This document shows positions 1-64,000 of a stretch of DNA of 64,000 nt, in pieces. The DNA is taken from positions 14,085 through 78,084 of the forward strand of contig JAVKHN010000006.1 of the NCBI GenBank assembly GCA_031459935.1, given 5' to 3'. How positions within the stretch are numbered: position 1 is the first letter of the stretch; the number at the start of each line of letters is the position of its first letter. The DNA is from Candidatus Sysuimicrobium calidum. GTDB taxonomy: Bacteria; Sysuimicrobiota; Sysuimicrobiia; Sysuimicrobiales; Sysuimicrobiaceae. The translations under genes were made by a program, and so were the position numbers. The notes beneath the pieces are model-generated. The model had not been told where the DNA came from. It did no database searches and was given only the letters and a program-made list of their open reading frames with translations.

Positions 1-272
1 GGTTTCTCCACAACGGCGTTCGCACCGCCATGCGCCACCTCCCCCCGAATGCCCCTGTGCACCTGGAGGAGGGGATGCGGCACCTGGTGAACGTGGGGAG
101 CGTGGGACAGCCCAGGGACGGGGATCCCAGAGCCGCCTACCTCATCTATGACGCGGAGGCCCGGACGATGGAGCTCCGACGGATTGTGTATCCCATCGAG
201 GTGGTGCAGCAGAAGATGCGGGCCGCGGAACTCCCCCGACCCCTGTGGGCACGTCTGGCAGAGGGACGCTAG
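1..272 (+). CDS. metallophosphoesterase-family protein, C-terminal part (5' end outside window)
   Basis: The frame enters from the left edge and stops at 270-272. HLVNVGSVGQPRDGDPRAAYLIYD resembles the C-terminal GSVGQPRDG block of YfcE/MJ0936-type calcineurin-like phosphoesterases. Confidence 0.55.
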   Translation, partial: FLHNGVRTAMRHLPPNAPVHLEEGMRHLVNVGSVGQPRDGDPRAAYLIYDAEARTMELRRIVYPIEVVQQKMRAAELPRPLWARLAEGR

Positions 273-273
273 C

Positions 274-825
274 ATGCGGATCTATACCCGTACGGGGGAC
301 GGAGGGCGGACGGCCCTGTGGGGGGGCGAACGGGTGTGGAAGGACCATCCCCGGGTGGAGGCGTACGGGACCGTGGATGAGTTGTGCAGTGTCCTCGGCG
401 TGGTGCGCAGGTTGCTGCCCGGTGAAGAACTCCCGGGATGGTTCGGACGGATCCAGGAGACCCTCTATTGCATCGCTGCGGAGCTCGCGGCGCCGCACCC
501 GAAGGAAGGGCGGACTCCCCGCCTGGCTGGGGGCTCCGTGGAGGAGCTGGAGCACTGGATCGATCAGCTGAGTGCGGACCTGCCCCCGATCCAGTCCTTT
601 CTCCTCCCCGGGGGGACGGAGGCGGGAGCGTGGCTCCACCTGGCCCGGGCGGTGGCCCGGCGGGCGGAGCGGCGGGTGGTGACCCTGGCCCGCCAGGAGC
701 CCCTGAATCCCGAGATCCTCCGCTACCTGAACCGGCTGAGCGACCTCCTGTTCGTGGCCGCCCGATGGGTGAACTTCCGGGCGGGCGTACCGGAACGTCC
801 CTGGCCCCGCGAGCCCCGTCCCTGA
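274..825 (+). CDS. ATP:cob(I)alamin adenosyltransferase, PduO type
   Basis: The internal ATG at 274 gives MRIYTRTGDGGRTALWGGERVWKDHPRVEAYGTVDEL, the typical PduO/MMAB N-terminus. Length is about 183 aa. The upstream part of the track ORF overlaps the previous gene. Confidence 0.85.
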   Translation: MRIYTRTGDGGRTALWGGERVWKDHPRVEAYGTVDELCSVLGVVRRLLPGEELPGWFGRIQETLYCIAAELAAPHPKEGRTPRLAGGSVEELEHWIDQLSADLPPIQSFLLPGGTEAGAWLHLARAVARRAERRVVTLARQEPLNPEILRYLNRLSDLLFVAARWVNFRAGVPERPWPREPRP

Positions 826-912
826 CCTCCTGGCCCCGGAGGGGTTGCTCCCTCCGGGGGAGTAGATTATTCTCTACACAAACGTAGCAAGAGATTTACT
901 TATAAGGCGCCA

Positions 913-1998
913 ATGGGCCGGGAGATTCTGCTCTCGCCACCCCGCACGGAGCCGCACCTCCGGGTGGAGGCGTCCCCCGTGTACGATTTCCTCGCTGCTC
1001 TCTTTGTGGTCTACCACCATGGACGATCTCTGGAATTCGACGTTTCGGAAGAGTGGATCCGCCGGGCACGCCGGGCTCTGGGCTCCCGCTTGCTCCGGGA
1101 CCTGGCGCGGTTCGCGGGCCCGCGGGCCTTCTTCCTGTCCCTGGTGACCCTTCTGGATCGTCACGTGGCGGAGGCCAGCGTACCGGCCTTCGTGGAGCAG
1201 GTGGCCCGGCTGCCCGCGGAGGAGCTCGTGCTCCTGCTGCTCACGAGCACACCCGCGGCCCGCCCGGCCAGACCGTACCTGTGCGAGATTCTGACCGCCC
1301 GGTCTGGCCCGACCCGGACCGCTCTGCGACGGTTCGCACGGGCCTTTCCGCAGGAGCTGGGGCGGCGGGAGGCGGTGGCTCTGGCCCGTCGGGATCCCCG
1401 GGAGGTGCAGGAAGGACTGGTGTGGCTTCTGCGCCGCTTCTACCAGGCAGCCTACGCGCCGGAGGAGAAGCGGATCCTTCCCCTGTTGCAGCAGGATGCA
1501 GCGCGCAAACGGGAGCGTGCACGGTGCCTTACGCCCCAGAGATTCGTGGAGGAGGCCACGGGAGGGCTCGTCCTGGATCCCACGGCGGTGTCCGAGGTGG
1601 TCGTGGCTCCCTCCCATTTCGTGCAGCCCTACAACCTCGTGGTGGATCACGGAGGGATCCGCACGTACATCACCCCCCTCACGGGGGGAGCGGCCCCGGA
1701 CACCCTGGAAGCGGTCCGACGGGTGGCAAAGGCGCTCGCGGACGAATCCCGCCTTCGGATCCTGCGTCTGCTGGCGGAACGGGCTATGTACACCCAGCAG
1801 ATCGCCGAGGCTCTGGGCACCAGCCACGTCACCGTGCTCCACCACCTGGCCGTCCTGCGGGCCGCGCGGCTCATCCGGGTGGTGGAGCGTCAGCAGACCC
1901 GCTGGTATATCTTCCACCCGCAGGGCCTAGAATCCCTTCTCACCCACCTGCGGGCGCTTCTTCGGTCCCCTTCCGCGCAGGCCGGAGACCTCTCCTGA
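913..1998 (+). CDS. ArsR-family transcriptional regulator with a long N-terminal domain of unknown function
   Basis: C-terminal winged HTH: LADESRLRILRLLAERAMYTQQIAEALGTSHVTVLHHLAVLRAARLI. About 270 aa of non-HTH domain precede it. An MFS gene follows 5 nt downstream. Confidence 0.75.
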   Translation: MGREILLSPPRTEPHLRVEASPVYDFLAALFVVYHHGRSLEFDVSEEWIRRARRALGSRLLRDLARFAGPRAFFLSLVTLLDRHVAEASVPAFVEQVARLPAEELVLLLLTSTPAARPARPYLCEILTARSGPTRTALRRFARAFPQELGRREAVALARRDPREVQEGLVWLLRRFYQAAYAPEEKRILPLLQQDAARKRERARCLTPQRFVEEATGGLVLDPTAVSEVVVAPSHFVQPYNLVVDHGGIRTYITPLTGGAAPDTLEAVRRVAKALADESRLRILRLLAERAMYTQQIAEALGTSHVTVLHHLAVLRAARLIRVVERQQTRWYIFHPQGLESLLTHLRALLRSPSAQAGDLS

Positions 1999-2003
1999 GG
2001 GCC

Positions 2004-3257
2004 ATGTTCCGGGCGTTTCGCCATCCCGCGTATCGGATGTACTGGCTGGGGATGGCCGTCTCCCAGGTGGGGACGTGGATGCAAGCCACGGCCCAGGCTT
2101 TCTTCGTATACGAGCGGACGGGCTCGGCCCTGCAGACCGGGGTGGTCACCGTTGCCTTCACACTCCCCTCCCTGCTCTTCTCCCTGTTCGGAGGGGCGGT
2201 GGCGGACCGGTACGACCGGCGGCGCCTGTTGCTCCTCACCCAGACGGGCTTCCTCCTCTCCGCAGGGCTGCTGGCGGGCCTCACCTTCGGAGGGTGGGTA
2301 CAGATCTGGCACCTCATGGCCTTCGCGTTCGTGAACGGCTTTCTTATGGCCATGGACGCCCCCGTCCGGCAGGCCATCCTCCCTGCCCTGGTCTCCCGGG
2401 AGGATCTCCAGAACGCCATCGGGCTCAACGCGGCCATGTTCAACGGATCCCGGATTTTCGGCCCCGCCCTGGCGGGTCTCATCTATCAGATGGGCGGGCC
2501 CGGCTGGTGCTTCCTCCTCAATGCCCTCTCCTATCTGGCGGTGATCCTCCCCATGGCCCGGATCCGGGTGGACTCTCAGGTGGATCGCCACTCTCCCCTG
2601 CTGGACCACCTTCTTGGGGGGCTCCGATACGTCCGGGGCCAGCGCGTCGTGCGATCCCTGCTCCTGCTCCTGGCTGCGGTGGGGATGTTCGGGTTCACGT
2701 GGACGGTGCTGAGCCCGGCCTTCACGGTCCGGATCCTGCACGGAGGTCCCCTGGAAAACGGCTATCTTCTCACCGCGGTGGGCGTGGGCAGCACGCTCGG
2801 GGCACTCCGGGTGGCGGGCGGAGGAGCATCCCATCGGCCCGGGCGGTTCGTGCTCACGAGCGCGGCGGCCACGGGAATCTCCCTCCTTGCCTTCTCCACG
2901 ACCCGCCACCTTCTGGCTGCCCTGGCCTGCTTGAGCCTCACGGGGTTCTTCCTGACCTCCTTCATGTCCGCCACGAACTCCACCATCCAGTCCCTGGTGG
3001 AGGATCGGTACCGGGGGCGGGTCATGAGCCTCTATACCCTGGCCCTCATCGGCAGCGGACCGCCGGGAAGCCTCCTGGCGGGATCGCTGGCAGACCTGGT
3101 GGGCGTCCCCGCGAGCCTTGCCCTCAACGGCATCCTGGTGGCGCTCAGCGCCGGGGTGTGTGCGGTGCTTGTGCCGGATCTGGCCCGCCTGGACGGACGG
3201 GTGCTGCTACGTCCGACGGTCCTTCGTTCCGGCGGGGGAGGCGGCTCCGGAGGCTAG
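2004..3257 (+). CDS. MFS transporter (EntS/MFS_3-like)
   Basis: The ATG at 2004 gives MFRAFRHPAYRMYWLGMAVSQVGTWMQ. About 12 hydrophobic segments and a GGAVADRYDRRRLL loop motif. The 5' part of the 734-aa track ORF is a GC artefact. Confidence 0.8.
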   Translation: MFRAFRHPAYRMYWLGMAVSQVGTWMQATAQAFFVYERTGSALQTGVVTVAFTLPSLLFSLFGGAVADRYDRRRLLLLTQTGFLLSAGLLAGLTFGGWVQIWHLMAFAFVNGFLMAMDAPVRQAILPALVSREDLQNAIGLNAAMFNGSRIFGPALAGLIYQMGGPGWCFLLNALSYLAVILPMARIRVDSQVDRHSPLLDHLLGGLRYVRGQRVVRSLLLLLAAVGMFGFTWTVLSPAFTVRILHGGPLENGYLLTAVGVGSTLGALRVAGGGASHRPGRFVLTSAAATGISLLAFSTTRHLLAALACLSLTGFFLTSFMSATNSTIQSLVEDRYRGRVMSLYTLALIGSGPPGSLLAGSLADLVGVPASLALNGILVALSAGVCAVLVPDLARLDGRVLLRPTVLRSGGGGGSGG

Positions 3258-3952
3258 GTCCGGCTCAGGATGATGGCCTGCTTGAGTTCCTGGATGGCCT
3301 TGGTGATCTCGATTCCCTGCGGGCACGCCTCCGTGCAGTTGAACACCGTGCGACACTTGAAGACGCCGCTGCGGTCCGCGAGAATCTGCAGCCGCTGCTG
3401 CGCCGCCTGATCGCGGCTGTCGAAGACGAACCGGTGCGCGGCCACCAGGGCTGCGGGGCCCAGGAACTCCCCCGTTCCCCAGAAGATGGGACAGGCGGTG
3501 GTGCACACCGCGCACAGGATGCACTTGGTGGTGTCCTCGTAGCGGGCGCGTTCCTCCGGGGTCTGCCGGCGCTCCTGGGGCGGAGGGGGTTCGTCGGTAA
3601 TCAGCCACGGCATGACCTGCCGGTACTTCTGGAAGAAGGGCTCCATGTCCACCACGAGGTCCTTGATCACCCGAAGCCCCCGGAGGGGCTCCACGGTGAT
3701 CCGGAGCCCCAGATCCTTGACGAGGACCTTGCAGGCAAGCCGGTTGCGGCCGTTGATGAGCATGGCGTCGGATCCGCAGATCCCGTGGGCACAGGAGCGA
3801 CGCAGAGCCAGGGAACCGTCGATGTTGGCCTTGATGTAGTGGAGGGCGTCCAGCACCCGATCGAAGGGGTCCACGGGAACCTCATACTCCGCCCAATAGG
3901 GCCGCCGGTCCACTTCCGGGTTGTATCGCTTGATGCGGATGATGGCCTTCAT
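3254..3952 (-). CDS. sdhB: succinate dehydrogenase iron-sulfur subunit
   Basis: MKAIIRIKRYNPEVDRRPYWAEYEV start, Cys clusters (CAHGICGSDAM, CILCAVCTTACP, CTEACP), 232 aa. Confidence 0.93.
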   Translation of the reverse strand: MKAIIRIKRYNPEVDRRPYWAEYEVPVDPFDRVLDALHYIKANIDGSLALRRSCAHGICGSDAMLINGRNRLACKVLVKDLGLRITVEPLRGLRVIKDLVVDMEPFFQKYRQVMPWLITDEPPPPQERRQTPEERARYEDTTKCILCAVCTTACPIFWGTGEFLGPAALVAAHRFVFDSRDQAAQQRLQILADRSGVFKCRTVFNCTEACPQGIEITKAIQELKQAIILSRT

Positions 3953-3965
3953 GGACGCCTCCGGC

Positions 3966-5702
<1,737 letters not shown>

Positions 5703-5715
5703 TGCGCATCCCCCT

Positions 5716-6090
5716 TTACTGCCCTGTAAGGGCCCCGGGCTGGAAGGTGAGGAGCACGAGGGATCCCAGAACGGTGAACACCAGACCCACGGACCACAGG
5801 ATCACGTTCCACACGAGACGCCAGCCAGCCGACCGCGTGTAGTCGTACACGATTCCGCGGACCCCCACCAATCCATGGCTGAGGGCGAGGAGCAGGATGA
5901 GCAGATCGTACACCCGCCAGAAGGGGGTGCTGAACCGTTGGGCCACAAACGCGAAGTCGATCCGGTCTGTGCCGGTGAGCACGTGCATGATGTACAGATG
6001 GCCCAGCACGAACCCCAGCAGGAGCACCGCGGAGATCCGTAGGTAGAGCCACCCCAGCCACGCCCAGCCGTTCGCGCGCGCGCCCGTCAT
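5716..6090 (-). CDS. sdhD: succinate dehydrogenase membrane anchor subunit
   Basis: The internal ATG at 6090 gives a 124-aa, 3-TM protein ([31 protein letters not shown]) between sdhC and sdhA. The rest of the 247-aa track ORF overlaps sdhC in another frame. Confidence 0.75.
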
Positions 6091-6101
6091 GTCCTCTCCT
6101 C

Positions 6102-6452
6102 CTACGGGAAGATGGGCCGGAGCATGAGCACCGCCACGGGCAGCATCACCACCGTATACAGAGCCGCTCCCACCCAGAACATGCGACGGTAGGACCGGGT
6201 GGCCCGGGGGAAGAGGTCCAGGATCATCACCAGGATCCCGTTGCCCGCGTGGTACACCACCGCCGCCACCAGGAGGAACTCCAGAGGCTTGAACCAGGGC
6301 TGCTTGTAGAGCGCGAGGGCGCGGTTGTAGGCTTCCGCCCCATAGAGGAGCATGAAGGTCTCCAGGATGTGGAGCAGGAGGAACACGAGGACCGCCACGC
6401 CCGTGATCCGGTGCAGGGCCCAAGCCAGCATCCCGGGGCCACCTCGGTACAT
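6102..6452 (-). CDS. sdhC: succinate dehydrogenase cytochrome b subunit
   Basis: 116-aa, 3-TM protein with the HRITGVAVLVFLLLH heme-ligand-type motif, at the first position of sdhCDAB. Confidence 0.8.
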   Translation of the reverse strand: MYRGGPGMLAWALHRITGVAVLVFLLLHILETFMLLYGAEAYNRALALYKQPWFKPLEFLLVAAVVYHAGNGILVMILDLFPRATRSYRRMFWVGAALYTVVMLPVAVLMLRPIFP

Positions 6453-6462
6453 CCGCCACCTC

Positions 6463-7161
6463 CTAGGTCCCTTGCTCGATCTCCTGGCGCATATCGTCCA
6501 TGTGCCGCTCCATGGCCTCCCACGCAGCCTGCTCGTCCCGCCGCTGGAGGGCCTCCAGGATCGCCTCGTGGAACCGGTGAGCCTTCTGGGGACTGCCGGG
6601 GGCCCGACCCGCGGCTTCCCGGCTCAGCAGCCACATCTCCGACAGCGTACGCACCAGGGAGGCGAGCACGGGGTTGCGGGTAGCCTCCGCCAGCTGCTCG
6701 TGGAACCGGAGGTCCCCCTCCAGGTCCCGCCGACCCCCGGCCAGTTCCGCGGCCCGGCGCTCCACCAGCTCCTGCAGCTGCTCCACATCTTCCACGGTGG
6801 CCCTCCGTACCGCCAGAACCACCACCTCCCGCTCCACGATCCGCCGGGCCTCCAGGAGATCCAGGAGGAACGTGCGCTCGGAGAGGCGACTCCAGACCGC
6901 AGGATCCACGGGAGCGGGGGGCTCCCGGACAAAGGTGCCATCCCCGGAGCGGACCTCCACGAGCCCCAGGGCGGCTAGGACCCGCAGGGCTTCCCGCACG
7001 GAGGCTCGGCTCACGTTCAGCAGCTCTGCCAGTTCCCGCTCGCTGGGAAGCCGGTCCCCCGGCTGGAGGTGCCGTTCGGCCACCAGTTCCTGGATCTGGT
7101 GCACAATGGCCTCGTAGAGCCGGCGGGGGCGGATGGGCTGGAAGAGGGATGCGCGATTCAT
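6463..7161 (-). CDS. GntR/FadR-family transcriptional regulator (FCD domain)
   Basis: LPSERELAELLNVSRASVREALRVLAALGLVEVRSGDGTFV HTH plus a helical FCD-like C-terminal domain. The ATG at 7161 is preferred over the TTG at 7188. The gene lies 10 nt upstream of sdhC. Confidence 0.85.
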   Translation of the reverse strand: MNRASLFQPIRPRRLYEAIVHQIQELVAERHLQPGDRLPSERELAELLNVSRASVREALRVLAALGLVEVRSGDGTFVREPPAPVDPAVWSRLSERTFLLDLLEARRIVEREVVVLAVRRATVEDVEQLQELVERRAAELAGGRRDLEGDLRFHEQLAEATRNPVLASLVRTLSEMWLLSREAAGRAPGSPQKAHRFHEAILEALQRRDEQAAWEAMERHMDDMRQEIEQGT

Positions 7162-7176
7162 GGTCTGGTGGCCTAG

Positions 7177-7187
7177 TGGTCTGACCA
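7177..7187. promoter_or_regulatory. FadR/GntR-type palindromic operator candidate TGGTCTGACCA
   Basis: Perfect TGGTC-T-GACCA inverted repeat. It lies 16 nt upstream of the regulator ATG and 73 nt upstream of icd, and matches the TGGTnnnACCA core of FadR-subfamily boxes. Confidence 0.5.
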
Positions 7188-7259
7188 ATCTTTATGCTAT
7201 TCTCAAGACGGGCCTGCGTCAATCGGTCCCTGAGGGCATTATGATCACAGGGGTTAGGC

Positions 7260-8504
7260 ATGCTGCAGCTTGAGCGTTTCTCCCCACCAAAGGAAGGTCA
7301 GCGCATCCAGGTTCAGGACGGACAGCTCGTGGTCCCCGATTTCCCCATCATCCCCTTCATCGAGGGGGACGGGATCGGCCCCGACATCTGGCGGGCCACC
7401 CGGCGGGTCGTGGATGCCGCGGTGGAGAAGGCGTACGGAGGGCGACGGCGGATCGCCTGGTACGAGGTGTACGCGGGTGAAAAGGCCTACCGGGAATTCG
7501 GGGACTGGCTTCCCGCGGATACCCTCCGGGCCTTCGAGTACTGCTATGTGGGGATCAAGGGCCCCCTCACCACGCCCGTGGGCGGAGGATATCGGTCGCT
7601 GAACGTGGCCCTCCGGCAGCTGCTGGATCTGTACGCCTGTGTGCGACCCGTGCGGTGGTTCGAGGGCGTTCCCGCACCCATCCGACACCCCGAGCGGGTG
7701 AACATGGTGGTCTTCCGGGAGAACACCGAGGATCTGTACACCGGGATCGAGTGGCCTGCGGGTTCCCCGGAAGCGAACCGGATCATCGAGTGGCTGCGGG
7801 GGGAGTTCGGCGTGGAGATCCGGCCGGGCTCTGCCATCGGCATCAAACCCATGAGCCCCTTCGGCAGCAAGCGCTTGGTGCGGAAGGCCATCCGGTATGC
7901 TCTGAACCGCAGGCGGCGCAACGTCACCCTCGTTCACAAAGGGAACATCATGAAGTACACGGAGGGCGGGTTCCGGGAGTGGGGGTATCAGGTGGCGAAA
8001 GAGGAGTTCGGGGATCAAACGGTCACCTGGGAGGAGGTGCAGACCCGATACGGCGGGAAGGTCCCGGAAGGGAAGCTCCTGATTCAGGATTTCATGGCGG
8101 ACGTCACCTTCCAGCACATCGTCATCCGGCCCCAGGACATTGACGTCATCGCCACGGGAAACCTGAACGGAGACTACCTCTCGGACGCCATCGCCGCCCT
8201 GGTGGGTGGCATCGGGATGGCTCCGGGGGCCAACATCGGAGACTTCCACGCGGTGTTCGAGGCGACCCATGGCACCGCCCCCAAATACGCGGGGCAGGAC
8301 AAGGTAAACCCCACCTCCCTGCTGTTGTCCGCGGTCATGATGCTGGAGTACCTGGGCTGGCAGGAGGCCGCGGACCTCATCGTCAGGGGACTGGAGACAA
8401 CCTTCCGGAAGAAGGTGGTGACCTATGACCTTGCGCGCCTCATGGAGGGGGCCCGAGAGGTGCGCACCAGTGAGTTCGCTACGGAAGTGATCAACAACCT
8501 CTAG
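7260..8504 (+). CDS. icd: NADP-dependent isocitrate dehydrogenase
   Basis: [44 protein letters not shown] and [11 protein letters not shown] motifs, 414 aa. Confidence 0.95.
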
Positions 8505-8514
8505 GAGGCGGATC

Positions 8515-9450
8515 ATGGCGCGGGGGCGGCCCAAGATCTCCGTCGTGGGGGCGGGGGCGGTGGGGACGGCTGCGGCCCAATGGATGGCCGCGCGAGAGCT
8601 GGGGGACATCGTCCTCGTGGACATCATCGAAGGGCTGCCGCAGGGCAGGGCCCTGGACCTCCAGCACGCGGGTCCCATCGCGGGGTTCGATGTGGGGATC
8701 ACAGGGTCTAACGACTACGCGGCCACCGCGGGCTCCGACGTGGTGGTGGTCACCGCAGGGGTTCCCCGCAAGCCCGGGATGACGCGGGAGCAGCTGGTGG
8801 ATACCAATGCGGGGATCGTGCGCAGCATCATGCAGGAGGTGGTCCCGCGCTCCCCGGAGGCAGTGTACGTGATCGTCACCAATCCGCTGGACGCCATGAC
8901 GTACATCGCCTACCGCGCCTCTGGGCTCCCTCGGGTTCGGGTCATCGGGCAGAGCGGGGCCCTGGACACCACCCGGTTTCGGGCCTTCCTGGCTGCGGAA
9001 CTGGGCGTGTCCATTCAGGACGTGCAGGCCCTGGTGATCGGGGCCCACACGGACAAGGACATGGTGCCCGTGGCCTCCCTTGCGAACGTACGGGGGATTC
9101 CGGTCACGCGGCTCCTGCCGCGGGAACGGCTGGAGACGGTGGTGGCCCGTACCCGACGGGCGGGGGCGGAGATCACAGAGCTCATGAAGCAGAGTGCCTT
9201 CACCGCCCCCGGGGCCGCCATCTGTGAGATGGTGGAGGCCATTCTCCGGGATCGCAAGCGTCTCATCCCGTGCTCCGTATACCTGGAGGGGGAGTATGGG
9301 GAACGGGACGTGTGCGTAGGCGTGCCGGTGATTCTCGGAGCCGGAGGGGTGGAGCGCATTGTGGAACTGCCCCTCTCGGAGGAGGAGTGGGCGATGTTCC
9401 GGGCGAGCTGTGCCGCGGTGCGGGAGCTGGTGGGAGCCGTACAGGTATGA
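8515..9450 (+). CDS. mdh: malate dehydrogenase (LDH-like MDH family)
   Basis: KISVVGAGAVGTAAA Rossmann fold, VVVTAGVPRKPGMTREQL with the MDH-type Arg, GAHTD catalytic block, 311 aa. Confidence 0.93.
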   Translation: MARGRPKISVVGAGAVGTAAAQWMAARELGDIVLVDIIEGLPQGRALDLQHAGPIAGFDVGITGSNDYAATAGSDVVVVTAGVPRKPGMTREQLVDTNAGIVRSIMQEVVPRSPEAVYVIVTNPLDAMTYIAYRASGLPRVRVIGQSGALDTTRFRAFLAAELGVSIQDVQALVIGAHTDKDMVPVASLANVRGIPVTRLLPRERLETVVARTRRAGAEITELMKQSAFTAPGAAICEMVEAILRDRKRLIPCSVYLEGEYGERDVCVGVPVILGAGGVERIVELPLSEEEWAMFRASCAAVRELVGAVQV

Positions 9451-10553
9451 AGCTCCACGAGTACCAGGCCAAGCAGCTGTTCCGGACCTACGGCATCCCC
9501 GTCCAGCGGGATGCGGTGATTGAGCATCCGGAGGAGATCCCGGGATTGTCCCTGCGCTACCCCCTGGTGCTGAAGGCTCAGGTCCTGGTGGGCGGCCGTG
9601 GCAAGGCGGGAGGAATCCAGCTGGCCCGGACCCCGGAAGAGGCGGTGGAGCGGGCCCGAGCCATTCTCGGCATGGAGATCCGGGGGGAGCGGGTTCGCAG
9701 GGTCTTGGTGGCGGAGGCCGTGGAAATCGAGCAGGAGCACTACCTTGCCTTCACCGTGGATCGATCCGCACGACGCCTCGTCTTCGTGGCTTCGAGCATG
9801 GGCGGGGTGGACATCGAGGAGATCGCCCGCACCCATCCGGAGCTGGTGCACAAGGTGGTCCTGGACCCTCTGGAGGGTTTCCTGCCCTTCCAGGCGCGGC
9901 AGGTGGCGCGGCGCATGGGATTGCGGGGGGAATCCCTCGTCCAGTTTGCCCAAATCGCCCATGCCCTCTACCGCGTGTGTGTGGACCTGGACGCGGAGCT
10001 GGTGGAGATCAACCCACTTGCCCGGGCGGAGGGGAAGCTGGTGGCCGTGGATGCCAAGGTGGTGGTGGACGAAAACGCCCGCTTCCGGCACCCGGACCTC
10101 CCCGAGGACGAGGAGGCCACGGAGCTGGAGCGGATGGCCCGACGCTACGACCTCTCCTACGTGGAGCTCTCTGGGGACATCGCCGTCATCGGGAACGGAG
10201 CCGGGCTCGTGATGTCCACCCTGGACATGGTGGCCCACTTCGGGGGCCGACCCGCGAACTTCCTGGACGTGGGAGGCGGAGCCAGCAGCGAGGCCATGCG
10301 GCACGCGGTAGACATCGTGCTCCGCAAGCCCGGGGTGCGGGTCCTGTTCATCAACATCTTCGGAGGCATCACCCGGTGCGATGACATCGCCCGCGGCATC
10401 GTCGCCGCCCGCCCCGCGGTTCCCACCATCATCCGGCTCGTGGGCACCAACGAGGAGGAGGGGCGCCGGATCCTGGAGGAGGCGGGGATGGCCGCCTTTG
10501 TGGATCCCGAGGAGGCGGCCCGGCACGCGGTGGCTTCCGCGCGGAGGTCGTAG
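9447..10553 (+). CDS. sucC: succinyl-CoA synthetase beta subunit
   Basis: The ATG at 9447 overlaps the mdh stop (ATGA). MKLHEYQAKQLFRTYGIPV ATP-grasp start and the GNGAGLVMSTLD motif. Confidence 0.93.
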   Translation: MKLHEYQAKQLFRTYGIPVQRDAVIEHPEEIPGLSLRYPLVLKAQVLVGGRGKAGGIQLARTPEEAVERARAILGMEIRGERVRRVLVAEAVEIEQEHYLAFTVDRSARRLVFVASSMGGVDIEEIARTHPELVHKVVLDPLEGFLPFQARQVARRMGLRGESLVQFAQIAHALYRVCVDLDAELVEINPLARAEGKLVAVDAKVVVDENARFRHPDLPEDEEATELERMARRYDLSYVELSGDIAVIGNGAGLVMSTLDMVAHFGGRPANFLDVGGGASSEAMRHAVDIVLRKPGVRVLFINIFGGITRCDDIARGIVAARPAVPTIIRLVGTNEEEGRRILEEAGMAAFVDPEEAARHAVASARRS

Positions 10554-11438
10554 ATGAGCATCCTCGTGGACGAAACCACCCGGGTCCTGGTGCAGGGAAT
10601 TACAGGCTACCAGGGCGCCTTCCACACGGCCCGCATGCTGGAGTTCGGGACCCGGGTCGTGGCAGGTGTCACACCCGGGAGGGGGGGGGAGTGGGTGCAC
10701 GGGGTTCCCGTCTTCGACACGGTGGAGGAGGCGGTCCAGGCCACGGGGGCTACCGCCAGCTGCGTGTTCGTGCCCGCCCGGTTCGCCTCCGACGCGGTAC
10801 TAGAGGCCGTGGAGGCCGGATTGAGTCCCATCGTGGTGATCACGGAGCACATCCCGGTGCACGACGCCATCCGGATGGTGGAGGCGGCCCGACGCCGGGG
10901 GGTCCACATTATCGGCCCCAACTGTCCCGGAGTCACCTCCGCGGGCAAGTGCAAGATCGGGATCATGCCGAACCACCTCTTCCGGCCCGGACCCGTGGGC
11001 CTCGCCTCCCGCTCGGGAACCCTCACCTACGAGATCGTGGCCTCCCTCACCCGGGCGGGGATCGGACAGTCCACTGCGGTGGGCATGGGGGGGGATCCCG
11101 TGATCGGCACGACTTTCGTGGAGCTGTTGGAAGCCTTCGGGCAGGATCCTCAGACAGAGGTGGTGGTGCTCGTGGGCGAGATCGGAGGAGCCGCGGAGGA
11201 GGAGGCCGCGGCGTATATTCGGGACTTCGTGCGCAAACCCGTGGTGGCGTACGTGGCTGGACGGACTGCTCCTCCCGGCAAGCGCATGGGGCATGCGGGG
11301 GCGGTGATCTCCGGCAGCGAGGGAACGGCCCAGGCGAAGATCGAGGCCCTGCAGGCCGCGGGCGTGGCGGTGGCGGAGCTCCCGTCCCAGGTGGCCTCCC
11401 TGGTAGCCCGGATCCTCGCCGGACGGCCCGTGGGGTGA
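10554..11438 (+). CDS. sucD: succinyl-CoA synthetase alpha subunit
   Basis: [38 protein letters not shown] and [10 protein letters not shown] (phospho-His) motifs. Confidence 0.95.
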
Positions 11439-11439
11439 G

Positions 11440-11778
11440 GTGGGATTTTTCATCCGGGTTCTGGTGAACATCGTGGGTCTCGGGCTGGGGGCCCGGATCT
11501 TTCCGGGAGCGCTCGGGGTGGAGGAGGGGTGGAGGCTCGTGGGAGCGGCACTCCTGCTGGCGGTGGCCAACGCCACGCTGCGCCCCGTACTGCTCTTCCT
11601 CGCCCTTCCCCTAAATGTCCTGACCCTGGGGCTCGCCACCCTCGGGGTGAACACCCTCCTGCTGTACCTCGTGGTCTGGTTTCTTAGGATCCCACACGGC
11701 GGGGTCCTGGCCCTCGCGGCGGTCTCCCTCCTCCTCTCCGTGCTGAGCGTGCTTCTGGCCGCGATCATGGGACCATAG
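11440..11778 (+). CDS. small 4-TM membrane protein (YvlD / Phage_holin_4_2-like family)
   Basis: GTG start 1 nt after the sucD stop. 112 aa, four hydrophobic helices, and the LRPVLLFLALPLNVLTLGL motif typical of this family. Confidence 0.5.
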   Translation: MGFFIRVLVNIVGLGLGARIFPGALGVEEGWRLVGAALLLAVANATLRPVLLFLALPLNVLTLGLATLGVNTLLLYLVVWFLRIPHGGVLALAAVSLLLSVLSVLLAAIMGP

Positions 11779-11782
11779 GTCC

Positions 11783-12637
11783 ATGCAGTTCGTGATCATC
11801 ACGGGACTCTCCGGAGCGGGCAAGTCCACCGCGGTGCATGTCTTTGAGGATATGGGCTACTTCTGCGTGGACAACCTGCCGCCCGCCCTGGTGCCCCGGT
11901 TCGCGGAGTTGGTGAGCCGCTCCCAGGGGCGGGTGGACCGAGTGGCGGTGGTGATGGACATCCGCAGCGGGGAGTTCTTCGACGAGATCGAGGAAGCCCT
12001 CCGGGCCCTGGACGAGCGCCGGCTTCCCTACCGCATCCTCTTCCTGGACGCCTCGGATGAGGTCCTGGTCCGCCGATTCAAGGAGACCCGCCGCAAACAC
12101 CCGCTCGCTCCGGACGGCTCCGTTCTGGAGGGCATTCAGGCAGAACGGAGGCGCCTGGAGACCCTGCGGGAGCGGGCCCACAAGATCGTGGACACCAGCA
12201 CCCTCACCCCTCAGGCCCTGCGGGCGGAGCTCCAGGCGGAGTTCGGGCCGGCTTCCCTGCGGGCCCTCACCATCACCGTGCTCTCCTTCGGGTACAAGCA
12301 CGGGCTGCCCATGGATGCGGATATGGTCTTCGACGTGCGCTTTCTGCCCAACCCCCACTATGTGCCCGAGCTGCGTCTCCACCCCGGAACCCATCCGGAA
12401 GTGCGGGCCTATGTGCTGGCCTCCCCCGAGGCCCGGACCTTCCGAGAGCGGCTGCTGGAGATGGTCTTCTTTCTGCTCCCGCACTTCATCCGGGAGGGGA
12501 AAGCACACTTGGTGATTGCGATCGGGTGCACGGGGGGCCGACACCGATCCGTGGTCTTCGCGGAGGAACTGGGAAACTTCCTCCGGCAACTGGGCTACGC
12601 GATCCGGATCCGGCACCGGGACCTGGATCGGGAGTGA
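11783..12637 (+). CDS. rapZ: RNase adapter / nucleotide-binding protein RapZ (YvcJ)
   Basis: MQFVIITGLSGAGKSTAVHVFEDMGYFCVDNLP Walker A start and the C-terminal AIGCTGGRHRSV motif. Confidence 0.92.
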   Translation: MQFVIITGLSGAGKSTAVHVFEDMGYFCVDNLPPALVPRFAELVSRSQGRVDRVAVVMDIRSGEFFDEIEEALRALDERRLPYRILFLDASDEVLVRRFKETRRKHPLAPDGSVLEGIQAERRRLETLRERAHKIVDTSTLTPQALRAELQAEFGPASLRALTITVLSFGYKHGLPMDADMVFDVRFLPNPHYVPELRLHPGTHPEVRAYVLASPEARTFRERLLEMVFFLLPHFIREGKAHLVIAIGCTGGRHRSVVFAEELGNFLRQLGYAIRIRHRDLDRE

Positions 12638-12640
12638 GGG

Positions 12641-13990
12641 ATGAAGCCGCCAGGGATCTGGGTGCGCCTTCGGCATCGGGTGCGCCAGTTCGCGAAGTGG
12701 CTGGTTCCGGGGATCCGGGTCAAGCGCTTCCTGGCCCTGGTGCTGCTGGGAGTCCTGTTGGTGACCGCGGGCTCTCTGCTCCTCCTCCTGGGGTATCTCC
12801 ACCTCCGGGGGGATACCCTGGAGCGGATCGTCGCTCTCCCGGGCGGGGCAACCCTGGGCTTGGGTGCGCTCCTGGTGGTCCTGGGCCTCTACGGCATCTT
12901 CCTCGGCGTACGGGCCACCATCCGGTCCGTGGCCGGCATCTTCCTGCCGCGGGGGGACCACCGGCTCGTGGAGCTGCTGGTCCAGCGCCGGGCTCTTCCC
13001 CGTGGGCCTCGCATCGTGGCCATCGGGGGGGGGACCGGGCTCTCGACCCTCTTGCGGGGCCTCAAGGCATACGCCACCCACCTCACCGCGGTGGTTACGG
13101 TGACCGACGACGGGGGGAGCTCCGGACGCCTCCGGCGGGAGCTGGGAATCCTTCCCCCCGGAGACATCAACGACTGCCTGGTGGCCCTGGCAGAGGTGGA
13201 ACCCGTGATGACCCGGCTGTTCCAGCACCGCTTCGACCGGGGAGATCTGGCGGGTCACTCCTTTGGCAATCTCTTCCTGGCCAGCATGGTGGGGGTCGGG
13301 GGGGATCTGGTTTCCGCAGTACGGCTCGCCAGCCGCGTGCTTGCCATCCGGGGGCAGGTTCTCCCGGCCACCGCGGACCAGGCGGTGCTGGGGGCGGAGT
13401 TCGCGGACGGGACCGTGGTGGAGGGAGAATCCGCCATCCCGCAGGTCCGCAAGGCCATCCGGCGGGTCTACCTGAATCCCCCGAACGTGCGTCCGGTCCC
13501 GGAGGTGCTGGAGGCTTTGGCCGAGGCGGACCTCATCCTGTTGGGCCCCGGCAGCCTGTTCACCTCCGTGCTCCCCAACCTCCTGGTTCCAGGCATCGCG
13601 GAGGCCCTCCGGAAGGTGTCCGCACCCGTGGTGTACATCGTGAACGTCATGACCCAACCCGGGGAGACGGACGGCTTCCGGGCCTCCGATCACGTGCGGA
13701 TGGTGGTGGAGCACCTCGGGCCCGGGGTGGTGGATGTGGCTCTGGTCAACACCCAGATGCCCCGCAACCGGGCCCTTCTGGAGCGCTACCGGGAACAGGG
13801 TGCCTTCCCTGTGGAGCCGGACCTGGAGCGGATTCGTCAGCTGGGCGTGGAGGTGGTGGGGCGCCCCCTCATGAGCGAACTGGACCTCTTGCGCCATGAC
13901 CCGGCCCGCCTGGCCCAGGCGGTTCTGGAGATCCTCGAACGCCTCCTGCACCGCCGGCGCCCGCTGCGGGTGAGCGTGATCAATCCGTAG
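12641..13990 (+). CDS. yvcK: YvcK/CofD-family gluconeogenesis factor with an N-terminal membrane domain
   Basis: IVAIGGGTGLSTLLRGLK and DDGGSSGRLR motifs (UPF0052). About 125 aa with 2-3 hydrophobic helices precede the catalytic fold. Confidence 0.85.
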   Translation: MKPPGIWVRLRHRVRQFAKWLVPGIRVKRFLALVLLGVLLVTAGSLLLLLGYLHLRGDTLERIVALPGGATLGLGALLVVLGLYGIFLGVRATIRSVAGIFLPRGDHRLVELLVQRRALPRGPRIVAIGGGTGLSTLLRGLKAYATHLTAVVTVTDDGGSSGRLRRELGILPPGDINDCLVALAEVEPVMTRLFQHRFDRGDLAGHSFGNLFLASMVGVGGDLVSAVRLASRVLAIRGQVLPATADQAVLGAEFADGTVVEGESAIPQVRKAIRRVYLNPPNVRPVPEVLEALAEADLILLGPGSLFTSVLPNLLVPGIAEALRKVSAPVVYIVNVMTQPGETDGFRASDHVRMVVEHLGPGVVDVALVNTQMPRNRALLERYREQGAFPVEPDLERIRQLGVEVVGRPLMSELDLLRHDPARLAQAVLEILERLLHRRRPLRVSVINP

Positions 13991-14006
13991 CCGGGTTTTT
14001 GTTTGC

Positions 14007-14036
14007 TTGACATGGGGAGAAAGGAAACCCTATGAT
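14007..14036 (+). promoter_or_regulatory. sigma-70-type promoter for the nuo operon
   Basis: TTGACA (14007-14012), 18-nt spacer, TATGAT (14031-14036), about 150 nt upstream of nuoA. Confidence 0.55.
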
Positions 14037-14186
14037 GCGCCTGGACCGTCAGGACCGGATTGCCCACCGGACGATGGTTCCGGCATTCGTTGCCGCGGTG
14101 TGACGGGTTCCATTCGGGGCGGGAAACCGACGGTACGGAGGCCATGGCGGGTCAGACCTTCTGGCCCCCGGACGGAGTAACGCGAG

Positions 14187-14552
14187 GTGAGGGAAGTGCC
14201 GTTAGACTGGGCATATGTGGCGGCCTTTGCGCTTCTGGGTAGCCTTCTGGCGGCACTGCCTTTTGTCGTGGTATGGTTGCTCGCCCCCCGCAGTCAGTAC
14301 CCTCAGAAGCGGTTGACCTACGAATCGGGTGTGATCCCCTTCGGCAGCGCGTGGGCCCAGTTCCATGTGCGCTACTACCTCTACGGCCTGGTGTTTCTCC
14401 TCTTCGACATCGAGGTGATCTTCATCTATCCGTGGACCGTGGTCCTCCGGCAGCTGGGGCCGCTGGCCTTCGTGGAGATGCTGATCTTCATCGTCGTCCT
14501 CGCGGTGGGGCTCATGTATGCATGGCGGAAGGGGGCCCTGGAGTGGGCGTGA
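14187..14552 (+). CDS. nuoA: NADH-quinone oxidoreductase subunit A
   Basis: YESGVIPFGSAWAQFHVRYYLYGLVFLLFDIEVIFIYPW is the signature NuoA/ND3 block. The start is ambiguous (GTG 14187 or GTG 14196, the latter better spaced from GAGGTGAGG). Confidence 0.9.
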   Translation: MREVPLDWAYVAAFALLGSLLAALPFVVVWLLAPRSQYPQKRLTYESGVIPFGSAWAQFHVRYYLYGLVFLLFDIEVIFIYPWTVVLRQLGPLAFVEMLIFIVVLAVGLMYAWRKGALEWA

Positions 14553-15535
14553 TGGCTGAGGTGATCCGGATCGTCCTCTCCGTGGTGATCGTCTTCACCT
14601 TCGTCGCCGTGGGCGTGGCGCTCTTCCTGGTCCTCATGGAGCGGAAGGTGAGCGCGTGGGTTCAGGCTCGCATCGGACCCCGCCACGTGGGACCGTACGG
14701 GGCCCTGCAGACCGTGGCAGACCTTCTGAAGCTGCTCCAAAAGGAGCACATCCTGCCTGCGGGAGCGGATCGCCTGATGTTCGCCGCCGCCCCCGTGGTG
14801 GTGGCAGTAGCAGCCCTCCTGAGCTATGTGGTGCTCCCCTGGGGCCCGGGCGTCATCGTGCGGGACCTGGGGGTGGGGGTGCTGTACTTCACCTCGGTCC
14901 TCTCCCTCGAAGTGGTGGGAATCCTCACCGCGGGGTGGGCCTCCAACAACAAGTACGCCCTGCTCGGAGGGTTGCGGTCCGCCGCCCAGATGGTTTCCTA
15001 CGAGCTTCCCCTGGGTTTTTCCATCCTCACGGTGGCCACCATCACAGGCACCCTCTCCACGGTACGCATGGTGGAAGCTCAGCCCTATCCCTGGTACACT
15101 TACCCTTCTGTCATCGTGGCGGGCCTCGTGTTCCTGGTGGCCGCCACCGCGGAAAGCAACCGCATCCCCTTCGACCTGCCGGAGGCGGAGTCGGAGCTGG
15201 TAGCCGGATACTTCTCCGAGTACTCCCCCCTCAGGTTTGCCCTGTTTCAGCTGGGAGAATACGGGTCCCTGTTCGCCACCTCGGCCCTCTTCGTGACCCT
15301 GTTCCTGGGAGGCTGGCGGGGTCCGTTTGAACTCCCGCTCGTGGGTCCCGTGGTGGACGGGATCTTCTGGTTTCTGCTGAAGACCTATGCGGTGGTGTTC
15401 TTCTTCATGTGGGTGCGATGGACGTATCCTCGCTTCCGGATCGATCAGCTGCTGAACGTCTCCTGGAAGCTCCTGTTGCCCGTGAGTCTTGCAAATCTTC
15501 TCCTGGCGGGATTGCTGATAGCGGGGAGCGGGTGA
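14552..15535 (+). CDS. nuoH: NADH-quinone oxidoreductase subunit H
   Basis: The ATG overlaps the nuoA stop (TGATG). LMERKVSAWVQARIGPRHVGPYGALQTVADLLKL and AESELVAGYFSEYS motifs. Confidence 0.93.
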   Translation: MAEVIRIVLSVVIVFTFVAVGVALFLVLMERKVSAWVQARIGPRHVGPYGALQTVADLLKLLQKEHILPAGADRLMFAAAPVVVAVAALLSYVVLPWGPGVIVRDLGVGVLYFTSVLSLEVVGILTAGWASNNKYALLGGLRSAAQMVSYELPLGFSILTVATITGTLSTVRMVEAQPYPWYTYPSVIVAGLVFLVAATAESNRIPFDLPEAESELVAGYFSEYSPLRFALFQLGEYGSLFATSALFVTLFLGGWRGPFELPLVGPVVDGIFWFLLKTYAVVFFFMWVRWTYPRFRIDQLLNVSWKLLLPVSLANLLLAGLLIAGSG

Positions 15536-15537
15536 GG

Positions 15538-16029
15538 ATGGCGGAAGCCGTGGCCTTCTACGGACTGACCGCGGTGGCCCTGGGCGCCTCCCTGATGGTG
15601 GTGCTGTCCCGGAACATGGTGCACGCCGCGGTTTCCTTGATCCCCGTGCTCCTGGCGATCGCGGGCTACTACGTGTTGCTGGGCGCAGAGTTCCTGGCCG
15701 CCATCCAGATCCTCATCTACGCGGGCGCCATCACCGTGCTCATCCTGTTTGTGATCCTGCTCACGGAGGGCGCCACGGGCTTGCGGGTTCGCCCCCGGAA
15801 CGAGCAGGTGCCCCTGGGGGCCATCACCTGCCTTGTCCTGGCGGCGCTGCTCATCGCGGTGCTTACCCGAACCCCCTGGCCCCAGACCCGGAGTTCCCTT
15901 CCCGAATACAATCCGGGGGCCGTGGGCGAGAGCTTTCTCACCGCGTATGTGCTGCCCTTTGAGGCGATGTCCTTGCTGATCGTGGCGTGTCTGGTGGGGG
16001 CCATCGTCGTAGCGCGCAGGGAGGAATGA
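15538..16029 (+). CDS. nuoJ: NADH-quinone oxidoreductase subunit J
   Basis: Starts 2 nt after the nuoH stop. GAEFLAAIQILIYAGAITVLILFVILL is ND6-like. Confidence 0.88.
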   Translation: MAEAVAFYGLTAVALGASLMVVLSRNMVHAAVSLIPVLLAIAGYYVLLGAEFLAAIQILIYAGAITVLILFVILLTEGATGLRVRPRNEQVPLGAITCLVLAALLIAVLTRTPWPQTRSSLPEYNPGAVGESFLTAYVLPFEAMSLLIVACLVGAIVVARREE

Positions 16030-16334
16030 TCGGACTCGAACACTATCTCGTCTCCAGCGCCCTCCTGTTCGCCGCGGGCCTGTTTGCGGTACTGACGCGG
16101 CGCAACGCGGTGGCGATCCTTATGGGAATCGAACTCATGCTGAACGCGGCCAACATCAACTTCGTGGCCTTCACCAAGTTCGTCTCCCCGGAGCTTGTGC
16201 GGGGGCACATCGCGGCCCTCATCGTCATTGCCCTGGCCGCGTGCGAAGCGGCAGTGGGACTGGCGCTGGTGATCAGCGCCTACCGGCACCTGGAGACCGT
16301 GCAGGTGGATGAGATCAACCTCATGAAGTGGTAG
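16026..16334 (+). CDS. nuoK: NADH-quinone oxidoreductase subunit K
   Basis: ATGA overlap with nuoJ. About 100 aa with ILMGIELMLNAANINFVAF (conserved Glu). Confidence 0.9.
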   Translation: MIGLEHYLVSSALLFAAGLFAVLTRRNAVAILMGIELMLNAANINFVAFTKFVSPELVRGHIAALIVIALAACEAAVGLALVISAYRHLETVQVDEINLMKW

Positions 16335-16341
16335 GAGGACC

Positions 16342-18423
16342 ATGGGAGCCTGGGCCTGGCTCATCCCGCTCTTCCCCCTCGCCGCGTACGGAATCCTCAT
16401 CGCCTGCGGGCGAAAGCTCGGAGACCGGTCTCCCCTGGTGGCGGTGGGGGCCATGGTTCTGGCGACCCTGATGGCCCTGGCCGTGTTCCTAGAGCAGCTC
16501 GGTGGAGCGGAGCCGTACGTGTGGCGGGCCGTGTGGGCGGTGGGGGGCGACCGGGTGATCACCGCGGGGTACACCGTGGATCGTCTGTCCGCCACCATGG
16601 CCCTGATGGTCACGGTGGTGGGCACCCTCATCTTCCTGTACTCCATTGGGTACATGCAGGGGGACCCTTATTACAGCCGGTTCTTCGCCTTCCTCAGTCT
16701 CTTCTGCGCGGGAATGCTCACCACGGTCCTCGCCAACAGCTTCCTGGTGCTCCTCCTAGGCTGGGAGATCATCGGGCTGTGCTCGTACCTCCTCATCGGC
16801 TTCTACTTCCGGCGGCGGTCCGCCAACATGGCGCAGATGAAGGCTTTCCTCACCACCCGGGTGGGGGACACCCTCATGCTGGTGGGGATCCTGCTGCTCT
16901 TCGCCCAGTTCGGCACCGTGGACTATCAGGAGATCTTTGAGGCCCTGGTCCACGGCAAGGCCTGGTCCCCCGCTGCGGTCACCCTCTTCGGCCTGCCCGT
17001 GCCCCTGGCGGTCCTGGGGGCTCTGTTGGTCTTCGGAGGACCTGTGGGAAAGAGCGGCCAGGTCCCTCTGCACGTGTGGCTGCCGGACGCCATGGAGGGG
17101 CCCACTCCAGTCTCCGCCCTCATCCACGCGGCCACCATGGTGGCCGCGGGTGTGTACCTAGTGGCCCGCACCTATCCCCTTTTCTTCTACACCCCGGATC
17201 ACGTGGCTCTGGAGGCGGTGGCGTGGGTAGGAGCGGTCACGGCACTGCTGGCCGCCTTCATGGCGGTGGCCCAGGATGACATCAAACGCATCCTTGCGTA
17301 CTCCACCATCAGCCAGCTGGGATTCATGATGGCAGGCCTGGGGGTCCTGGGGTACACCGCGGGCTTCTTCCACCTCCTCACCCACGCCTTCTTCAAGGCG
17401 CTGCTGTTCCTAGGAGCAGGAAGCGTGATTCACGCCGTGCACACGAACAACATCAAGGAGATGGGCGGGCTATGGAGGAAGATGCCCATCACCTTCGGGA
17501 CCTTCCTCATCGGGTACCTGGCGCTCGCTGGAATCTTTCCGTTCGCGGGCTTCTGGAGCAAGGACGAGATCCTGCTGGAAGCGTATCACCGCAACGCCGC
17601 GGTGTACTGGGTGCTCACCGCGGCTTCCTTCCTCACCGCCTTCTACATGACGCGGCTGGTGGCCCATGCCTTCTTCGGTTCCTTCCGGGGCCCCGCACAC
17701 CCGGAGCCGGACCCCTGGCTTGAGGAGGACTATGCCCGGGCCGGAGTGCGGAATCCCCACCACGGATCCCATGGGCACGGCTCACATGCCCCCGTTCCGC
17801 ACGAGAGCCCGCCCGTGATGACCGTGCCCCTCGTGGTGCTCGCGGTCTTCTCCACGGGGGTGGGGTTCCTGGGAGCTCCCGGCACGGGACCGGAGGGCGG
17901 GTCCTGGTTCCATCACTTCATCGAGTTCGAAGGGTTCCGGGAGGTGGGCATCCATGCGCCCGGTTTCTCCTGGCCCGTAGCGCTGCGGGGACTAGGGGTG
18001 GCCCTGGCGGGCATCCTCGTGGCCTGGAGGATGTACGGGGGACGGAAGAGGTACAGCGAGCAGGTGCGGAGCTGGATGCCGTGGCTGGTCACCTTCCTGC
18101 GGAACCGGATGTACTTCGACGCGTTCTATGGCTGGCTGTTCGTGCGGGGAGGACTGGCCTTGGCTCGACTGCTGCGTGCCTTCGATACCTACGTGGTAGA
18201 CGGGTTGGTGAACGCGGTGGGTTACTTCACGGTGCTGATCGCTCGGATCGACCGGATCATTGATACGTACGTGGTGGATGGCCTCGTGAACCTGGTGGGT
18301 ATCCTCACACGGTGGTTGGGCTGGATCCTGCGTTACGTCCAGACGGGTCGGGCCTACAACTACATCCTCATCGCCACCTTGGGAGTGGTGCTCATCGTGG
18401 TGTGGACCCTGTGGAGGTTGTGA
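16342..18423 (+). CDS. nuoL: NADH-quinone oxidoreductase subunit L
   Basis: 693 aa. Antiporter-like core (LGWEIIGLCSYLLIGF, HAATMVAAGVYL, HAFFKALLFLGAGSVIH) plus a long C-terminal lateral-helix region. Confidence 0.93.
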   Translation: MGAWAWLIPLFPLAAYGILIACGRKLGDRSPLVAVGAMVLATLMALAVFLEQLGGAEPYVWRAVWAVGGDRVITAGYTVDRLSATMALMVTVVGTLIFLYSIGYMQGDPYYSRFFAFLSLFCAGMLTTVLANSFLVLLLGWEIIGLCSYLLIGFYFRRRSANMAQMKAFLTTRVGDTLMLVGILLLFAQFGTVDYQEIFEALVHGKAWSPAAVTLFGLPVPLAVLGALLVFGGPVGKSGQVPLHVWLPDAMEGPTPVSALIHAATMVAAGVYLVARTYPLFFYTPDHVALEAVAWVGAVTALLAAFMAVAQDDIKRILAYSTISQLGFMMAGLGVLGYTAGFFHLLTHAFFKALLFLGAGSVIHAVHTNNIKEMGGLWRKMPITFGTFLIGYLALAGIFPFAGFWSKDEILLEAYHRNAAVYWVLTAASFLTAFYMTRLVAHAFFGSFRGPAHPEPDPWLEEDYARAGVRNPHHGSHGHGSHAPVPHESPPVMTVPLVVLAVFSTGVGFLGAPGTGPEGGSWFHHFIEFEGFREVGIHAPGFSWPVALRGLGVALAGILVAWRMYGGRKRYSEQVRSWMPWLVTFLRNRMYFDAFYGWLFVRGGLALARLLRAFDTYVVDGLVNAVGYFTVLIARIDRIIDTYVVDGLVNLVGILTRWLGWILRYVQTGRAYNYILIATLGVVLIVVWTLWRL

Positions 18424-18425
18424 CC

Positions 18426-19943
18426 ATGCCGGTTCTCACCGTGACCCTGTTCCTGCCGCTCCTGGGCACCCTCGTGGTGTTGCTCCTGCCCCCGCACGAC
18501 CCGCACCGCATCCGGAGGGTGACGCTCGTGTTCGCGGGGCTCACCTTCCTGAGCTCTGTAGGGATCCTGTCGTATTTTGACTTCGGGCGCCGGGAGATCC
18601 AGCTCATCGAGCAGGCGGCCTGGATCCCTGCCATCGGTGTCCAGTACAAGGTGGGGGTGGACAGCATGAGCCTTGCCCTGGCCATCCTCACCACCCTCCT
18701 CACCCTCCTCTCCGTGATCTACTCCCTCCGGGTGGAGGAGCGGGTGAAGGAGTATAACCTGCTGTTCCTGCTGTTGGAAACGGGCATGTTGGGCGTGTTC
18801 TTCGCCCTGGATTTCTTCCTGTTCTACGTGTTCTGGGAGCTCACCCTGGTACCCATGTACTTCCTCATCGGGATCTGGGGGGGGCCCCGCCGGGAGTATG
18901 CGGCCATCAAGTTCTTCCTGTACACCCTGGTGGGCTCCCTCGCCATGCTGCTGGCCATCCTGCTCCTGTATTTCCACCTGCCCCCCGGGGAGCGGACTTT
19001 TGACGTGCTGCGGATCCTGGAGGTCCGGCCGCTTTCAGGAACCGGCCTGTTGACGCAGCTGGCCTTCTGGGGCTTCTTTCTGTCCTTCGCCATCAAGGTG
19101 CCCATGTGGCCCTTCCACACCTGGTTGCCGGACGCCCACGTGGAAGCCCCCACCGCGGGATCCGTCATCCTGGCTGCCATCCTGCTGAAGCTGGGGACCT
19201 ACGGGTTCGTACGCTTCAGCCTCCCCCTCTTCCCGGAGGTTTTCCAGCAGCACGCTTCCCTCATCGCAGTCCTGGCCATCGTCGGGATCATCTACGGAGC
19301 CCTGGTGGCCATGGCACAGCAGGATCTCAAGAAACTGGTGGCCTACTCCTCCGTGAACCATATGGGATATGTGATGCTGGCCGTGGCCGCCGCGGCTGCG
19401 GCGCGAGGAAAGCCGGAGCTCGTGGGCCCCGCGGCCACGGCCCTAAACGGCGCGGTGCTGGAGATGCTGGCTCATGGGGTCATCACGGGGGCCCTGTTCC
19501 TCATCGTCGGTGTCATCTACGACTACCGGACCCACACCCGCGGGGTGGAGGACTTCGGCGGGCTGTGGGCAGTGCTCCCCAAATACGGGGCTGTGACCAT
19601 CACCGCCATGTTCGCCTCCTTGGGACTTCCGGGGCTCATGGGGTTCGTGGCGGAGTTTTTGATCTTCGTGGGTTCCTTCGCCATCCTGCCCGTACACACC
19701 GCAATCGCAGCCATCGGTATCATCGTCACCGCCGCCTTCTTCCTGTGGACGATCCAGCGCATCTTCCTGGGTCCCACGAACCCTCGGTGGATCAACCTGC
19801 CGGACCTGGACCGCAGAGAAGCTTGGTCCCTGGTACCTCTGGTGATCCTCATGATCGTGTTCGGGGTGTACCCGCGGCCACTCGTGGAGTTCATCAACCT
19901 CAGCACCACGCAGGTGATGCAGCTGGTGGGGTTGGTGCGATGA
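18426..19943 (+). CDS. nuoM: NADH-quinone oxidoreductase subunit M
   Basis: FYVFWELTLVPMYFLIGIWGG, WLPDAHVEAPTAGSVILAAILLKLGTYG, 505 aa. Confidence 0.93.
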   Translation: MPVLTVTLFLPLLGTLVVLLLPPHDPHRIRRVTLVFAGLTFLSSVGILSYFDFGRREIQLIEQAAWIPAIGVQYKVGVDSMSLALAILTTLLTLLSVIYSLRVEERVKEYNLLFLLLETGMLGVFFALDFFLFYVFWELTLVPMYFLIGIWGGPRREYAAIKFFLYTLVGSLAMLLAILLLYFHLPPGERTFDVLRILEVRPLSGTGLLTQLAFWGFFLSFAIKVPMWPFHTWLPDAHVEAPTAGSVILAAILLKLGTYGFVRFSLPLFPEVFQQHASLIAVLAIVGIIYGALVAMAQQDLKKLVAYSSVNHMGYVMLAVAAAAAARGKPELVGPAATALNGAVLEMLAHGVITGALFLIVGVIYDYRTHTRGVEDFGGLWAVLPKYGAVTITAMFASLGLPGLMGFVAEFLIFVGSFAILPVHTAIAAIGIIVTAAFFLWTIQRIFLGPTNPRWINLPDLDRREAWSLVPLVILMIVFGVYPRPLVEFINLSTTQVMQLVGLVR

Positions 19944-21394
19944 ACGTGGCGGATCTGTACTGGCTACTGCCCGAGATCCTCGTCGGGGGCCTCGCCCTCT
20001 TGCTGCTGGTGGTGGATCTCCTCCTTCCGCAGGAGCGCAAGTCCGTAGTGGGCGGACTCGGGATCCTGGGGCTGGGAGGGGCCGGTGTGAGCACGGCCCT
20101 TCTGCTGCGGGACCTAGGGAGCCTTGGCGGGGCCGGAGTCCGGATCCTTTCGGACACGTATACGGTGGATCACTTCGGGGTCTACTTCAAGCTGGTGGCG
20201 GTGCTGGCCACGGCCCTGGTGATCCTGGTGGGGATGGACTTCTTCCCCCGCTATACGGCGTATGCGGGCGAGGCGTATGTGATGCTGGTCTTCACCTGCC
20301 TGGGCCTCATGCTCATGGCCTCCAGCAGCGAACTGGTCACCCTGCTGCTGAGCATCGAGTTCGTCTCCCTCACCAGCTACCTCCTGGCGGGCTATCTCAA
20401 GGGCAGTCCGAAGAGCAACGAAGCAGGGGTGAAGTACTTCCTGTACGGTGCGGCCACCACGGGCGTCATGGCTTACGGCTTCTCCCTGCTGTACGGGGCC
20501 ACGGGCTCCACAAGCCTTTACGACATCGCGGGCAGGCTGGGACAGATGGGCCCTGTGGGCACCCTGGGCGTGGGGATGGCTCTGGCGGGGTTCGGATTCA
20601 AGATCTCCATGGTCCCCTTCCATCAGTGGACACCGGACGTGTACGAAGGAGCTCCCACCCCCATCAGCGCGTACCTCTCCGTGGGCCCCAAGGCCGCGGG
20701 GTTCGCCGCACTGCTCCGCACCCTGCTGGTGGCGGTGCCGCCTGAGAGCATAGACTGGAGGCTGCTGATCGCGGTGCTGAGTGCCCTGAGCATGACCGTG
20801 GGCAATCTCCTCGCCCTGCCGCAGCGAAACATCAAGCGGATGCTGGCGTACTCCAGCATCTCCCACGCAGGGTTCATGCTCATGGCGGTGGCGGCCGCGC
20901 CATCCGCTTGGGCGCGGCCGGCCCTGCTTGTGTACGTGGGTGCCTACCTCTTCACGAACCTGGGAGCCTTCTTCGCGGCCATGGTGGCCTCCTGGAGTGT
21001 GGGCTCGGATGAGATTCCGGACTTCGCGGGGCTCAGCCAGCGGGCGCCAGGGGTGGCTCTGGCCATGGCCCTCTTCATGCTCTCCCTCACGGGTATCCCC
21101 CCGACGGCTGGATTTTTCGGCAAGTACTACCTCTTCTCCGCAGCCGTGGACGCGGGTCTGCTGTGGCTCGCGGGGGTAGGCGTCCTCAACAGCGTGGTCT
21201 CCCTGTACTATTACGTGGGCGTTATCCGGGCCCTGTACCTGATGCCCTCTGCCCGGGAGGTCTCCGTGCCGGTCCCCGCGGGCACAGGCTGGGCCCTGGC
21301 CCTCACGGCGCTAGGGACCCTGGCGCTCGGGGTGGTCCCTCAGCCGTTCGTCACCCTCGTCCAGTCCGCTCAGCGTTTGCTGGCGGGATTCTAA
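19940..21394 (+). CDS. nuoN: NADH-quinone oxidoreductase subunit N
   Basis: ATGA overlap with nuoM. SNEAGVKYFLYGA, FHQWTPDVYEGAPTPISAYL, RMLAYSSISHAGF. Confidence 0.93.
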   Translation: MNVADLYWLLPEILVGGLALLLLVVDLLLPQERKSVVGGLGILGLGGAGVSTALLLRDLGSLGGAGVRILSDTYTVDHFGVYFKLVAVLATALVILVGMDFFPRYTAYAGEAYVMLVFTCLGLMLMASSSELVTLLLSIEFVSLTSYLLAGYLKGSPKSNEAGVKYFLYGAATTGVMAYGFSLLYGATGSTSLYDIAGRLGQMGPVGTLGVGMALAGFGFKISMVPFHQWTPDVYEGAPTPISAYLSVGPKAAGFAALLRTLLVAVPPESIDWRLLIAVLSALSMTVGNLLALPQRNIKRMLAYSSISHAGFMLMAVAAAPSAWARPALLVYVGAYLFTNLGAFFAAMVASWSVGSDEIPDFAGLSQRAPGVALAMALFMLSLTGIPPTAGFFGKYYLFSAAVDAGLLWLAGVGVLNSVVSLYYYVGVIRALYLMPSAREVSVPVPAGTGWALALTALGTLALGVVPQPFVTLVQSAQRLLAGF

Positions 21395-21525
21395 TCTCAG
21401 AAGGGAATTCTTGCATGCGGCAGGCGCAGGGTGTGCTAGCATGAGGGAGGCGAAGCGGTGGTCCACGTCCCTGGTGGGGGCGCGGGCCCCGCTTCTCGTC
21501 TAAAAGCTCGGGTTCGGGGTTGAAG

Positions 21526-21861
21526 ATGGCGCACGAACGGGACGCCAAACAGGACAACATCCTGCTCGTGATCGCGAGAAAGGAGCAGGAGCTGGAGCGT
21601 CTGATCGCAGAAGCCAGGGCTGAGGCGGAGCGCATGGTGGTGGAGGCGGAAGCGGAGGCGGCCCGCATCCGGGAGCGGGCCCAGCAGGAGATCGTCCGCT
21701 TGGAGAGGGAGGCCCGGGAGCGGGCGGAGGCGGAAGCCCGAGCTGCGGAGGAACGGGCTCTGGAGCGGGCCCGGGGGGAGGCGGAACGCTTCCGGGCCCA
21801 GGCCCGACAGCGGATGGACGAGGCCGTCCGGCGCGTGGTGGAGGCGGTCCTCCGGGGGTAA
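21526..21861 (+). CDS. A/V-type ATPase small coiled-coil subunit (G/H-like peripheral stalk)
   Basis: About 111-aa Ala/Glu/Arg-rich helical protein at the first position of the operon, as in the Thermus atpG-I-L-E-C-F-A-B-D order. The ATG at 21526 is preferred over the TTG at 21520. Confidence 0.65.
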   Translation: MAHERDAKQDNILLVIARKEQELERLIAEARAEAERMVVEAEAEAARIRERAQQEIVRLEREARERAEAEARAAEERALERARGEAERFRAQARQRMDEAVRRVVEAVLRG

Positions 21862-21866
21862 GACCT

Positions 21867-23843
21867 ATGATCGTGGAGATGAGCCGGGTGCTCCTCCTAG
21901 GCCCCAAGCGACTGCTCGGGGAAGTCACGGATGTGGTGCAGCGCCTGGGGGTGATACACGTGGACCGGGTGGAGGCGGAGGAGGTCCCCACGGTCCGCCC
22001 CGTGGAGCCCGGAAGCGAGGAGGAACAGCGCCAGCGCCGCCTGGAGGCCCTGCTCGCCCGTGCCACGGGTCTGTTAAACCTCCTCCCCCGGACGGGACCC
22101 ACCCCGATTCCGGACCTGGGAACGCGCTCCCTGGAGGAGCTGGAGGCCATCCTGGAAGCCCGGGAGCAGGAGGTTCGGGAGCTGGTCCGCAGGCGTCTGG
22201 AGGCGGAGGAGGAACTGGAGCTCATCCGGTCCTATGAAAACGCCCTTCGGGTCCTCTCCCCGCTCCTGGGGGCCCTGCAGGGGAGCCGGCACTTCGAGAC
22301 CTACGGGTTTGTCCTGAGGGGGAAGGCGACCCCTGTCGTGGCAGAACTCCAGCAGGAGCTGCGCCGGCTCACCGGAGGCCGGGTGGAGGTGGTGGCCCGA
22401 AAGATCGACGAGCAGACCACGGGCGTGGTGGTGGCCTTCCACAAGCGGGACGGGGATGGGGTACGATCCCTCCTCCAGCGGGCTGGGATCACGGAGCTCC
22501 GCCTGCCCACCCGGTTCGCGGATCGCCCGGCGGTGGAGGCGGTCCAGGAGATGGAACGGCGGCGGGAAGAGCTTCCCCGGGAGATCGAGGACCTGAAAAG
22601 TCGGCTGGAAGCCATGAGCCGGGAGCACCGGGGAACGGTGCAGGCCATCGAAGCCTATCTCCGGGACGAGCTCGCCAAGCTCCAGGCCCTGCCCGCCTTC
22701 GCCCAGTCCCGGTACACCTTCATCGTACACGGCTGGGTGCCCACCCGGGAGGTCCCGAGGCTGCGAGCCGCCGTGCGTCGGGCTTTCGGAGATCAGGTGG
22801 TGGTCTACGATACACCCGCGGACCCCCACGACGAGGAAGAGGGAGCCCACATCCCCGTGGCGTTGGAGAACCCCGCGCCCATCCGGCCGTTCCAGCTGCT
22901 GCTTTCCATCTTCCGGCCTCCCCGGTACGGAACGTGGGATCCCACGCCGCTGCTGGCCCTGACATTCCCCCTGTTTGTGGGCCTGGTGATCGGAGATGTG
23001 GGATACGGGGCCCTGTTTTTCCTGCTCGGTTGGGCGCTGCGCAACCGGGCGCGTCGGGGGGAAGCTCTGGAGATCCCTCTTTTGAACATCCGGATGCGCC
23101 CGGAGATCCTGGGGGCGGTCTCCTGGATCGTGCGGGTAATCGCGTTCTGGGTTATGGTCTTCGGGATCCTGTACGCGGAGGTGTTCGGCAATCTCCCGGA
23201 GCTGCTGTTTCACCTACGCCCCGTCTTCGATCGGGTCTACGCGCACCGGGATCTTTACTTCCAGGTTATCGTGCTCCTGGGGATGCTCATGATCTACGGA
23301 GGTCTGCTGGGACACCTGGGAATGGCTGCCCGGCACCGCCACCTCCGGGGTGTTTTCGAGAGCGCGGTGATGATCCTGGTGCTCACCTGGGTGCTGTTGC
23401 TCCTGGGCGGCATGTCGGGGCTGCTGCCTGCGGCCGCGGTGTCCCTCAGCTGGTACTTCCTCTGGGCGGGCCTGGTGGCCTTCGCGATCGGACTGGCCTT
23501 CCGGGCCGCAAACCCTATGTGGTTCCTGGAGTCCGCCACCGCTTTTGGGCACATCCTCTCCCATGCCCGGCTCATGGCCTTCGGCCTCGCAGCCGCGGCT
23601 CTCGCGAGCGCCGCCAACGAGCTGGGGCCCAGCATGGCGGAGACCTTCGGGATCCACGGAATCGTGGGCACCGTGGTGGGTTCGCTGATTTCTGCTCTTG
23701 CCCAGATCCTGTTCTTCGTGTTTACCATTGTGGGGCACGTGATTCAGCCCGCGCGTCTGCATTGGGTGGAGTTCTTCACGAAGGTGAAATACCACGAGGA
23801 AGCCGGAGAACCCTACCGGCCATTTCAACGGACAGGGAGGTGA
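21867..23843 (+). CDS. atpI: A/V-type ATPase subunit I (a-subunit, stator/proton channel)
   Basis: 658 aa. Soluble N-terminal half plus a multi-TM C-terminal half with the LSHARLMAFGLA motif (conserved Arg). Confidence 0.9.
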   Translation: MIVEMSRVLLLGPKRLLGEVTDVVQRLGVIHVDRVEAEEVPTVRPVEPGSEEEQRQRRLEALLARATGLLNLLPRTGPTPIPDLGTRSLEELEAILEAREQEVRELVRRRLEAEEELELIRSYENALRVLSPLLGALQGSRHFETYGFVLRGKATPVVAELQQELRRLTGGRVEVVARKIDEQTTGVVVAFHKRDGDGVRSLLQRAGITELRLPTRFADRPAVEAVQEMERRREELPREIEDLKSRLEAMSREHRGTVQAIEAYLRDELAKLQALPAFAQSRYTFIVHGWVPTREVPRLRAAVRRAFGDQVVVYDTPADPHDEEEGAHIPVALENPAPIRPFQLLLSIFRPPRYGTWDPTPLLALTFPLFVGLVIGDVGYGALFFLLGWALRNRARRGEALEIPLLNIRMRPEILGAVSWIVRVIAFWVMVFGILYAEVFGNLPELLFHLRPVFDRVYAHRDLYFQVIVLLGMLMIYGGLLGHLGMAARHRHLRGVFESAVMILVLTWVLLLLGGMSGLLPAAAVSLSWYFLWAGLVAFAIGLAFRAANPMWFLESATAFGHILSHARLMAFGLAAAALASAANELGPSMAETFGIHGIVGTVVGSLISALAQILFFVFTIVGHVIQPARLHWVEFFTKVKYHEEAGEPYRPFQRTGR

Positions 23844-23847
23844 GTAT

Positions 23848-24174
23848 ATGCGCATGCGCGCTGGAGTCTGGCTTCTTTTCGGCCTTCTCCTGGTCGGGAT
23901 GGTGGCCGTGCCGGCCCTGGCCGCGGAGGCTCCGGAGGCCCGACCTGCCGGAGATGGAGCCCGCGCGGGGTTATTGGGGATCGCCGCCGCCCTCGCGGTA
24001 GCGTTCGGTGCCCTCGGCACCGCGTGGGCGCAGTCGCGGATCGGTGCCGCGGCGGCCGGAGCGATGGCAGAGCGTCCGGAGATCGGAGGCCTCATGCTGG
24101 TGTTCCTGGCCCTGCCCGAGACCATGATCATCCTGGGGTTCCTGGTGGCCTTCTTCCTCATCGGGCGCATCTAG
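23848..24174 (+). CDS. atpK: A/V-type ATPase proteolipid (c/K/L subunit)
   Basis: Two-helix hairpin GLLGIAAALAVAFGALGTAWAQSRIGAAAAGAMAERPE...LALPETMIILGFLVAFFL with the carboxylate Glu. It is preceded by a signal-peptide-like N-terminus. Confidence 0.88.
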   Translation: MRMRAGVWLLFGLLLVGMVAVPALAAEAPEARPAGDGARAGLLGIAAALAVAFGALGTAWAQSRIGAAAAGAMAERPEIGGLMLVFLALPETMIILGFLVAFFLIGRI

Positions 24175-24175
24175 G

Positions 24176-24757
24176 ATGAGCTCGGAACTCATCAGCCTGC
24201 TCGAGCGAGAAGCCCAGGCGGAGCGGGAACGCCTGCTAGAGGAGGCGCGTCAGCGGGCGCGGGATATCCTCCAGCAGGCGGAGGCGGAGGCTGCAAACCT
24301 CCTGGAGGCCCACCGCCGGAGGGTGGATGCAGAGCTCGAGGCGGTCCGCATCCGCGCACAGGGCGTGGCCCAGCTGCGGGCCACGTCCCTGGTGCTGGCG
24401 GCCAAGGACGAGCAGATCGCGGAGGTCTTCCAGCGGGCCCGGCAGGAGCTGGAGCGCCTGAGCCGGGACCCCTCTCGCTACGAGCCGGTCCTCCGGGCTC
24501 TCCTCCAGGAGGCGGTGGCGGGGTTCCGGGAGCGGGTGGTGGTGGAGTGCGCGGAGCAGGACCTTCCCCTCGTCCAGGCCGCGGTACAGGCCCTGGGCCT
24601 GGCGGCGGAGGTGCGTCCGAATCCGGAGCTGTGGGGAGGTGTGCGGGTCCGTAGCGCGGACGGCCGCTTCGTGGTGGAGAACACCCTCCTCTCGCGCCTG
24701 GAGCGGGCCCGGCAGGTGCTGCTCTCGGAAGTGGCAGACATCCTGTGGGGGGGGTAG
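24176..24757 (+). CDS. atpE: A/V-type ATPase subunit E
   Basis: 193 aa. N-terminal long helix (LLEEARQRARDILQQAEAEAA) and a globular C-terminus ending GGVRVRSADGRFVVENTLLSRLE. Confidence 0.88.
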   Translation: MSSELISLLEREAQAERERLLEEARQRARDILQQAEAEAANLLEAHRRRVDAELEAVRIRAQGVAQLRATSLVLAAKDEQIAEVFQRARQELERLSRDPSRYEPVLRALLQEAVAGFRERVVVECAEQDLPLVQAAVQALGLAAEVRPNPELWGGVRVRSADGRFVVENTLLSRLERARQVLLSEVADILWGG

Positions 24758-24763
24758 GGAGGG

Positions 24764-25792
24764 GTGCCGGAGGACTTCGGCTACATCAACGCCCGGGTGA
24801 AGGGAATGCGCTCCCGGTTGCTGCCGCCCGGCCGCCTGGAGGAGTTGTTGGGGCTTGCGGACCTGGAGAGCTTCATCCATGCCCTGGGCAACACGCCCTA
24901 CGGGCCCGAGCTCCAGGAGGCCCTTACCCGGTACCAGGGCCTGCGGGCGGTGGACGAGGCACTGATGCGGGCCTTCCAGAAAACTGCCCAGAAGATCCTG
25001 GGGTTTTCGGAGGGGAAGGCCAGGGCTCTGATCCGGGTGTTCCTGGTCCAGTGGGATCTCCACAATCTGCGCACCATTCTCCGAGCGAAGCACTCGGGGC
25101 ACCCCCTCGAGGCGACGGAGCAGAACCTGATCCCCGCAGGGGAGCTCACGGAGGTCCGGCTCCGGGAGCTGCTGGCCCAGCCGGATCTCGCGGCCCTAGC
25201 TGGCACCCTGGCCACCTGGGAGCACCCGTTGGCGGAGGCGCTGCTTGCGGCGATCCGGCAGTACGAGTCCACCCAGGATCTGCTGAGCCTGGAGCTGAGC
25301 CTGGACCGGGGGTACTTCGAGTGGGCTCTCCGCGTGGCCCGGGGCATGGGGCACAATGAGACGCTGGTCCGGGACGTGGTCCGGATGCAGATCGACTTCA
25401 CGAACGTGAAGACCGCGTTCAAACTGCAGCAGCTGGCGGACCTCTCCCGGGAGGAGCGGGAGCGCTTCTTCCTTCCCGGGGGGAGTGTGGTATCTCGGGA
25501 TGTGTTCCTGAACCTGGCGGATCCCACGACCGCGGAGTTCGGGCTGCGGGAGCTGCGTGGACGGGGAATCCATCCGGAGGGCCAGACGGCGGGGGAGGTG
25601 GAGCGCTTCCTGGAGGAGGAGAGTACCCGCCGGATGGCTATGCTCTATCTGGGGGATCCGCTCGGAATTGACGTGGTGATCGGGTTCCTCACCATGCTGA
25701 GCAGTGAGATCCGAAACCTGCGCCTCATCGCCCGAAGCAAGGCCCTCGGGATCCCCCGGGATCTGGTCCGCCGGGAGATGGCCCTGGTGTAG
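24764..25792 (+). CDS. atpC: A/V-type ATPase subunit C (eukaryotic d homologue)
   Basis: GTG start. PEDFGYINARVKGMRSRLL is the typical start of this subunit. 342 aa. Confidence 0.88.
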   Translation: MPEDFGYINARVKGMRSRLLPPGRLEELLGLADLESFIHALGNTPYGPELQEALTRYQGLRAVDEALMRAFQKTAQKILGFSEGKARALIRVFLVQWDLHNLRTILRAKHSGHPLEATEQNLIPAGELTEVRLRELLAQPDLAALAGTLATWEHPLAEALLAAIRQYESTQDLLSLELSLDRGYFEWALRVARGMGHNETLVRDVVRMQIDFTNVKTAFKLQQLADLSREERERFFLPGGSVVSRDVFLNLADPTTAEFGLRELRGRGIHPEGQTAGEVERFLEEESTRRMAMLYLGDPLGIDVVIGFLTMLSSEIRNLRLIARSKALGIPRDLVRREMALV

Positions 25793-25798
25793 CCGGAG

Positions 25799-26119
25799 AT
25801 GCGGTACCGGGTGGCTGTGATCACGGACTCGGAGACCGCCACGGGCTTCCGGCTGGCGGGGGCTGAGGTCTTCGAGGCCGACACCCCCGAGGGGGTGGTC
25901 GGGGCCCTCCGGGAGGTGCTCCGGGGAGACTACGGCCTCGTGGCGGTGAACGAAGTCCTCCTCACCGAAGCGGAGGAAGAGATCCGGCGGGCAATGCGGG
26001 GGAGGGATCTCCCCGTGGTCGTACCCTTCCCGGCCCCTCGGGCGCAGCTGGAGTCCGGGGAGGAGTACATCGCGCGCCTGGTGAAGGAGCACATCGGGTT
26101 CTACGTGAAGCTGCGGTAG
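25799..26119 (+). CDS. atpF: A/V-type ATPase subunit F
   Basis: 106 aa. RVAVITDSETATGFRLAGAEVF is the typical subunit F N-terminus. Confidence 0.88.
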   Translation: MRYRVAVITDSETATGFRLAGAEVFEADTPEGVVGALREVLRGDYGLVAVNEVLLTEAEEEIRRAMRGRDLPVVVPFPAPRAQLESGEEYIARLVKEHIGFYVKLR

Positions 26120-26131
26120 GGAGGGAGAGCC

Positions 26132-27886
26132 GTGGCCATCCAGGGAGAAATCATTAAGATCGCGGGACCCGCGGTGATCGCCCGGGGCATGCGAGGGGCC
26201 CGGATGTACGACATCGTCCGGGTCGGGAAGGAGAGGCTTGTGGGGGAGATCATCCGTCTCAGCGGGGACACCGCCTTCATCCAGGTGTACGAGGACACCA
26301 GCGGCCTGTACGTGGGTGAGCCCGTGGAGAGCACAGGGCTGCCGCTGGCGGTGGAGTTGGGACCGGGACTGTTGAGCAACATCTACGATGGGATCCAACG
26401 GCCTCTTCCGGAGGTACGGCGGCAGCAGGGGGATTTCATCCGGCGCGGTGCGGTGGCCCCCGCCCTTGACCGGAACCACCGGTGGCCCTTCCGCCCCCGG
26501 GTCTCCGTGGGGGAGGAGGTGGGGCCGGGAGACGTGATCGGGGAGGTCCAGGAATTCGGACTGGTGCACCGGATTCTGGTACCCCCGGATGCGAAGCCCT
26601 CCCGGGTGGCGGAGATCCATGAGGGCGAGTTCACGGTGACGGATGTGGTGGCGCGGTTGGAGAACGGTCTGGAGCTGCGTCTCATGCAAACCTGGCCCGT
26701 GCGCCTGGCCCGACCCGCCGCGCGCCGTCTGGATCCACGGGAGCCGCTGGTGACGGGGCAGCGGATCATCGACGTGCTGTTCCCCGTAGCCATGGGCGGG
26801 ACCGCGGCCATTCCGGGCCCGTTCGGCAGCGGCAAGACCGTGATGCAGCAGACCCTGGCCAAGTGGGCGGATGCGGACGTAATCATCTACGTGGGCTGCG
26901 GGGAGCGGGGCAACGAGATGACCCACGTACTGGACGAATTCCCGGAGCTGGAGGATCCCCGCACAGGCCGGCCCCTCATGGAGCGCACCATCATCATCGC
27001 GAATACCAGCAACATGCCCGTGGCCGCCCGGGAGGCTTCCGTCTACACGGGCATCACCATGGCGGAGTACTGGCGGGACCAGGGCTATAAAGTGGCCCTC
27101 ATGGCGGACTCCACCAGCCGCTGGGCCGAGGCCATGCGGGAGATCTCCAGTCGCCTGGAGGAGATGCCCGCGGAGGAGGGGTATCCGCCCTACCTCTCCA
27201 GCCGGCTTGCGGCCTTTTACGAGCGCGCGGGACGGGTGGTGTGCCTGGGCCGCCCGGAGCGATGGGGAGCCATCACCGTGATCGGCGCGGTGTCCCCCCC
27301 GGGCGGAGACCTCTCGGAGCCCGTGACCCAGGCCACCCTGCGCATCGTGGGGACCTTCTGGTCCCTCGATGCCTCCCTTGCCCACCGGCGGCACTTCCCC
27401 GCCATCCACTGGCTACGGTCCTACAGCCTCTACACCCCTCTGTTCCGGGAGTGGTACCGGCAGAACCTCCCGGAGGACTTCGAGGAGCTGCGCAACCGCG
27501 CCAGCGCCCTGCTGCAGCAGGAGGCGGAGCTGCAGGAGATCGTGCAGCTGGTAGGCCCGGATGCCCTGCAGGACGACCAGCGGCTGGTGATCGAGGCGGG
27601 CAAGATGCTCCGGGAGGACTTTCTGCAGCAGTCCGCCTTCTCGGATGTGGACGCCTACTGTCCGCCCATCAAGTCCTACGGGATCCTGAAGGCCATCCTG
27701 GTCTTCTACGACGAGGCGCTTGCAGCCCTTCACCGGGGCATGCCCATGGACGAGATCCTCAACCTCCCGCACATCCAGGAGATCGCCCGGATGAAGGAAG
27801 TGCCCGCGGACCGGTTCCCCGCATACACGGAGGACCTCCTGCGTCGGCTGCGGGAGGACCTGCGGGCACCGGTGCGGGCGAGTTAG
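26132..27886 (+). CDS. atpA: A/V-type ATPase catalytic subunit A
   Basis: GTG start. [10 protein letters not shown]-loop, the non-homologous insert region, and [18 protein letters not shown]. 584 aa. Confidence 0.95.
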
Positions 27887-27898
27887 GAGGGGAGGAAC

Positions 27899-29314
27899 AT
27901 GGAGCTGGCCACCAAACGCTATCAGTCCATCTCCTACATCTCTGGGCCCCTGCTGTTCGTGGAGGGGGCCCGGGACCTAGCCTACGGGGCCATCGTGAAC
28001 ATCCACCTCCCGGACGGCCGCGTGCGAGGAGGACAGGTGATCGAGGTCGACGAGCAACACGCGGTGATCCAGGTGTTCGAGGAGACCACGGGCCTCGATG
28101 TGGCCCGCACCTCCGTGAGTCTGCGGGAGGACGTGGCCCGGTTCGGGGTGAGCCCGGAGATCATCGGTCGACGGTTCAACGGCCGCGGGGAGCCCATCGA
28201 CGGGCTTCCCCCCATCATCCCGGAGAAGCGACTGCCCATCATCGGCTCTCCCATCAACCCTGCAGCCCGGCAGCGGCCCCAGGAGTTCATCCAGACGGGG
28301 ATCAGCAGCATCGATGGCCTCAACACCCTGGTGCGCGGTCAGAAGCTTCCCATTTTCTCCGGTGCGGGACTGCCGCACAACGAGCTGGCGGCCCAGATCG
28401 CCCGGCAGGCCAAGGTGCTGGGGGAGGCGGAGGAATTCGCGGTGGTGTTCGCTGCCATGGGAATCACCCAGCGAGAGGCCGCCTTCTTCATCGAGCAGTT
28501 TGAGGCCACGGGGGCGCTGGCCCGGAGCGTGGTGTTCCTGAACCTGGCGGACGACCCAACCATCGAGCGTCTCATGACCCCGCGTCTCGCGCTCACCACC
28601 GCGGAGTACCTTGCCTTCGAGCTGGACAAGCACGTGCTCGTCATCCTCACGGACATGACGAACTACTGCGAAAGCCTGCGGGAAATCGGAGCCGCCCGGG
28701 AGGAGATCCCCGGGCGGCGCGGATACCCCGGGTACATGTATACGGACCTCGCCACCATCTACGAGCGCGCGGGCCGTATCCAGGGCCGCAAGGGTTCCGT
28801 AACGCAGATCCCCATCCTCACCATGCCGGACGACGACATCACGCATCCCATTCCGGACCTCACGGGATACATCACGGAGGGACAGATCGTTCTCAGCCGG
28901 GCCCTGCACCGTCAGGGCATCTACCCACCCATCAACCCTCTGCCGAGCCTCTCACGGCTGATGAACGACGGCATCGGCCCTGGCCGCACCCGGGAGGACC
29001 ACGCGGGACTCAAGGACCAGCTCTTCTCCGCGTACGCGAACGGCGTGGACCTGCGGCGTCTGGTGGCCATCATCGGGGAGGAGGCCCTCACGGAGCGGGA
29101 CCGGCTCTACCTGCGGTTCGCGGAGGCCTTCGAGCGGGAGTTCCTCAACCAGGGGAACACGGAACGATCCATCACGGAGACCCTCAACCTGGGCTGGAAG
29201 CTCCTCTCCATGTTCCCGCGGGAGGAACTGAAGCGGGTGAAGCAGGATCACGTGGAGAAGTACTACTTCGGAGAGGTAATCCGGCAGCTGTGGGAGGAGG
29301 AGGAACGGCTATAG
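27899..29314 (+). CDS. atpB: A/V-type ATPase subunit B
   Basis: [62 protein letters not shown]. 471 aa. Confidence 0.95.
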
Positions 29315-29360
29315 CGCAGGATCCCCGAAGTGGGGACGCTGAGCCAAAGGAGCACAGGGT

Positions 29361-29996
29361 ATGCCGGAACTCGTAAGCCCCACCCGGATGAACCTTCTGC
29401 AGCGCAAGAACCAGCTGCGGGTGGCGCTGCAGGGGGTAGACCTCCTCAAGCGCAAGCGGGATGCGTTGGTGGCGGAGTTCTTCCGGGTGGTCCGGCAGGC
29501 CCTGGAGGCCCGGGATCGCATGAACGCCGCGTGCGAGAAGGCGTACATCGTCCTGAGCCTGGCGAAGGCGGTGGAAGGACGCCAAGCCCTGGAGGCTGCG
29601 GCCCTGGTGGAGCGCCGCCCGATGATGGTGGACATCGAGATCCGGAACATCTGGGGCATCAAGGTGCCGGAGGTTCAGGTGCAGCGGGTTCACCGCTCCT
29701 TCCTGGAGCGGGGACTCAGCCCCACCGCGGTGAGCATGCGAACCCTAGAGAGCACGGAGGCCTTCGAGCGGGTCCTGGACGCCATCCTGGAGGTGGCCGG
29801 CACGGAGCTGCGGTTGCGCAAGATCGGAGAGGAGATCAAGAAGACCACGCGCCGGGTGAACGCTCTGGAGCAGGTTGTGATCCCCCGCATCCGGGCTGAG
29901 ATCCGGTACATCAACGACGTGCTGGAACAGCGGGCCCGGGAAGACGTGTTCCGACTCAAGAGGATCAAGAAGAAGCTGGAGGGAAGGCAGGCTTGA
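29361..29996 (+). CDS. atpD: A/V-type ATPase subunit D (central stalk)
   Basis: SPTRMNLLQRKNQLRVALQGVDLLKRKRDAL and RRVNALEQVVIPR. 211 aa. Confidence 0.92.
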   Translation: MPELVSPTRMNLLQRKNQLRVALQGVDLLKRKRDALVAEFFRVVRQALEARDRMNAACEKAYIVLSLAKAVEGRQALEAAALVERRPMMVDIEIRNIWGIKVPEVQVQRVHRSFLERGLSPTAVSMRTLESTEAFERVLDAILEVAGTELRLRKIGEEIKKTTRRVNALEQVVIPRIRAEIRYINDVLEQRAREDVFRLKRIKKKLEGRQA

Positions 29997-30009
29997 ACGG
30001 GATCCCCTC

Positions 30010-30780
30010 GTGGGATCTAGCGGGCGGACGTATACTAGAGGTGTGCGTGCGTCCGGCGGAACGTTCCAAGCTGCCCTGGGCGTTGTGCTGCTGGCTGCGG
30101 GGTTCCTGATCACCTGGCAGCTGCGGATGGAGTACGCCATCCGGCAGCGACTGCAGATCCCCTCCCAGCGGCTAGAGGAGCTCGCCTTCCTCCTTCAGGA
30201 GCAGACCCGCCACCAGGAACGTCTGGAGGCGGAGATCGGCCAACTGCGCAGGCATCTGGAGCGCTACGCGGATGCCGCGGCCCGGGACCGAGCCGTGCTG
30301 GCGGCCATGCGCCAGCGGCTCGTGGAGCTGCAGGCCCTGAGCGGAGTACGCGCGGTCCGGGGCCCTGGGGTCGTGGTGGAGCTGCGGGACAGTACCCGTT
30401 CTCTCCAGCCTGGGGATGATCCGAACCTGGCCCTCATCCATTACACGGATCTCTACGCGGTGATGGCAACTCTGTGGGCGGCCGGAGCGGAGGCCATGGC
30501 CCTGAACGGTGAGCGGGTGACTCCCACCACGGGACTGAGCTGCGTGGGCACCACCATCCTCTGCAACACGAAACGGCTCGCGCCCCCCTACGTCATCGCC
30601 GCCATCGGGGACCCCGACCGCCTCCTCGGTGCCCTCCGGGCTCCCGACAGTCCGCTGAAGTTATTGCTGGCCTTTGAGTTCTCCGTGACGGTGAAGCAGG
30701 TGAATGAGCTGGAGCTGCCCGCCTACCGGGGGAGCTTCCAGTTCCGGTTCGCGAAGCCGGAGGCGGAGGGGAAGCGATGA
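30010..30780 (+). CDS. DUF881-family membrane-anchored protein (YlxW/YlxX-like, division-cluster associated)
   Basis: N-terminal TM helix, a coiled segment, then GPGVVVELRDS...IHYTDLYAVMATLWAAGAEAMALNGERV...APPYVIAAIGDPD, typical of DUF881. Start uncertain (GTG 30010 or a downstream GTG). Confidence 0.7.
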   Translation: MGSSGRTYTRGVRASGGTFQAALGVVLLAAGFLITWQLRMEYAIRQRLQIPSQRLEELAFLLQEQTRHQERLEAEIGQLRRHLERYADAAARDRAVLAAMRQRLVELQALSGVRAVRGPGVVVELRDSTRSLQPGDDPNLALIHYTDLYAVMATLWAAGAEAMALNGERVTPTTGLSCVGTTILCNTKRLAPPYVIAAIGDPDRLLGALRAPDSPLKLLLAFEFSVTVKQVNELELPAYRGSFQFRFAKPEAEGKR

Positions 30781-31193
30781 GGGTGTGGGTTCCCTTGGCC
30801 GGCCTGCTGCTGGGGGTGCTGCTCGGGCTGGTACTCCGGGTGGAGATCCCCCTGGGATTCGTGAAGTACACGGCCATCGCGGTCCTGGCGGCCCTGGACA
30901 CCCTCCTGGGCGGATTTCGGGCGCAGCTGGAGGGACGGTTTGATCTGGTGGTGTTCACGAGCGGGTTCCTGGTCAACGCCCTGGTGGCCGCGCTCCTGGT
31001 GGCCATCGGGGACCTGCTGGGCGTGGACATCTACCTGGGGGCCGTGATCGTGTTCAGCATGCGGATCCTGCAGAATGTGAGCCTAATCCGGCGGGACCTG
31101 CTGCGGCCCTTCGTGCGGGAAGGGTTGCCCCAAACCAGCGGGGGCCCGCAGTGGGTTCCCCAGGACCCGGCTCAACGAAGTGAATCGGGATAG
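30777..31193 (+). CDS. sbp: small basic protein Sbp (DUF1290)
   Basis: ATGA overlap with DUF881. FVKYTAIAVLAALDTLLGGFRAQLEGRFDLVVFTSGFLVNALVAALL matches the Sbp family. Confidence 0.7.
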   Translation: MRVWVPLAGLLLGVLLGLVLRVEIPLGFVKYTAIAVLAALDTLLGGFRAQLEGRFDLVVFTSGFLVNALVAALLVAIGDLLGVDIYLGAVIVFSMRILQNVSLIRRDLLRPFVREGLPQTSGGPQWVPQDPAQRSESG

Positions 31194-31205
31194 GGGGTGA
31201 GCACC

Positions 31206-32216
31206 ATGGTTCGCGTGGGGATTAACGGGTTCGGACGGATCGGGCGCCAGGCCCTGAAGGCCATGCTCCAGCGGGCGGGGGACGTGCTGGAGGTGGTGGC
31301 CATCAACGATCTCGTGGATGCGGAGATGAACGCGTACCTCTTCAAGTACGACTCCAACTACGGTGTCTACCCCGGCACCGTGACGGTCCGCAACGGGAAC
31401 CTGGTGATCGATGGACGGGAGATCCGCGTGTTCCGGGAACGGGAACCCGGCGCCATCCCCTGGCGGGAGGTGGGGGTGGAGCTGGTGCTGGAGAGCACGG
31501 GGCTGTTTACGGACGCCAAGAAGGCAGCCGCTCACCTGGAGGCAGGTGCCAAGCGCGTGATCATCTCCGCCCCTGCCCGGAACGAGGACATCACCATCGT
31601 GCTGGGCGTGAACGAGGACCAGTACGATCCTGCTCGGCATCGCATCGTCTCCAACGCTTCCTGCACCACCAATGGCCTCGCGCCCGTGGCCCGGGTGCTG
31701 CACGAGGAGTTCGGCATCGAAAAAGGCATCCTCACCACCGTGCACGCCTACACCAACACCCAGCGCCTTCTGGACGTGGCCGCTCGGGAGATGCGGGATG
31801 CCCGGGCTGCGGCCCTGAACATCGTACCCAGCGAGACGGGAGCCGCCCGGGCCGTGGGACTCGTGATTCCCGATCTCCATGGGAAGTTCACGGGGATGGC
31901 CTTTCGGGTCCCCACGAGCACCGTCTCCGTCATCGACTTCACCATCCTGCTGCGGCGGGACGTGACTCGGGACGAGATCAACGCGGTCATGAAGCGCTGG
32001 AGTGAGGAACGCATGCCGGAGATCCTGGGCTATACGGAGGAGCCGCTCGTCAGCAGTGATCTCAAGGGCGATCCCCGGTCCTCCATCTTCAGCGCCCCGG
32101 ATACCCTGGTGGTGGGGGGGAACCTCGCGAAGGTGGTCTCCTGGTATGACAACGAATGGGGCTACGCCTGTCGGTGCGCGGATCTGGCAAAGCTCATGGC
32201 ACAGCGGGGGATCTAG
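31206..32216 (+). CDS. gap: type I glyceraldehyde-3-phosphate dehydrogenase
   Basis: MVRVGINGFGRIGRQ, SNASCTTNGLAP (catalytic Cys), WYDNEWGY. Confidence 0.95.
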   Translation: MVRVGINGFGRIGRQALKAMLQRAGDVLEVVAINDLVDAEMNAYLFKYDSNYGVYPGTVTVRNGNLVIDGREIRVFREREPGAIPWREVGVELVLESTGLFTDAKKAAAHLEAGAKRVIISAPARNEDITIVLGVNEDQYDPARHRIVSNASCTTNGLAPVARVLHEEFGIEKGILTTVHAYTNTQRLLDVAAREMRDARAAALNIVPSETGAARAVGLVIPDLHGKFTGMAFRVPTSTVSVIDFTILLRRDVTRDEINAVMKRWSEERMPEILGYTEEPLVSSDLKGDPRSSIFSAPDTLVVGGNLAKVVSWYDNEWGYACRCADLAKLMAQRGI

Positions 32217-33400
32217 TGCGGAAGAAGACGGTTCGGGACATCGAGGTCCGGGGCAAGCGGGTGCTGGTACGGGTGGACTTCAACGTGCCCCTGGACGAGG
32301 GAGGACAGATCACGGACGACCGTCGTATCCGGGAGGCCCTTCCCACCCTCCGCTACCTCCTCGATCAGGGTGCCATCCTCGTTCTGGCCTCCCACCTGGG
32401 TCGCCCCGGTGGTAAAGTGGTCCCCTCCCTGCGCATGCGGCCCGTGGGGGAGCGCCTGAGGGAGCTGTTGGACCGGGAGGTGCAGGTGCTGGAGGACTGC
32501 GTGGGACCTGAGGTGGAGGCGGCGGTTCGGAGCGCGTCTCCGGGCGACGTGCTCCTGCTGGAGAACCTCCGTTTCCACCCAGGAGAGGAGGCGGACGATC
32601 CGGAGTTCGCCCGGTCCCTCGCACATCTTGCGGAGGTATTCGTCCTCGATGCCTTTGGTACCGCACACCGATCCCACGCCTCCACGGTGGGCGTGGCCCG
32701 GTACCTCCCGGCTGTGGCTGGGTTCCTGCTGGAGAAGGAACTCCGGTACCTCGGTCAGGTCTTGGAACGTCCGGAGCGCCCGTTTGTGGCCGTTCTGGGC
32801 GGGAAGAAGGTCTCGGACAAAATCGGAATCGTCCGAAACCTGCTCGCCCGCGCGGATGCTCTCCTCATCGGAGGGGCCATGGCCTACACGTTCCTGCGGG
32901 CCCAGGGATACGCCACGGGGGCTTCCTTCGTGGAGGAAGAAAAGCTGGACCTCGCCCGGAAGCTCCTAGAGGAGGTGCGGCGGGCCTCCGTGGAGTTCCT
33001 GCTCCCCGCGGACGTGGTGGTGGCGGACCGGCTTTCGGAGGATGCGCAGGTGAAGGTGGTCCCCGCGCAGGAGATCCCCGAGGGGTGGATCGGAGTGGAC
33101 ATCGGACCGCACACGGCCCGAAGGTACGCGGAGGTGATCCAGGAAAGCCGTACCGTGGTGTGGAACGGGCCCATGGGGGTGTTCGAGATCCCGCTCTTCG
33201 CGGCGGGCACCCGCGCAGTGGCAGAGGCGGTGGCCGCATGCCCGGGGACCACCGTCGTGGGCGGCGGGGACACCGCGGCAGCCCTGGAGCGGTTCGGGCT
33301 CGCGGACCGAGTGGACCACGTGAGCACGGGTGGCGGCGCCTCGCTGGAGTTCCTGGAAGGGAGAGAACTTCCGGGCGTCGCCGCACTCCTGGACCCATGA
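32216..33400 (+). CDS. pgk: phosphoglycerate kinase
   Basis: The GTG at 32216 overlaps the gap stop. KRVLVRVDFNVPL, ASHLGRPGG, VWNGPMGVFE, STGGGASLEFLEG. Confidence 0.95.
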   Translation: MRKKTVRDIEVRGKRVLVRVDFNVPLDEGGQITDDRRIREALPTLRYLLDQGAILVLASHLGRPGGKVVPSLRMRPVGERLRELLDREVQVLEDCVGPEVEAAVRSASPGDVLLLENLRFHPGEEADDPEFARSLAHLAEVFVLDAFGTAHRSHASTVGVARYLPAVAGFLLEKELRYLGQVLERPERPFVAVLGGKKVSDKIGIVRNLLARADALLIGGAMAYTFLRAQGYATGASFVEEEKLDLARKLLEEVRRASVEFLLPADVVVADRLSEDAQVKVVPAQEIPEGWIGVDIGPHTARRYAEVIQESRTVVWNGPMGVFEIPLFAAGTRAVAEAVAACPGTTVVGGGDTAAALERFGLADRVDHVSTGGGASLEFLEGRELPGVAALLDP

Positions 33401-34179
33401 GCCGCATACCGCTCATCGCCGCCAACTGGAAGATGTACAAGACGCGGCAGGAGGCAACCGAGTTCGTGGAGGCCGCGCTCCCGGACCTTGCGGCTGTGGA
33501 AGGGGTGGAGGTGGCCCTCTGTCCGCCGTTTACCGCCCTGGAGACCGTGGGGCGCCTGCTCGCGGGAACTCCAGTACGGCTGGGTGCTCAGAACATGCAC
33601 TGGGAGCGGCAGGGTGCCTTCACGGGCGAGATCTCTCCCCTCATGCTCGCGGAGCTCGGCTGCACCTACGTGATCGTAGGGCACTCCGAGAGGCGGCGGT
33701 GGTTTGGAGAGACCGACGAGCGGGTGCGGCGGAAGGTGCGGGCGGCCTTCGATGCAGGCCTCGTACCCATCGTGTGCGTGGGGGAAACCCTGGAGGAACG
33801 GCAGGCGGGCCAGACGGAGGGCCGGGTGCTGGAGCAGGTCACGGAGGCCGTGGCGGACCTCTCCTCGGAGGAAGTCGGCAGGCTGGTGCTGGCCTACGAG
33901 CCCGTCTGGGCCATCGGCACCGGACATGCGGCTACAGGGGAGGAGGCGAATCGGGTCATCGGGCTCATCCGGGGGTACCTCGAGCGCCGTTTCGGGGAAG
34001 CCGCCCGGTGGACCCGGATCCAGTACGGGGGGAGCGTGCGGGCGAGCAACGCCGCGGAGTTCCTGGACCAGCCCGAGATCGACGGTGCGCTCGTGGGCGG
34101 CGCGAGCCTGGATCCCACGGAGTTCGTCGGGATCGTGCGGGCGACCCTGTCCGCCCGCTCCGGGCAGGGGATTCCCTAG
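33397..34179 (+). CDS. tpiA: triose-phosphate isomerase
   Basis: ATGA overlap with pgk. [33 protein letters not shown]. Confidence 0.95.
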
Positions 34180-34220
34180 GGCAGGCAAACCTGCTAGGAT
34201 GGCGGGCGGAGGATCAAACC

Positions 34221-34439
34221 ATGCACGCCGCGATCCTGATCCTGCACTTCCTCCTCGTGGCCCTGGCCGTGGGACTCGTGCTCCTGCAGGGACCGAAGGG
34301 CGAGGGCCTGGGTGCCATCGGGGGATCTGCACGTCTGTTTCACGGACCCAGGCCACGGGAGACCTTCTTCACCCGCACCACGGCCATCGTCTCCGTCCTG
34401 TTCGCCCTGAGCTCCATCTACCTCGCCTTCGTCCGGTAG
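34221..34439 (+). CDS. secG: preprotein translocase subunit SecG
   Basis: 72 aa, two TM helices, with the [15 protein letters not shown] motif. Confidence 0.85.
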
Positions 34440-34481
34440 GCTATAATGGAGGACGGCCCGGCCCCCTCGCCGGGTGGGCGT

Positions 34482-34566
34482 GCCCGGATGGCGGAACTGG
34501 CAGACGCGCACGTTTGAGGGGCGTGTGGGGAAACCCGTGGGGGTTCGAATCCCCCTCCGGGCACCA
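34482..34566 (+). tRNA. tRNA-Leu (anticodon GAG)
   Basis: Hand-folded cloverleaf. Acceptor GCCCGGA/TCCGGGC, anticodon arm CACGT-TTGAGGG-GCGTG, long variable arm, T arm GGGGG-TTCGAAT-CCCCC, encoded CCA. Confidence 0.9.
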
Positions 34567-34632
34567 TGGTTTCCCTAGGTACAATGGTGGCATGAGCCTA
34601 TCTCGCGAGGGACGAGGGGGAGGGGGATAGGA

Positions 34633-34983
34633 ATGAGCACACTCGCGGAGCTGAAGTGTACCGCCTGCCGGGGGGATGAGCTTCCCCTCACGGACGCGGA
34701 GATCGTCGCCCTTCTGCCCCAGGTTCCGGAATGGCGAGTGGTGGAGCGGGAGGGGGTGAAGCGGCTGGAGCGGACCTTCAAGTTCCGGAACTTCCAGGAG
34801 GCTCTGGCATTTGCAAACCGCGTGGGGGAGCTTGCGGAGGAGGAAGGCCATCACCCCGCCCTCCTGGTGGAGTGGGGGCGGGTCACCGTGAGCTGGTGGA
34901 CCCACAAGATCCGGGGGCTGCACCGCAACGACTTCATCATGGCCGCGAAGACGGACGCTGCATACCGGGAGAGGGCGTCCTGA
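34633..34983 (+). CDS. 4a-hydroxytetrahydrobiopterin dehydratase (PCD/DCoH family)
   Basis: [43 protein letters not shown] is the family signature. 116 aa. Confidence 0.88.
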
Positions 34984-35035
34984 CGCCCCCAGGCGCCTTC
35001 AAGAGCTCCGGTGGACTCGGCTGCAGGAGCGGGGG

Positions 35036-37767
35036 ATGTGCCAGCAGTTCTCCGGATTAAACGCTGGGTACGTAGCCGAGCTCTACGAGCGGTACCGGCA
35101 CGATCCCGCCTCCGTGGACGCGCAGACCCGGGCGTTCTTCGAGCAGCTTCCGCCCGCTCCAGATGGGGTGCTTCTCACCCTGGATTCCCGGGTTCTTGCG
35201 GGCGCCATCGGCCTCGCGCAGGCCATCCGGGTGTACGGACACCTCGCGGCGCGCCTCGACCCCCTGGGAACACCACCGCCGGGGGACCCCTCCCTGAGCC
35301 CCGAGTCCTGGGACGTCACGGGAGAAGACCTCCGGCATCTCCCGTCCGAACTCGTCGGGGGACCGATGGTCAAGCGGGCCCGCAATGCCCTTGAGGCCCT
35401 TGCGCTCCTGCGGACCATCTATTCGGGGGCGGCGGGCTACGAATTCGATCACCTGCGCGTGGCTGAGGAGCGGATCTGGCTTCGAGAGGCGGTGGAGGGT
35501 GGGTGTTTCCGACCTCCTCAAGATCCCCTTGATGAGGTGGCCCTCCTTCACCGCCTCACCGAGGTGGAGACCTTCGAGCGGTTCCTGCACCGCACCTTTC
35601 CGGGAAAGACCCGGTTCTCCATCAAGGGGCTCGACATTCTGGTTCCCATGCTGGACGAAGTGATTGTTCTCGGGCCACGGAGGCGGGCGCGCGCACCCTC
35701 CTCCTGGGGATGGCCCACCGCGGCCGGCTCAACGTACTTGCCCATATCCTGGGCAAGCCCTACCGCGCAATCCTCGCGGAGTTCAAGGATCCGGTACGTA
35801 GCCGGGCCTTCCGGGACGACCTCGGATGGACCGGGGATGTGACCTACCACAGGGGTGCCCAGCGTGTCGCCCCGGGGGCCACCGTTCTTCTAGCGCCCAA
35901 TCCCAGCCATCCGGAGGCAATCGCGCCGGTGGTCGAGGGGATGGCCCGGGCCGCGGGGACCCGCGCGAACCGGCGCGGGGCCCCGGTGTGCGGTCCGGAC
36001 GTGGTCCTGCCCGTCCTCATCCACGGGGACGCCGCCTTCTGCGGACAGGGGGTTGTGGCAGAGACCCTGAATCTCGCCCAGGTCCCCGGGTACGCCACGG
36101 GCGGTGCGATCCACCTCATCGCCAACAACCAGCTGGGCTACACCACGGATCCCCGAGAGGGACGGAGTACCACGTACGCGAGCGACCTTGCCAAAGGGTT
36201 CGAGACCCCTGTGGTGCACGTGAACGCGGACGACCCGGAGGCATGCATCGCCGCCGCCCGGCTCGCGGTGGCCTACCGCATGCGCTACCACAGGGACTTC
36301 GTGATCGACGTCGTGGGCTACCGTCGGTGGGGACACAATGAGGGGGACGAGCCCGGCTTCACCCAGCCCGTGCAGTACCGCCGCATCGAGTCCCATCCGA
36401 CCGTCCGGGCCTGGTGGGCTTCCCGGCTGGTGGAACAGGGCGTCGTGGACCCGCACGCCCCCGACCAGCTCGTCCAGGAGCACCTGCAGCGCCTGCAGGC
36501 GGAGCTGAGCGCCCTTAACTCCGAGCGGGACCTCGTGGAGGAGCTCCCCGCGCCACCCCCTCCGGGCGCTGCCCGCCAGGTGTGGACCGCGGTACCGTTG
36601 GGGCGCCTGCAGCAGCTGTACGAGGCGCTGCTGCGGGTGCCGGAGGGGTTCTCCCTGCATCCCAAGCTGGCCCGGGCCCTGGAGCGCCGGCGCACCCTGC
36701 TGGCGGACCCGGATGCGCCCACCGTGGACTGGGCGGGTGCGGAGCAGCTAGCGTTCGCATCCCTTCTCGAAGAAGGGATCCCGATCCGCCTTGTAGGGCA
36801 GGACACGGAGCGAGGTACCTTCAGCCAGCGGCACGCAGTCTTCCACGACCTCAAGACCGGTGCCAAGCACATTCCCCTACAGACGCCGCCGCAGGCGCGC
36901 GCGGCCTTCGAGGTGCACAACACACCCCTCTCCGAGGGTGCGGTGCTGGCCTTCGAGTACGGGTACAGCATCCAGGACCAGGGCCACCTGGTCCTCTGGG
37001 AAGCGCAGTATGGGGACTTCCTCAACAATGCCCAGGTGGTGGTGGACGAATTCATCGTTTCCGCCCGCGCCAAGTGGGGACAGCTGCCTTCCCTTGTTCT
37101 CCTCCTTCCGCACGGGTACGAGGGGCAGGGACCCGACCACAGCAGCGCCCGGCCGGAGCGGTTCTTGCAGTTGAGCGCGGATCTCAACCTGCGGCTTGCC
37201 TACCCCACCACTGCCGCCCAGTACTTCCACCTCCTGCGCCGGCAGGCCTTGCTGCTGCGGACCGATCCCCTTCCTCTCGTCGTGCTTACCCCGAAGAGCC
37301 TGCTGCGTCACCCAGCTACCTTTTCCTGTCCCCGGGATCTCAGCGAGGGCAACTGGCAGCCGGTGATGGACGACGGCGCGGATCCCCAACGGGTGCGGCG
37401 CCTCCTCCTGTGCACGGGCAAGGTCTTCGTGGATCTCGTGACGGGCGTCCGCAAAGACCAGGAGGTCACCGTCGTGCGGCTGGAGCAGCTTTATCCGTTT
37501 CCGGAAGAGGAGCTCACGGCCCTCTTGGAGCGGTACCGGGGAGCGGAGGAGGTGGCCTGGGTGCAGGAGGAGCCGCAGAACATGGGAACCTGGAGCTTCG
37601 TGCGGCCGATCCTGGAAACCCTATTGGACGGCCGTCCCCTCCGGTACGTGGGGCGGCCATCCAGCGCGAGCCCCGCGGAGGGGTCCGCGGCCCTGCACGC
37701 GGTGGTGCAGGAAGGGATCCTCGCGGCGGCCCCGGGAGTCCACGACGCCCCTGGGGCGAGGAGGTGA
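35036..37767 (+). pseudogene. sucA: 2-oxoglutarate dehydrogenase E1 component, interrupted by a 1-nt frameshift
   Basis: The N-terminal ORF (35036-, FLHRTFPGKTRFSIKGLDILVPMLDEVIVLG) and the C-terminal ORF (to 37767, upstream frame reads RATEAGARTLLLGMAHRGRLNVLAHILGKPY) are contiguous parts of one E1o. The frames join at the G-run 35672-35674. Adding one G restores LDEVIVLGATEAGARTLLLGMAHRGRLN. Confidence 0.85.
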
Positions 37768-37770
37768 GAG

Positions 37771-38946
37771 GTGGCAGAACTCTTGGTCCCGCAGATGGGA
37801 GAATCCGTCCTGGAGGCCACCGTGGCTCGGTGACTCAAGCGGGAGGGCGAGCAGGTGGAGGTAGGCGAGGCGGTGGTGGAACTGGAGACCGAGAAAGTGA
37901 ACGCGGAGGTGGGCGCGGAGGTAGAAGGGGTGCTCGCCCGGATCGTGCACCGGGAAGGGGAGACCGTCCGGCCCGGAGAGGTGCTGGGGGTGATCGAGCC
38001 GATCCCCGCCTCCGCTCCGGCGCCCTCCTCTGCGAAGGCCCCGCAGCCGCGGGCAGCCGAGCCTTCTCCGACCCCGCCCGGGCTGGAAGCCCCGACACCA
38101 CGCGCCACGCCCATCGCCCGTCAGCTGGCCGCAGAACGCAACCTGGACCTCTTTCGGATCTCCGGTACGGGCCCGGCAGGCAGCATCACCCGAGAGGACG
38201 TGGAAGCCGCGCTCGCCGCTCAACAGCCGGCTCCCGCCGTGGAGCGGCCGCGGGCGCTGGAGCGTCGCGAGGGGCGGGTCCAGATGTCCGCGCGCCGGCG
38301 CACCATCGCCCGCCGCCTGGTGGAGGCCCAGCGGGAGGCGGCCATGCTCACCACCTTCAACGAGGTGGACATGACAGAGCTGCTGGCCCTCCGCGGGCGG
38401 CTCACCCCTCAGGGGCCGCGTCTGGGGATCACCGCTTTCTTCGTGAAGGCCGTGACCCCGGCTTTGCGAGAGTTCCCCCGCCTCAACGCGGAGGTCCAGG
38501 GCGAGGAGATGGTCCTGAAGTACTATTACGATATCGGGGTAGCGGTGGGAGACCCGGAGGGGCTGGCGGTCCCGGTGGTGCGGGACGCGGATCGCAAAAA
38601 CCTCCTGGAGATCGAGCGAGAGATCCAGGCCTATGCGGAGAAGGCGGCACAGGGGCGGCTCACCCTGGCGGACCTGCGGGGTGGAACCTTCGCCATCACC
38701 AACGGCGGGGTGTTCGGCTCCCTCCTCAGCACGCCCATCCTCAACCCGCCGCGGGTGGGAATTCTGGGGCTGCACCGGATCGGGGAGCGCCCCGTGGCCC
38801 TTGGGGGGCAGGTGGTGGTGCGCCCCATGATGTACGTGGCCCTCACCTACGACCACCGCATCGTAGACGGCCGGGAGGCGGTGCAGTTCCTGGGGCGAGT
38901 GAAGGAGCTCGTGGAGAACCCGGACCTGCTGCTGGCCTCACTCTGA
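37771..38946 (+). pseudogene. sucB: 2-oxoglutarate dehydrogenase E2 (dihydrolipoyllysine succinyltransferase) with an in-frame TGA
   Basis: From GTG 37771 the frame reads [45 protein letters not shown]. The stop (37831-37833) sits where lipoyl domains have a conserved Trp (TGG). The rest is intact, including the E3-binding and catalytic domains with the DHRIVDG motif. Confidence 0.8.
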
Positions 38947-39112
38947 GACGGCTCCCAGCAGGTCCGGAGCTCACCGGATAGACCCGTTCGATTCGTAGGA
39001 TAGCGGCGTTTGATTTTTCGAGACCGCAAAACCCGTGCTACGCTTGGTTTGGCGCGGGTGTGGGAGGCGCGCGGTACCCGTGGCGGAAGCACAGGAGGTG
39101 TATGGAGGAACC

Positions 39113-41002
39113 ATGAGCGGACAGACGAACCGGGTGAAGATCCTGGTAGGGGGAGTGCAGCTACGGGACGGGGTGTCCACCGTCACGGAGATCCTTGGCC
39201 GCATCTTCACCCGCGCGGGACTTTTCGCGGTGGCCATGGAGCGGGGGTACGCCTCCACCATCTACGGGGCCCACCAGTACGATCCCATGCTGGTCACGGA
39301 GGAGCCTCCCCTCTCGTACGGAGACCCCATCTACGATATCCTCACAGCCCTGGATTACGATAGCAACCCCGACGCGCCCGAGCAGCCGAACCGGGACACG
39401 GTGTTACGGCACGGCACACACCTGCGGGACGGAGGGATCCTCCTGTACGACTCCTCCACGGGAGAGATCCCCACCGATTCCTTCGAGGCGCGGGGCGTGA
39501 AGGTCTTCCCCGTTCCCGCCCGCAAGATCGCCCTGGGGGAACTGAAGCGGGAGATCGTGAAGAACATCGTGATGACGGGAGCCCTGTTCCGGCTGCTGGG
39601 CTTCGATGAGGATTTCACCCATCTGCGCCAGCTCATCGAGGAGCGGTTCGGGCGGAAGGGGCGGGACGTAGTGGAGCTCAACCTGCGGGCCGCCCAGCGC
39701 GGTCGCGAGGCGGTGGAGCGGGTACTGGCGGATCGAGCCTACACCCTGGATTTACGCCTGGAGCCGAGGCCCCGTGGACGTCGGGCGGTGTACATCTCCG
39801 GCAACGACTGCCTGGGAATCGGTGCCATCCAGGGAGGCGTGCGGTTCTACGCAGGCTATCCCATCACGCCCGCAAGCGGCATCCTGGAGTTCATGGAGCG
39901 GTGGCTCCCGCGCTACGGTGGCCGTGTCCTGCAGGGGCAGAACGAGCGGGAATCCATCCGCGCGGCCATCGGCGCTGCGCTCGCGGGGGTGCGGGCGATG
40001 GTGGGGAGCTCCGGTCCCGGCCTCTCCCTCAAGGTGGAGGAGTTCGGGGTGATCGGCGCTACGGAGACGCCCGTGATCATTGTGGACGCGCAGCGAGCAG
40101 GGCCGTCCACGGGCATGCCCACCCGGCCCGAGCAGGGGGACCTGAACCTAGTGATCGGCGGGGCCCACGGGGACATTCCCCGCATCGTGCTGGCCCCCTC
40201 CACGGTGGAGGAGTGCTACACCCTGATGCTGGAGGCGGCTGAACTCGCGGACAAATACCAGTGTCCGGTTTTCTTCCTCACGGACCTCAACCTCTCGGAG
40301 GGCCGGAAGACGGTGCCGGAGGACCTGTTCGCCCAGAGTCCCCCCATCCGGCGACATGGCATCCTGCGGGAGCAAGAGGTGCAGAGGCGACCCTATCGGC
40401 GGTATGAGGTGACGCCTTCCGGAATCTCACCCCGGATCCTTCCCGGCACCCCGGGGGCCGTCTTCAAGTCCTCGGGGGTGGAGCACGACGAGTTCGGGTT
40501 CGTCACCATCGACCCGCGCAAGCGCGCGGCGCAGATGGAAAAGCGCATGCGGAAGCTGGAGACCTACCTGCGGGAGGACGCAAAGCCCCCCTACGTCTTC
40601 GGGGAGACCCGCGGGAATCCCGTGATGGTGGGGTGGGGCCATACGCGGCCCGTGCTCCAGGAGGCCCGGGAGATCCTCCTCCGGCGCGGGATCCCCGTGG
40701 CCCTGGTGCACTTCACCCACGTCTATCCGCTGCCGAAGCACCTGGTGGAACCCCTGTTCGCGGACGCGGGGCCCGTGGTGGTGGTGGAGCAGAACTACAG
40801 CGGGCAGTTCGCGGATCTGTTGCAGCGGGAGCTCCTGATCCGGACACGCCGGGTGCTGAAGTACAACGGAGTTCCCCTCTCGCCAACGGAGGTGGCGGAC
40901 GCGGTGCAGAGGGCGCTCCAGCAGGAAGGCGCGGTGGTACGGATCGGAAGCGAGGCGCCCGTGAGGGTGGAGGTGGGCTGGGATGGACTCGAAGGGAATT
41001 AA
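39113..41002 (+). CDS. korA: 2-oxoacid:ferredoxin oxidoreductase alpha subunit (gamma-alpha fusion)
   Basis: ATG after GGAGGA. N-terminal gamma-type domain and an alpha domain with GNDCLGIGAIQGGVRFYAGYPITPAS. About 629 aa. Confidence 0.88.
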   Translation: MSGQTNRVKILVGGVQLRDGVSTVTEILGRIFTRAGLFAVAMERGYASTIYGAHQYDPMLVTEEPPLSYGDPIYDILTALDYDSNPDAPEQPNRDTVLRHGTHLRDGGILLYDSSTGEIPTDSFEARGVKVFPVPARKIALGELKREIVKNIVMTGALFRLLGFDEDFTHLRQLIEERFGRKGRDVVELNLRAAQRGREAVERVLADRAYTLDLRLEPRPRGRRAVYISGNDCLGIGAIQGGVRFYAGYPITPASGILEFMERWLPRYGGRVLQGQNERESIRAAIGAALAGVRAMVGSSGPGLSLKVEEFGVIGATETPVIIVDAQRAGPSTGMPTRPEQGDLNLVIGGAHGDIPRIVLAPSTVEECYTLMLEAAELADKYQCPVFFLTDLNLSEGRKTVPEDLFAQSPPIRRHGILREQEVQRRPYRRYEVTPSGISPRILPGTPGAVFKSSGVEHDEFGFVTIDPRKRAAQMEKRMRKLETYLREDAKPPYVFGETRGNPVMVGWGHTRPVLQEAREILLRRGIPVALVHFTHVYPLPKHLVEPLFADAGPVVVVEQNYSGQFADLLQRELLIRTRRVLKYNGVPLSPTEVADAVQRALQQEGAVVRIGSEAPVRVEVGWDGLEGN

Positions 41003-41843
41003 GCTCTGGGAGGAGAACGCGGTCCCCAAGCACCGCATCCAGTGGTGCCCCGGGTGCGGGGACTTCGGGGTCCTGGCGGCCCTCAAGCAGGCGCTGGTGG
41101 AGCTGGAGATCATGCCGCACGAGCTGGTGCTCGTGGGCGGGATCGGCTGCAGCGGCAACATCCGAAACTATCTCAACGGCAACGCCTTCCACGGAACCCA
41201 CGGGGGGCCCCTGGCCTACGCGCTCGGGATCAAGATGGCGAACCCCGAGCTGAAGGTAATCTGCCTTGCAGGGGACGGGGACACCTTTGCCATCGGCGTG
41301 GAGAACTTCGTGCACACCTGCCGCCGGGATCCAGACATGGTGCTGCTCGTGATGAACAACGGGGTATACGGCCTCACCAAGGGCCAGGACTCCCCCACCG
41401 CGGGGCTGGGCCAGACCGTGGAGGTGTGGAGCGAGGAACACCCGCCCATGGTGGACCCCGTGCTCCTGGCCCTGGCGAGCGAGGCCACCTTTGTGGCGCA
41501 GTCCTTCAGCGGGGACGTAAAGCACACGGCCCGGATGATCGTGGAAGCCTTCCAGCATCCGGGATTCGCCTTCATCAACGATTTCTCCCCTTGCGTCACC
41601 TACAACAAGTTCAACACCTACGAGTGGTTCCGGGAGCACGTGGAGTACGTTCCCGAGGATCACGACCCCTCCGACAAGAACGCGGCCTGGCGACTCGTGC
41701 GGGACTTCGCCCGTCATGGCAAGCTTCCACTGGGCGTAATCTACCGGAACCCGCGGCCACATCGAGAGACCCACCGCCTCCCCCTGTGGGAGGAGGAGCT
41801 TCGGGATGCGGACGTGGAGCCGATTCTGGCGACCTTCCGGTAG
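40983..41843 (+). CDS. korB: 2-oxoacid:ferredoxin oxidoreductase beta subunit (TPP-binding)
   Basis: WCPGCGDFGVLAALKQAL, GGIGCSGN, AGDGDTFAIG, MNNGVYGLTKGQ. Overlaps the korA end by 20 nt. Confidence 0.9.
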   Translation: MDSKGIKLWEENAVPKHRIQWCPGCGDFGVLAALKQALVELEIMPHELVLVGGIGCSGNIRNYLNGNAFHGTHGGPLAYALGIKMANPELKVICLAGDGDTFAIGVENFVHTCRRDPDMVLLVMNNGVYGLTKGQDSPTAGLGQTVEVWSEEHPPMVDPVLLALASEATFVAQSFSGDVKHTARMIVEAFQHPGFAFINDFSPCVTYNKFNTYEWFREHVEYVPEDHDPSDKNAAWRLVRDFARHGKLPLGVIYRNPRPHRETHRLPLWEEELRDADVEPILATFR

Positions 41844-42257
41844 CTAAGCTCCCAGCGCCTGTGCAGCCCGGTCGTAGTCCTCAGGCTTCACCCAGAGGAT
41901 CAGGCCGTAGCGGCCCTGCCCCCCGGAGACCGCGGCCATGGCGGTGACGTTTATCCCCGCCTCCGCCAGCTTCCGCATGTGCTCCGCGGCAGCTCCCACC
42001 CGGTCGTCCCCCTGGATGAGGAAGGCGTATTTCACGGCACTCAGCTGCAGCCCCGACGCGGCCGCGGCCCGCCGCAGGGCCTCCGGATCCTCCGCCACGA
42101 GGTCGAGCTGGGAATTCCCGTTCCCCAGGGGAAAGCCGAGGATCGCCCGCAGGTTGACCCCCGCCTGTTGCAGGGCCCCCAGCACCCTCATCCCCTCCCC
42201 GGGCCGGTCGGGGATCACCACGTACTGGTACTCCACCCGCTGGACAACATCGGCCAT
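41844..42257 (-). CDS. tandem ACT-like domain protein
   Basis: 137 aa from the ATG at 42257. Two repeats of an ACT-like unit (YQYVVIPDRPGEGMRVLGALQQAGVNLRAI and AFLIQGDDRVGAAAEHMRKLAEAGINVTAM). Confidence 0.55.
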   Translation of the reverse strand: MADVVQRVEYQYVVIPDRPGEGMRVLGALQQAGVNLRAILGFPLGNGNSQLDLVAEDPEALRRAAAASGLQLSAVKYAFLIQGDDRVGAAAEHMRKLAEAGINVTAMAAVSGGQGRYGLILWVKPEDYDRAAQALGA

Positions 42258-42352
42258 GGCCCACCTCCCGTTCCGTCTCCCGTGCTCTCTTACTAGCGTT
42301 CCGCAGAATCCCCCAGAACACAACCCCCCGGGGCCGCGGGGAATGACCTGGC

Positions 42353-42381
42353 TTGACAGGAAAGCCGCGGGTGCCTATGCT
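42353..42381 (+). promoter_or_regulatory. sigma-70-type promoter for the metG leader
   Basis: TTGACA (42353-42358), 17-nt spacer, TATGCT (42376-42381). Confidence 0.55.
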
Positions 42382-42387
42382 GGGCGC

Positions 42388-42645
42388 CACGAGGAGGCGG
42401 GGAGGGAGCGGGAGCAGACGCGGTCTAGGGGCTTGGAGCGAGCCGGGGGAGGTGCAAGCCGGTACCCGGGCCGCGCGGCGCGTGGCTCCGGAGCTGCGGG
42501 GGCGAACGTGGCAGTTGCCGCCAGGAATCCACGCCGGGCTGGCCCGTGACCGCCGGGAGAGCGCCGCCGGAAGTGTGCTTCGGCGGAAGTGGGGTGGTAC
42601 CGCGGAAGGCCCTTCCGTCCGCATGGGTGGAGGGGCTTGCTTTTT
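42388..42645 (+). promoter_or_regulatory. T-box riboswitch leader
   Basis: Canonical T-box sequence GGGUGGUACCGCG at 42592-42604, preceded by a stem III-like hairpin (CCGCCGGAAG-UGUG-CUUCGGCGG, 42563-42587). A possible stem I distal element is AGCGAG...GGUGCAA (42437-42458). A competing terminator follows. The Specifier was not resolved. Confidence 0.7.
42607..42645 (+). terminator. intrinsic terminator of the T-box expression platform
   Basis: 10-bp stem (42607-42616 with 42629-42638, including G-U pairs), 12-nt loop, then GCUUUUU. Its 5' arm overlaps the sequence needed for the antiterminator. Confidence 0.6.
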
Positions 42646-42662
42646 GAGGAGGTGACGGAAGC

Positions 42663-44633
42663 GTGTCGGACCGGTTCTACATCACCACCGCCATCGACTA
42701 CGTGAACGCGAGTCCGCACATCGGGCACGCGTACGAGAAGATCCTGGCGGATGTGCTCGCCCGCTACCGCCGGCTCATGGGCGAGGAGGTCTACTTCCTC
42801 ACGGGGACGGACGAGCACGGACAGAAGATCGCCACCGCGGCCGCGGAGGCGGGCCGGGAGGTCCAGGCATTCGTGGACGAGAACGCGGCACGGTTCCGGG
42901 ACCTCTGCACGGCCCTCAACCTCTCCAACGACGACTTCATCCGCACCACAGACCGCGTCCGCCACTGGCCTGCGGTACACGAGCTCTGGCGCCGGGTGGC
43001 AGCCCGGGGAGATCTCTACCGGAAGCACTACCGGGCCCTATACTGCGTGCAGTGCGAGGCCTTCGTGACGTTGAGCGAACTCGAAGATGGCCGATGCCCC
43101 CGCCACCTCATAGAGCCCCAGGTGATCGAGGAGGAGAACTACTTCTTCCGGCTCTCCCGCTACCGCCACCAGCTGCGCCGCCTGTTTGAGGAGCGGCCGG
43201 ACTTCGTCTTTCCCCCCTCCCGGGCCGCGGAGATGCACAACCTCATCGACACCCTGGAGGACATCTCCGTCTCCCGGCCGGTGGAGAAGCTGCGGTGGGG
43301 GATCCCCGTTCCGGACGACCCTACCCACGTGATCTACGTGTGGTTCGATGCTCTCACCAACTACCTGAGCGCCGTCGGGTTCGCCCGGGACGAAGAGCGC
43401 TTCCGGACTTGGTGGCCCGCCCACCACCTCATCGGCAAGGACATCAACCGGTTCCACTCCCTCCTCTGGCCTGCCATGCTGCTCAGCGCCGGGGTTGAGC
43501 CCCCGCGGCAGGTCCTGGTGCACGGGTTCCTCACCGTGGAGGGGCAGAAGATCAGCAAAACCCTCGGTAACGTCATCGACCCCCTGGCGGTGGCCCGAGA
43601 GCTGGCGGAACGGAGCGGGGGGGAGGTGGACGTGTGCGTGGACGCCCTGCGCTACTTCCTCCTCCGGGAGATCCCCTTCGGGGAGGACGGGGACTTCAGC
43701 CGTACGCAGCTGGTGCACCGGTTCAACGCGGACCTCGCGAACGACTACGGGAACCTCCTCAACCGCACCCTGCCCCTGGTGGAACGCTACTGCGAAGGGA
43801 TGGTTCCGGAAGCCGGGTCGGAGGAGGGGGCGGACGCGGCCCTGCGGCAGACCGCGCAGACCCTGGCGGACACCGTCCTTGCGCACGTGCGCCGGTATGA
43901 TTTCCCCCGGGCCTTGGGCGCCATCTGGCAGCTGTTGGGAGCCGCGAACCGGTACCTGGACCAGGAAGCCCCCTGGAGCCTGTACCGGGCGGGCCGGAGG
44001 GAGCGGGTGGCTACGGTCCTCCGCAACACCCTGGAGGCCCTGCGGGTGGTCACCGTGCTCCTGGAGCCCGTAATGCCCTCCGCCACCCTGAAGGTCTGGT
44101 CCCAGCTGGGATACCCCGAGTTCGAGCAGCGGGCGAGCGAGATCCGGGCGCGGGGGGAGCCATACCGGGGAACGGGGCTGCGCACGGAGGATGCCCGGGA
44201 GTGGCGGTGGCTACGACCCGGAACCCGCGTGCGTCCTGGGCCTCCCGTCTTTCCCCGCATCGAGGCCCGCATTCAGACGCCTGTCGCTTCGGAGGAACCG
44301 AAGATGGCGGAGGTGGTTTCCATCGAGGAGTTCCGGAAGCTGGACCTGCGGGTGGCCAAGGTGCTGGAGGCCGAGCGGGTGCCGGGCACGGACAAGCTCA
44401 TCCGGGCCCGGGTGGACCTGGGGGATGAAGTCCGCACCATCGTCGCGGGGTTGCTCCCTCATTACACGCCCGAGGACCTGGTGGGCAGGACCATCGTGGT
44501 GGTGGCGAACCTCGAGCCGCGCCGGGTGCGGGGTGTGGAGTCGCGGGGGATGTTGCTCGCCGCGGAGTGGGAGGGGAAGATCACGCTTGTGACCCTCGAT
44601 CGGGAGCTTCCACCGGGAGCACGGGTAACGTGA
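42663..44633 (+). CDS. metG: methionine--tRNA ligase with a C-terminal tRNA-binding (EMAP/Trbp111-like) domain
   Basis: GTG start after GAGGAGG. FYITTAIDYVNASPHIGHAYEKI (HIGH), KISKTLGN (KMSKS), C-terminal LDLRVAKVLEAERVPGTDKLIRARVDLG. Confidence 0.93.
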   Translation: MSDRFYITTAIDYVNASPHIGHAYEKILADVLARYRRLMGEEVYFLTGTDEHGQKIATAAAEAGREVQAFVDENAARFRDLCTALNLSNDDFIRTTDRVRHWPAVHELWRRVAARGDLYRKHYRALYCVQCEAFVTLSELEDGRCPRHLIEPQVIEEENYFFRLSRYRHQLRRLFEERPDFVFPPSRAAEMHNLIDTLEDISVSRPVEKLRWGIPVPDDPTHVIYVWFDALTNYLSAVGFARDEERFRTWWPAHHLIGKDINRFHSLLWPAMLLSAGVEPPRQVLVHGFLTVEGQKISKTLGNVIDPLAVARELAERSGGEVDVCVDALRYFLLREIPFGEDGDFSRTQLVHRFNADLANDYGNLLNRTLPLVERYCEGMVPEAGSEEGADAALRQTAQTLADTVLAHVRRYDFPRALGAIWQLLGAANRYLDQEAPWSLYRAGRRERVATVLRNTLEALRVVTVLLEPVMPSATLKVWSQLGYPEFEQRASEIRARGEPYRGTGLRTEDAREWRWLRPGTRVRPGPPVFPRIEARIQTPVASEEPKMAEVVSIEEFRKLDLRVAKVLEAERVPGTDKLIRARVDLGDEVRTIVAGLLPHYTPEDLVGRTIVVVANLEPRRVRGVESRGMLLAAEWEGKITLVTLDRELPPGARVT

Positions 44634-45385
44634 TCGACACCCACCTCCACCTGGACGATCCCCGGTTCGATCCGGATCGGGACGCGGTGGTGGAGCGGGC
44701 GGTCCGGGCCGGGGTGCGGATCCTGATCACCACGGGGGTGGATCTGGAGAGCAGCCGCCGGGCCGTGGCCCTCGCGGAGCGTTACCCCGTGGTATATGCG
44801 GCGGTTGGGATCCACCCCAACCACGCGCACCGCGCCTCGCCCGGGGACTTCGGAGCCATCGCGGAGCTCGCGGCTCACCCGCGAGTGATAGCCATCGGTG
44901 AGTGCGGCCTGGACTTCTACCGGGACTGGTGCCCCCGGGAGGTCCAGCAGGAGAACCTGCGCCGCCACGTGCGCCTGGCGAACGCGCTCCGGAAACCTCT
45001 TGTGATCCACAACCGGGAGGCCCACGCGGATGTGCTGCGCATCCTGGAGGAGGAAGACGCCTTCCAGGTGGTGATGCACATGTTCACGGGACCTTCAGAG
45101 CACGCTCAGGAGTGCGCCCGGCGGGGATACTGGATGGGGGTGGGCGGAGTGATCACGTATCCGAATGCGCACGAGGTCCGGGAGGCGGTGCGCCACATTC
45201 CGGATGAGCGGCTTCTGGTGGAGACGGACGCTCCTTACCTCGCTCCACACCCGGATCGCACAAAGCGCAACGAGCCCGCATACCTCCCTCGCATCGTGGA
45301 GGCCCTGGCCCACCTCCGGGCGCAAGGAACCGAAGCAGTGGCGGCCCTCGTAGACCACAACGCACGGGTATGCTTCGGCCTGTAG
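44630..45385 (+). CDS. tatD: TatD-family metal-dependent hydrolase
   Basis: GTGA overlap with metG. VIDTHLHLDD, IGECGLDFYR, LVIHNREAH and ETDAPYLAP motifs. Confidence 0.88.
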   Translation: MIDTHLHLDDPRFDPDRDAVVERAVRAGVRILITTGVDLESSRRAVALAERYPVVYAAVGIHPNHAHRASPGDFGAIAELAAHPRVIAIGECGLDFYRDWCPREVQQENLRRHVRLANALRKPLVIHNREAHADVLRILEEEDAFQVVMHMFTGPSEHAQECARRGYWMGVGGVITYPNAHEVREAVRHIPDERLLVETDAPYLAPHPDRTKRNEPAYLPRIVEALAHLRAQGTEAVAALVDHNARVCFGL

Positions 45386-46443
45386 CCGTTGTCCTGGTGC
45401 TCCTGCTCCTCGCGACCCCCGCGGTCTCCCAGACCTCGGAGGATCTCTCGGAGGTGGAGCAGGGCCGCCAGGCCGCCCAGCAGGTCGAACGGATCCTGCG
45501 GGTGGTCACGGATCCTGCGGTGGCGGGTCGGGTGGAGCGGATCGGGGCGACCGTGGCGGCCCAGACGGAGCGGCCGCAGCTCCCTTGGACCTTCCGGGTG
45601 GTGGAGCATCGGTTTCCCAACGCGGTGGCCCTGCCGGGCGGGTTCGTGTACGTCACGAGTGCCATGCTGCAGCTCGTGCGCACGGACCACGAGCTGGCGG
45701 GCTTACTGGCCCACGAGGCCGCCCACGTGGCCCGGCGACACCACCGTCGCATGGCGCAGGAGGCGCTGCGCACCAATTTCCTCGTGATGCTGGTGGCGGT
45801 GCTGGTGCGGGATCCCCGCATCACCACGGGCGCGCAACTGGTGGGCGGCGGGATCCTCAGCGCCTTCTCGCGGGAGCTGGAGCGGGAGGCGGACCTGGCG
45901 GCGGTAGGATACGTGCAGCGCACCACCTGGCACCCCGTGGGGGTCCTCACCTTGCTGGAACGGCTCGCGCGGGAGGAACAGCTCTCCGCAGGCCCCGATC
46001 CCGGAGCTTTCCGCACGCACCCCACCTGGGGAGAACGCATCCGGGCGGTGGAGGAGGAGCTGGGGCGTCGGGGGATCCCCCTGCACCGCCGGATCTCCAT
46101 GGGGTTTCTGCGGGTGGAGGCGGGCGGGGAGGGACCCGTGGGCGAGGTGCGGGTGAACGGGGAGGTGGTGATGCGGCTTGCGGGCGGGGAAGAACGGGCT
46201 AGGGCGGTGGTCGCCCACCTCGATCGGATCTTCAACGAGGATCCCTCGCCCCTGGACGTAGAGGTCACGGGGGTGCTCGGCGAATGGAGGATCCGGGTCG
46301 CAGGGGAGCCGGTGGTTGTGATCACGGACGAGGACGCACGGCTCCTGGGCCGCCCTCGGCGGGACCTCGCGCAGGAGTACGCCGTGGCCCTGCGGCGGGT
46401 GATCACGGAGGACCGGAGGCGCCGGGCTCTGGGAGGCTACTGA
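45370..46443 (+). CDS. secreted M48-family zinc metalloprotease
   Basis: Signal peptide MLRPVAVVLVLLLLATPAVSQ and the HEAAHVARRH (HExxH) motif with downstream ELEREADL. Confidence 0.8.
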   Translation: MLRPVAVVLVLLLLATPAVSQTSEDLSEVEQGRQAAQQVERILRVVTDPAVAGRVERIGATVAAQTERPQLPWTFRVVEHRFPNAVALPGGFVYVTSAMLQLVRTDHELAGLLAHEAAHVARRHHRRMAQEALRTNFLVMLVAVLVRDPRITTGAQLVGGGILSAFSRELEREADLAAVGYVQRTTWHPVGVLTLLERLAREEQLSAGPDPGAFRTHPTWGERIRAVEEELGRRGIPLHRRISMGFLRVEAGGEGPVGEVRVNGEVVMRLAGGEERARAVVAHLDRIFNEDPSPLDVEVTGVLGEWRIRVAGEPVVVITDEDARLLGRPRRDLAQEYAVALRRVITEDRRRRALGGY

Positions 46444-48322
46444 ACTCCTCCTCCATCAGGCGCAGGAATGCCTCCACCACGACCGGATCGAAGTGCTTTC
46501 CCGCCTGCTCCCGGATGTACTGCAGGGCCTTTTCCCGGGGCCAGGCGGGCCGGTAGGGACGGTGACTGGTGAGGGCGTCGTAGACGTCCACCACCGCGAA
46601 GATGCGGGCCGCCAGCGGAATCTCCTCCCCCCTTAGCCCCCGTGGGTATCCGGTTCCATCCCACCGCTCGTGGTGGCAGTACGGGATGTCGAGGGCGGGT
46701 CGAAGGAATTCGATGCCCGCGAGCCACCGGTACGCGTACACGGGGTGCAGGCGCATAATGGCCCACTCCTCCTCCGTGAGAGGACCGGGTTTCCGCAGGA
46801 TCTCGTCCGGGATCCCGATCTTGCCGATGTCATGGAGCAGGGCCCCGCGGCGGATGTGCACGATCTCGGATTCCGGAACCCCCATGGCTCGGGCCAGGGC
46901 CACGGTGAGGTCCGCCACCCGCTGGGTGTGCCCCTCCGTCTCCTGGTCCCGCAGGTCCAGAGCGCGCGACCACCCCTCGAGGGTAGCATCGTAGGCCATC
47001 TGCAGCTCCACGTTGGCCCGCCGCAGCCCCTCGAGTAAGGTTCCGTTGTCAATGGCCACCGTGGCCTGGCCCGCCAGGGCCTCCAGGAAGTTCCACCACT
47101 CGGGATCCTCCGGAAAGCCCTCCCGGGAGAGCACCTCCAGCACGCCCAGGACCTGGCCCTTTGCGGTTAAGGGCACTGCGCAGTAGGCCCGGAACCCGTC
47201 TTCCGCGAATCGAGCCTCCCGGCTCCCGAGCGCCTCCGAGAGGTTGGAGATGTGTAGCCGCTCGCGGCGCAGAACCACCTGGCTTACCAGTCCATTCCCG
47301 AGCCGTACCCGCTGGGCTACCAGATCTAGCCGCACTCCCCGGGCGGCCACGGCCTGAAAGGAAGCGGTGCCGGGATCCAGCAGCAGCACCGCCGCGGCCT
47401 CCACGCCGAGGTGCGTGGTGAGCTGGTCCAGGATCACGTTCAGGGTGATCCGGAAGTCGAAGCTCGCGGTGATGGCGGTGTCCACAAGACGCAGGGCCTG
47501 CAACCGCTGCACCTGTAGCTCTAGCCGCTCCCGCAGCCGGCGCTCCCGCGCCTCCGCCTCCACAAGCGGCGTCACATCCTCCGCCACGGAGACGAAGTGG
47601 GTGATGTGGCCCGCCTCGTCCCGCAGGGCGGAGACGGTGAGCACGATCCAGAAGAGGCTCCCGTCCCTGCGTTTCGCTTGGATCTCCCCGCGCCACCATC
47701 CGCCCGTTGCCATCGCCTCCCGGAACGCCTGTCGTTGCTCCTCCGTGAAGGGAAGGGCGAGCTCCTCCACGGGTCTTCCCAGGACCTCCTCCGGTGGAAA
47801 CCTCGTGACCTCCGTCCACCGTCGGTTCACATATGTCACACGCCGCTCGGCGTCCATCACCAGCACCATCCCCGGGCCCTGCTCCACCGTCTGCCACAGG
47901 AGCCGGACCTGTGCCTCCGCCTGCCGCCGGGCCCGCTGCACCTCCGCCTCCCGCAGCTCGCGGGCCACCGCGGCGGGAAGCCGCGTGAGGCTGTCCTTCA
48001 TCACGTAGTCGTTCGCTCCGGCCCGCATCATCTCCACCGCGAGCTCCTCGCCCACGGCCCCGCTCACCACGAGGAAAGGCAGGTCAGGGTCGTGGGCCCG
48101 CACCATGCGGAGGGCCTCCTGGGCGTGAAAGCCGGGCAACCGGTAGTCGCACAGCACCACGTCCCAGGCCTCCGCTCTCAGGGCATCGGCCAGGCTTGAG
48201 GCAGAGTCCACCCGTCGCCACCGCACCGCGTAGCCGTTCCGCTGCAAGAGCCGCACGATCAGTACCGCGTCGTCGTCCACGTCCTCCACGAAAAGTGCCC
48301 GCAGGAGCTGTGCTTCACTCAC
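46403..48322 (-). CDS. response regulator receiver-PAS-GAF-HD-GYP protein (putative c-di-GMP phosphodiesterase)
   Basis: GTG start. Receiver (ALFVEDVDDD...VLCDYRLPG), PAS, GAF, then HD-GYP (HTQRVADLT, LLHDIGKIGIPDEIL, HHERWDGTGYPRGL). 639 aa. Confidence 0.85.
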   Translation of the reverse strand: MSEAQLLRALFVEDVDDDAVLIVRLLQRNGYAVRWRRVDSASSLADALRAEAWDVVLCDYRLPGFHAQEALRMVRAHDPDLPFLVVSGAVGEELAVEMMRAGANDYVMKDSLTRLPAAVARELREAEVQRARRQAEAQVRLLWQTVEQGPGMVLVMDAERRVTYVNRRWTEVTRFPPEEVLGRPVEELALPFTEEQRQAFREAMATGGWWRGEIQAKRRDGSLFWIVLTVSALRDEAGHITHFVSVAEDVTPLVEAEARERRLRERLELQVQRLQALRLVDTAITASFDFRITLNVILDQLTTHLGVEAAAVLLLDPGTASFQAVAARGVRLDLVAQRVRLGNGLVSQVVLRRERLHISNLSEALGSREARFAEDGFRAYCAVPLTAKGQVLGVLEVLSREGFPEDPEWWNFLEALAGQATVAIDNGTLLEGLRRANVELQMAYDATLEGWSRALDLRDQETEGHTQRVADLTVALARAMGVPESEIVHIRRGALLHDIGKIGIPDEILRKPGPLTEEEWAIMRLHPVYAYRWLAGIEFLRPALDIPYCHHERWDGTGYPRGLRGEEIPLAARIFAVVDVYDALTSHRPYRPAWPREKALQYIREQAGKHFDPVVVEAFLRLMEEEFSSLPEPGASGPP

Positions 48323-48326
48323 GGTC

Positions 48327-48767
48327 TCACCTCACGGGCGGAGGCTCGTTGAGCAGCAACCAGTACAACCCCAGCCGCCGCACCGCCTCCACGAACTCCA
48401 AAAAGTCCACGGGCTTACACACATAGCTGTTGCACCCCAGGCGGTAGCTCGCCACGAGGTCCTGTTCCTCCTGGGAGGAGGTGAGCACCACCACGGGCAC
48501 CAGGCGCGTGTGCTCGTTGGACCGGATGCGCTGCAGGACCTCCAGCCCGTCGAGCCTGGGGAGCTTCAGGTCCAGCAGCACCACGGCTGGCAGCTCCCGC
48601 GGGTCCCGGCCCGCGTACTTCCCGGTCCCGAACAGGTACTCCAGGGCCTCTACCCCGTCCTCCGCCACCACCACCTCGTTCGCGAGGTGGTGGGCGCGCA
48701 GGGCCCGGAGGGTGAGGGCCACGTCGTCCGGGTTATCTTCCACCAGCAGGATGGTCCTGGCCCGCAT
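48327..48767 (-). CDS. stand-alone CheY-like response regulator receiver
   Basis: [43 protein letters not shown]. 146 aa. Confidence 0.88.
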
Positions 48768-50658
48768 CGGCTTCCTCCCGCAGTCCCGGCAGGGTGAAGA
48801 AGAACGTCGCGCCCCGATCCACCTCGGCTTCCGCCCACACCCGCCCGCCGTGCCGCGCCACGATCCGCTGCACCGTCGCGAGCCCGATGCCGGATCCGGG
48901 GAACTCCGAGGGCCTGTGCAGGCGCTGGAAGGGGGCGAAGAGCTTCGCTGCGTACTGCATCTCGAACCCCACCCCGTTGTCCCGTACGAAGCAGGCGGAG
49001 CCGTGCGGGGTCGGTGCCACGCCGAACTCGATCCGGGCGGGGGATCTGGGCCGGGTGAACTTCCACGCGTTGTGAAGGAGGTTTTCCAGGGCCACGCGTA
49101 TAAGCCGCGGATCCGCCCGGGCCCGGATCCCGGGCGTGACGTGCACCTCCACAGTCCGGTCGGGCTCTCGCTGGCGCAGCTCCTCCACGGTGGCCCACAC
49201 GAGTGTGCTCAGATCCACCTCCTGCACCTCGAGCGGCGCCCGGGTGACGCGGGAGAACTGCAGGAGGTCGTCGATGAGGGTGGCCATGCGCTGGCTTGCG
49301 GCCCGAACCCGCTGCAGGTAGCCGCGGCCGACCTCATCCAGCCGGTCTGCGTAGTCCTCCAGCAGGGCCTGGCTGAATCCGTCGATGCTGCGCAGGGGCG
49401 CCCGGAGGTCGTGGGCCACGGAGTAGCTGAAGGCCTCGAGATCCCGGTTCGCCGCCTCCAGCTCCGCGGTCCTCAGCCGCACCCGCTCCTCGAGCTCTCG
49501 TGTGAGGGCTCGCAAAGCCTCCTCCGCCATTTTCTGCTCCGTCACGTCCACCAGGGTGCCGATCACCGCGGGCCGGCCCTGGGAGAACGTACGGGCGCCG
49601 TATACCTCCACGTGGATCACCCGGCCGTCCCTGCGCACGCCCCGGAACCCGTACCGCAGCGCCTGCACCTCTCCTTCCAGGCGACGGCGGAGGTTCTCGT
49701 CCACGAGGGGCCAGTCCTCGGGATGCACCAAGTCCTTGGGGCCGCGCCGTTCGATGAGCTCCTCCCGGGGGTACCCGAAGATCTCCGCGAGGGCGGGGTT
49801 CGCGTACCGGAACACGCCGTCCTGGACGAGGTACACGCCCACCAGGGACTGTTCCACGAGACTCCGAAACAGCTCCTCCGACTCCCGCAGGGCCAGCTCC
49901 ACCCGGTGACGCTCCGTGACGTCGTGAGCCACCACCAGGGCCGCGGGCCGGCCTGCGTAGGTGAGGGTGTGGGAGACGATCTCCACGTGGAGGATCCGGC
50001 CGTCCCTGGTGCGATGCCGCCACTGCCCGGAGGCCTGGAGAGCGGGCCGAGGCCTCTGCACGTCCTCCAGGAGCTTCGGCACGTCTTCCGGAGGCCGGAT
50101 GTCGGTGATGCGCATCCGCAAAAACTCCTCCCGGCTATAGCCGTACCGCTGGATTGCGGCTTCGTTCACCTCCAGGAACTGCAGCGTCTGCAGGTCGTAC
50201 ACCCACATGGGTTGGGGGTTACAGCGGAAGAGCATGGCCAGGGCCGCCTCGAGCTGCTGCCGCGCCTCCGCCTCCTCAAGGCGCACCGCGAGCTCCGTGG
50301 CCCGGGCGGTTTCGCCCGTGACCAGCCTCCGCAGGAACCCCACCATCACCGCGAGGGCAGGAGTCGCCAGGGCCAGCACCGCGATCCGGAGCCCGTTCTC
50401 CGCGGAGTACCGGAAGGGTTGACCGGGCTCGGAGAAGACCCAGGCGGCGTAGGCGAAGCTCAGAAGGGCGCTCACGAGCCCCGACCCCACCCCGCCCGCG
50501 TAGGCACTGTAGGCCACCGCGAGGAGATAGGCGGCCGCGGGATTGGGGAGGCGAATCGCCCAGTGGCTCAGGAGCTCGAGGGCCAGGAGGACGAGCACGG
50601 TGAGGACGGGACCCGTGAGGGGGGCCGCCGTGACCCGTTCCCTCCGTCCTCGTTGCAC
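48733..50658 (-). CDS. membrane-anchored multi-PAS sensor histidine kinase
   Basis: GTG start. N-terminal 4-helix membrane domain (DUF4118-like), three PAS-like segments, HisKA H-box [16 protein letters not shown], and HATPase (NAWKF, DNGVGF, GSGIGLA). Confidence 0.88.
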
Positions 50659-50730
50659 CCGTTAACCCCCGTACCAGAGTCCACGCTACAGGTTAGCAAG
50701 ATCCGTTCCACGCCCGGGGGATGGAGCCCG

Positions 50731-50759
50731 TTGCAAACGGGGCTCCTCCCGCGTATGAT
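50731..50759 (+). promoter_or_regulatory. sigma-70-type promoter for tRNA-Arg
   Basis: TTGCAA (50731-50736), 17-nt spacer, TATGAT (50754-50759), 11 nt before the mature tRNA 5' end. Confidence 0.6.
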
Positions 50760-50770
50760 GGGGTTCGGAT

Positions 50771-50846
50771 GCGCCCGTAGCTCAGAGGATAGAGCGTTGG
50801 CCTCCGGAGCCAAAGGCCGCAGGTTCGAATCCTGCCGGGCGCGCCA
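50771..50846 (+). tRNA. tRNA-Arg (anticodon CCG)
   Basis: Hand-folded. Acceptor GCGCCCG/CGGGCGC, D arm GCTC-AGAGGATA-GAGC, anticodon arm TTGGC-CTCCGGA-GCCAA, T arm GCAGG-TTCGAAT-CCTGC, encoded CCA. Confidence 0.9.
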
Positions 50847-51020
50847 TCTGGCTTCCCACAAGGGTTTCAGCTGCCCGGTACGAAGGCGGAGAGCCGGGCG
50901 AGGCATCCAGTTTCCGTTGCGTCCAGTAACGATCGTCGCTTTGTCGAGAACGAGTAGTTGACAAATGTTAGACCTTCTGGTACCTGAGGTGACCGGAACC
51001 AAACCTCGTGGAGGTCAAGC

Positions 51021-51230
51021 ATGGCGGAGGTGACCATCACACTCCGGGACAACGGGCCGTACCTGGTGCGGGGACCGGTCCGGTTGGTGGACGCGGAGGG
51101 ACGTGAGTGGAACCTCGACCGCGAGGTCATCGCCCTGTGCCGGTGCGGCGGCAGCAGCAACAAACCCTTCTGCGACGGTACCCACGCCCGCATCGGCTTT
51201 CAGTCCCAGGTCCGGGCGCCTGCCTCCTGA
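51021..51230 (+). CDS. CDGSH iron-sulfur domain protein
   Basis: 69 aa. CRCGGSSNKPFCDGTH is the CDGSH 2Fe-2S motif. Confidence 0.85.
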   Translation: MAEVTITLRDNGPYLVRGPVRLVDAEGREWNLDREVIALCRCGGSSNKPFCDGTHARIGFQSQVRAPAS

Positions 51231-51246
51231 GCGCAGGACCTCAGCC

Positions 51247-52419
51247 TCAGCGCGGGCCCAGACGTCGCCATGCCAATACCCCCGCGGTGGTCATCCAGCC
51301 CGCGGCCACGACCAGCACCGTCCGCGGGCCCACGGCTTCCAGGAGCGCGCCGGCGAGGAGAGGGGCGATGAGTCCCCGCACGCCGATGAGGGAGGTGTAG
51401 GCCCCCGTGTAGTGCACCACCAGATGCGGGGGAGCCAGCTCCATCACCGCGGTCATCCACCCGAGTTCCACCGCGGCGATGAGGAACCCGTCCGCGGCGG
51501 CTGGCACAAGGGCTGCCCATGCAGAAGGGACGAGGGCGTAGAGGAGCGGGGTGAGGGGGGAGATCATAAGCGCTCTGCGCAGGGTGGCGAGCCCGCTGGA
51601 GCGGTCGATGGTCCTCCCCCACAGGAAGAAGCCCACCACGGAGGCGGCGTTGGAGGCAGCTGCCAGCACTCCGACCTGGGTGTGGCCAGCGTGGAGAACA
51701 TCCACGAGCAGGAGGGGGAGGGCGGGCGCCGCGGTCCATCCGCCGACTCCGAACGCGAACGTGGCCACGAGCATCCACCGGAACTGCCCATCCGCCCACG
51801 CGGCGCGCCATCCCTCCCCCAGGGAGGGGCGTGCGGGGGGAGTGAGGAGGCGGGGAGGCCGGATGCGGCTGTAGGCGAGGGCGCCTGCCACGCCGAACAG
51901 CGCCGCTACGGGGAAGACTGCTCCGGGACCGAACCGTTCGAGAAAAGGCCCTGCCAGGAGGGAGCCCAGGATGGAGGCGCAGCTGAGCCCGGTGCGGGCC
52001 AGGCCCAGTAGGGTACCCCGGTACTCCTGCGGGAAGAGAAGCTGCACCGCGGCCGCGTAGGCGGGGCTGGTGACGCCGTTCAGCACATGGTAGGCGAGCG
52101 TGAGGATGACGAAAGCAACTGGGTGCGTAACTGCCGAGGTGAGCAGGAAGAGGCTGCGGGCCAGCACGCCCGGCCACACGAGATATGGAACGGGATTGCG
52201 GCCTGCAATCGCCACGCTCCAGTAGGCAGTGAGCAACAGCCCCACCGCGGGACCGGCCACCACCAGGGAGACCAGGAGCGGGGAGGCACCCATTCGGCGG
52301 GCGGTGACCCCGAGGAAGGGAACCACCATCCCGCTGAAGAGGCCGAACAGCAAAGCCCCGGTGAGGTCCAACAGGAATGCCAGACGGGCCCGCGGCCGCA
52401 GCGGAGGGACCCAGCGCAC
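51247..52419 (-). CDS. MFS transporter
   Basis: 390 aa, about 12 hydrophobic segments, GTG start. A TATACT box lies 7 nt upstream, so the mRNA may be leaderless. Confidence 0.75.
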   Translation of the reverse strand: MRWVPPLRPRARLAFLLDLTGALLFGLFSGMVVPFLGVTARRMGASPLLVSLVVAGPAVGLLLTAYWSVAIAGRNPVPYLVWPGVLARSLFLLTSAVTHPVAFVILTLAYHVLNGVTSPAYAAAVQLLFPQEYRGTLLGLARTGLSCASILGSLLAGPFLERFGPGAVFPVAALFGVAGALAYSRIRPPRLLTPPARPSLGEGWRAAWADGQFRWMLVATFAFGVGGWTAAPALPLLLVDVLHAGHTQVGVLAAASNAASVVGFFLWGRTIDRSSGLATLRRALMISPLTPLLYALVPSAWAALVPAAADGFLIAAVELGWMTAVMELAPPHLVVHYTGAYTSLIGVRGLIAPLLAGALLEAVGPRTVLVVAAGWMTTAGVLAWRRLGPR

Positions 52420-52503
52420 AGACTGTAGTATAGCGTAGGCCAGGTAGGAGAATTCCTCCAGCGGGGCGAATGCCTTTCCAGAACGCCTTACGGAGGTGGC
52501 GCG

Positions 52504-52566
52504 GTGGATGTCCTGCTGTGGGTACTCATCGCCCTGCTCCTCTACCTGGTGTTCTTCCAGGGCTAG
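52504..52566 (+). CDS. candidate 20-aa hydrophobic micropeptide (V/M)DVLLWVLIALLLYLVFFQG
   Basis: GTG lies 5 nt after GGAGGTG. There is a single predicted TM helix, and 18 of 20 codons end in G/C, matching the genome bias better than the overlapping frames. No homology evidence. Confidence 0.2.
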   Translation: MDVLLWVLIALLLYLVFFQG

Positions 52567-52634
52567 CGGCAGAAACCCGGTTCGGATGGCATGAGGTTGC
52601 TTTCCTCAGGCACACCTTGACGGGGGTGGCGGAC

Positions 52635-53702
52635 ATGGGACGAGGCAGATGGTTGGTTGGCAAGGCCCTTTGGAGGGCGGGGGGATTGGTCCTGATCGGT
52701 TGGCTGCTGGCTCCTGCGGGAGGAGCCGCACCATCCCGGGAGTGGGATCGGATCGTCCGGGCCGCGCGGCAAGAGGGGCGTTTGGTGGTCTACGATGCCT
52801 TCGGAGGTGCGGTGCCGACTGTGCAGTACGCGGCGGAGCGGTTCGAAGCCACGCACGGGGTAAAGGTCGAGGTGGCCGTGATGCGGGCCAGCGAGTCCAT
52901 CGAGCGCATCCGGGTGGAGCAGCGGGCCGGCCGAGCCATCGCGGACCTCGTCACCGCAGGCTCCGGGACGACACGCCCCATGCTGGACGAGGGCGTCCTG
53001 CGTCCCTTCGAGGGGCTTCCCAGCGCTCCGCGGATCGCGCCGCAGGTCCGGTTGAAGGTTCAGGAGTGGGAGCTGCAGCAGTACCTCCTGCCGTTCCTGA
53101 TCCAGCTGTACGGAATCCTCATCAACACGAACCTCGTGAAACCCGAGGAGGAACCGAAGAGCTGGAGCGATCTGGCGGATCCCCGCTGGCGGGGTAAGCT
53201 CATCATGGACGACCCCAGAGCTCCGGGCGGTGGTCAGGTCCTGTTCCAGGTGACCTACCGGGCCCTGGGGCGGAGGTTCCAGGAGGATCTCGCGGCCCAG
53301 CGGCCATTTCTCACGCGGGGAATCGCGGATGCAGCCGGCCGGGTGGCCCGGGGAGAGTTTGCGGTGATGGCTCCCTTCGCCCTAGGACTGTATCCGAGGG
53401 TTCGCGGGGGACCCGTGAAGCTCATCATTCCCCGGGAGGGAGCGCCGTACGTTCCCCTGGGGATCTCCCTGCCCCGGCGCAGCGACCACCCGAACGCGGC
53501 GGTGGCCTTCAGCGAGTTCCTGCTCTCCCGGGAGGTACAGATCCGGCTGATGCACGATTTCATCCTGCCGGTGCTGCGAGGATACGACGCGCAAGCACCG
53601 GAAGACGTCCGGCCGTTCCTGCGTGTGCGGCTGTGGGACACGGTAGTGGATCCCAGGGTGGAGCCCGAGTATCTTCGGAGGGCGAGCGAAATCTACCGGT
53701 AG
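52635..53702 (+). CDS. ABC-type periplasmic solute-binding protein (family 1, Fe3+/polyamine-like), copy 1
   Basis: Signal peptide MGRGRWLVGKALWRAGGLVLIGWLLAPAGGAAP, then EGRLVVYDAFGG...YGILINTNLV...WRGKLIMDDPRAPGGG, typical of this SBP fold. The upstream part of the track ORF was discarded. Confidence 0.7.
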   Translation: MGRGRWLVGKALWRAGGLVLIGWLLAPAGGAAPSREWDRIVRAARQEGRLVVYDAFGGAVPTVQYAAERFEATHGVKVEVAVMRASESIERIRVEQRAGRAIADLVTAGSGTTRPMLDEGVLRPFEGLPSAPRIAPQVRLKVQEWELQQYLLPFLIQLYGILINTNLVKPEEEPKSWSDLADPRWRGKLIMDDPRAPGGGQVLFQVTYRALGRRFQEDLAAQRPFLTRGIADAAGRVARGEFAVMAPFALGLYPRVRGGPVKLIIPREGAPYVPLGISLPRRSDHPNAAVAFSEFLLSREVQIRLMHDFILPVLRGYDAQAPEDVRPFLRVRLWDTVVDPRVEPEYLRRASEIYR

Positions 53703-53717
53703 CGGAGGAGGGTGGGC

Positions 53718-54764
53718 ATGCGTCGGATACTTCCCGCAGGGATCCTGATCCTCGCGGTGGTCTGGGGAAGCCAAGGGGCGGCAGGAGGACCCGGGAGCCC
53801 CTGGTCCCAGGTGATGGCGGCGGCCCGGGGGGAGGGGGTCCTGGTTCTGTACGACGGGCACGGGGGTGCGCTTCCCACCATCCAGTTCGCCACGGAGCTG
53901 TTCCAGAGGAAGTATGGCCTCCGCGTGGAGCTGAGCGTGATGCGGGCCAGCGAGGCCCAGGAGCGGGTGCGGATCGAGCAGCGGGCGGGCCGGCCGCTCG
54001 CGGACCTCGTCACCGTGGGCCCGAGTCAGGCCTGGCAGATGAAGAAGCTCCAGCAAACCGTGCAGCCCCTCGGAGAGCTCCCCAGCGGAAAGAGGGTGGC
54101 CGCGCAGATCCGGCTGAAGCTGCAGGAGTGGGAGATTGACGACGTCATGCTGGTGGAAGCCGTGCAACTCTATGGCATCCTGATCAACACCCGGCTGGTC
54201 CCGTCCGGAGAGGAGCCCCGGAGCTGGACGGATCTCCTGGATCCCAAGTGGAGGGGCAGGATGATCGCGGACGACCCCCGGGCCTTCGGCGGAGGGTCCG
54301 TGTTCTTCGCGGCCACCTACAAGCGCCTCGGGCGGGGATACCATGAGCAGCTGGCGGTGCAGCGTCCCTTCTTCACGAGAGCCATCGCGGAAGCCGCGAA
54401 CCGGGTGGCCCGGGGGGAGTTTGCCCTGATGTACCCGTTTGCCCTGGGGTTGTATCCCCGAGTCCGGGATCTCCCCAACGTGAAGGTGGTGGTCCCTCGG
54501 GAGGGGGCTCCCTACGTGCTGCAGGGAGTCTCGATGCCGAAGGAGGTCCGGCACCCCAACGCCGCTCGGTTGTTTGCGGAGCTGCTCCTCTCGGATGCCG
54601 TCCAGCGGAACCTCTACGAGAATTTCGTCCTCCCGGCCGTGGCGGGCTTCGTCCGCCAGGCGCCGTCCGAACAGCGGATCCTCCTGGGGGTTCCTCTGTG
54701 GGAGACCTCGGATCCTCCGAGGGGGGAGGAGCTCCTTCGGCTCGCCTCGGAGATCTACCGTTGA
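53718..54764 (+). CDS. ABC-type periplasmic solute-binding protein, tandem paralogue (copy 2)
   Basis: Signal peptide MRRILPAGILILAVVWGSQGAAG. Collinear with copy 1 along its full length (roughly half of positions identical by eye, and both end in ASEIYR). Confidence 0.7.
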   Translation: MRRILPAGILILAVVWGSQGAAGGPGSPWSQVMAAARGEGVLVLYDGHGGALPTIQFATELFQRKYGLRVELSVMRASEAQERVRIEQRAGRPLADLVTVGPSQAWQMKKLQQTVQPLGELPSGKRVAAQIRLKLQEWEIDDVMLVEAVQLYGILINTRLVPSGEEPRSWTDLLDPKWRGRMIADDPRAFGGGSVFFAATYKRLGRGYHEQLAVQRPFFTRAIAEAANRVARGEFALMYPFALGLYPRVRDLPNVKVVVPREGAPYVLQGVSMPKEVRHPNAARLFAELLLSDAVQRNLYENFVLPAVAGFVRQAPSEQRILLGVPLWETSDPPRGEELLRLASEIYR

Positions 54765-54795
54765 AGCCCGATCCACGGAGGAAGCGGCCCAGGCC

Positions 54796-56109
54796 ATGAC
54801 CCCTTCCGTGCAGACCCGCGTGAAGCGCCGGGAGCCCGCAGCGAACTGGCGGCTGGAAGGAGAAGTCTGCGTGGTAGGATCCGGGATCGCGGGAATCTCC
54901 GCCGCCCTGGAGGCTGCCCGGCTCGGGCGAGAGGTGGTCCTCGTGGAGGGGGCTCCTTTCGTCGGAGGCCAGGCGGTGGGGGCTCCCATCGGCACCATTG
55001 CAGGGCTCTTCTCCTGTGGCCGGCACCCGCGCCAGCTGACCCATCTCGTGGCGGATGAACTCCTGGCTGCCCTGGAACGGGAGAACGCCGTGTACCGTCG
55101 CTACTCGGAGAAGGCCCGGACCGTCGTCCTCGTGTACGACGAAGTGGTGCTGGGACGGTGGATCGAGCGGGAGGTGCAGCGACGGGGGATTCGGGCGGTG
55201 ACGGGAGCCGTTCTGCGGGAGGTGTGGCGGGAGGGGGCGAGGATCCGCTCCCTCTCCTTCCTCACCCGGTTCGGGGAGCTCGAGGTGACGGCACCGATGT
55301 ACATCGATGCTTCAGGGGATGCCGCGGTGGCCTGGCTCGCCGGGCTCCCCTGTCGAGAACCCGACCGCCCCATTTACGGTTCGCAGATGGCGGTCCTGGA
55401 AGGGGTGCAGGACGAGCCGCTCCTGCCGGAGTCCGCGTTCTTCGCCAGGCTCCAGTCCGTCCTGCAGGAGAAGGGAGACCGCTACGGGCTGACCCGCCAG
55501 GATGGACTGGTGTTCCTGTTCCCGCAGCGGGGGATGGCCGTTGTGAACATGACCCATGTGCAGACCCCCTTGGATCCGGAGGCCCTCACCCGCCGGAGCC
55601 TGGAGGGGAAGGATCAGGTGGATCGGGCGATCCGGCTGCTGCGGGAGGAGTTCCCGGAGGCGTTCGGAAAGGCACGGGTGCGCATGTACGGACAGCTGGG
55701 GATCCGGCAGACCCGGTGGATCGTCGGCAGATACCAGCTGTCCGTGGAGGACGTCCGGACGGGCAGAGGATTTGAGGACGCGATTGCCCGTACCGCATGG
55801 CCCATCGAGCTCCACGACCGGGCAGAGGGATATTACTGGGAACCCTTCGAGGAAGGCCACGTCCACTACGTGCCTCTGCGGAGCCTGATTCCGGAAGGGA
55901 TGGAGAACCTCCTGGCGGTTGGGCGGTGCATCGACGCGGATCCCCTGGCGCTGTCCAGCGTGCGCGTGATGGGCCCCTGCATCGCCATGGGAGCCGCGGC
56001 GGCGCACGCGACGGACCTCTGCCTGAAGAGGTCCGTCCCCATCCCCGAGGTGGACCTAGTTACCCTCCGCGAGCGACTCCGGGCCAACCTGGAGGATCCC
56101 GCTTCGTGA
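54796..56109 (+). CDS. FAD-dependent oxidoreductase (PF12831-like)
   Basis: The ATG at 54796 gives VCVVGSGIAGISAALEAARLGREVVLVEG dinucleotide-binding motif plus C-terminal LLAVGRCIDADPLALSSVRVMGPCIAMG. About 437 aa with no signal peptide. Confidence 0.7.
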   Translation: MTPSVQTRVKRREPAANWRLEGEVCVVGSGIAGISAALEAARLGREVVLVEGAPFVGGQAVGAPIGTIAGLFSCGRHPRQLTHLVADELLAALERENAVYRRYSEKARTVVLVYDEVVLGRWIEREVQRRGIRAVTGAVLREVWREGARIRSLSFLTRFGELEVTAPMYIDASGDAAVAWLAGLPCREPDRPIYGSQMAVLEGVQDEPLLPESAFFARLQSVLQEKGDRYGLTRQDGLVFLFPQRGMAVVNMTHVQTPLDPEALTRRSLEGKDQVDRAIRLLREEFPEAFGKARVRMYGQLGIRQTRWIVGRYQLSVEDVRTGRGFEDAIARTAWPIELHDRAEGYYWEPFEEGHVHYVPLRSLIPEGMENLLAVGRCIDADPLALSSVRVMGPCIAMGAAAAHATDLCLKRSVPIPEVDLVTLRERLRANLEDPAS

Positions 56110-56120
56110 CCCCCACCGGC

Positions 56121-56150
56121 TTGACGATCGCTTCGGAGTATCCCTAAGAT
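56121..56150 (+). promoter_or_regulatory. sigma-70-type promoter for the riboswitch-led transcript
   Basis: TTGACG (56121-56126), 18-nt spacer, TAAGAT (56145-56150), followed by an AT-rich start region. Confidence 0.55.
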
Positions 56151-56167
56151 TTGAAAAAAGTAAACAG

Positions 56168-56254
56168 GCCTCCCGAAAGGGCAAACCCGCAGCAATGCGG
56201 GGGCGCAAAGCCGACGGGGCCGCGGATGCGGTTGGCTGGGTTGCCGAAGGAGGC
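56168..56254 (+). promoter_or_regulatory. c-di-GMP-I (GEMM-I) riboswitch aptamer candidate
   Basis: P1 is GCCUCC (56168-56173) paired with GGAGGC (56249-56254). GGGCAAACC lies at 56179-56187, a CCCGC-AGCAAU-GCGGG hairpin follows, GCGCAAAGCC lies at 56203-56212, and GGGUUGCCGAAGG forms the 3' block. The layout parallels the Vc2 aptamer as remembered. Confidence 0.75.
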
Positions 56255-56265
56255 GCTTAGGAGGT

Positions 56266-56300
56266 CGGGGGATCATGAGAATCCCCCGGCATGTGTTATT
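56266..56300 (+). terminator. candidate expression-platform terminator downstream of the aptamer
   Basis: CGGGGGAU (56266-56273), 7-nt loop, AUCCCCCG (56281-56288), then GCAUGUGUUAUU. The U-tract is imperfect. Confidence 0.4.
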
Positions 56301-56386
56301 GGGCGCTTCTTGAGAGCCTTCTGTTGCCCGCTTCGCCTCCGGGGTCCCCGATTCGGAAAAACTTCACGGAGCGGGGGTGAGGGAGG

Positions 56387-58093
56387 ATGCGCTTTTTCTG
56401 GGTGGCGGGCGTTGTAGCGGTTCTCGTGACTTTGGGGTTCCAGCTCGTTCCTCCTGTTCTCTCGCAGTCCATTGCATCCATCCACTTCCAGGACGTGACG
56501 GACGCGGTGCTCCCCTATCCTGTCCGCCCGCTTGCCGGTTTTCATGGACAGTCCTGGGGCTTCATCGCGGTGGGGGACTATGACAACGACGGCTGGGATG
56601 ATCTTTACATCAACGAGATGAGCATGGTGCACACTGCAGAACATCAGAACATCCATGGCCGTCCCCAGAGCGGGTACCTCCTCCGGAATGTCGGTGGTCG
56701 GTTTGTGGATGAGACTGCGAAACTGCCCATCATCGACGAGGGCACGGAGCACCGGCACGTGGCGGTGTGGTGCGATTTCGACCGGGACGGTGATGACGAT
56801 CTGCTCCTGGGGACCGGGATGGACGATGAGTTTCCTCTCGGTCACCCCGAGCGGATGGTTGGGAACCTCGATGTGTGGCTTCGCAACGACGGCACTCACT
56901 TCACGGACGTGAGCCGCAACGTGGTGGTGGAGGGGTTTGACACCCGCTCATCCAAGGTCTTTCACGGTTACACCTGTGCGGATGTTGACGGGAATGGCTG
57001 GCCAGACATCCTGGTACTGAACAAATTCGCTCCGGAGGTCTACGGGCTGGATGGTGCGACTCCGGTGTTCCGCCTTTACCTGAACCAGGGCGGGCTGCGT
57101 TACCGGGAGGAGGCTGCTGCCCGCGGGTTCAGGGACGCGGAGAGACGGACGAGCAACATCGACCCGTGGGGATTGGGGTGCTACGACTTCAACGGGATTC
57201 GTGGGGTGGACTGCCGCTCTGCGGGCGGAAACCTCGGGCGCTGGATCCTCAACAGGGGTGGCGGGTTCTTCGAGGTTCATACCGGTGTGTATCGCCCCAT
57301 CGCGGACCTCAATGCCTACAGCAATGACCTCGCCTGGGCGGACTACAACGGGGACGGCCTCATTGACCACTCGGACGCCGGGCTTACTCGGTCTGTGAAC
57401 ATCCACGTGAACAACGGATCCACAGCTCACAACGACGGCATGGTGGGTGCTGGTAAGGCTTCTGCCGCCAACCGTGTTCGCCTCCGCAGCACCGCAGCTT
57501 TTGATGCGGACAACGACGGAGATGCGGACCTCTTCGTCACGGTGGAAGGTTCCGGCCCCCTCACGCCGGACGGGAAGGTAACCAAGGCTCCGGATCTCTT
57601 CTTCCGCAACGACAACCTGACTTTCGTGGAGATGGCCCGCGAGGTCGGTCTGGATGGCGGAATCTGCGTGGGCAAGCGGGCTGATTCACGTCCTGCGGAC
57701 CATTGCGCGGGCGGAGGTGGAGCTGCGGTCGTTGACTTCGACCGGGACGGCCGGCTGGATCTCGTGGTCTCCTACACCCCCTGGTTCAAGCCTGCAGGAG
57801 GGGTGGAACGGGTGCGGGTCTACCGCAACGTGACTTCTAATCCCGGGAACTGGGTCGGGCTGATCGTGCAGGGCCGGGACGCTCTGGGGGCTCAGGTCAC
57901 CATCCAGGCGTGCGGCAAGACCTACGTCCGTCGGGTTGTGAACGACACCCACCACCTGGCCCAGAACACGCGGACGATCCACGTGGGGCTGGAGGAGTGC
58001 CGGAATCGGCCCCATGTGACCATCCAGTGGTTGGACGGGACGGTGCACCGGGGGTGGCTTGACGGGAGCCGGTACCACCTGGTGCGGCGGTAG
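56387..58093 (+). CDS. secreted FG-GAP/VCBS repeat protein with a C-terminal ASPIC/UnbV domain (CRTAC1 family)
   Basis: Signal/anchor MRFFWVAGVVAVLVTLGF. Repeated DxDxDGxxD calcium-type repeats (GDYDNDGWDDLY, DFDRDGDDDLL, DVDGNGWPDIL, DYNGDGLIDH, DADNDGDADLF, DFDRDGRLDLV). C-terminal VYRNV...NWVGLIVQG...GAQVTIQ...IHVGL...VTIQWLDG. Confidence 0.8.
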   Translation: MRFFWVAGVVAVLVTLGFQLVPPVLSQSIASIHFQDVTDAVLPYPVRPLAGFHGQSWGFIAVGDYDNDGWDDLYINEMSMVHTAEHQNIHGRPQSGYLLRNVGGRFVDETAKLPIIDEGTEHRHVAVWCDFDRDGDDDLLLGTGMDDEFPLGHPERMVGNLDVWLRNDGTHFTDVSRNVVVEGFDTRSSKVFHGYTCADVDGNGWPDILVLNKFAPEVYGLDGATPVFRLYLNQGGLRYREEAAARGFRDAERRTSNIDPWGLGCYDFNGIRGVDCRSAGGNLGRWILNRGGGFFEVHTGVYRPIADLNAYSNDLAWADYNGDGLIDHSDAGLTRSVNIHVNNGSTAHNDGMVGAGKASAANRVRLRSTAAFDADNDGDADLFVTVEGSGPLTPDGKVTKAPDLFFRNDNLTFVEMAREVGLDGGICVGKRADSRPADHCAGGGGAAVVDFDRDGRLDLVVSYTPWFKPAGGVERVRVYRNVTSNPGNWVGLIVQGRDALGAQVTIQACGKTYVRRVVNDTHHLAQNTRTIHVGLEECRNRPHVTIQWLDGTVHRGWLDGSRYHLVRR

Positions 58094-58166
58094 CGTGGCA
58101 GGGAATCCGGGTCGGGACGTCAAAAACCGTCCTCAACCACGGAACCATGCTTGCCGGAGGGGGAAG

Positions 58167-59594
58167 ATGGGTACGCCGGTCCCCGGGGGAAGTCTGCAGG
58201 CGCTTCTGGATCGCGTGCCGAGCGTAGTGGATCACCTGTACCGGAATCCCAAGGGGGCGCTGCGATCCATCTTCCAGTTGTTCCCGCCCGCGGTCCTCCC
58301 CCCGGAGTTCACCAACTGGCGGGACGAGCAGCGGGCCCGTCGGGAGTCGGTGGCGCTGCTGGATCAGTCGTTTCACATGAGTAACCTCTCTCTGCGGGGC
58401 CCGGATGCCCTGCGGCTGCTGGAAAGCCTGGCCATCAACAGCTTCCGGGACTTCGGTCCGGGGCGTGCGAAGCAGTTCGTGGTGTGCTCCCCGGAGGGAT
58501 ACGTGATCGGGGACAACATCCTCTACGAGCTGCAGGAGGACGCCTTCGTCCTGGTCGGCTCCGAAGTTGTCCAGAACTGGGTGACGTACCACGCGGAGAC
58601 CGGCGGGAGCAGGGTTTCGGTGGAGCGAGACCCGGCGTGGTCTGTGAACCCCACCGGACGGCGGACCGAATACCGGTTCCAGGTGGAGGGGCCGAAGGCC
58701 TTTGCCCTGCTGGAGGTGGCCACCGGCGGGCCGCTGCCGGATGTGAGGTTCTTCCACTGGACGTGGCTCGTCATCGCGGGCCGGAAGGTGCGGGCATTGC
58801 GGCACAGCATGGCCGGAGTCCCGGGCATGGAGCTCTCGGGTCCCTGGGAGGACCGCGAGGCGGTGCGGACCGCCCTCGTGGAGGCCGGCAGGGGGTTCGG
58901 GCTCCGGGAGGTGGGCTCCTTTGCGTACCTGTCGAGCGGCGGGCTGGAGTCCGGATGGGTCCCAAACCCGCTCCCCGCCATCTACACCAGCCCCGAGATG
59001 CGCGCTTACCGGGAGTGGCTTCCTGCCTCAGGGCAGGAAGCTATGGGCTCCCTGGGCGGGAGCTTCTATTCCTCCCGCATCGAGGATTACTACCTGACCC
59101 CCTGGGAGCTGGGGTACGAGCACATCCTCAAGTTCGATCACGACTTCGTGGGACGGCAGGCCCTGCTGGCGCGGGCGCAGAACCGGCACCGGAGGAAAGT
59201 GACCCTCGTCTGGCACCCGGAGGACACCGCTCGGGCTTTTGGCTCTCTTTTGCGTCCGGGGCCGATGGCGAAGTACATGGATATCCCCTGGCTGCACTAT
59301 GCCACCTGGCAATACGACAAGGTCCTGAGCCAGAGAGGTGAGCCGGTGGGGATTGCCCTTTATGCCGGCTATACGTCCAACGAGCGCGCCGTGGTGGCCC
59401 TGGCAGTGGTGGACGAAGAGCACAGCCGGCCTGGAACGGAGGTGGTCCTCGTGTGGGGCGAGGACGGGGGAGGCACCCGCAGCGGCCCGTGGGTGGAGCC
59501 ACACGCCCCCGTGGAGATCCGGGCCACGGTGGCCCCGGTTCCCATCAGCCGGGCCGCCCGGGAGTACCGGGCTGCCATGCGGTCCGGACGCTAG
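58167..59594 (+). CDS. aminomethyltransferase (GcvT)-fold protein, LigM-like tetrahydrofolate-dependent O-demethylase family
   Basis: The ATG at 58167 follows GGAGGGGGAAG. PEFTNWRDEQRARRESVALLDQSFHM, LESGWVPNPLPAIYTSPEMRAYREWLPA and GGSFYSSRIEDYYLTPWELGYEHILKFDHDFVGRQAL closely resemble vanillate/3-O-methylgallate demethylase blocks as I recall them. Confidence 0.6.
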   Translation: MGTPVPGGSLQALLDRVPSVVDHLYRNPKGALRSIFQLFPPAVLPPEFTNWRDEQRARRESVALLDQSFHMSNLSLRGPDALRLLESLAINSFRDFGPGRAKQFVVCSPEGYVIGDNILYELQEDAFVLVGSEVVQNWVTYHAETGGSRVSVERDPAWSVNPTGRRTEYRFQVEGPKAFALLEVATGGPLPDVRFFHWTWLVIAGRKVRALRHSMAGVPGMELSGPWEDREAVRTALVEAGRGFGLREVGSFAYLSSGGLESGWVPNPLPAIYTSPEMRAYREWLPASGQEAMGSLGGSFYSSRIEDYYLTPWELGYEHILKFDHDFVGRQALLARAQNRHRRKVTLVWHPEDTARAFGSLLRPGPMAKYMDIPWLHYATWQYDKVLSQRGEPVGIALYAGYTSNERAVVALAVVDEEHSRPGTEVVLVWGEDGGGTRSGPWVEPHAPVEIRATVAPVPISRAAREYRAAMRSGR

Positions 59595-59603
59595 CGGGAC
59601 CCC

Positions 59604-59633
59604 TTTACGGCTCCTCCCGCCCGATGCTAGAAT
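59604..59633 (+). promoter_or_regulatory. promoter for rpsU with an extended -10
   Basis: TTTACG (59604-59609), 18-nt spacer ending in TGc, TAGAAT (59628-59633). Confidence 0.5.
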
Positions 59634-59686
59634 GGGCCGTCGGCGAGAGCGCCCCAGGAGTCCGGTTCCCGGAAGGAGGTGTGAGG

Positions 59687-59872
59687 TTGGCCACGGTTCG
59701 CGTGGGGAAGGATGAGTCCCTGGACAGCGCCCTCAAGCGGTTTCGCCGGGAGGTGCAGCGGTCGGGCATCCTCGTGGAGGCCAAGCGGCACGAGCACTAC
59801 GAGAAGCCCAGTGACCGACGGCGCCGCAAGCTCGCTAAGCGGGCCCGCAAGCAGAAGGCGAAGTCCAGGTAG
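59687..59872 (+). CDS. rpsU: 30S ribosomal protein S21
   Basis: The TTG start lies 7 nt after GGAGG. (M)ATVRVGKDESLDSALKRFRREVQRSGILVEAKRHEHYEKPSDRRRRK. 61 aa. Confidence 0.88.
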   Translation: MATVRVGKDESLDSALKRFRREVQRSGILVEAKRHEHYEKPSDRRRRKLAKRARKQKAKSR

Positions 59873-59896
59873 CTCGCTTTCCCGATCGCACGGCTT

Positions 59897-59931
59897 CCGG
59901 GCTCCGAACTTGTTCGGGGCCCGGTTTTTTT
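59897..59931 (+). terminator. rho-independent terminator after rpsU
   Basis: CCGGGCUCCGAAC-UU-GUUCGGGGCCCGG stem (one U-G pair) followed by UUUUUUU. Confidence 0.8.
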
Positions 59932-59935
59932 GACC

Positions 59936-60388
59936 ATGACGTTGGCAGAGCGGCTGGGAGAGGATCTCAAGCAGGCCCTCAAGGCCAGGGACACCGTTCG
60001 GGTCTCCACCCTGAGGCTTGCCCGGGCCGCGCTCCACAACGCGGAGATCCAGCGGGGTCGCACCCTCACGGACGAGGAGGCCCAGGAGGTCCTGCGGCTC
60101 GAGGCCCGGCGCCGGAGAGAGGCCATCGAGGCCTTCCGCCGGGCCGGGCGGGAGGAGCTGGCCCATCGGGAGGAGCTGGAGCTCGCGGTGCTCCTGGAGT
60201 ACCTCCCGAGACCTCTCTCCGAAGAGGAGCTCCGGAGGATCGTGCACGAGACGATCCGCAGACTCGGGGCCCATACGGGACGGGATGTGGGCCGGGTGGT
60301 GGGAGCGGTGATGCGGGAGGTCCGGGGCAGGGCGGAGGGTCGGGACGTGGAGCGCCTGGTGCGGGAAGTCCTGGGCTCCGGGCCGTAG
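59936..60388 (+). CDS. yqeY: GatB/YqeY domain protein
   Basis: LKQALKARDTVRVSTLRLARAALHNAEI and LLEYLPRPLSEEELRRIV are typical of YqeY. About 150 aa. Confidence 0.85.
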   Translation: MTLAERLGEDLKQALKARDTVRVSTLRLARAALHNAEIQRGRTLTDEEAQEVLRLEARRRREAIEAFRRAGREELAHREELELAVLLEYLPRPLSEEELRRIVHETIRRLGAHTGRDVGRVVGAVMREVRGRAEGRDVERLVREVLGSGP

Positions 60389-60394
60389 CTGAGG

Positions 60395-60880
60395 ATGACC
60401 AGGAAGCGCCCGCGGCGGTCTGTCCCCAGAGCGCGGAGCTGGAAGCGGGTGGTGAGCGCGGGCGGTGTGGTGTTCCGTCCGAGCCCCGCCGGCCCAGAGG
60501 TCCTGTTGCTGCTCCACCGCAGCGGTAGGTGGATGCTCCCCAAGGGGACTGTGGAGGCAGGGGAGACCGAGGAGGAGGTGGCCCGCCGGGAGGTGGGGGA
60601 AGAAGCAGGAGTGCACAACCTCCGGCTGGTGGCGGACCTCGGCGAGGAGCGCTACCGGTTCTACTGGCCCCCGGAGAAGGCCTTCTACGACAAGACCGTG
60701 CGCTACTACCTCCTGGAGTGGCTGGGCGGAGAGGAGCCCCGTCCGCAGGCGGAGGAGGGGTTCGTGGAGGCCCGGTGGGTGCCGCTGGACGAGGCGGTGG
60801 GGTGGGTGCGGTACAAGGAGACGCGTGAGATCCTGCTCCGAGCCCGGGACGTCCTGAGAGCACAGGAGGCGGGGACGTGA
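60395..60880 (+). CDS. NUDIX hydrolase
   Basis: Nudix box LPKGTVEAGETEEEVARREVGEEAGV. 161 aa. Confidence 0.85.
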   Translation: MTRKRPRRSVPRARSWKRVVSAGGVVFRPSPAGPEVLLLLHRSGRWMLPKGTVEAGETEEEVARREVGEEAGVHNLRLVADLGEERYRFYWPPEKAFYDKTVRYYLLEWLGGEEPRPQAEEGFVEARWVPLDEAVGWVRYKETREILLRARDVLRAQEAGT

Positions 60881-62157
60881 GAGACCCTGTGGCTGGGATC
60901 ACGGAGCTGGTGGAGGATACCTACCGGAAGTACACGGAGTACGTGAACCCGGGCCTCGTGAAGCTGTGGCGGTTCGCGGGGATCGAGACCGTGGAGTGGG
61001 AGGCCGAGGGCGTGGTGGTGCGGGACGTCCACGGCCGGGAGTACCTGGACTTCTCCGGCGGTCCCGCGGTCTTCGTCCTGGGCCACCGGCATCCCCGGGT
61101 GGTCCGGGCCGTGATCGAGCAGATCCAGCGCATGCCCATGTCCGTACGGGCCCTGCCCCGCCGGCCGGAGGCGGAACTCGCGGCCCTGCTGGCCCGGATC
61201 ACGCCCGGCGACCTGCGCTATGCCTTCTTCTGCAACAGCGGGGCCGAGGCGGTGGAAGGGGCCATCAAGCTGGCCCGGGCGGCCACCGGGAAACCCGGAG
61301 TCATCGCCACGGAGGGGGCCTTCCACGGAAAGACCCTGGGAGCCCTTTCGGCCACAGGTCGGGACAAGTACCGCAGACCCTTTGAGCCCCTCGTACCCGG
61401 GTTCCGGCACATCCCCTTCGGGGATCCCGAAGCCCTGGAGGAGGCCATCGATGCGGACACCGCGGCCTTCCTGGTGGAGCCCATCCAGGCGGAGGGCGGG
61501 GTGCGGATCCCGCCGGACGATTATCTCGGCCGGGTGCGGGAGATCTGCGACCGGAGAGGGATCCTCCTCATTGTGGACGAGGTGCAGACGGGCATGGGAC
61601 GGACGGGCCGGATGTTCGCGTGCGAGCACGGGGGCATCACCCCGGACATCCTCACCCTGGCCAAGGGGCTCGGCGGCGGGGTGATGCCCATCGGGGCCTT
61701 CGTGGCCCGCCCGCACCTCTGGGAGGTCTTCGCCTCCGATCCCTACCTGCACTCCTCCACCTTCGGCGGGAACCCCGCGGCGTGCGCGGCCGCTATCGCC
61801 ACCATCCAGACCCTGCTGGAGGAGCGGCTTCCGGAGCGCGCCGCGGAGCTCGGCGCGTTCCTGCTCGACGGCCTGCGCTCCCTGGCCGTCCGCTATCCGG
61901 ACCTCGTGCGGGAGGTGCGCGGGAAGGGCCTGCTGATCGGCCTGGAGTTCGTGGATCCGGACGTGGCGCTGTTGTGCGCCGCGGAGGCCCTGCAGCGCGG
62001 GGTGATCTTTTACTTCGCCCTGAACCGACCTGAGGTGATCCGCATCGCTCCGCCCCTGGTGATCACCCGGGAGCAAATCGAGACCGCCCTAAAGCGGGTG
62101 GATGCGGCCCTCGGGGCCGCCCGGGAGATGCTGGAGAGCCTCCGGTCCGCCGGATGA
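60877..62157 (+). CDS. class-III PLP-dependent aminotransferase (acetylornithine/putrescine/GABA aminotransferase-like)
   Basis: GTGA overlap with the NUDIX gene. FCNSGAEAVEGAIKLAR, LIVDEVQTGMGRTGRMFA and TLAKGLGGGVMPIGA (PLP Lys) motifs. Confidence 0.85.
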   Translation: MRDPVAGITELVEDTYRKYTEYVNPGLVKLWRFAGIETVEWEAEGVVVRDVHGREYLDFSGGPAVFVLGHRHPRVVRAVIEQIQRMPMSVRALPRRPEAELAALLARITPGDLRYAFFCNSGAEAVEGAIKLARAATGKPGVIATEGAFHGKTLGALSATGRDKYRRPFEPLVPGFRHIPFGDPEALEEAIDADTAAFLVEPIQAEGGVRIPPDDYLGRVREICDRRGILLIVDEVQTGMGRTGRMFACEHGGITPDILTLAKGLGGGVMPIGAFVARPHLWEVFASDPYLHSSTFGGNPAACAAAIATIQTLLEERLPERAAELGAFLLDGLRSLAVRYPDLVREVRGKGLLIGLEFVDPDVALLCAAEALQRGVIFYFALNRPEVIRIAPPLVITREQIETALKRVDAALGAAREMLESLRSAG

Positions 62158-63293
62158 TCCCGCGGGAGGAGTACAGGGAGCGACAGGAGCGGGCCCGGGC
62201 CGGCATGCGGAGTCTGGGGCTGCGGGCCCTGGTGGTGGTCTCCGGCCCCTTTTACGAACGGCCCGGGGACGTGGCCTACCTCTGCGGTCACCTCCCGCCC
62301 TTCCCCACCTCCGAAAGCGAGCCCCCCTTCTCCGGGATCGGATACGCGGCCGCGGTGCTGGACGGACAGGAGGTGGTGCTTCTCGTGGACACGCCCCGCT
62401 ACCGGGCCGACCGCGTGGTGGCGGATGCGGTGCGGGTGAGCCCGGATCTCTGGGGGACGCTGGAGGAGATCCTCCGGGAGCGGGCCGTGCGGGAGGTCGG
62501 GGTCGCGGGCACGGACGTGGCCCCCGTGGAGATGGTCCTGAGGCTGCAGCGGGCCGGATTCTCCACGATCCCCGCGGACGGCGTTCTGCGGTCCCTGCGT
62601 CGGCGCAAGAGCGCTGCGGAGGTGGAGCTGCTGCGGCGGGCTGCGGCGAGCGCCCGGGAGGGCCTGCTGGCCGCGGCCGCGGCATGCGCGGTGGGAGCAT
62701 CGGAGCAGGAGGTCTGCGCCGCGGGCATGGCCGCAGCACTCCGGGCCGGTGCGGACTTCGTACGCTACCTCCGCGTGCACTCCGGACCGTGGAGCGCGTG
62801 GACCACCCGCTGGCCGCCCGCCACGGACCGCAGGCTCATGAAAAGCGACCTGGTGCTCCTGGATCTCGTGGGCGCCCGGGAGGGCTATGCGTTCGATGTC
62901 CTGCGCACGACCCTGGTGGGCTTTGACCTGCTTCCCTGGCAGCGGGATCTGCTGGAGGCCACCCGGCGGGCGCTCGCCCGGGCGCTGGCGACCATCCGGC
63001 CCGGTGTGCGGGTGCACGAGGTGGTCGCCGCGGCCCTCCGCACCTACGAGGAGGCCGGTCTCGCCGAGTACGCTTCGACCTTCGTGGGCCATGGCATCGG
63101 GCTGGAGACTGTGGAAGCTCCGTACCTGTGGCCCGGAAGCGAGGTGCGGCTGGAAGAGGGGATGGTGCTGTGCGTCGAGCCCGCCGTCTCCCTCCCGGAC
63201 CGGGGCGGGGCATCCATCGAGGAGGAGGTGGTGGTGACCCCCGAGGGGTGCGAGGTGCTCACGAGCGGCATCCCGCGTCGCCTGTGGGAGTGA
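62154..63293 (+). CDS. M24-family peptidase (Xaa-Pro aminopeptidase / creatinase fold)
   Basis: ATGA overlap with the aminotransferase. N-terminal creatinase-like domain and a pita-bread domain with LVLLDLVGAREGYAFDVLRT, FVGHGIGLETVEAP, MVLCVEPAV, ASIEEEVVVT. Confidence 0.8.
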   Translation: MIPREEYRERQERARAGMRSLGLRALVVVSGPFYERPGDVAYLCGHLPPFPTSESEPPFSGIGYAAAVLDGQEVVLLVDTPRYRADRVVADAVRVSPDLWGTLEEILRERAVREVGVAGTDVAPVEMVLRLQRAGFSTIPADGVLRSLRRRKSAAEVELLRRAAASAREGLLAAAAACAVGASEQEVCAAGMAAALRAGADFVRYLRVHSGPWSAWTTRWPPATDRRLMKSDLVLLDLVGAREGYAFDVLRTTLVGFDLLPWQRDLLEATRRALARALATIRPGVRVHEVVAAALRTYEEAGLAEYASTFVGHGIGLETVEAPYLWPGSEVRLEEGMVLCVEPAVSLPDRGGASIEEEVVVTPEGCEVLTSGIPRRLWE

Positions 63294-63812
63294 TTACCGG
63301 GAGGGCAGGAGGGGAGGTATCCAGAAGTCGTCCTGCGAGCCCTCTCGGAGGGCAAGCTGTGCCTCCTGATCCGTCTTCAGCAGGAACGCCCGCTCCAGCT
63401 CATCAAGCCCCTGGATGTCCTGATAGATCTCGAAGGCTTCTTCCGAGACCAGGGTCCGCAGCTGCGCTTCCAGGCGCAGCTTACTCAGGAAGAACTGCTC
63501 CAGGTGGATGCGTCGGTAGAGCCATACGTGGTGCTGGAGGATCTGCGCCAGCTTCTGCTCCTGAGCGAACAGGAGATCCCGGCGGTCCAGCAGGTCCACG
63601 GCCCGCCGATAGGAGCGCTGGAGGTCGATCAGCAGGTCCCGCAGGTCCTGGAGCAGTTCTTCTGGGGTCCTGTCTCCCCGCGCGGCCTGTCGGACCGTGC
63701 GGAGCAGGCGTCCTTCCATCAGACGCAGACCGTGCACCACCTCCGCAAGGGTACGGGTGATGCCGGGATTCAGAGGACGCTGGAGCTTGGTCACGCGTCT
63801 TGGCGCGTTCAT
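63294..63812 (-). CDS. hypothetical all-helical protein (no family recognised)
   Basis: 172-aa ORF with a GGAGGAG Shine-Dalgarno 6 nt upstream of the ATG. Charged, Leu/Arg/Gln/Glu-rich heptad-like sequence with codon bias consistent with coding. I recognise no motif. Confidence 0.5.
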   Translation of the reverse strand: MNAPRRVTKLQRPLNPGITRTLAEVVHGLRLMEGRLLRTVRQAARGDRTPEELLQDLRDLLIDLQRSYRRAVDLLDRRDLLFAQEQKLAQILQHHVWLYRRIHLEQFFLSKLRLEAQLRTLVSEEAFEIYQDIQGLDELERAFLLKTDQEAQLALREGSQDDFWIPPLLPSR

Positions 63813-64000
63813 AGACTCTCCTCCCGCGCTCCTCTCGGGCCGTCTCCGCCTCTGTTATTCGGAAAAGCCCGGCTCAGATCCCTCGGGCTCCGCCCAGGGA
63901 GCTGCCCGGCTGCTCCTCCTGAGCTCGCCGCGGCCCGTTGCTCCCCACGTGTTCTGTCCGAGCCGAGTTCAGAGCCACTCCGACTCCACCCAGGATCGCT

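Follow-up and report, generated by a model that had tools for sequence, protein, structure and literature searches.

Genes and features of the sucAB-korAB region

The window, that is, the whole stretch of 64,000 nucleotides (64 kb) analysed here, belongs to a metagenome-assembled genome from a hot spring (G000; 2.14 Mb, a draft of 73 contigs, 94% complete), whose genus adjoins Ca. Tepidifontimicrobium in the phylum CSP1-3/Sysuimicrobiota, and it is collinear between G000 and two sister species of the same genus, G002 and G001. The features relevant here are the following:

34633..34983, + strand: pcd (4a-hydroxytetrahydrobiopterin dehydratase), a conserved upstream neighbour; NF002016 score 175 bits (cut-off 133)
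35036..37767, + strand: sucA pseudogene (2-oxoglutarate dehydrogenase E1o), its N-terminal and C-terminal parts in different frames
35624..35626, + strand: AAG codon of substitution E197K, in the motif RFS[LI]EG; column 100% conserved in 119 homologues
35666..35673, + strand: sucA frameshift site, 8 nt in G000 (GTTCTCGG) against 6 nt in G002 (GCGCGG), net +2
35871..35967, + strand: part of sucA surviving as a 97-nt relic in G001, located by blastn of the G001 spacer
37771..38946, + strand: sucB pseudogene (E2o dihydrolipoyllysine succinyltransferase), GTG 37771 to TGA 38946; PF00364, PF02817, PF00198
37831..37833, + strand: in-frame stop of sucB, TGG to TGA at codon 21, a conserved Trp of the lipoyl domain
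38974..39112, + strand: korA leader, conserved in the G000/G001/G002 alignment; in G001 it directly follows a deletion
39113..41002, + strand: korA, alpha subunit, of the fused gamma-alpha type, in a two-subunit 2-oxoacid:ferredoxin oxidoreductase, intact; TIGR03710, 527.1 against a cut-off of 482.75
40983..41843, + strand: korB, beta (TPP-binding) subunit, intact; TIGR02177, 283.6 against a cut-off of 261.9

Instead of a single open frame of about 910-940 codons, sucA of G000 consists of an N-terminal part of 210 codons (35036-35665) and a C-terminal part of 699 codons (35671-37767), the latter 87-88% identical to the intact SucA of G002 (909 aa). The four domains of the protein (2-oxogl_dehyd_N, E1_dh, Transket_pyr and OxoGdeHyase_C) are present in the correct order, split across the two frames, with PF16078 detected in the first ORF and PF00676, PF02779 and PF16870 in the second. 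The shift is due to a 2-nt insertion at about 35667, the sole frame-breaking indel (length not divisible by 3) within sucAB when G000 is compared with its G002 orthologue, and falls inside the TPP-binding domain of E1o, in a stretch of constant length in the 12 homologues printed from a 121-sequence alignment. Its context is non-homopolymeric; a single-base slip in a G-run was considered as the sucA lesion and rejected, since the shift is a net +2 outside a homopolymer. Residues that are otherwise invariant have changed as well, namely the Glu of RFS[LI]EG (E197K) and a second one, F417Y, also at a column 100% conserved in 119 homologues. An ATG at 35710 could possibly serve for translation restart.

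The premature TGA of sucB closes the frame within the lipoyl domain, at a position for which G002 sucB codes Trp (ATVARWLKREGE). The lipoyl, E3-binding and catalytic domains are all detected, the DHRxxDG motif is kept, and the sequence is about 84% identical to SucB of G002. A GTG at 37855 is a possible restart that would cost the lipoyl domain its first 28 residues (the Pfam match starts from profile position 28). TGA is the ordinary stop codon of sucA and sucB themselves.

Downstream, as the preliminary description of this DNA had stated, lies an intact korA-korB pair with a good Shine-Dalgarno sequence (GGAGGA; korA ATG at 39113, the sucB stop being exactly 166 nt upstream). KorA and KorB, adjacent, intact and both scoring above curated cut-offs, constitute a two-subunit 2-oxoacid:acceptor oxidoreductase. 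Only subfamily-level models are passed, KorAB falling below every equivalog-level cut-off, and the substrate can therefore only be proposed. Among solved structures, KorA comes closest to chain A of 6N2N (286 bits), and KorB to 5B46_B and 6N2N_B (199 bits). 6N2N/6N2O is the 2-oxoglutarate:ferredoxin oxidoreductase of Magnetococcus marinus, specific for 2-oxoglutarate, and 5B46 is a two-subunit 2-oxoacid:ferredoxin oxidoreductase with a broad substrate range, so that specificity cannot be inferred from these distant relatives. The likeness to 6N2N, together with the adjacency of sucAB in the genus, suggests indirectly that KorAB may act on 2-oxoglutarate (KOR activity). The alpha subunit of a second oxoacid oxidoreductase is encoded in G000 on contig C29.

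The conserved korA leader probably holds a promoter or operator of its own, a role assigned from its conservation; a scan for consensus promoters and terminators between 34400 and 39300 gave nothing above chance. In the metatranscriptome run X9, of which about 3% was read, too little to count either way, 0 reads fell on the stretch. The genes icd, mdh, sucC, sucD, sdhA and sdhB, located in the same window, are all intact. In the rest of the 64-kb window no other broken real gene of G000 was found; the other ORFs that had been flagged were rejected, since they are either shadow frames on the antisense strand or spurious extensions at the upstream end.

Also, no lpd gene follows sucB in G000. 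This absence had been put forward as a further sign of decay; the absence itself is correct, but lpd is likewise lacking after the intact operon of G002, and in five relatives Lpd (TIGR01350, about 530-550 bits) is encoded elsewhere in the genome, so that it forms no part of the decay. Loss of lpd from G000 as a whole was also considered and is not supported: the best TIGR01350 match is below the cut-off and corresponds to MerA, not Lpd, and the place of the G002 lpd locus falls in a break of the G000 assembly, between contigs C55 and C70.

Presence of the lesions in independent assemblies

The two lesions were checked against Logan contigs, which are produced with a different assembler, from three hot-spring samples (X1, X4 and X6) belonging to two studies. 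These contigs are consensus sequences from which rare variants are dropped, and their depth at the lesion sites is about 6-20. Both sites were matched with 0 differences and 0 gaps (X1, record 6; X4, records 9 and 13; X6, records 17 and 20), and no alternative letter or indel appears at either site in the contigs listed. Identity of the lesions in separately assembled contigs from three samples and two studies indicates that they are not assembly errors. Thus, the sucA frameshift and the sucB nonsense codon that had been reported from the sequence alone are confirmed both by comparison with the G002 orthologue and by the X1, X4 and X6 contigs, and the earlier arguments that they do not stem from chance sequencing error and that the remaining genes of the window read cleanly hold as well. 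With the lesions present in independent data and an intact syntenic orthologue in a close relative, as is characteristic of recent unitary pseudogenes, sucA and sucB of G000 are true, young pseudogenes.

Distribution of sucAB and korAB in the phylum

In G002, sucAB is intact at the same site, SucA scoring 1059.6 against an equivalog cut-off of 764 (NF006914/TIGR00239) and SucB 502.8 against 449 (NF004309). G001, on the other hand, lacks the stretch corresponding to 34989-38973 of the window, the deletion starting just past pcd, and retains of the operon the 97-nt relic of sucA (77% identity to G000, E 4e-17; 80% to G002, E 2e-20). As a result pcd adjoins korA in G001; the same arrangement is found in genus g2, in whose pcd-korA spacers no relics of sucA or sucB were found at E below 1e-3. 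Searches with the E1o family model found no E1o in G001, G003, G004, G005 or G008. Nor was a second E1o gene found in G000, in the search for another copy suggested earlier; its 2.14 Mb (94% complete) contain a single E1o locus.

A close orthologue of KorA is present in 31 of the 31 genomes searched, the next best matches, outside the phylum, being at about 40% identity, and korAB keeps its place in relatives that never show sucAB. Of 94 genomes belonging to the phylum, on the contrary, only 8 yielded an E1o. In the other families bearing sucAB these genes are not beside korAB; among the genomes checked, this genus alone has the tandem.

Flat identities to many phyla (60-66%) had suggested that sucAB was recently imported from a different phylum. 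This was rejected on the basis of the SucA tree, in which the clade of the genus is sister to that of a second Sysuimicrobiota family (support 0.978). sucA was thus not acquired recently from a foreign source; sucAB transfer within the phylum may have occurred. In a scan of metagenomes, all of the relatives listed were at most 66% identical. The intact SucA P0005 is 77% identical to that of G002.

G000 and G001 come out as sisters with only moderate support (bootstrap 81; 6/6/6 shared derived sites; identities 0.889, 0.876 and 0.868). For this reason, independence of the OGDH (2-oxoglutarate dehydrogenase) losses in G000 and in G001 is proposed rather than observed.

Selection on sucAB and korAB

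Comparison of dN/dS among relatives had been proposed at the outset. Between G000 and G002, sucA (0.22) and sucB (0.19) have values about twice those of korA (0.097) and korB (0.093), so that korAB is under stronger purifying selection. The values for other genes of the window range from 0.02 to 0.25, which places sucAB within the range and far below 1, and relaxed selection on sucAB is only mildly visible. In relative-rate counts, SucA shows 53 changes unique to G000 and 33 unique to G002 (p 0.04), and SucB 12 and 5, respectively, which pooled give 65 G000-unique against 38 G002-unique amino-acid changes (binomial p 0.01). For KorAB, which served as control, the counts are small and equal, 12 and 12, and the SucAB excess over this control is not significant (Fisher p 0.25). 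At columns at least 95% conserved, G000 alone departs at 6 (including E197K and F417Y) and G002 alone at 3. The dN/dS values, together with the mild excess in G000 including E197K, point to a recent inactivation.

Probable loss of a redundant 2-oxoglutarate dehydrogenase

These observations are very probably to be read as the recurrent loss, within the genus, of a redundant OGDH in cells that had KOR all along, with sucAB of G000 representing its young pseudogenes. The lineage would have inherited two enzymes converting 2-oxoglutarate to succinyl-CoA, the ferredoxin-linked KorAB and an NAD-linked OGDH made up of SucAB and an Lpd encoded elsewhere, the latter presumably already lost from most of the phylum. 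In the genus, sucAB stands directly upstream of korAB, itself provided with its own conserved leader, and redundancy, which we infer to be the cause, would have relaxed selection on sucAB. G000 would then have gained the +2 shift within the E1o TPP domain and the stop that replaces Trp in the E2o lipoyl domain, and the operon would have been removed from G001 in at least two steps, leaving the relic behind. With OGDH dead, KorAB would be the sole route from 2-oxoglutarate to succinyl-CoA recognised in G000, the search having covered a second E1o, and the step would presumably yield reduced ferredoxin in place of NADH and be reversible.

It might also be, as a distinctly less probable possibility, that in species such as G002 sucAB and korAB are working alternatives, OGDH operating under oxic conditions and KOR under low-oxygen or reductive ones, and that G000 and G001 have independently committed themselves to the ferredoxin-linked enzyme while specialising to a hot-spring niche lower in oxygen. 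If this were true, the three species would make up a natural series on the dispensability of OGDH in a respiring bacterium. Regarding complex I (without NuoEFG) as a ferredoxin acceptor, NuoD is present and the only NuoF match is a fragment at a contig edge.

The preliminary description had interpreted the locus as capturing a switch, in which KOR takes the place of OGDH and the step passes from NAD-linked to ferredoxin-linked. The decay of sucAB that it postulated is real, a broken OGDH does adjoin an intact KOR, and constraint is tighter on korAB, but an adaptive switch of this kind is unlikely: KorAB is ancestral, being found in all 31 genomes searched, so that one of two coexisting enzymes has been dropped and nothing has been replaced. 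Moreover, korAB has its own leader and stays put where sucAB never appears, the two pairs are not neighbours in the other families with sucAB, and OGDH has likewise been dropped in most of the phylum. The altered redox output that the preliminary description foresaw is a prediction, the substrate of KorAB being itself only proposed.

Even less probable is that only a part of the population carries the lesions, intact alleles persisting and OGDH being a dispensable polymorphic trait instead of a fixed loss. The youth of the pseudogenes and the omission of rare variants from the contigs would be compatible with such a polymorphism, but the same lesions form the consensus in all three samples (two studies, depth about 6-20), with no alternative listed. 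We consider it very improbable that the genes still work, whether by recoding (ribosomal frameshifting, or UGA decoded as Trp or Sec) or by re-initiation that yields split subunits, in spite of the long open stretches in both frames and the possible restarts at ATG 35710 and GTG 37855, since TGA is the normal stop of both genes, the +2 shift falls in the TPP-binding domain, re-initiation at 37855 would lose the start of the lipoyl domain, the invariant Glu is gone and the operon is deleted in the sister species G001. Finally, an assembly or sequencing artefact, conceivable in a 73-contig draft from a metagenome, can practically be dismissed in view of the exact match obtained with a different assembler in three samples and two studies, the location of both lesions outside long homopolymers and the cleanness of the remaining window genes.

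Loss of a redundant OGDH, the reading preferred here, is a clean but unsurprising case of redundant-enzyme loss, and its value lies in the three-stage series (intact, pseudogene, relic) found in one genus. It also bears on the "complete TCA cycle" reported for Sysuimicrobiota (PMC11604079), in most members of which the 2-oxoglutarate step probably runs through a ferredoxin-linked oxidoreductase. Annotation based on domains would wrongly count OGDH as present in the G000 species, and a ferredoxin-linked step would alter what is predicted for the cycle as regards redox carriers, sensitivity to oxygen and reversibility.

Comparison with known systems

No report of an OGDH pseudogene next to KOR was found in a search of the literature. 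Canonical sucAB(-lpd) operons (NF006914/TIGR00239, TIGR01347) resemble this locus in how the E1o and E2o domains are ordered, in having sucA next to sucB and in the catalytic DHRxxDG motif of E2o, but in G000 both frames are broken, the operon contains no lpd even in G002, and korAB lies directly downstream. The 6N2N/6N2O and 5B46 enzymes, although distant relatives, have the same alpha-beta architecture as KorAB, with no delta ferredoxin subunit.

The KOR of Mycobacterium tuberculosis (Rv2454c/Rv2455c) works in an oxidative TCA cycle (PMC2773412). It is, as is proposed for KorAB, a two-subunit ferredoxin-linked 2-oxoglutarate oxidoreductase, completing the TCA cycle of an O2-respiring organism, and G000 resembles this case in having a forward-type sdhA and an otherwise complete TCA set beside korAB. 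In contrast to M. tuberculosis, in G000 a classical SucAB, now decaying, coexisted with KOR.

Redundancy-driven gene loss, proceeding from pseudogene to deletion and relic, has been described in many bacterial lineages. The present locus is the same in kind, three sister species showing at the same syntenic position the intact operon, the young pseudogenes and a near-complete deletion. The bacterium concerned is free-living and thermophilic, from an uncultured phylum, and not host-restricted.

Lesions in sucAB beside an intact korAB

The window (G000:C56:14085-78084) belongs to the draft genome of Candidatus Sysuimicrobium calidum (G000; 2.14 Mb in 73 contigs, 94% complete, ca. 68% G+C). Between pcd (34633-34983) and metG (42663-44633) it carries four genes on the + strand:

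sucA (split), ORF 35036-35842, + strand: N-terminal domain of E1o of the NAD-linked 2-oxoglutarate dehydrogenase (OGDH)
sucA (split), ORF 35710-37767, + strand: E1_dh, Transket_pyr and OxoGdeHyase_C domains
sucB (E2o), GTG 37771 to 38946, + strand: in-frame TGA at 37831-37833, within the lipoyl domain
korA, from ATG 39113, + strand: preceded by GGAGGA, 166 nt past the sucB stop; open frame, overlapping korB
korB, 40983-41843, + strand: open frame, overlapping korA

The preliminary description of this locus proved correct to the base with respect to the ORFs, the lesions, the 166-nt distance and the open frames of korAB, which encode a two-subunit ferredoxin-linked oxidoreductase (KOR). It had proposed that a decaying sucAB was being replaced by korAB. 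This proposal is right in part: the decay is real, both lesions having been confirmed, but a replacement or switch is not supported, KorAB being the constant enzyme of the phylum.

In the sister species G002 the syntenic site encodes intact SucA (909 aa) and SucB (393 aa) proteins. When the nucleotide sequences are aligned, only one indel inside sucAB has a length not divisible by 3, namely 2 nt inserted at ca. 35667, where G000 reads GTTCTCGG and G002 GCGCGG, a stretch of constant length in the 12 homologues printed of a 121-sequence alignment. The premature stop of sucB occupies the position of a Trp in G002. That these lesions arose during assembly is very unlikely, since neither site is a long homopolymer, comparison with G002 and G001 (another sister species) shows the window's other real genes to be undamaged, and independently assembled Logan contigs from three hot-spring runs (X1, a possible source run; X4, another sample of the same study; X6, from a different study) span both sites with 0 differences and 0 gaps, although such contigs, being consensus sequences, could hide a minority intact allele. 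Over 36720-37199, X4 and X6 each yielded two contigs, the identical one and another of 480 nt with 47 differences (ca. 90% identity), which points to a related sucA-carrying species or strain in the same springs.

Decay in G000 is not confined to sucAB. A merA-like (mercuric reductase) gene (L043:1501-2558; contig C71:2362-3419) is interrupted by changes of frame and by two in-frame TGA codons, and the frame of its N-terminal FAD motif differs from that of its C-terminal ...LSCCAE tail. Contig C60 encodes an intact MerA, while a third copy is incomplete, being cut off where C71 ends.

A search of the G000 genome for a second E1o found none, leaving a single E1o locus. Four further E2-type genes belong to other 2-oxoacid dehydrogenase complexes. 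The lack of lpd (dihydrolipoyl dehydrogenase) after sucAB, also pointed out in that description, is correct for the operon but should not be taken as a sign of decay, because the intact operon of G002 equally lacks lpd and the lpd site of G002 corresponds to the break between G000 contigs C55 and C70. The best "lpd" match in G000 turned out to be MerA; true Lpd (ca. 530-550 bits) was found in G001, G002, G004, G047 and G081. The G002 region with lpd and a 2-oxoacid dehydrogenase operon (G002:C12:112000-151999; L061, L062) has a G000 counterpart shattered into four small contigs (C16, C55, C70 and C20), with ca. 6 kb, lpd included, missing.

Age and probable independence of the losses

The operon occurs in three states within this genus, intact in G002, broken in G000 and deleted down to a relic in G001. 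The match of G001 to the window stops at 34988 and resumes at 38974, with a 114-nt spacer between. Of this spacer, 97 nt are homologous to 35871-35967 of sucA, with a 2-nt gap (77% identity to G000, E 4e-17; 80% to G002, E 2e-20). G001 formerly had sucA, and the operon was removed by at least two deletions. These end just short of the korA leader (38974-39112), which is strongly conserved across G000, G001 and G002 and probably serves korAB as a promoter or operator of its own. The leader contains GGATAG twice, together with a T-rich stretch (TTGATTTTTCGAG), and its upstream edge (38974) is the exact endpoint of the G001 deletion.

Over 38.7 kb, identity is 88.9% for G000-G001, 87.6% for G000-G002 and 86.8% for G001-G002. 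The korAB tree groups G000 with G001 (bootstrap 81, on a very short stem), and shared derived sites among the three are tied, 6/6/6. G000 and G001 are probably sisters.

Between G000 and G002, the dN/dS values of sucA and sucB are 0.22 and 0.19, respectively, as against 0.097 and 0.093 for korA and korB, within a range of 0.02-0.25 for 28 window genes or gene parts. Unique changes number 53 in G000 vs 33 in G002 for SucA (outgroup P0005, an intact SucA; p 0.04), 12 vs 5 for SucB (sites conserved in six outgroups) and 65 vs 38 for both pooled (p 0.01). The KorAB control gave 12 in each, and its contrast with the SucAB excess is not significant (Fisher p 0.25). At SucA columns at least 95% conserved, G000 alone departs at six and G002 alone at three; E197K (in RFS[LI]EG) and F417Y of G000 both fall at 100%-conserved columns. 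Taken together, these data indicate a short period of neutral evolution, by rough arithmetic about a tenth of the branch. Since sucAB of G000 still looks largely constrained, its inactivation probably postdates the G000-G001 split, which would make it independent of the loss in G001.

KOR and OGDH across the phylum

The genomes of phylum CSP1-3/Sysuimicrobiota, often labelled Armatimonadota at NCBI, include records such as Ca. Tepidifontimicrobium thermophilum, "Candidatus Sysuimicrobiota bacterium", HRbin32 and "Armatimonadetes bacterium CSP1-3". A KorA orthologue was present in 31/31 genomes searched, with 57-92% identity in 28, ca. 40% in G017 and G022, and 41% in G026, where the match was partial; the next best matches beyond the phylum drop to ca. 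40%. E1o, on the other hand, was found in only 8 of 94 phylum genomes, namely G000 and G002, two genomes of family f5, each from a different genus, and four of the seven genomes of one f4 genus; its family model found no E1o in G001, G003, G004, G005 or G008. One of the genomes counted in both tallies, G023, is unpublished; KorA was found in it but not sucA, and no conclusion hinges on it.

In the SucA tree this genus (G000, G002, P0005) and f4 form sister clades (support 0.978), so sucA is old within the phylum or has moved within it, rather than being a recent foreign import. The f5 SucA sequences (L048, L049; G047, G051) fall outside that joint clade, among those of other phyla, and may have been acquired separately, by transfer. 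In families other than this one, sucAB does not adjoin korAB, and no traces of it were found between pcd and korA in the neighbouring genus g2, where pcd abuts korA. In the g2 loci (L022, L025, L026, L028, L029) pcd is divergent from korA, with spacers of ca. 180-700 nt, unlike its co-orientation in the genus of G000; an inversion accompanied the presence or absence of sucAB.

The distribution, tree and synteny thus identify KOR as the constant partner and OGDH as the dispensable one. Redundant OGDH has been lost recurrently in the phylum, G000 representing an early stage, a new case of a familiar type of event that will not surprise the specialist. The case helps in reconstructing the metabolism of Sysuimicrobiota, whose TCA cycle has been reported as complete, the OGDH/KOR distinction being absent from the main text (PMC11604079).

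Proposed role of KorAB in the TCA cycle

Much of the cycle lies on one contig: ca. 25 kb upstream of sucAB and korAB, a cluster at 3254-11438 contains sdhB, sdhA (forward type), a GntR-family regulator, icd (NADP), mdh, sucC and sucD, all intact. Citrate synthase is encoded at the edge of a contig. As to a possible NADH-oxidising module of complex I, the genome's only NuoF-like match is a fragment of 74 residues where a contig begins (G000:C47:4-225), and NuoD is on C22.

With OGDH dead, KorAB is the only recognised route from 2-oxoglutarate to succinyl-CoA, in a search that covered a second E1o. KorAB would pass electrons to ferredoxin instead of NAD and would make this step reversible. KorA passes subfamily model TIGR03710 and KorB TIGR02177, neither passes any equivalog model, among solved structures KorA is closest to 6N2N, the Magnetococcus 2-oxoglutarate:ferredoxin oxidoreductase, and contig C29 encodes a second oxoacid oxidoreductase alpha subunit, so we can only infer that KorAB is specific for 2-oxoglutarate. 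For KorAB, the nearest functional precedent is the KOR of Mycobacterium tuberculosis, which completes an oxidative TCA cycle (PMC2773412).

Follow-up and report, generated by a model that had tools for sequence, protein, structure and literature searches.

The locus described here lies on the + strand of a 64-kb stretch of DNA (64,000 nt in all, the window in what follows) and comprises a promoter, a structured leader, and a gene of the CRTAC1 family (Table 1). In a promoter scan of 55900-56600, the promoter at 56121-56150 was the only sigma-70-like site found (shuffled sequences give 0.0). Its TTGACG-18-TAAGAT elements are those recognized in an earlier reading made from the letters alone (the sequence-only reading), and their position is kept in the orthologous leaders, where the alignment has TTGAC(A/G) and a TA(A/G)NNT -10 element at the same distance from the aptamer. 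Transcription probably starts near 56157, and the first ~100 nt of the transcript driven by this promoter form a three-helix aptamer of the GEMM-I class (P1 56168-75/56245-54, P2, and P3).

The start codon is confirmed as the ATG at 56387. As had been read before, the gene encodes an FG-GAP/ASPIC protein, with Pfam matches to FG-GAP_3 (4.8e-23), FG-GAP (6.2e-15), and UnbV_ASPIC (4.1e-09); the source records name the orthologues "CRTAC1 family protein [Armatimonadota bacterium]". The N-terminus carries a hydrophobic leader, MRFFWVAGVVAVLVTLGFQLVPPVLSQS, that resembles a signal peptide when judged by eye; the protein is predicted to be secreted. The regulated gene is monocistronic or leader-proximal, and the host is an Armatimonadota bacterium. 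The GGGAGG taken earlier as the Shine-Dalgarno sequence is present at 56381-86, but with zero spacing to the AUG; alignment with the GAGGUGA-N5-6-AUG of the relatives points to GGGGGUGA (56373-80) as the likelier working Shine-Dalgarno. An 88-aa ORF that runs through the leader (56151-56417) was rejected as a gene, in agreement with the first proposal that the region is better read as RNA: it has no Pfam match, its GC3 is 0.64 (vs. 0.76-0.82 in neighbouring genes), and its frame is broken in two orthologous leaders (L091 and L085). A 12-codon upstream ORF (AUG 56275 to UGA 56313, after AGGAGG 56259-64) is attributed to chance, since the relatives lack it.

Table 1. Features of the leader and of the gene that follows it (window coordinates)
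Feature	Position	Strand	Remarks
Sigma-70-like promoter	56121-56150	+	TTGACG 56121-56126 (-35), 18-nt spacer, TAAGAT 56145-56150 (-10)
P1 5' strand GCCUCCCG	56168-56175	+	pairs with 56249-54 and, across AA bulge, with 56245-46
J1/2, AAAGG	56176-56180	+	G56180 equivalent to Vc2 G20
P2 arm	56181-56206	+	Rfam alignment
P2 basal pairs	G56181-C56206, C56182-G56205	+	Rfam alignment
P2 internal loop AAA/GGC		+	C56204 equivalent to C44; Rfam alignment
P2 6-bp helix CCCGCA/UGCGGG	56186-91/56196-56201	+	Rfam alignment
P2 tetraloop GCAA (GYRA-type GNRA)	56192-95	+	Rfam alignment
AA linker	56207-56208	+	A56207 equivalent to Vc2 A47, intercalating between the two ligand bases
P3 arm	56209-56242	+	AGCC 56209-12 with GGUU 56239-42; GGAU loop
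P3 upper pairing	CGGGGCCGC 56215-23 with GCGGUU 56228-33 and CUG 56236-38	+	
P3 GG bulge	56234-35	+	G56235 equivalent to G83
J3/1 and P1 3' strand	56243-56254	+	G, C56244, CG, AA bulge, GGAGGC 56249-54
C56244	56244	+	equivalent to C92, pairing with G-beta of the ligand; RF01051/RF03167 alignment
Second copy of P1 3' strand, GGAGGUC	56260-56266	+	can pair with GGCCUCC 56167-73 (alternative helix P1')
Terminator-like hairpin GUCGGGGGAU/AUCCCCCGGC	56264-73/56281-90	+	10 bp, 7 G-C, 7-nt loop
U-containing tail AUGUGUUAUU	56291-56300	+	directly 3' of the hairpin
CU-rich segments	56304-56322	+	GCGCUUCUU 56304-12, GCCUUCU 56316-22; free and constrained folds; putative function
Predicted Shine-Dalgarno-sequestering hairpin	56336-56386	+	CCUCC 56336-40 with GGAGG 56382-86; GUCCCCG 56344-50 with CGGGGGU 56372-78
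CRTAC1-family gene, 568 aa	56387-58093	+	FG-GAP/VCBS beta-propeller repeats, C-terminal UnbV_ASPIC domain

The Rfam covariance model RF01051 matches the window at 57.2 bits (E = 1.5e-08 for the 64-kb window), over model positions 1-87 of 87, at 56170-56248 (+); this is above the gathering score of 35, a threshold set in advance for the c-di-GMP-I identity proposed by the sequence-only reading. With the control model for c-di-GMP-II (RF01786), nothing was found, either at E<=10 with permissive filters in 56000-56500 or at the gathering score across the whole 64-kb window. The leader 56168-56254 (+) is, by profile and by alignment, a bona fide, canonical c-di-GMP class I (GEMM-I) aptamer.

When the window is aligned to the two models RF01051 and RF03167, G56180, A56207, and C56244 take the places of G20, A47, and C92 (Vc2 numbering), the canonical ligand triad, and all three are invariant in the orthologues. 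The three residues contact the ligand in Vc2 (PMC5888326, PMC4744006), where G20 recognizes G-alpha of c-di-GMP (PMC5888326, PMC6140456). Residues C56204 and G56235, also invariant, align with C44 and G83, and the alignment predicts between them an interhelical tertiary pair; such a Watson-Crick pair between P2 and P3 (C44-G83 in Vc2) has been described as universally conserved (PMC4744006).

Two variant classes were considered and rejected. The c-di-GMP-I-GGC model (RF03167) came first by E-value in the permissive search, but it gives only 52.3 bits in the window, below its gathering score of 59, and A stands where the defining G47 is expected (GCAAAGC in the window and in all orthologues vs. 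GCGAAGC in the variant consensus). Orthologues L088-L095 reach 60-61 bits with RF03167, above 59, yet have A47, so that the RF03167 threshold alone cannot split the variant from canonical GC-rich members. The GEMM-Ib class (3'3'-cGAMP) requires adenine at the G20 equivalent, since adenine at that position gives cGAMP-type specificity (PMC6140456), and this residue is G56180 in the window and G in all orthologues.

Regarding the architecture, the GEMM-I blocks GGCAAACC, CGCAAAGCC, and GGGUUGCCGAA occur in the expected order, as the sequence-only reading had it, and 27 of the 27 proposed pairs form in the window aptamer. Some details of that reading need correction. GCCUCC (56168-56173) and GGAGGC (56249-56254) can pair without a mismatch, but P1 has 8 bp and not 6 bp, as C56174-G56246 and G56175-C56245 continue the helix past the AA bulge (56247-48), matching the family consensus. 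The hairpin described as a 5-bp stem with a hexaloop is in fact a 6-bp P2 helix closed by a GCAA tetraloop, "CC" having been counted twice in the transcription. The 11-nt tetraloop receptor is absent from P3, the Rfam alignment deleting those columns. P2 carries a GNRA loop in the family, the receptor in P3 occurs in only about half of GEMM members, and GYRA loops go with receptor-less RNAs (PMC1950547); the missing receptor is therefore the documented state for such loops and not a failed defining feature.

The aptamer is present in six of six orthologous Armatimonadota leader types, with 56.8-61.2 bits, each above an Rfam threshold, and with proteins 65-85% identical. Types L081-L086 score 56.8-60.3 bits on RF01051; after clan competition, L088-L095 are listed under RF03167 only. 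Aptamer columns are 92% identical among the orthologous leaders, against 58% for the whole leader, and the aptamer is evidently under strong purifying selection. In seven orthologues, 98.4% of cells are paired (vs. 34-47% with partners slid), all substitutions but three cells keeping the pairing; in P2 all cells are paired and in P3 98.9%. Covariation in leaders of orthologous ASPIC genes, suggested as a check at the outset, thus amounts to a single compensatory change, C-G to U-A, in P3 of L082. For a family-wide view we reused a metagenome DNA-pattern scan that returned at least 120 diverse GEMM-I loci, which also served as controls. Among the matches listed, 108 distinct GEMM-I relatives show compensatory changes in 24 of 29 pairs, including all six outer P1 pairs and all six P2 helix pairs, with covariation in P3 as well; 94.4% of cells are paired and 0/500 shuffles reach the observed values, in an alignment fitted to a model built from the window leader, which favours the proposed structure. 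The P1 register was also checked independently: in 42 distinct GEMM-I leaders among the matches listed, 4.02 positions out of 6 are paired (vs. 2.77 +/- 0.16 with shuffled partners).

The aptamer-like sequence could in principle be a decayed, non-functional relic or bind another ligand (3'3'-cGAMP, or whatever molecule the GGC/UAU variants sense). The RF03167 scores (52.3 bits here, 60-61 bits in L088-L095) and the P3 without tetraloop receptor would fit such a reading. However, the residues that define the GGC and cGAMP classes are A and G, respectively, throughout the window and all orthologues, the aptamer is nearly invariant next to flanking leader that is 58% identical or less, and receptor-less RNAs with GYRA loops make up about half of the GEMM family (PMC1950547); we regard this alternative as very improbable. 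The leader is an ordinary, well-conserved c-di-GMP-I riboswitch, and so extends a known class of RNA switch by one member without founding a new one.

Downstream from the aptamer, the hairpin at 56264-56290 (-17.6 kcal/mol) starts 10 nt beyond P1 and overlaps neither P1 nor P3. The expression platform first suggested, a GC hairpin with a U-rich tail, stands as to the hairpin, with its stem at 56264-56290, but the tail AUGUGUUAUU is weak in the window and the platform role is putative. One terminator-like site occurs in 700 nt, which does not exceed the shuffle expectation of 0.7 +/- 0.8. In the three closest leader types (L081, L083, and L085), the homologous hairpins are followed by strong U-tracts, GUUUUGUUGUG or CUGUUUUUGCUUUG. 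In more distant leader types (L082, L088, and L091), the hairpin is present without a U-tail and without the duplicated strand described below.

The elements listed by the sequence-only reading are all present where it placed them, but it overlooked a GGAGGU copy (56260-65) at the base of the hairpin. This second copy of the P1 3' strand lies 5 nt downstream from the first, covers the first 3 nt of the 5' arm of the hairpin, and occurs in the window and in the three closest leader types. Among the matches listed, an exact repeat of this kind is found in 1 of 107 other GEMM-I leaders. The helix P1' that it can form has an extra outer pair that covaries (A-U in L081 and L083, G-C in L085 and the window), a covariation that rests on four sequences. 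In these four leaders, P1' is stabler than P1, the P1'/P1 duplex energies being -12.4/-12.0, -13.9/-11.9, -13.9/-12.9, and -15.3/-12.3 kcal/mol. In folds of the nascent transcript, P1' is the MFE pairing before the 3' arm of the terminator exists. Whole-leader MFE folds have long-range GC-rich pairings that differ between orthologues and were not used as evidence.

A natural allele bears on the same region. It lacks 129 nt, a loss that takes out precisely the aptamer, the two GGAGGC copies, and the 5' arm of the terminator and leaves the promoter and the downstream part of the leader in place. Two independent metagenomes carry it, in one case on a contig of 247 kb; the protein encoded there (P0011) is identical to that encoded on contigs with the intact leader.

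The reading we prefer, at a probability of roughly 55%, is that the c-di-GMP-I riboswitch controls the CRTAC1-family gene as a transcriptional OFF switch that works by kinetic strand exchange. Binding of c-di-GMP would lock P1 with the first GGAGGC (56249-54); the hairpin 56264-56290 could then form completely and, with its U-rich tail, terminate transcription ahead of the gene. Without ligand, the P1 5' strand (GGCCUCC 56167-73) would re-pair with the duplicate (GGAGGUC 56260-66), and P1', slightly stabler than P1, would open the terminator stem at its base (by 3 nt in the window, 4-5 nt in relatives), so that read-through would rise. The mRNA so produced would have a structured Shine-Dalgarno region, possibly a second, translational layer. 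High c-di-GMP would, on this model, lower the output of the secreted beta-propeller protein. The overlap between P1' and the terminator is only 3 nt in the window, and an 8-bp hairpin persists in the predicted ligand-free fold. For L081 and L083, the lowest-energy state without ligand already has P1 and the whole terminator, so that the model needs kinetic control. As L082, L088, and L091 have neither U-tail nor duplicate, the mechanism cannot be general in the orthologue group. We advance only tentatively, and at less than even odds, the fuller reading of an uncommon "decoy-strand" platform, in which P1' with the duplicated P1 3' strand would be the antiterminator, c-di-GMP would repress the CRTAC1/ASPIC protein, and the natural allele would be c-di-GMP-blind.

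The same aptamer could instead control translation initiation, with the hairpin 56264-90 a structural spacer. With P1 locked, the anti-Shine-Dalgarno GCCUCC (56335-40), together with 56344-50, would pair the Shine-Dalgarno region (56372-86); without ligand, the GGAGG at 56249 and at 56260 would titrate the CU-rich 56304-22 and 56335-40 and free the ribosome-binding site. The CU-rich segments are complementary to AGGAGGCGC (56248-56), which covers the P1 3' strand and the linker, and also to the second copy; either pairing would enclose the hairpin. The helix between AGGAGGCGC and GCGCUUCUU 56304-12 covaries, with CGC:GCG in the window as against CAC:GUG in L081. The sequestering pairs appear in the P1-forced fold, a local anti-Shine-Dalgarno/Shine-Dalgarno hairpin is found in every orthologue, the more distant leaders have no U-tails, and in the GC-rich GEMM-I leaders L106, L133, and L156 the GGAGG of the P1 3' strand is itself the Shine-Dalgarno. 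On the other hand, blocking the P1 5' strand leaves the predicted sequestering hairpin in place, and without constraints the MFE fold pairs that strand (CCUCCC 56169-74) with GGGAGG (56381-86), the Shine-Dalgarno being paired again. As it is free in no predicted state, no ligand-dependent switch of the Shine-Dalgarno is evident. The second GCCUCC, to which the sequence-only reading had assigned the sequestering of GGGAGG, does exist at 56335-56340 and the helix is predicted, but the anti-Shine-Dalgarno sequence differs between orthologues. Translational control would also leave unexplained the good U-tracts after the hairpin in three relatives and the deletion endpoint inside the hairpin, and we consider it unlikely.

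Still less probable is an ON switch built on the same aptamer, in which c-di-GMP would prevent the terminator or another inhibitory structure and the protein would be made at high c-di-GMP (biofilm or sessile state). Induction by c-di-GMP of an extracellular, adhesin-like beta-propeller protein is biologically plausible, and a 40%-identical CRTAC1 paralogue lies inside an exopolysaccharide-type gene cluster. In many GEMM RNAs the terminators compete with the aptamer, and many overlap P3, which implies ON logic (PMC1950547); that of the window does not overlap it. The 3' arm of the terminator is complementary to the P3 3' strand in L081, L083, and L085 (-12.3 to -16.8 kcal/mol), whereas in the window the upstream segment that pairs best with it is GCGGGGGC in P2 (-13.4 kcal/mol). 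However, neither the P1 3' strand nor P3 yielded an acceptable antiterminator, as the best duplexes leave the hairpin free to form before the U-tract; these complementarities thus give no support for ON logic. The hairpin is clear of P1 and P3 and can form whenever P1 uses the first GGAGGC, that is, in the ligand-bound state, and in the folds no structure was found in which ligand binding sequesters either arm of the terminator.

The association between this riboswitch and a CRTAC1 gene is specific to the orthologue group. No GEMM-I riboswitch was found at 80 distant CRTAC1 loci (0/80). A protein scan of genome contigs returned only CRTAC1 paralogues 23-31% identical, mostly from Acidobacteriota and Bacteroidota; neither a regex nor a custom model (R1) found GEMM-I at those loci, which are therefore useless for covariation. 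Conversely, the at least 120 metagenome pattern matches listed include no locus of the orthologue clade, and tblastn found no CRTAC1 gene in them. In L088-L095, a GGDEF gene divergently adjoins the riboswitch and the CRTAC1 gene, and in the window an HD-GYP-type response regulator is encoded 8 kb upstream. From a biological standpoint, one might expect c-di-GMP to induce rather than repress a secreted, adhesin-like protein, an expectation that runs against OFF logic. We found no literature linking c-di-GMP riboswitches to FG-GAP/ASPIC proteins or to Armatimonadetes.

The GEMM-I family has been curated since 2007-2008; any Rfam-based annotation would find the aptamer, which by itself teaches nothing new about riboswitches. 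Armatimonadota are a poorly studied phylum, and the CRTAC1/ASPIC FG-GAP proteins are a widespread secreted family for which we know of no bacterial function. The locus places one such protein in the c-di-GMP regulon of Armatimonadota, with a GGDEF gene as immediate neighbour in one sub-lineage. The conserved duplicated P1 strand, rare among other GEMM-I leaders, offers a testable strand-exchange mechanism, and the 129-nt deletion allele a natural counterpart against which the physiological role of the switch could be assessed. Were the decoy-strand reading true, this would be the first regulatory context for bacterial CRTAC1-family proteins, together with a naturally occurring riboswitch knock-out for comparison.

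Among known systems, Vc2 and Vc1 of Vibrio cholerae (RF01051) share with the window RNA the P1/P2/P3 three-helix junction, the GGCAAACC and CGCAAAGCC blocks, the AAA linker, the G20, A47, and C92 contacts with the interhelical C-G pair, and a place in the 5' leader of a gene whose product is secreted or surface-related. The window RNA differs in its host (Armatimonadota), in the P2 loop (GCAA, of the GYRA type, vs. GAAA in Vibrio), in a short P3 with a GGAU loop and no 11-nt receptor, in a J1/2 one nucleotide shorter, and in an internal loop GGC instead of GAC, GGC being common among GC-rich members. As to the platform, Cd1 of Clostridioides difficile (flgB leader) is reportedly, from the work of Sudarsan et al. 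in 2008 and later, a c-di-GMP-I OFF switch acting by transcription termination. It would resemble our proposal in the chain from ligand-bound aptamer to intrinsic terminator to downstream gene OFF, whereas the antiterminator proposed here is P1' with the duplicated strand, in place of one in which the 5' arm of the terminator pairs with the P1 3' strand. The GGC variant (RF03167) is very similar in sequence, with a receptor-less architecture and an explicit P1, but the A47 equivalent is A and not G in the window and in all orthologues. GEMM-Ib (Geobacter Gs1761) has the same fold and belongs to the same clan, with A at the G20 position (PMC6140456) where the window has G56180. The "type 2" receptor-less GEMM RNAs (Weinberg et al. 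2007, PMC1950547) share with the window RNA a GYRA tetraloop, a second hairpin without receptor, and a bulge near its base (GG 56234-35 in the window); in many of them the terminator extends over the 3' part of the second hairpin, whereas in the window the hairpin overlaps the duplicated P1 strand.

At gathering thresholds, the Rfam scan of the whole window gives two matches, one to tRNA and one to RF01051 (c-di-GMP-I), the latter over the full model length at 57.2 bits against a threshold of 35 (E = 1.5e-08). The c-di-GMP-II model has no match in 56000-56500, even at E<=10. The only tRNA listed by the scan is tRNA-Arg(CCG); a tRNA-Leu(GAG) found by ARAGORN is absent from it. Read directly, the region 55900-56560 contains every element listed in an earlier, sequence-only reading of the leader, each where that reading had placed it: a TTGACG-18-TAAGAT promoter (0.0 such sites expected from shuffles of the 700-nt region), the perfectly complementary strands closing P1, a GC hairpin with a tail, a second GCCUCC and the start codon of the CRTAC1-family gene. 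Some details change. P2 is indeed a hairpin, but two Cs had been transcribed twice, and it has a 6-bp stem and a tetraloop in place of the proposed 5-bp stem and hexaloop. P1 has the six pairs proposed, and an extension past an AA bulge had been missed, as had a second copy of the P1 3' strand. GGGAGG is present, but GGGGGUGA is the likelier working Shine-Dalgarno, because GGGAGG directly adjoins the AUG and because relatives show GAGGUGA-N5-6-AUG at the homologous place. The 88-aa ORF over the leader had been judged better explained as RNA, and as a gene it can be rejected: it has no Pfam match, its GC by codon position is flat (0.58/0.63/0.64, with GC3 of 0.76-0.82 in the flanking genes), its frame meets a stop codon within the aptamer in the orthologous leader L091 and is reduced to 45 aa in L085, and its translation 3' of the aptamer shows no relatedness among orthologues. 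A 12-codon ORF, MRIPRHVLLGAS, with AGGAGG (56259-56264) 10 nt before its AUG (56275), crosses the hairpin and the U-rich tail; it is probably due to chance, because the AUG is missing in all relatives.

Positions of the features in the window
Feature	Position	Strand	Remark
V/A-type ATPase operon	21520-29996	+	complete: subunits G-like, I, K/c, E, C, F, A, B, D
tRNA-Leu(GAG)	34482-34566	+	ARAGORN
Two-component cluster	46403-50658	-	three genes
REC-PAS-GAF-HD_5 protein	46403-48322	-	HD-GYP-type
Stand-alone receiver	48327-48767	-	
PAS histidine kinase	48733-50658	-	
tRNA-Arg(CCG)	50771-50846		Rfam
FAD-oxidoreductase ORF	end at 56109		upstream of leader
Sigma-70-like promoter	56121-56126, 56145-56150	+	TTGACG, 18-nt spacer, TAAGAT; sole such site in 700-nt region
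P1	56168-56173/56249-56254	+	GCCUCC/GGAGGC
P1 extension	C56174-G56246, G56175-C56245	+	past AA bulge
RF01051 match	56170-56248	+	
G20 equivalent	G56180	+	alignment
P2	56186-56191/56196-56201	+	6 bp, GCAA tetraloop
Interhelical pair nucleotides	C56204, G56235	+	
A47 equivalent	A56207	+	alignment
C92 equivalent	C56244	+	alignment
12-codon ORF region	56259-56313	+	
Second copy of P1 3' strand	56260-56265	+	
GC hairpin	56264-56290	+	10 bp, 7 G-C, 7-nt loop, then AUGUGUUAUU
Second GCCUCC	56335-56340	+	
Likelier Shine-Dalgarno	56373-56380	+	GGGGGUGA
CRTAC1-family gene	56387-58093	+	568 aa
GCV_T-fold gene	58167-59594	+	74 nt 3' of CRTAC1 gene

Wherever an orthologous gene has enough DNA in front of it, the aptamer in its leader scores above an Rfam gathering threshold (56.8-61.2 bits), and five further contigs that carry the window's protein have the very same leader. 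Identity is 92% in aptamer columns versus 58% over whole leaders, which are rich in indels; this is expected when selection holds the aptamer while the platform drifts. In seven distinct leaders, standard pairs occupy 98.4% of the pair cells (34-47% with slid partners), with eight further pair types and a single full compensatory change, from C-G to U-A, in L082. These leaders are too similar for statistical covariation, and a covariance model with full P1/P2/P3 structure, R1, was therefore built from them; it served to align 114 GEMM-I RNAs from 100 metagenomic loci that a DNA pattern picked up, among the matches listed. Pairs fill 94.4% of cells in this alignment of listed matches and 77.5% in shuffles, with two-sided changes in 24 of 29 pairs, including all six outer P1 pairs; the pairing and covariation measures are reached by 0 of 500 shuffles, the alignment being fitted to R1 and so biased toward structure. 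An alignment-free check on 42 distinct leaders with the CGAAAGGGC...CCGAA frame (among the matches listed) backs the P1 register first proposed, with 4.02 of 6 positions paired versus 2.77 +/- 0.16 for shuffled partners. R1 also finds tandem or close GEMM-I aptamers on single short metagenome contigs (four each in L111 and L147, three each in L103 and L178).

In the window and the three closest leader types (L081, L083 and L085), the second GGAGG(C/U) lies 4-5 nt past P1 and adjoins a GC hairpin whose energy is -16.7 to -22.0 kcal/mol, with the tail GUUUUGUUGUG or CUGUUUUUGCUUUG in the relatives versus only AUGUGUUAUU in the window. Pairing of this copy (GGAGGUC 56260-56266 in the window) with the P1 5' strand gives an alternative helix, P1'. 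On the 5' side of GCCUCC stands a nucleotide that is mismatched in every case with the one following the first copy (G.G, A.A, A.G, G.A); with the one following the second copy it pairs in every case, and this pair covaries (A-U in L081 and L083, G-C in L085 and in the window). Each of the four leaders has a more stable P1' than P1: -12.4 versus -12.0 kcal/mol in the window, -13.9 versus -11.9 in L081, -13.9 versus -12.9 in L083 and -15.3 versus -12.3 in L085. Before the 3' arm of the hairpin is made, the minimum free energy (MFE) fold of the nascent transcript has P1'; this helix takes in 3 nt of the hairpin 5' arm in the window, and 4-5 nt of it in the relatives. Of 107 other GEMM-I leaders among the matches listed, one repeats its P1 3' strand exactly within 40 nt, and their P1 5' strands are no more complementary to downstream sequence than to shuffled partners; the duplication is therefore peculiar to this clade, not a generic feature.

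From these folds we favour, with a probability of roughly 0.55, an OFF switch in which exchange between P1 and P1' controls a terminator. Binding of c-di-GMP would lock P1 and release the second copy, whereupon the full terminator would form and transcription would stop; without ligand, P1' would shorten the terminator and shift it off the U-tract. The estimate stays there because the U-tail and the overlap are weak in the window, because the terminator state is thermodynamically favoured in L081 and L083 (kinetic control would be needed), because L082, L088 and L091, though each has a hairpin, lack both U-tail and duplicate, and because the P1' covariation draws on four sequences.

The sequence-only reading had also suggested that the second GCCUCC could sequester the Shine-Dalgarno. 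Such a helix is predicted when P1 is forced (CCUCC 56336-56340 with GGAGG 56382-56386, and 56344-56350 with 56372-56378), every orthologue has some local anti-Shine-Dalgarno hairpin, and a helix between the P1 3' strand (56248-56256) and a CU-rich stretch (56304-56312) covaries with L081. However, the Shine-Dalgarno sits in the anti-Shine-Dalgarno helix also when the P1 5' strand is blocked, and pairs with that strand in the unconstrained MFE fold; free in none of the three folds, it shows no evident ligand-dependent switch in them, and the anti-Shine-Dalgarno sequence is not conserved. Translational control is thus unlikely. An ON switch is rather improbable: no structure among those sought has a terminator arm sequestered through ligand binding.

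A natural deletion bears on the OFF switch. L087 (JGI contig Ga0450851_011434, L087:95-110) has the L081-type promoter and downstream leader minus 129 nt (cf. L081:3777-3905), a loss that takes the aptamer, both GGAGGC copies, the hairpin 5' arm and loop, and three Cs of the 3' arm. The identical deletion lies upstream of the gene at 1501 in L220, a 247.5-kb contig from another sample; the two are independent JGI metagenome assemblies. Since L219, L221 and L222 encode the same 571-aa protein as L220 (P0011) behind an intact leader, the deletion segregates as an allele and is no assembly error. Transcription from it should be independent of c-di-GMP. The deletion fits the sensor and hairpin being a dispensable negative module; alone, it does not decide between ON and OFF.

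The downstream product matches FG-GAP_3, FG-GAP and UnbV_ASPIC and begins with a hydrophobic, signal-peptide-like segment, in agreement with the secreted protein first proposed. Among 5.8 billion proteins searched, only about eight clusters are close (65-85% identical), and those with names are 'CRTAC1 family protein [Armatimonadota bacterium]'. For P0004 (deposited model of 532 aa; L083:3893, L084), the annotated start is probably too short: an in-frame ATG 36 codons upstream aligns with all orthologue starts and brings back the signal-peptide-like N-terminus. R1 finds no aptamer at 80 loci with distant (23-31% identical) CRTAC1 homologues, nor beside the 40%-identical paralogue P0008; the riboswitch therefore marks the orthologue group and not the protein family. 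The P0008 gene (L096:4001-5683) and the stop codon of a gene for polysaccharide pyruvyl transferase overlap, in an exopolysaccharide-type cluster that also encodes asparagine synthase and PMT_2 glycosyltransferase; this hints at a role in extracellular polysaccharide or matrix.

The orthologue contigs form two groups. One has the synteny of the window (two solute-binding proteins, FAD oxidoreductase, gap, CRTAC1, GCV_T-fold gene, S21, YqeY, NUDIX, aminotransferase). In the other, the P0006/P0007 lineage (L088-L095), a GGDEF (diguanylate cyclase) gene diverges from the riboswitch and CRTAC1 gene across a common intergenic region of about 370-490 nt (e.g. L091:2347-3627, minus strand). Assembly GCA_031458675.1 carries two syntenic FAD-oxidoreductase/riboswitch/CRTAC1/GCV_T loci (L084 and L228) with proteins about 85% identical, which suggests a bin mixing two related populations. 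The GCV_T-fold gene is best matched in NCBIfam by the tetrahydrofolate-dependent aromatic O-demethylases DesA (561 bits, cut-off 800) and LigM (505, cut-off 580); it may be co-transcribed with the CRTAC1 gene, since 57950-58400 has no promoter- or terminator-like site between them, and L082 and L091 lack it at this place. At 67% GC, the window belongs to the core chromosome (SDH, Nuo, V-type ATPase, GAPDH/PGK, OGDH, POR, MetRS), and the V/A-type ATPase operon adjoins complex I genes on this bacterial chromosome. About 8 kb upstream of the riboswitch, the HD domain of the REC-PAS-GAF-HD_5 protein scores 171 bits against the HD-GYP c-di-GMP phosphodiesterase family NF053512, under the cut-off of 400; the protein is a candidate c-di-GMP-degrading enzyme, and genes of c-di-GMP turnover would therefore lie nearby.

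The phylum is little studied and the gene family has no known bacterial role; no paper was found that connects c-di-GMP riboswitches with FG-GAP/ASPIC proteins or Armatimonadetes. The aptamer will not surprise a specialist; noteworthy are the platform with its duplicated strand, the neighbouring GGDEF gene and the naturally occurring knock-out allele.

In c-di-GMP-I aptamers, G-alpha is recognised by G20 (Vc2 numbering) and G-beta pairs with C92 (PMC5888326; PMC6140456). Relatives that sense 3'3'-cGAMP (GEMM-Ib) have A in place of G20 (PMC6140456), whereas the window keeps G. The c-di-GMP-I-GGC model (RF03167), shown by clan competition in a permissive search, reaches 52.3 bits against a gathering threshold of 59; its consensus has G after the P2-closing GC (GCGAAGC) where the window has A (GCAAAGC), and the triad is therefore canonical. 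The L088-L095 aptamers (e.g. L088:3735-3811) score 60-61 bits with RF03167, over the threshold of 59, yet have A and not G at the defining position; in Rfam annotation they would probably be assigned wrongly to the variant class. The binding-site nucleotides are invariant, which makes decay of the aptamer or tuning to a different ligand very improbable. The window also has the nucleotides of the P2-P3 interhelical pair, described as 'universally conserved' (PMC4744006). About half of GEMM RNAs have a tetraloop receptor, and GYRA loops almost never occur with one (Weinberg et al. 2007, PMC1950547); the window resembles the receptor-less RNAs, with a GCAA loop and no 11-nt receptor in P3. All sequence-testable defining features of c-di-GMP-I are thus present, and those of the GGC variant, cGAMP-type GEMM-Ib and c-di-GMP-II are not; by sequence, the element is a c-di-GMP-I family member of the receptor-less GYRA sub-type.
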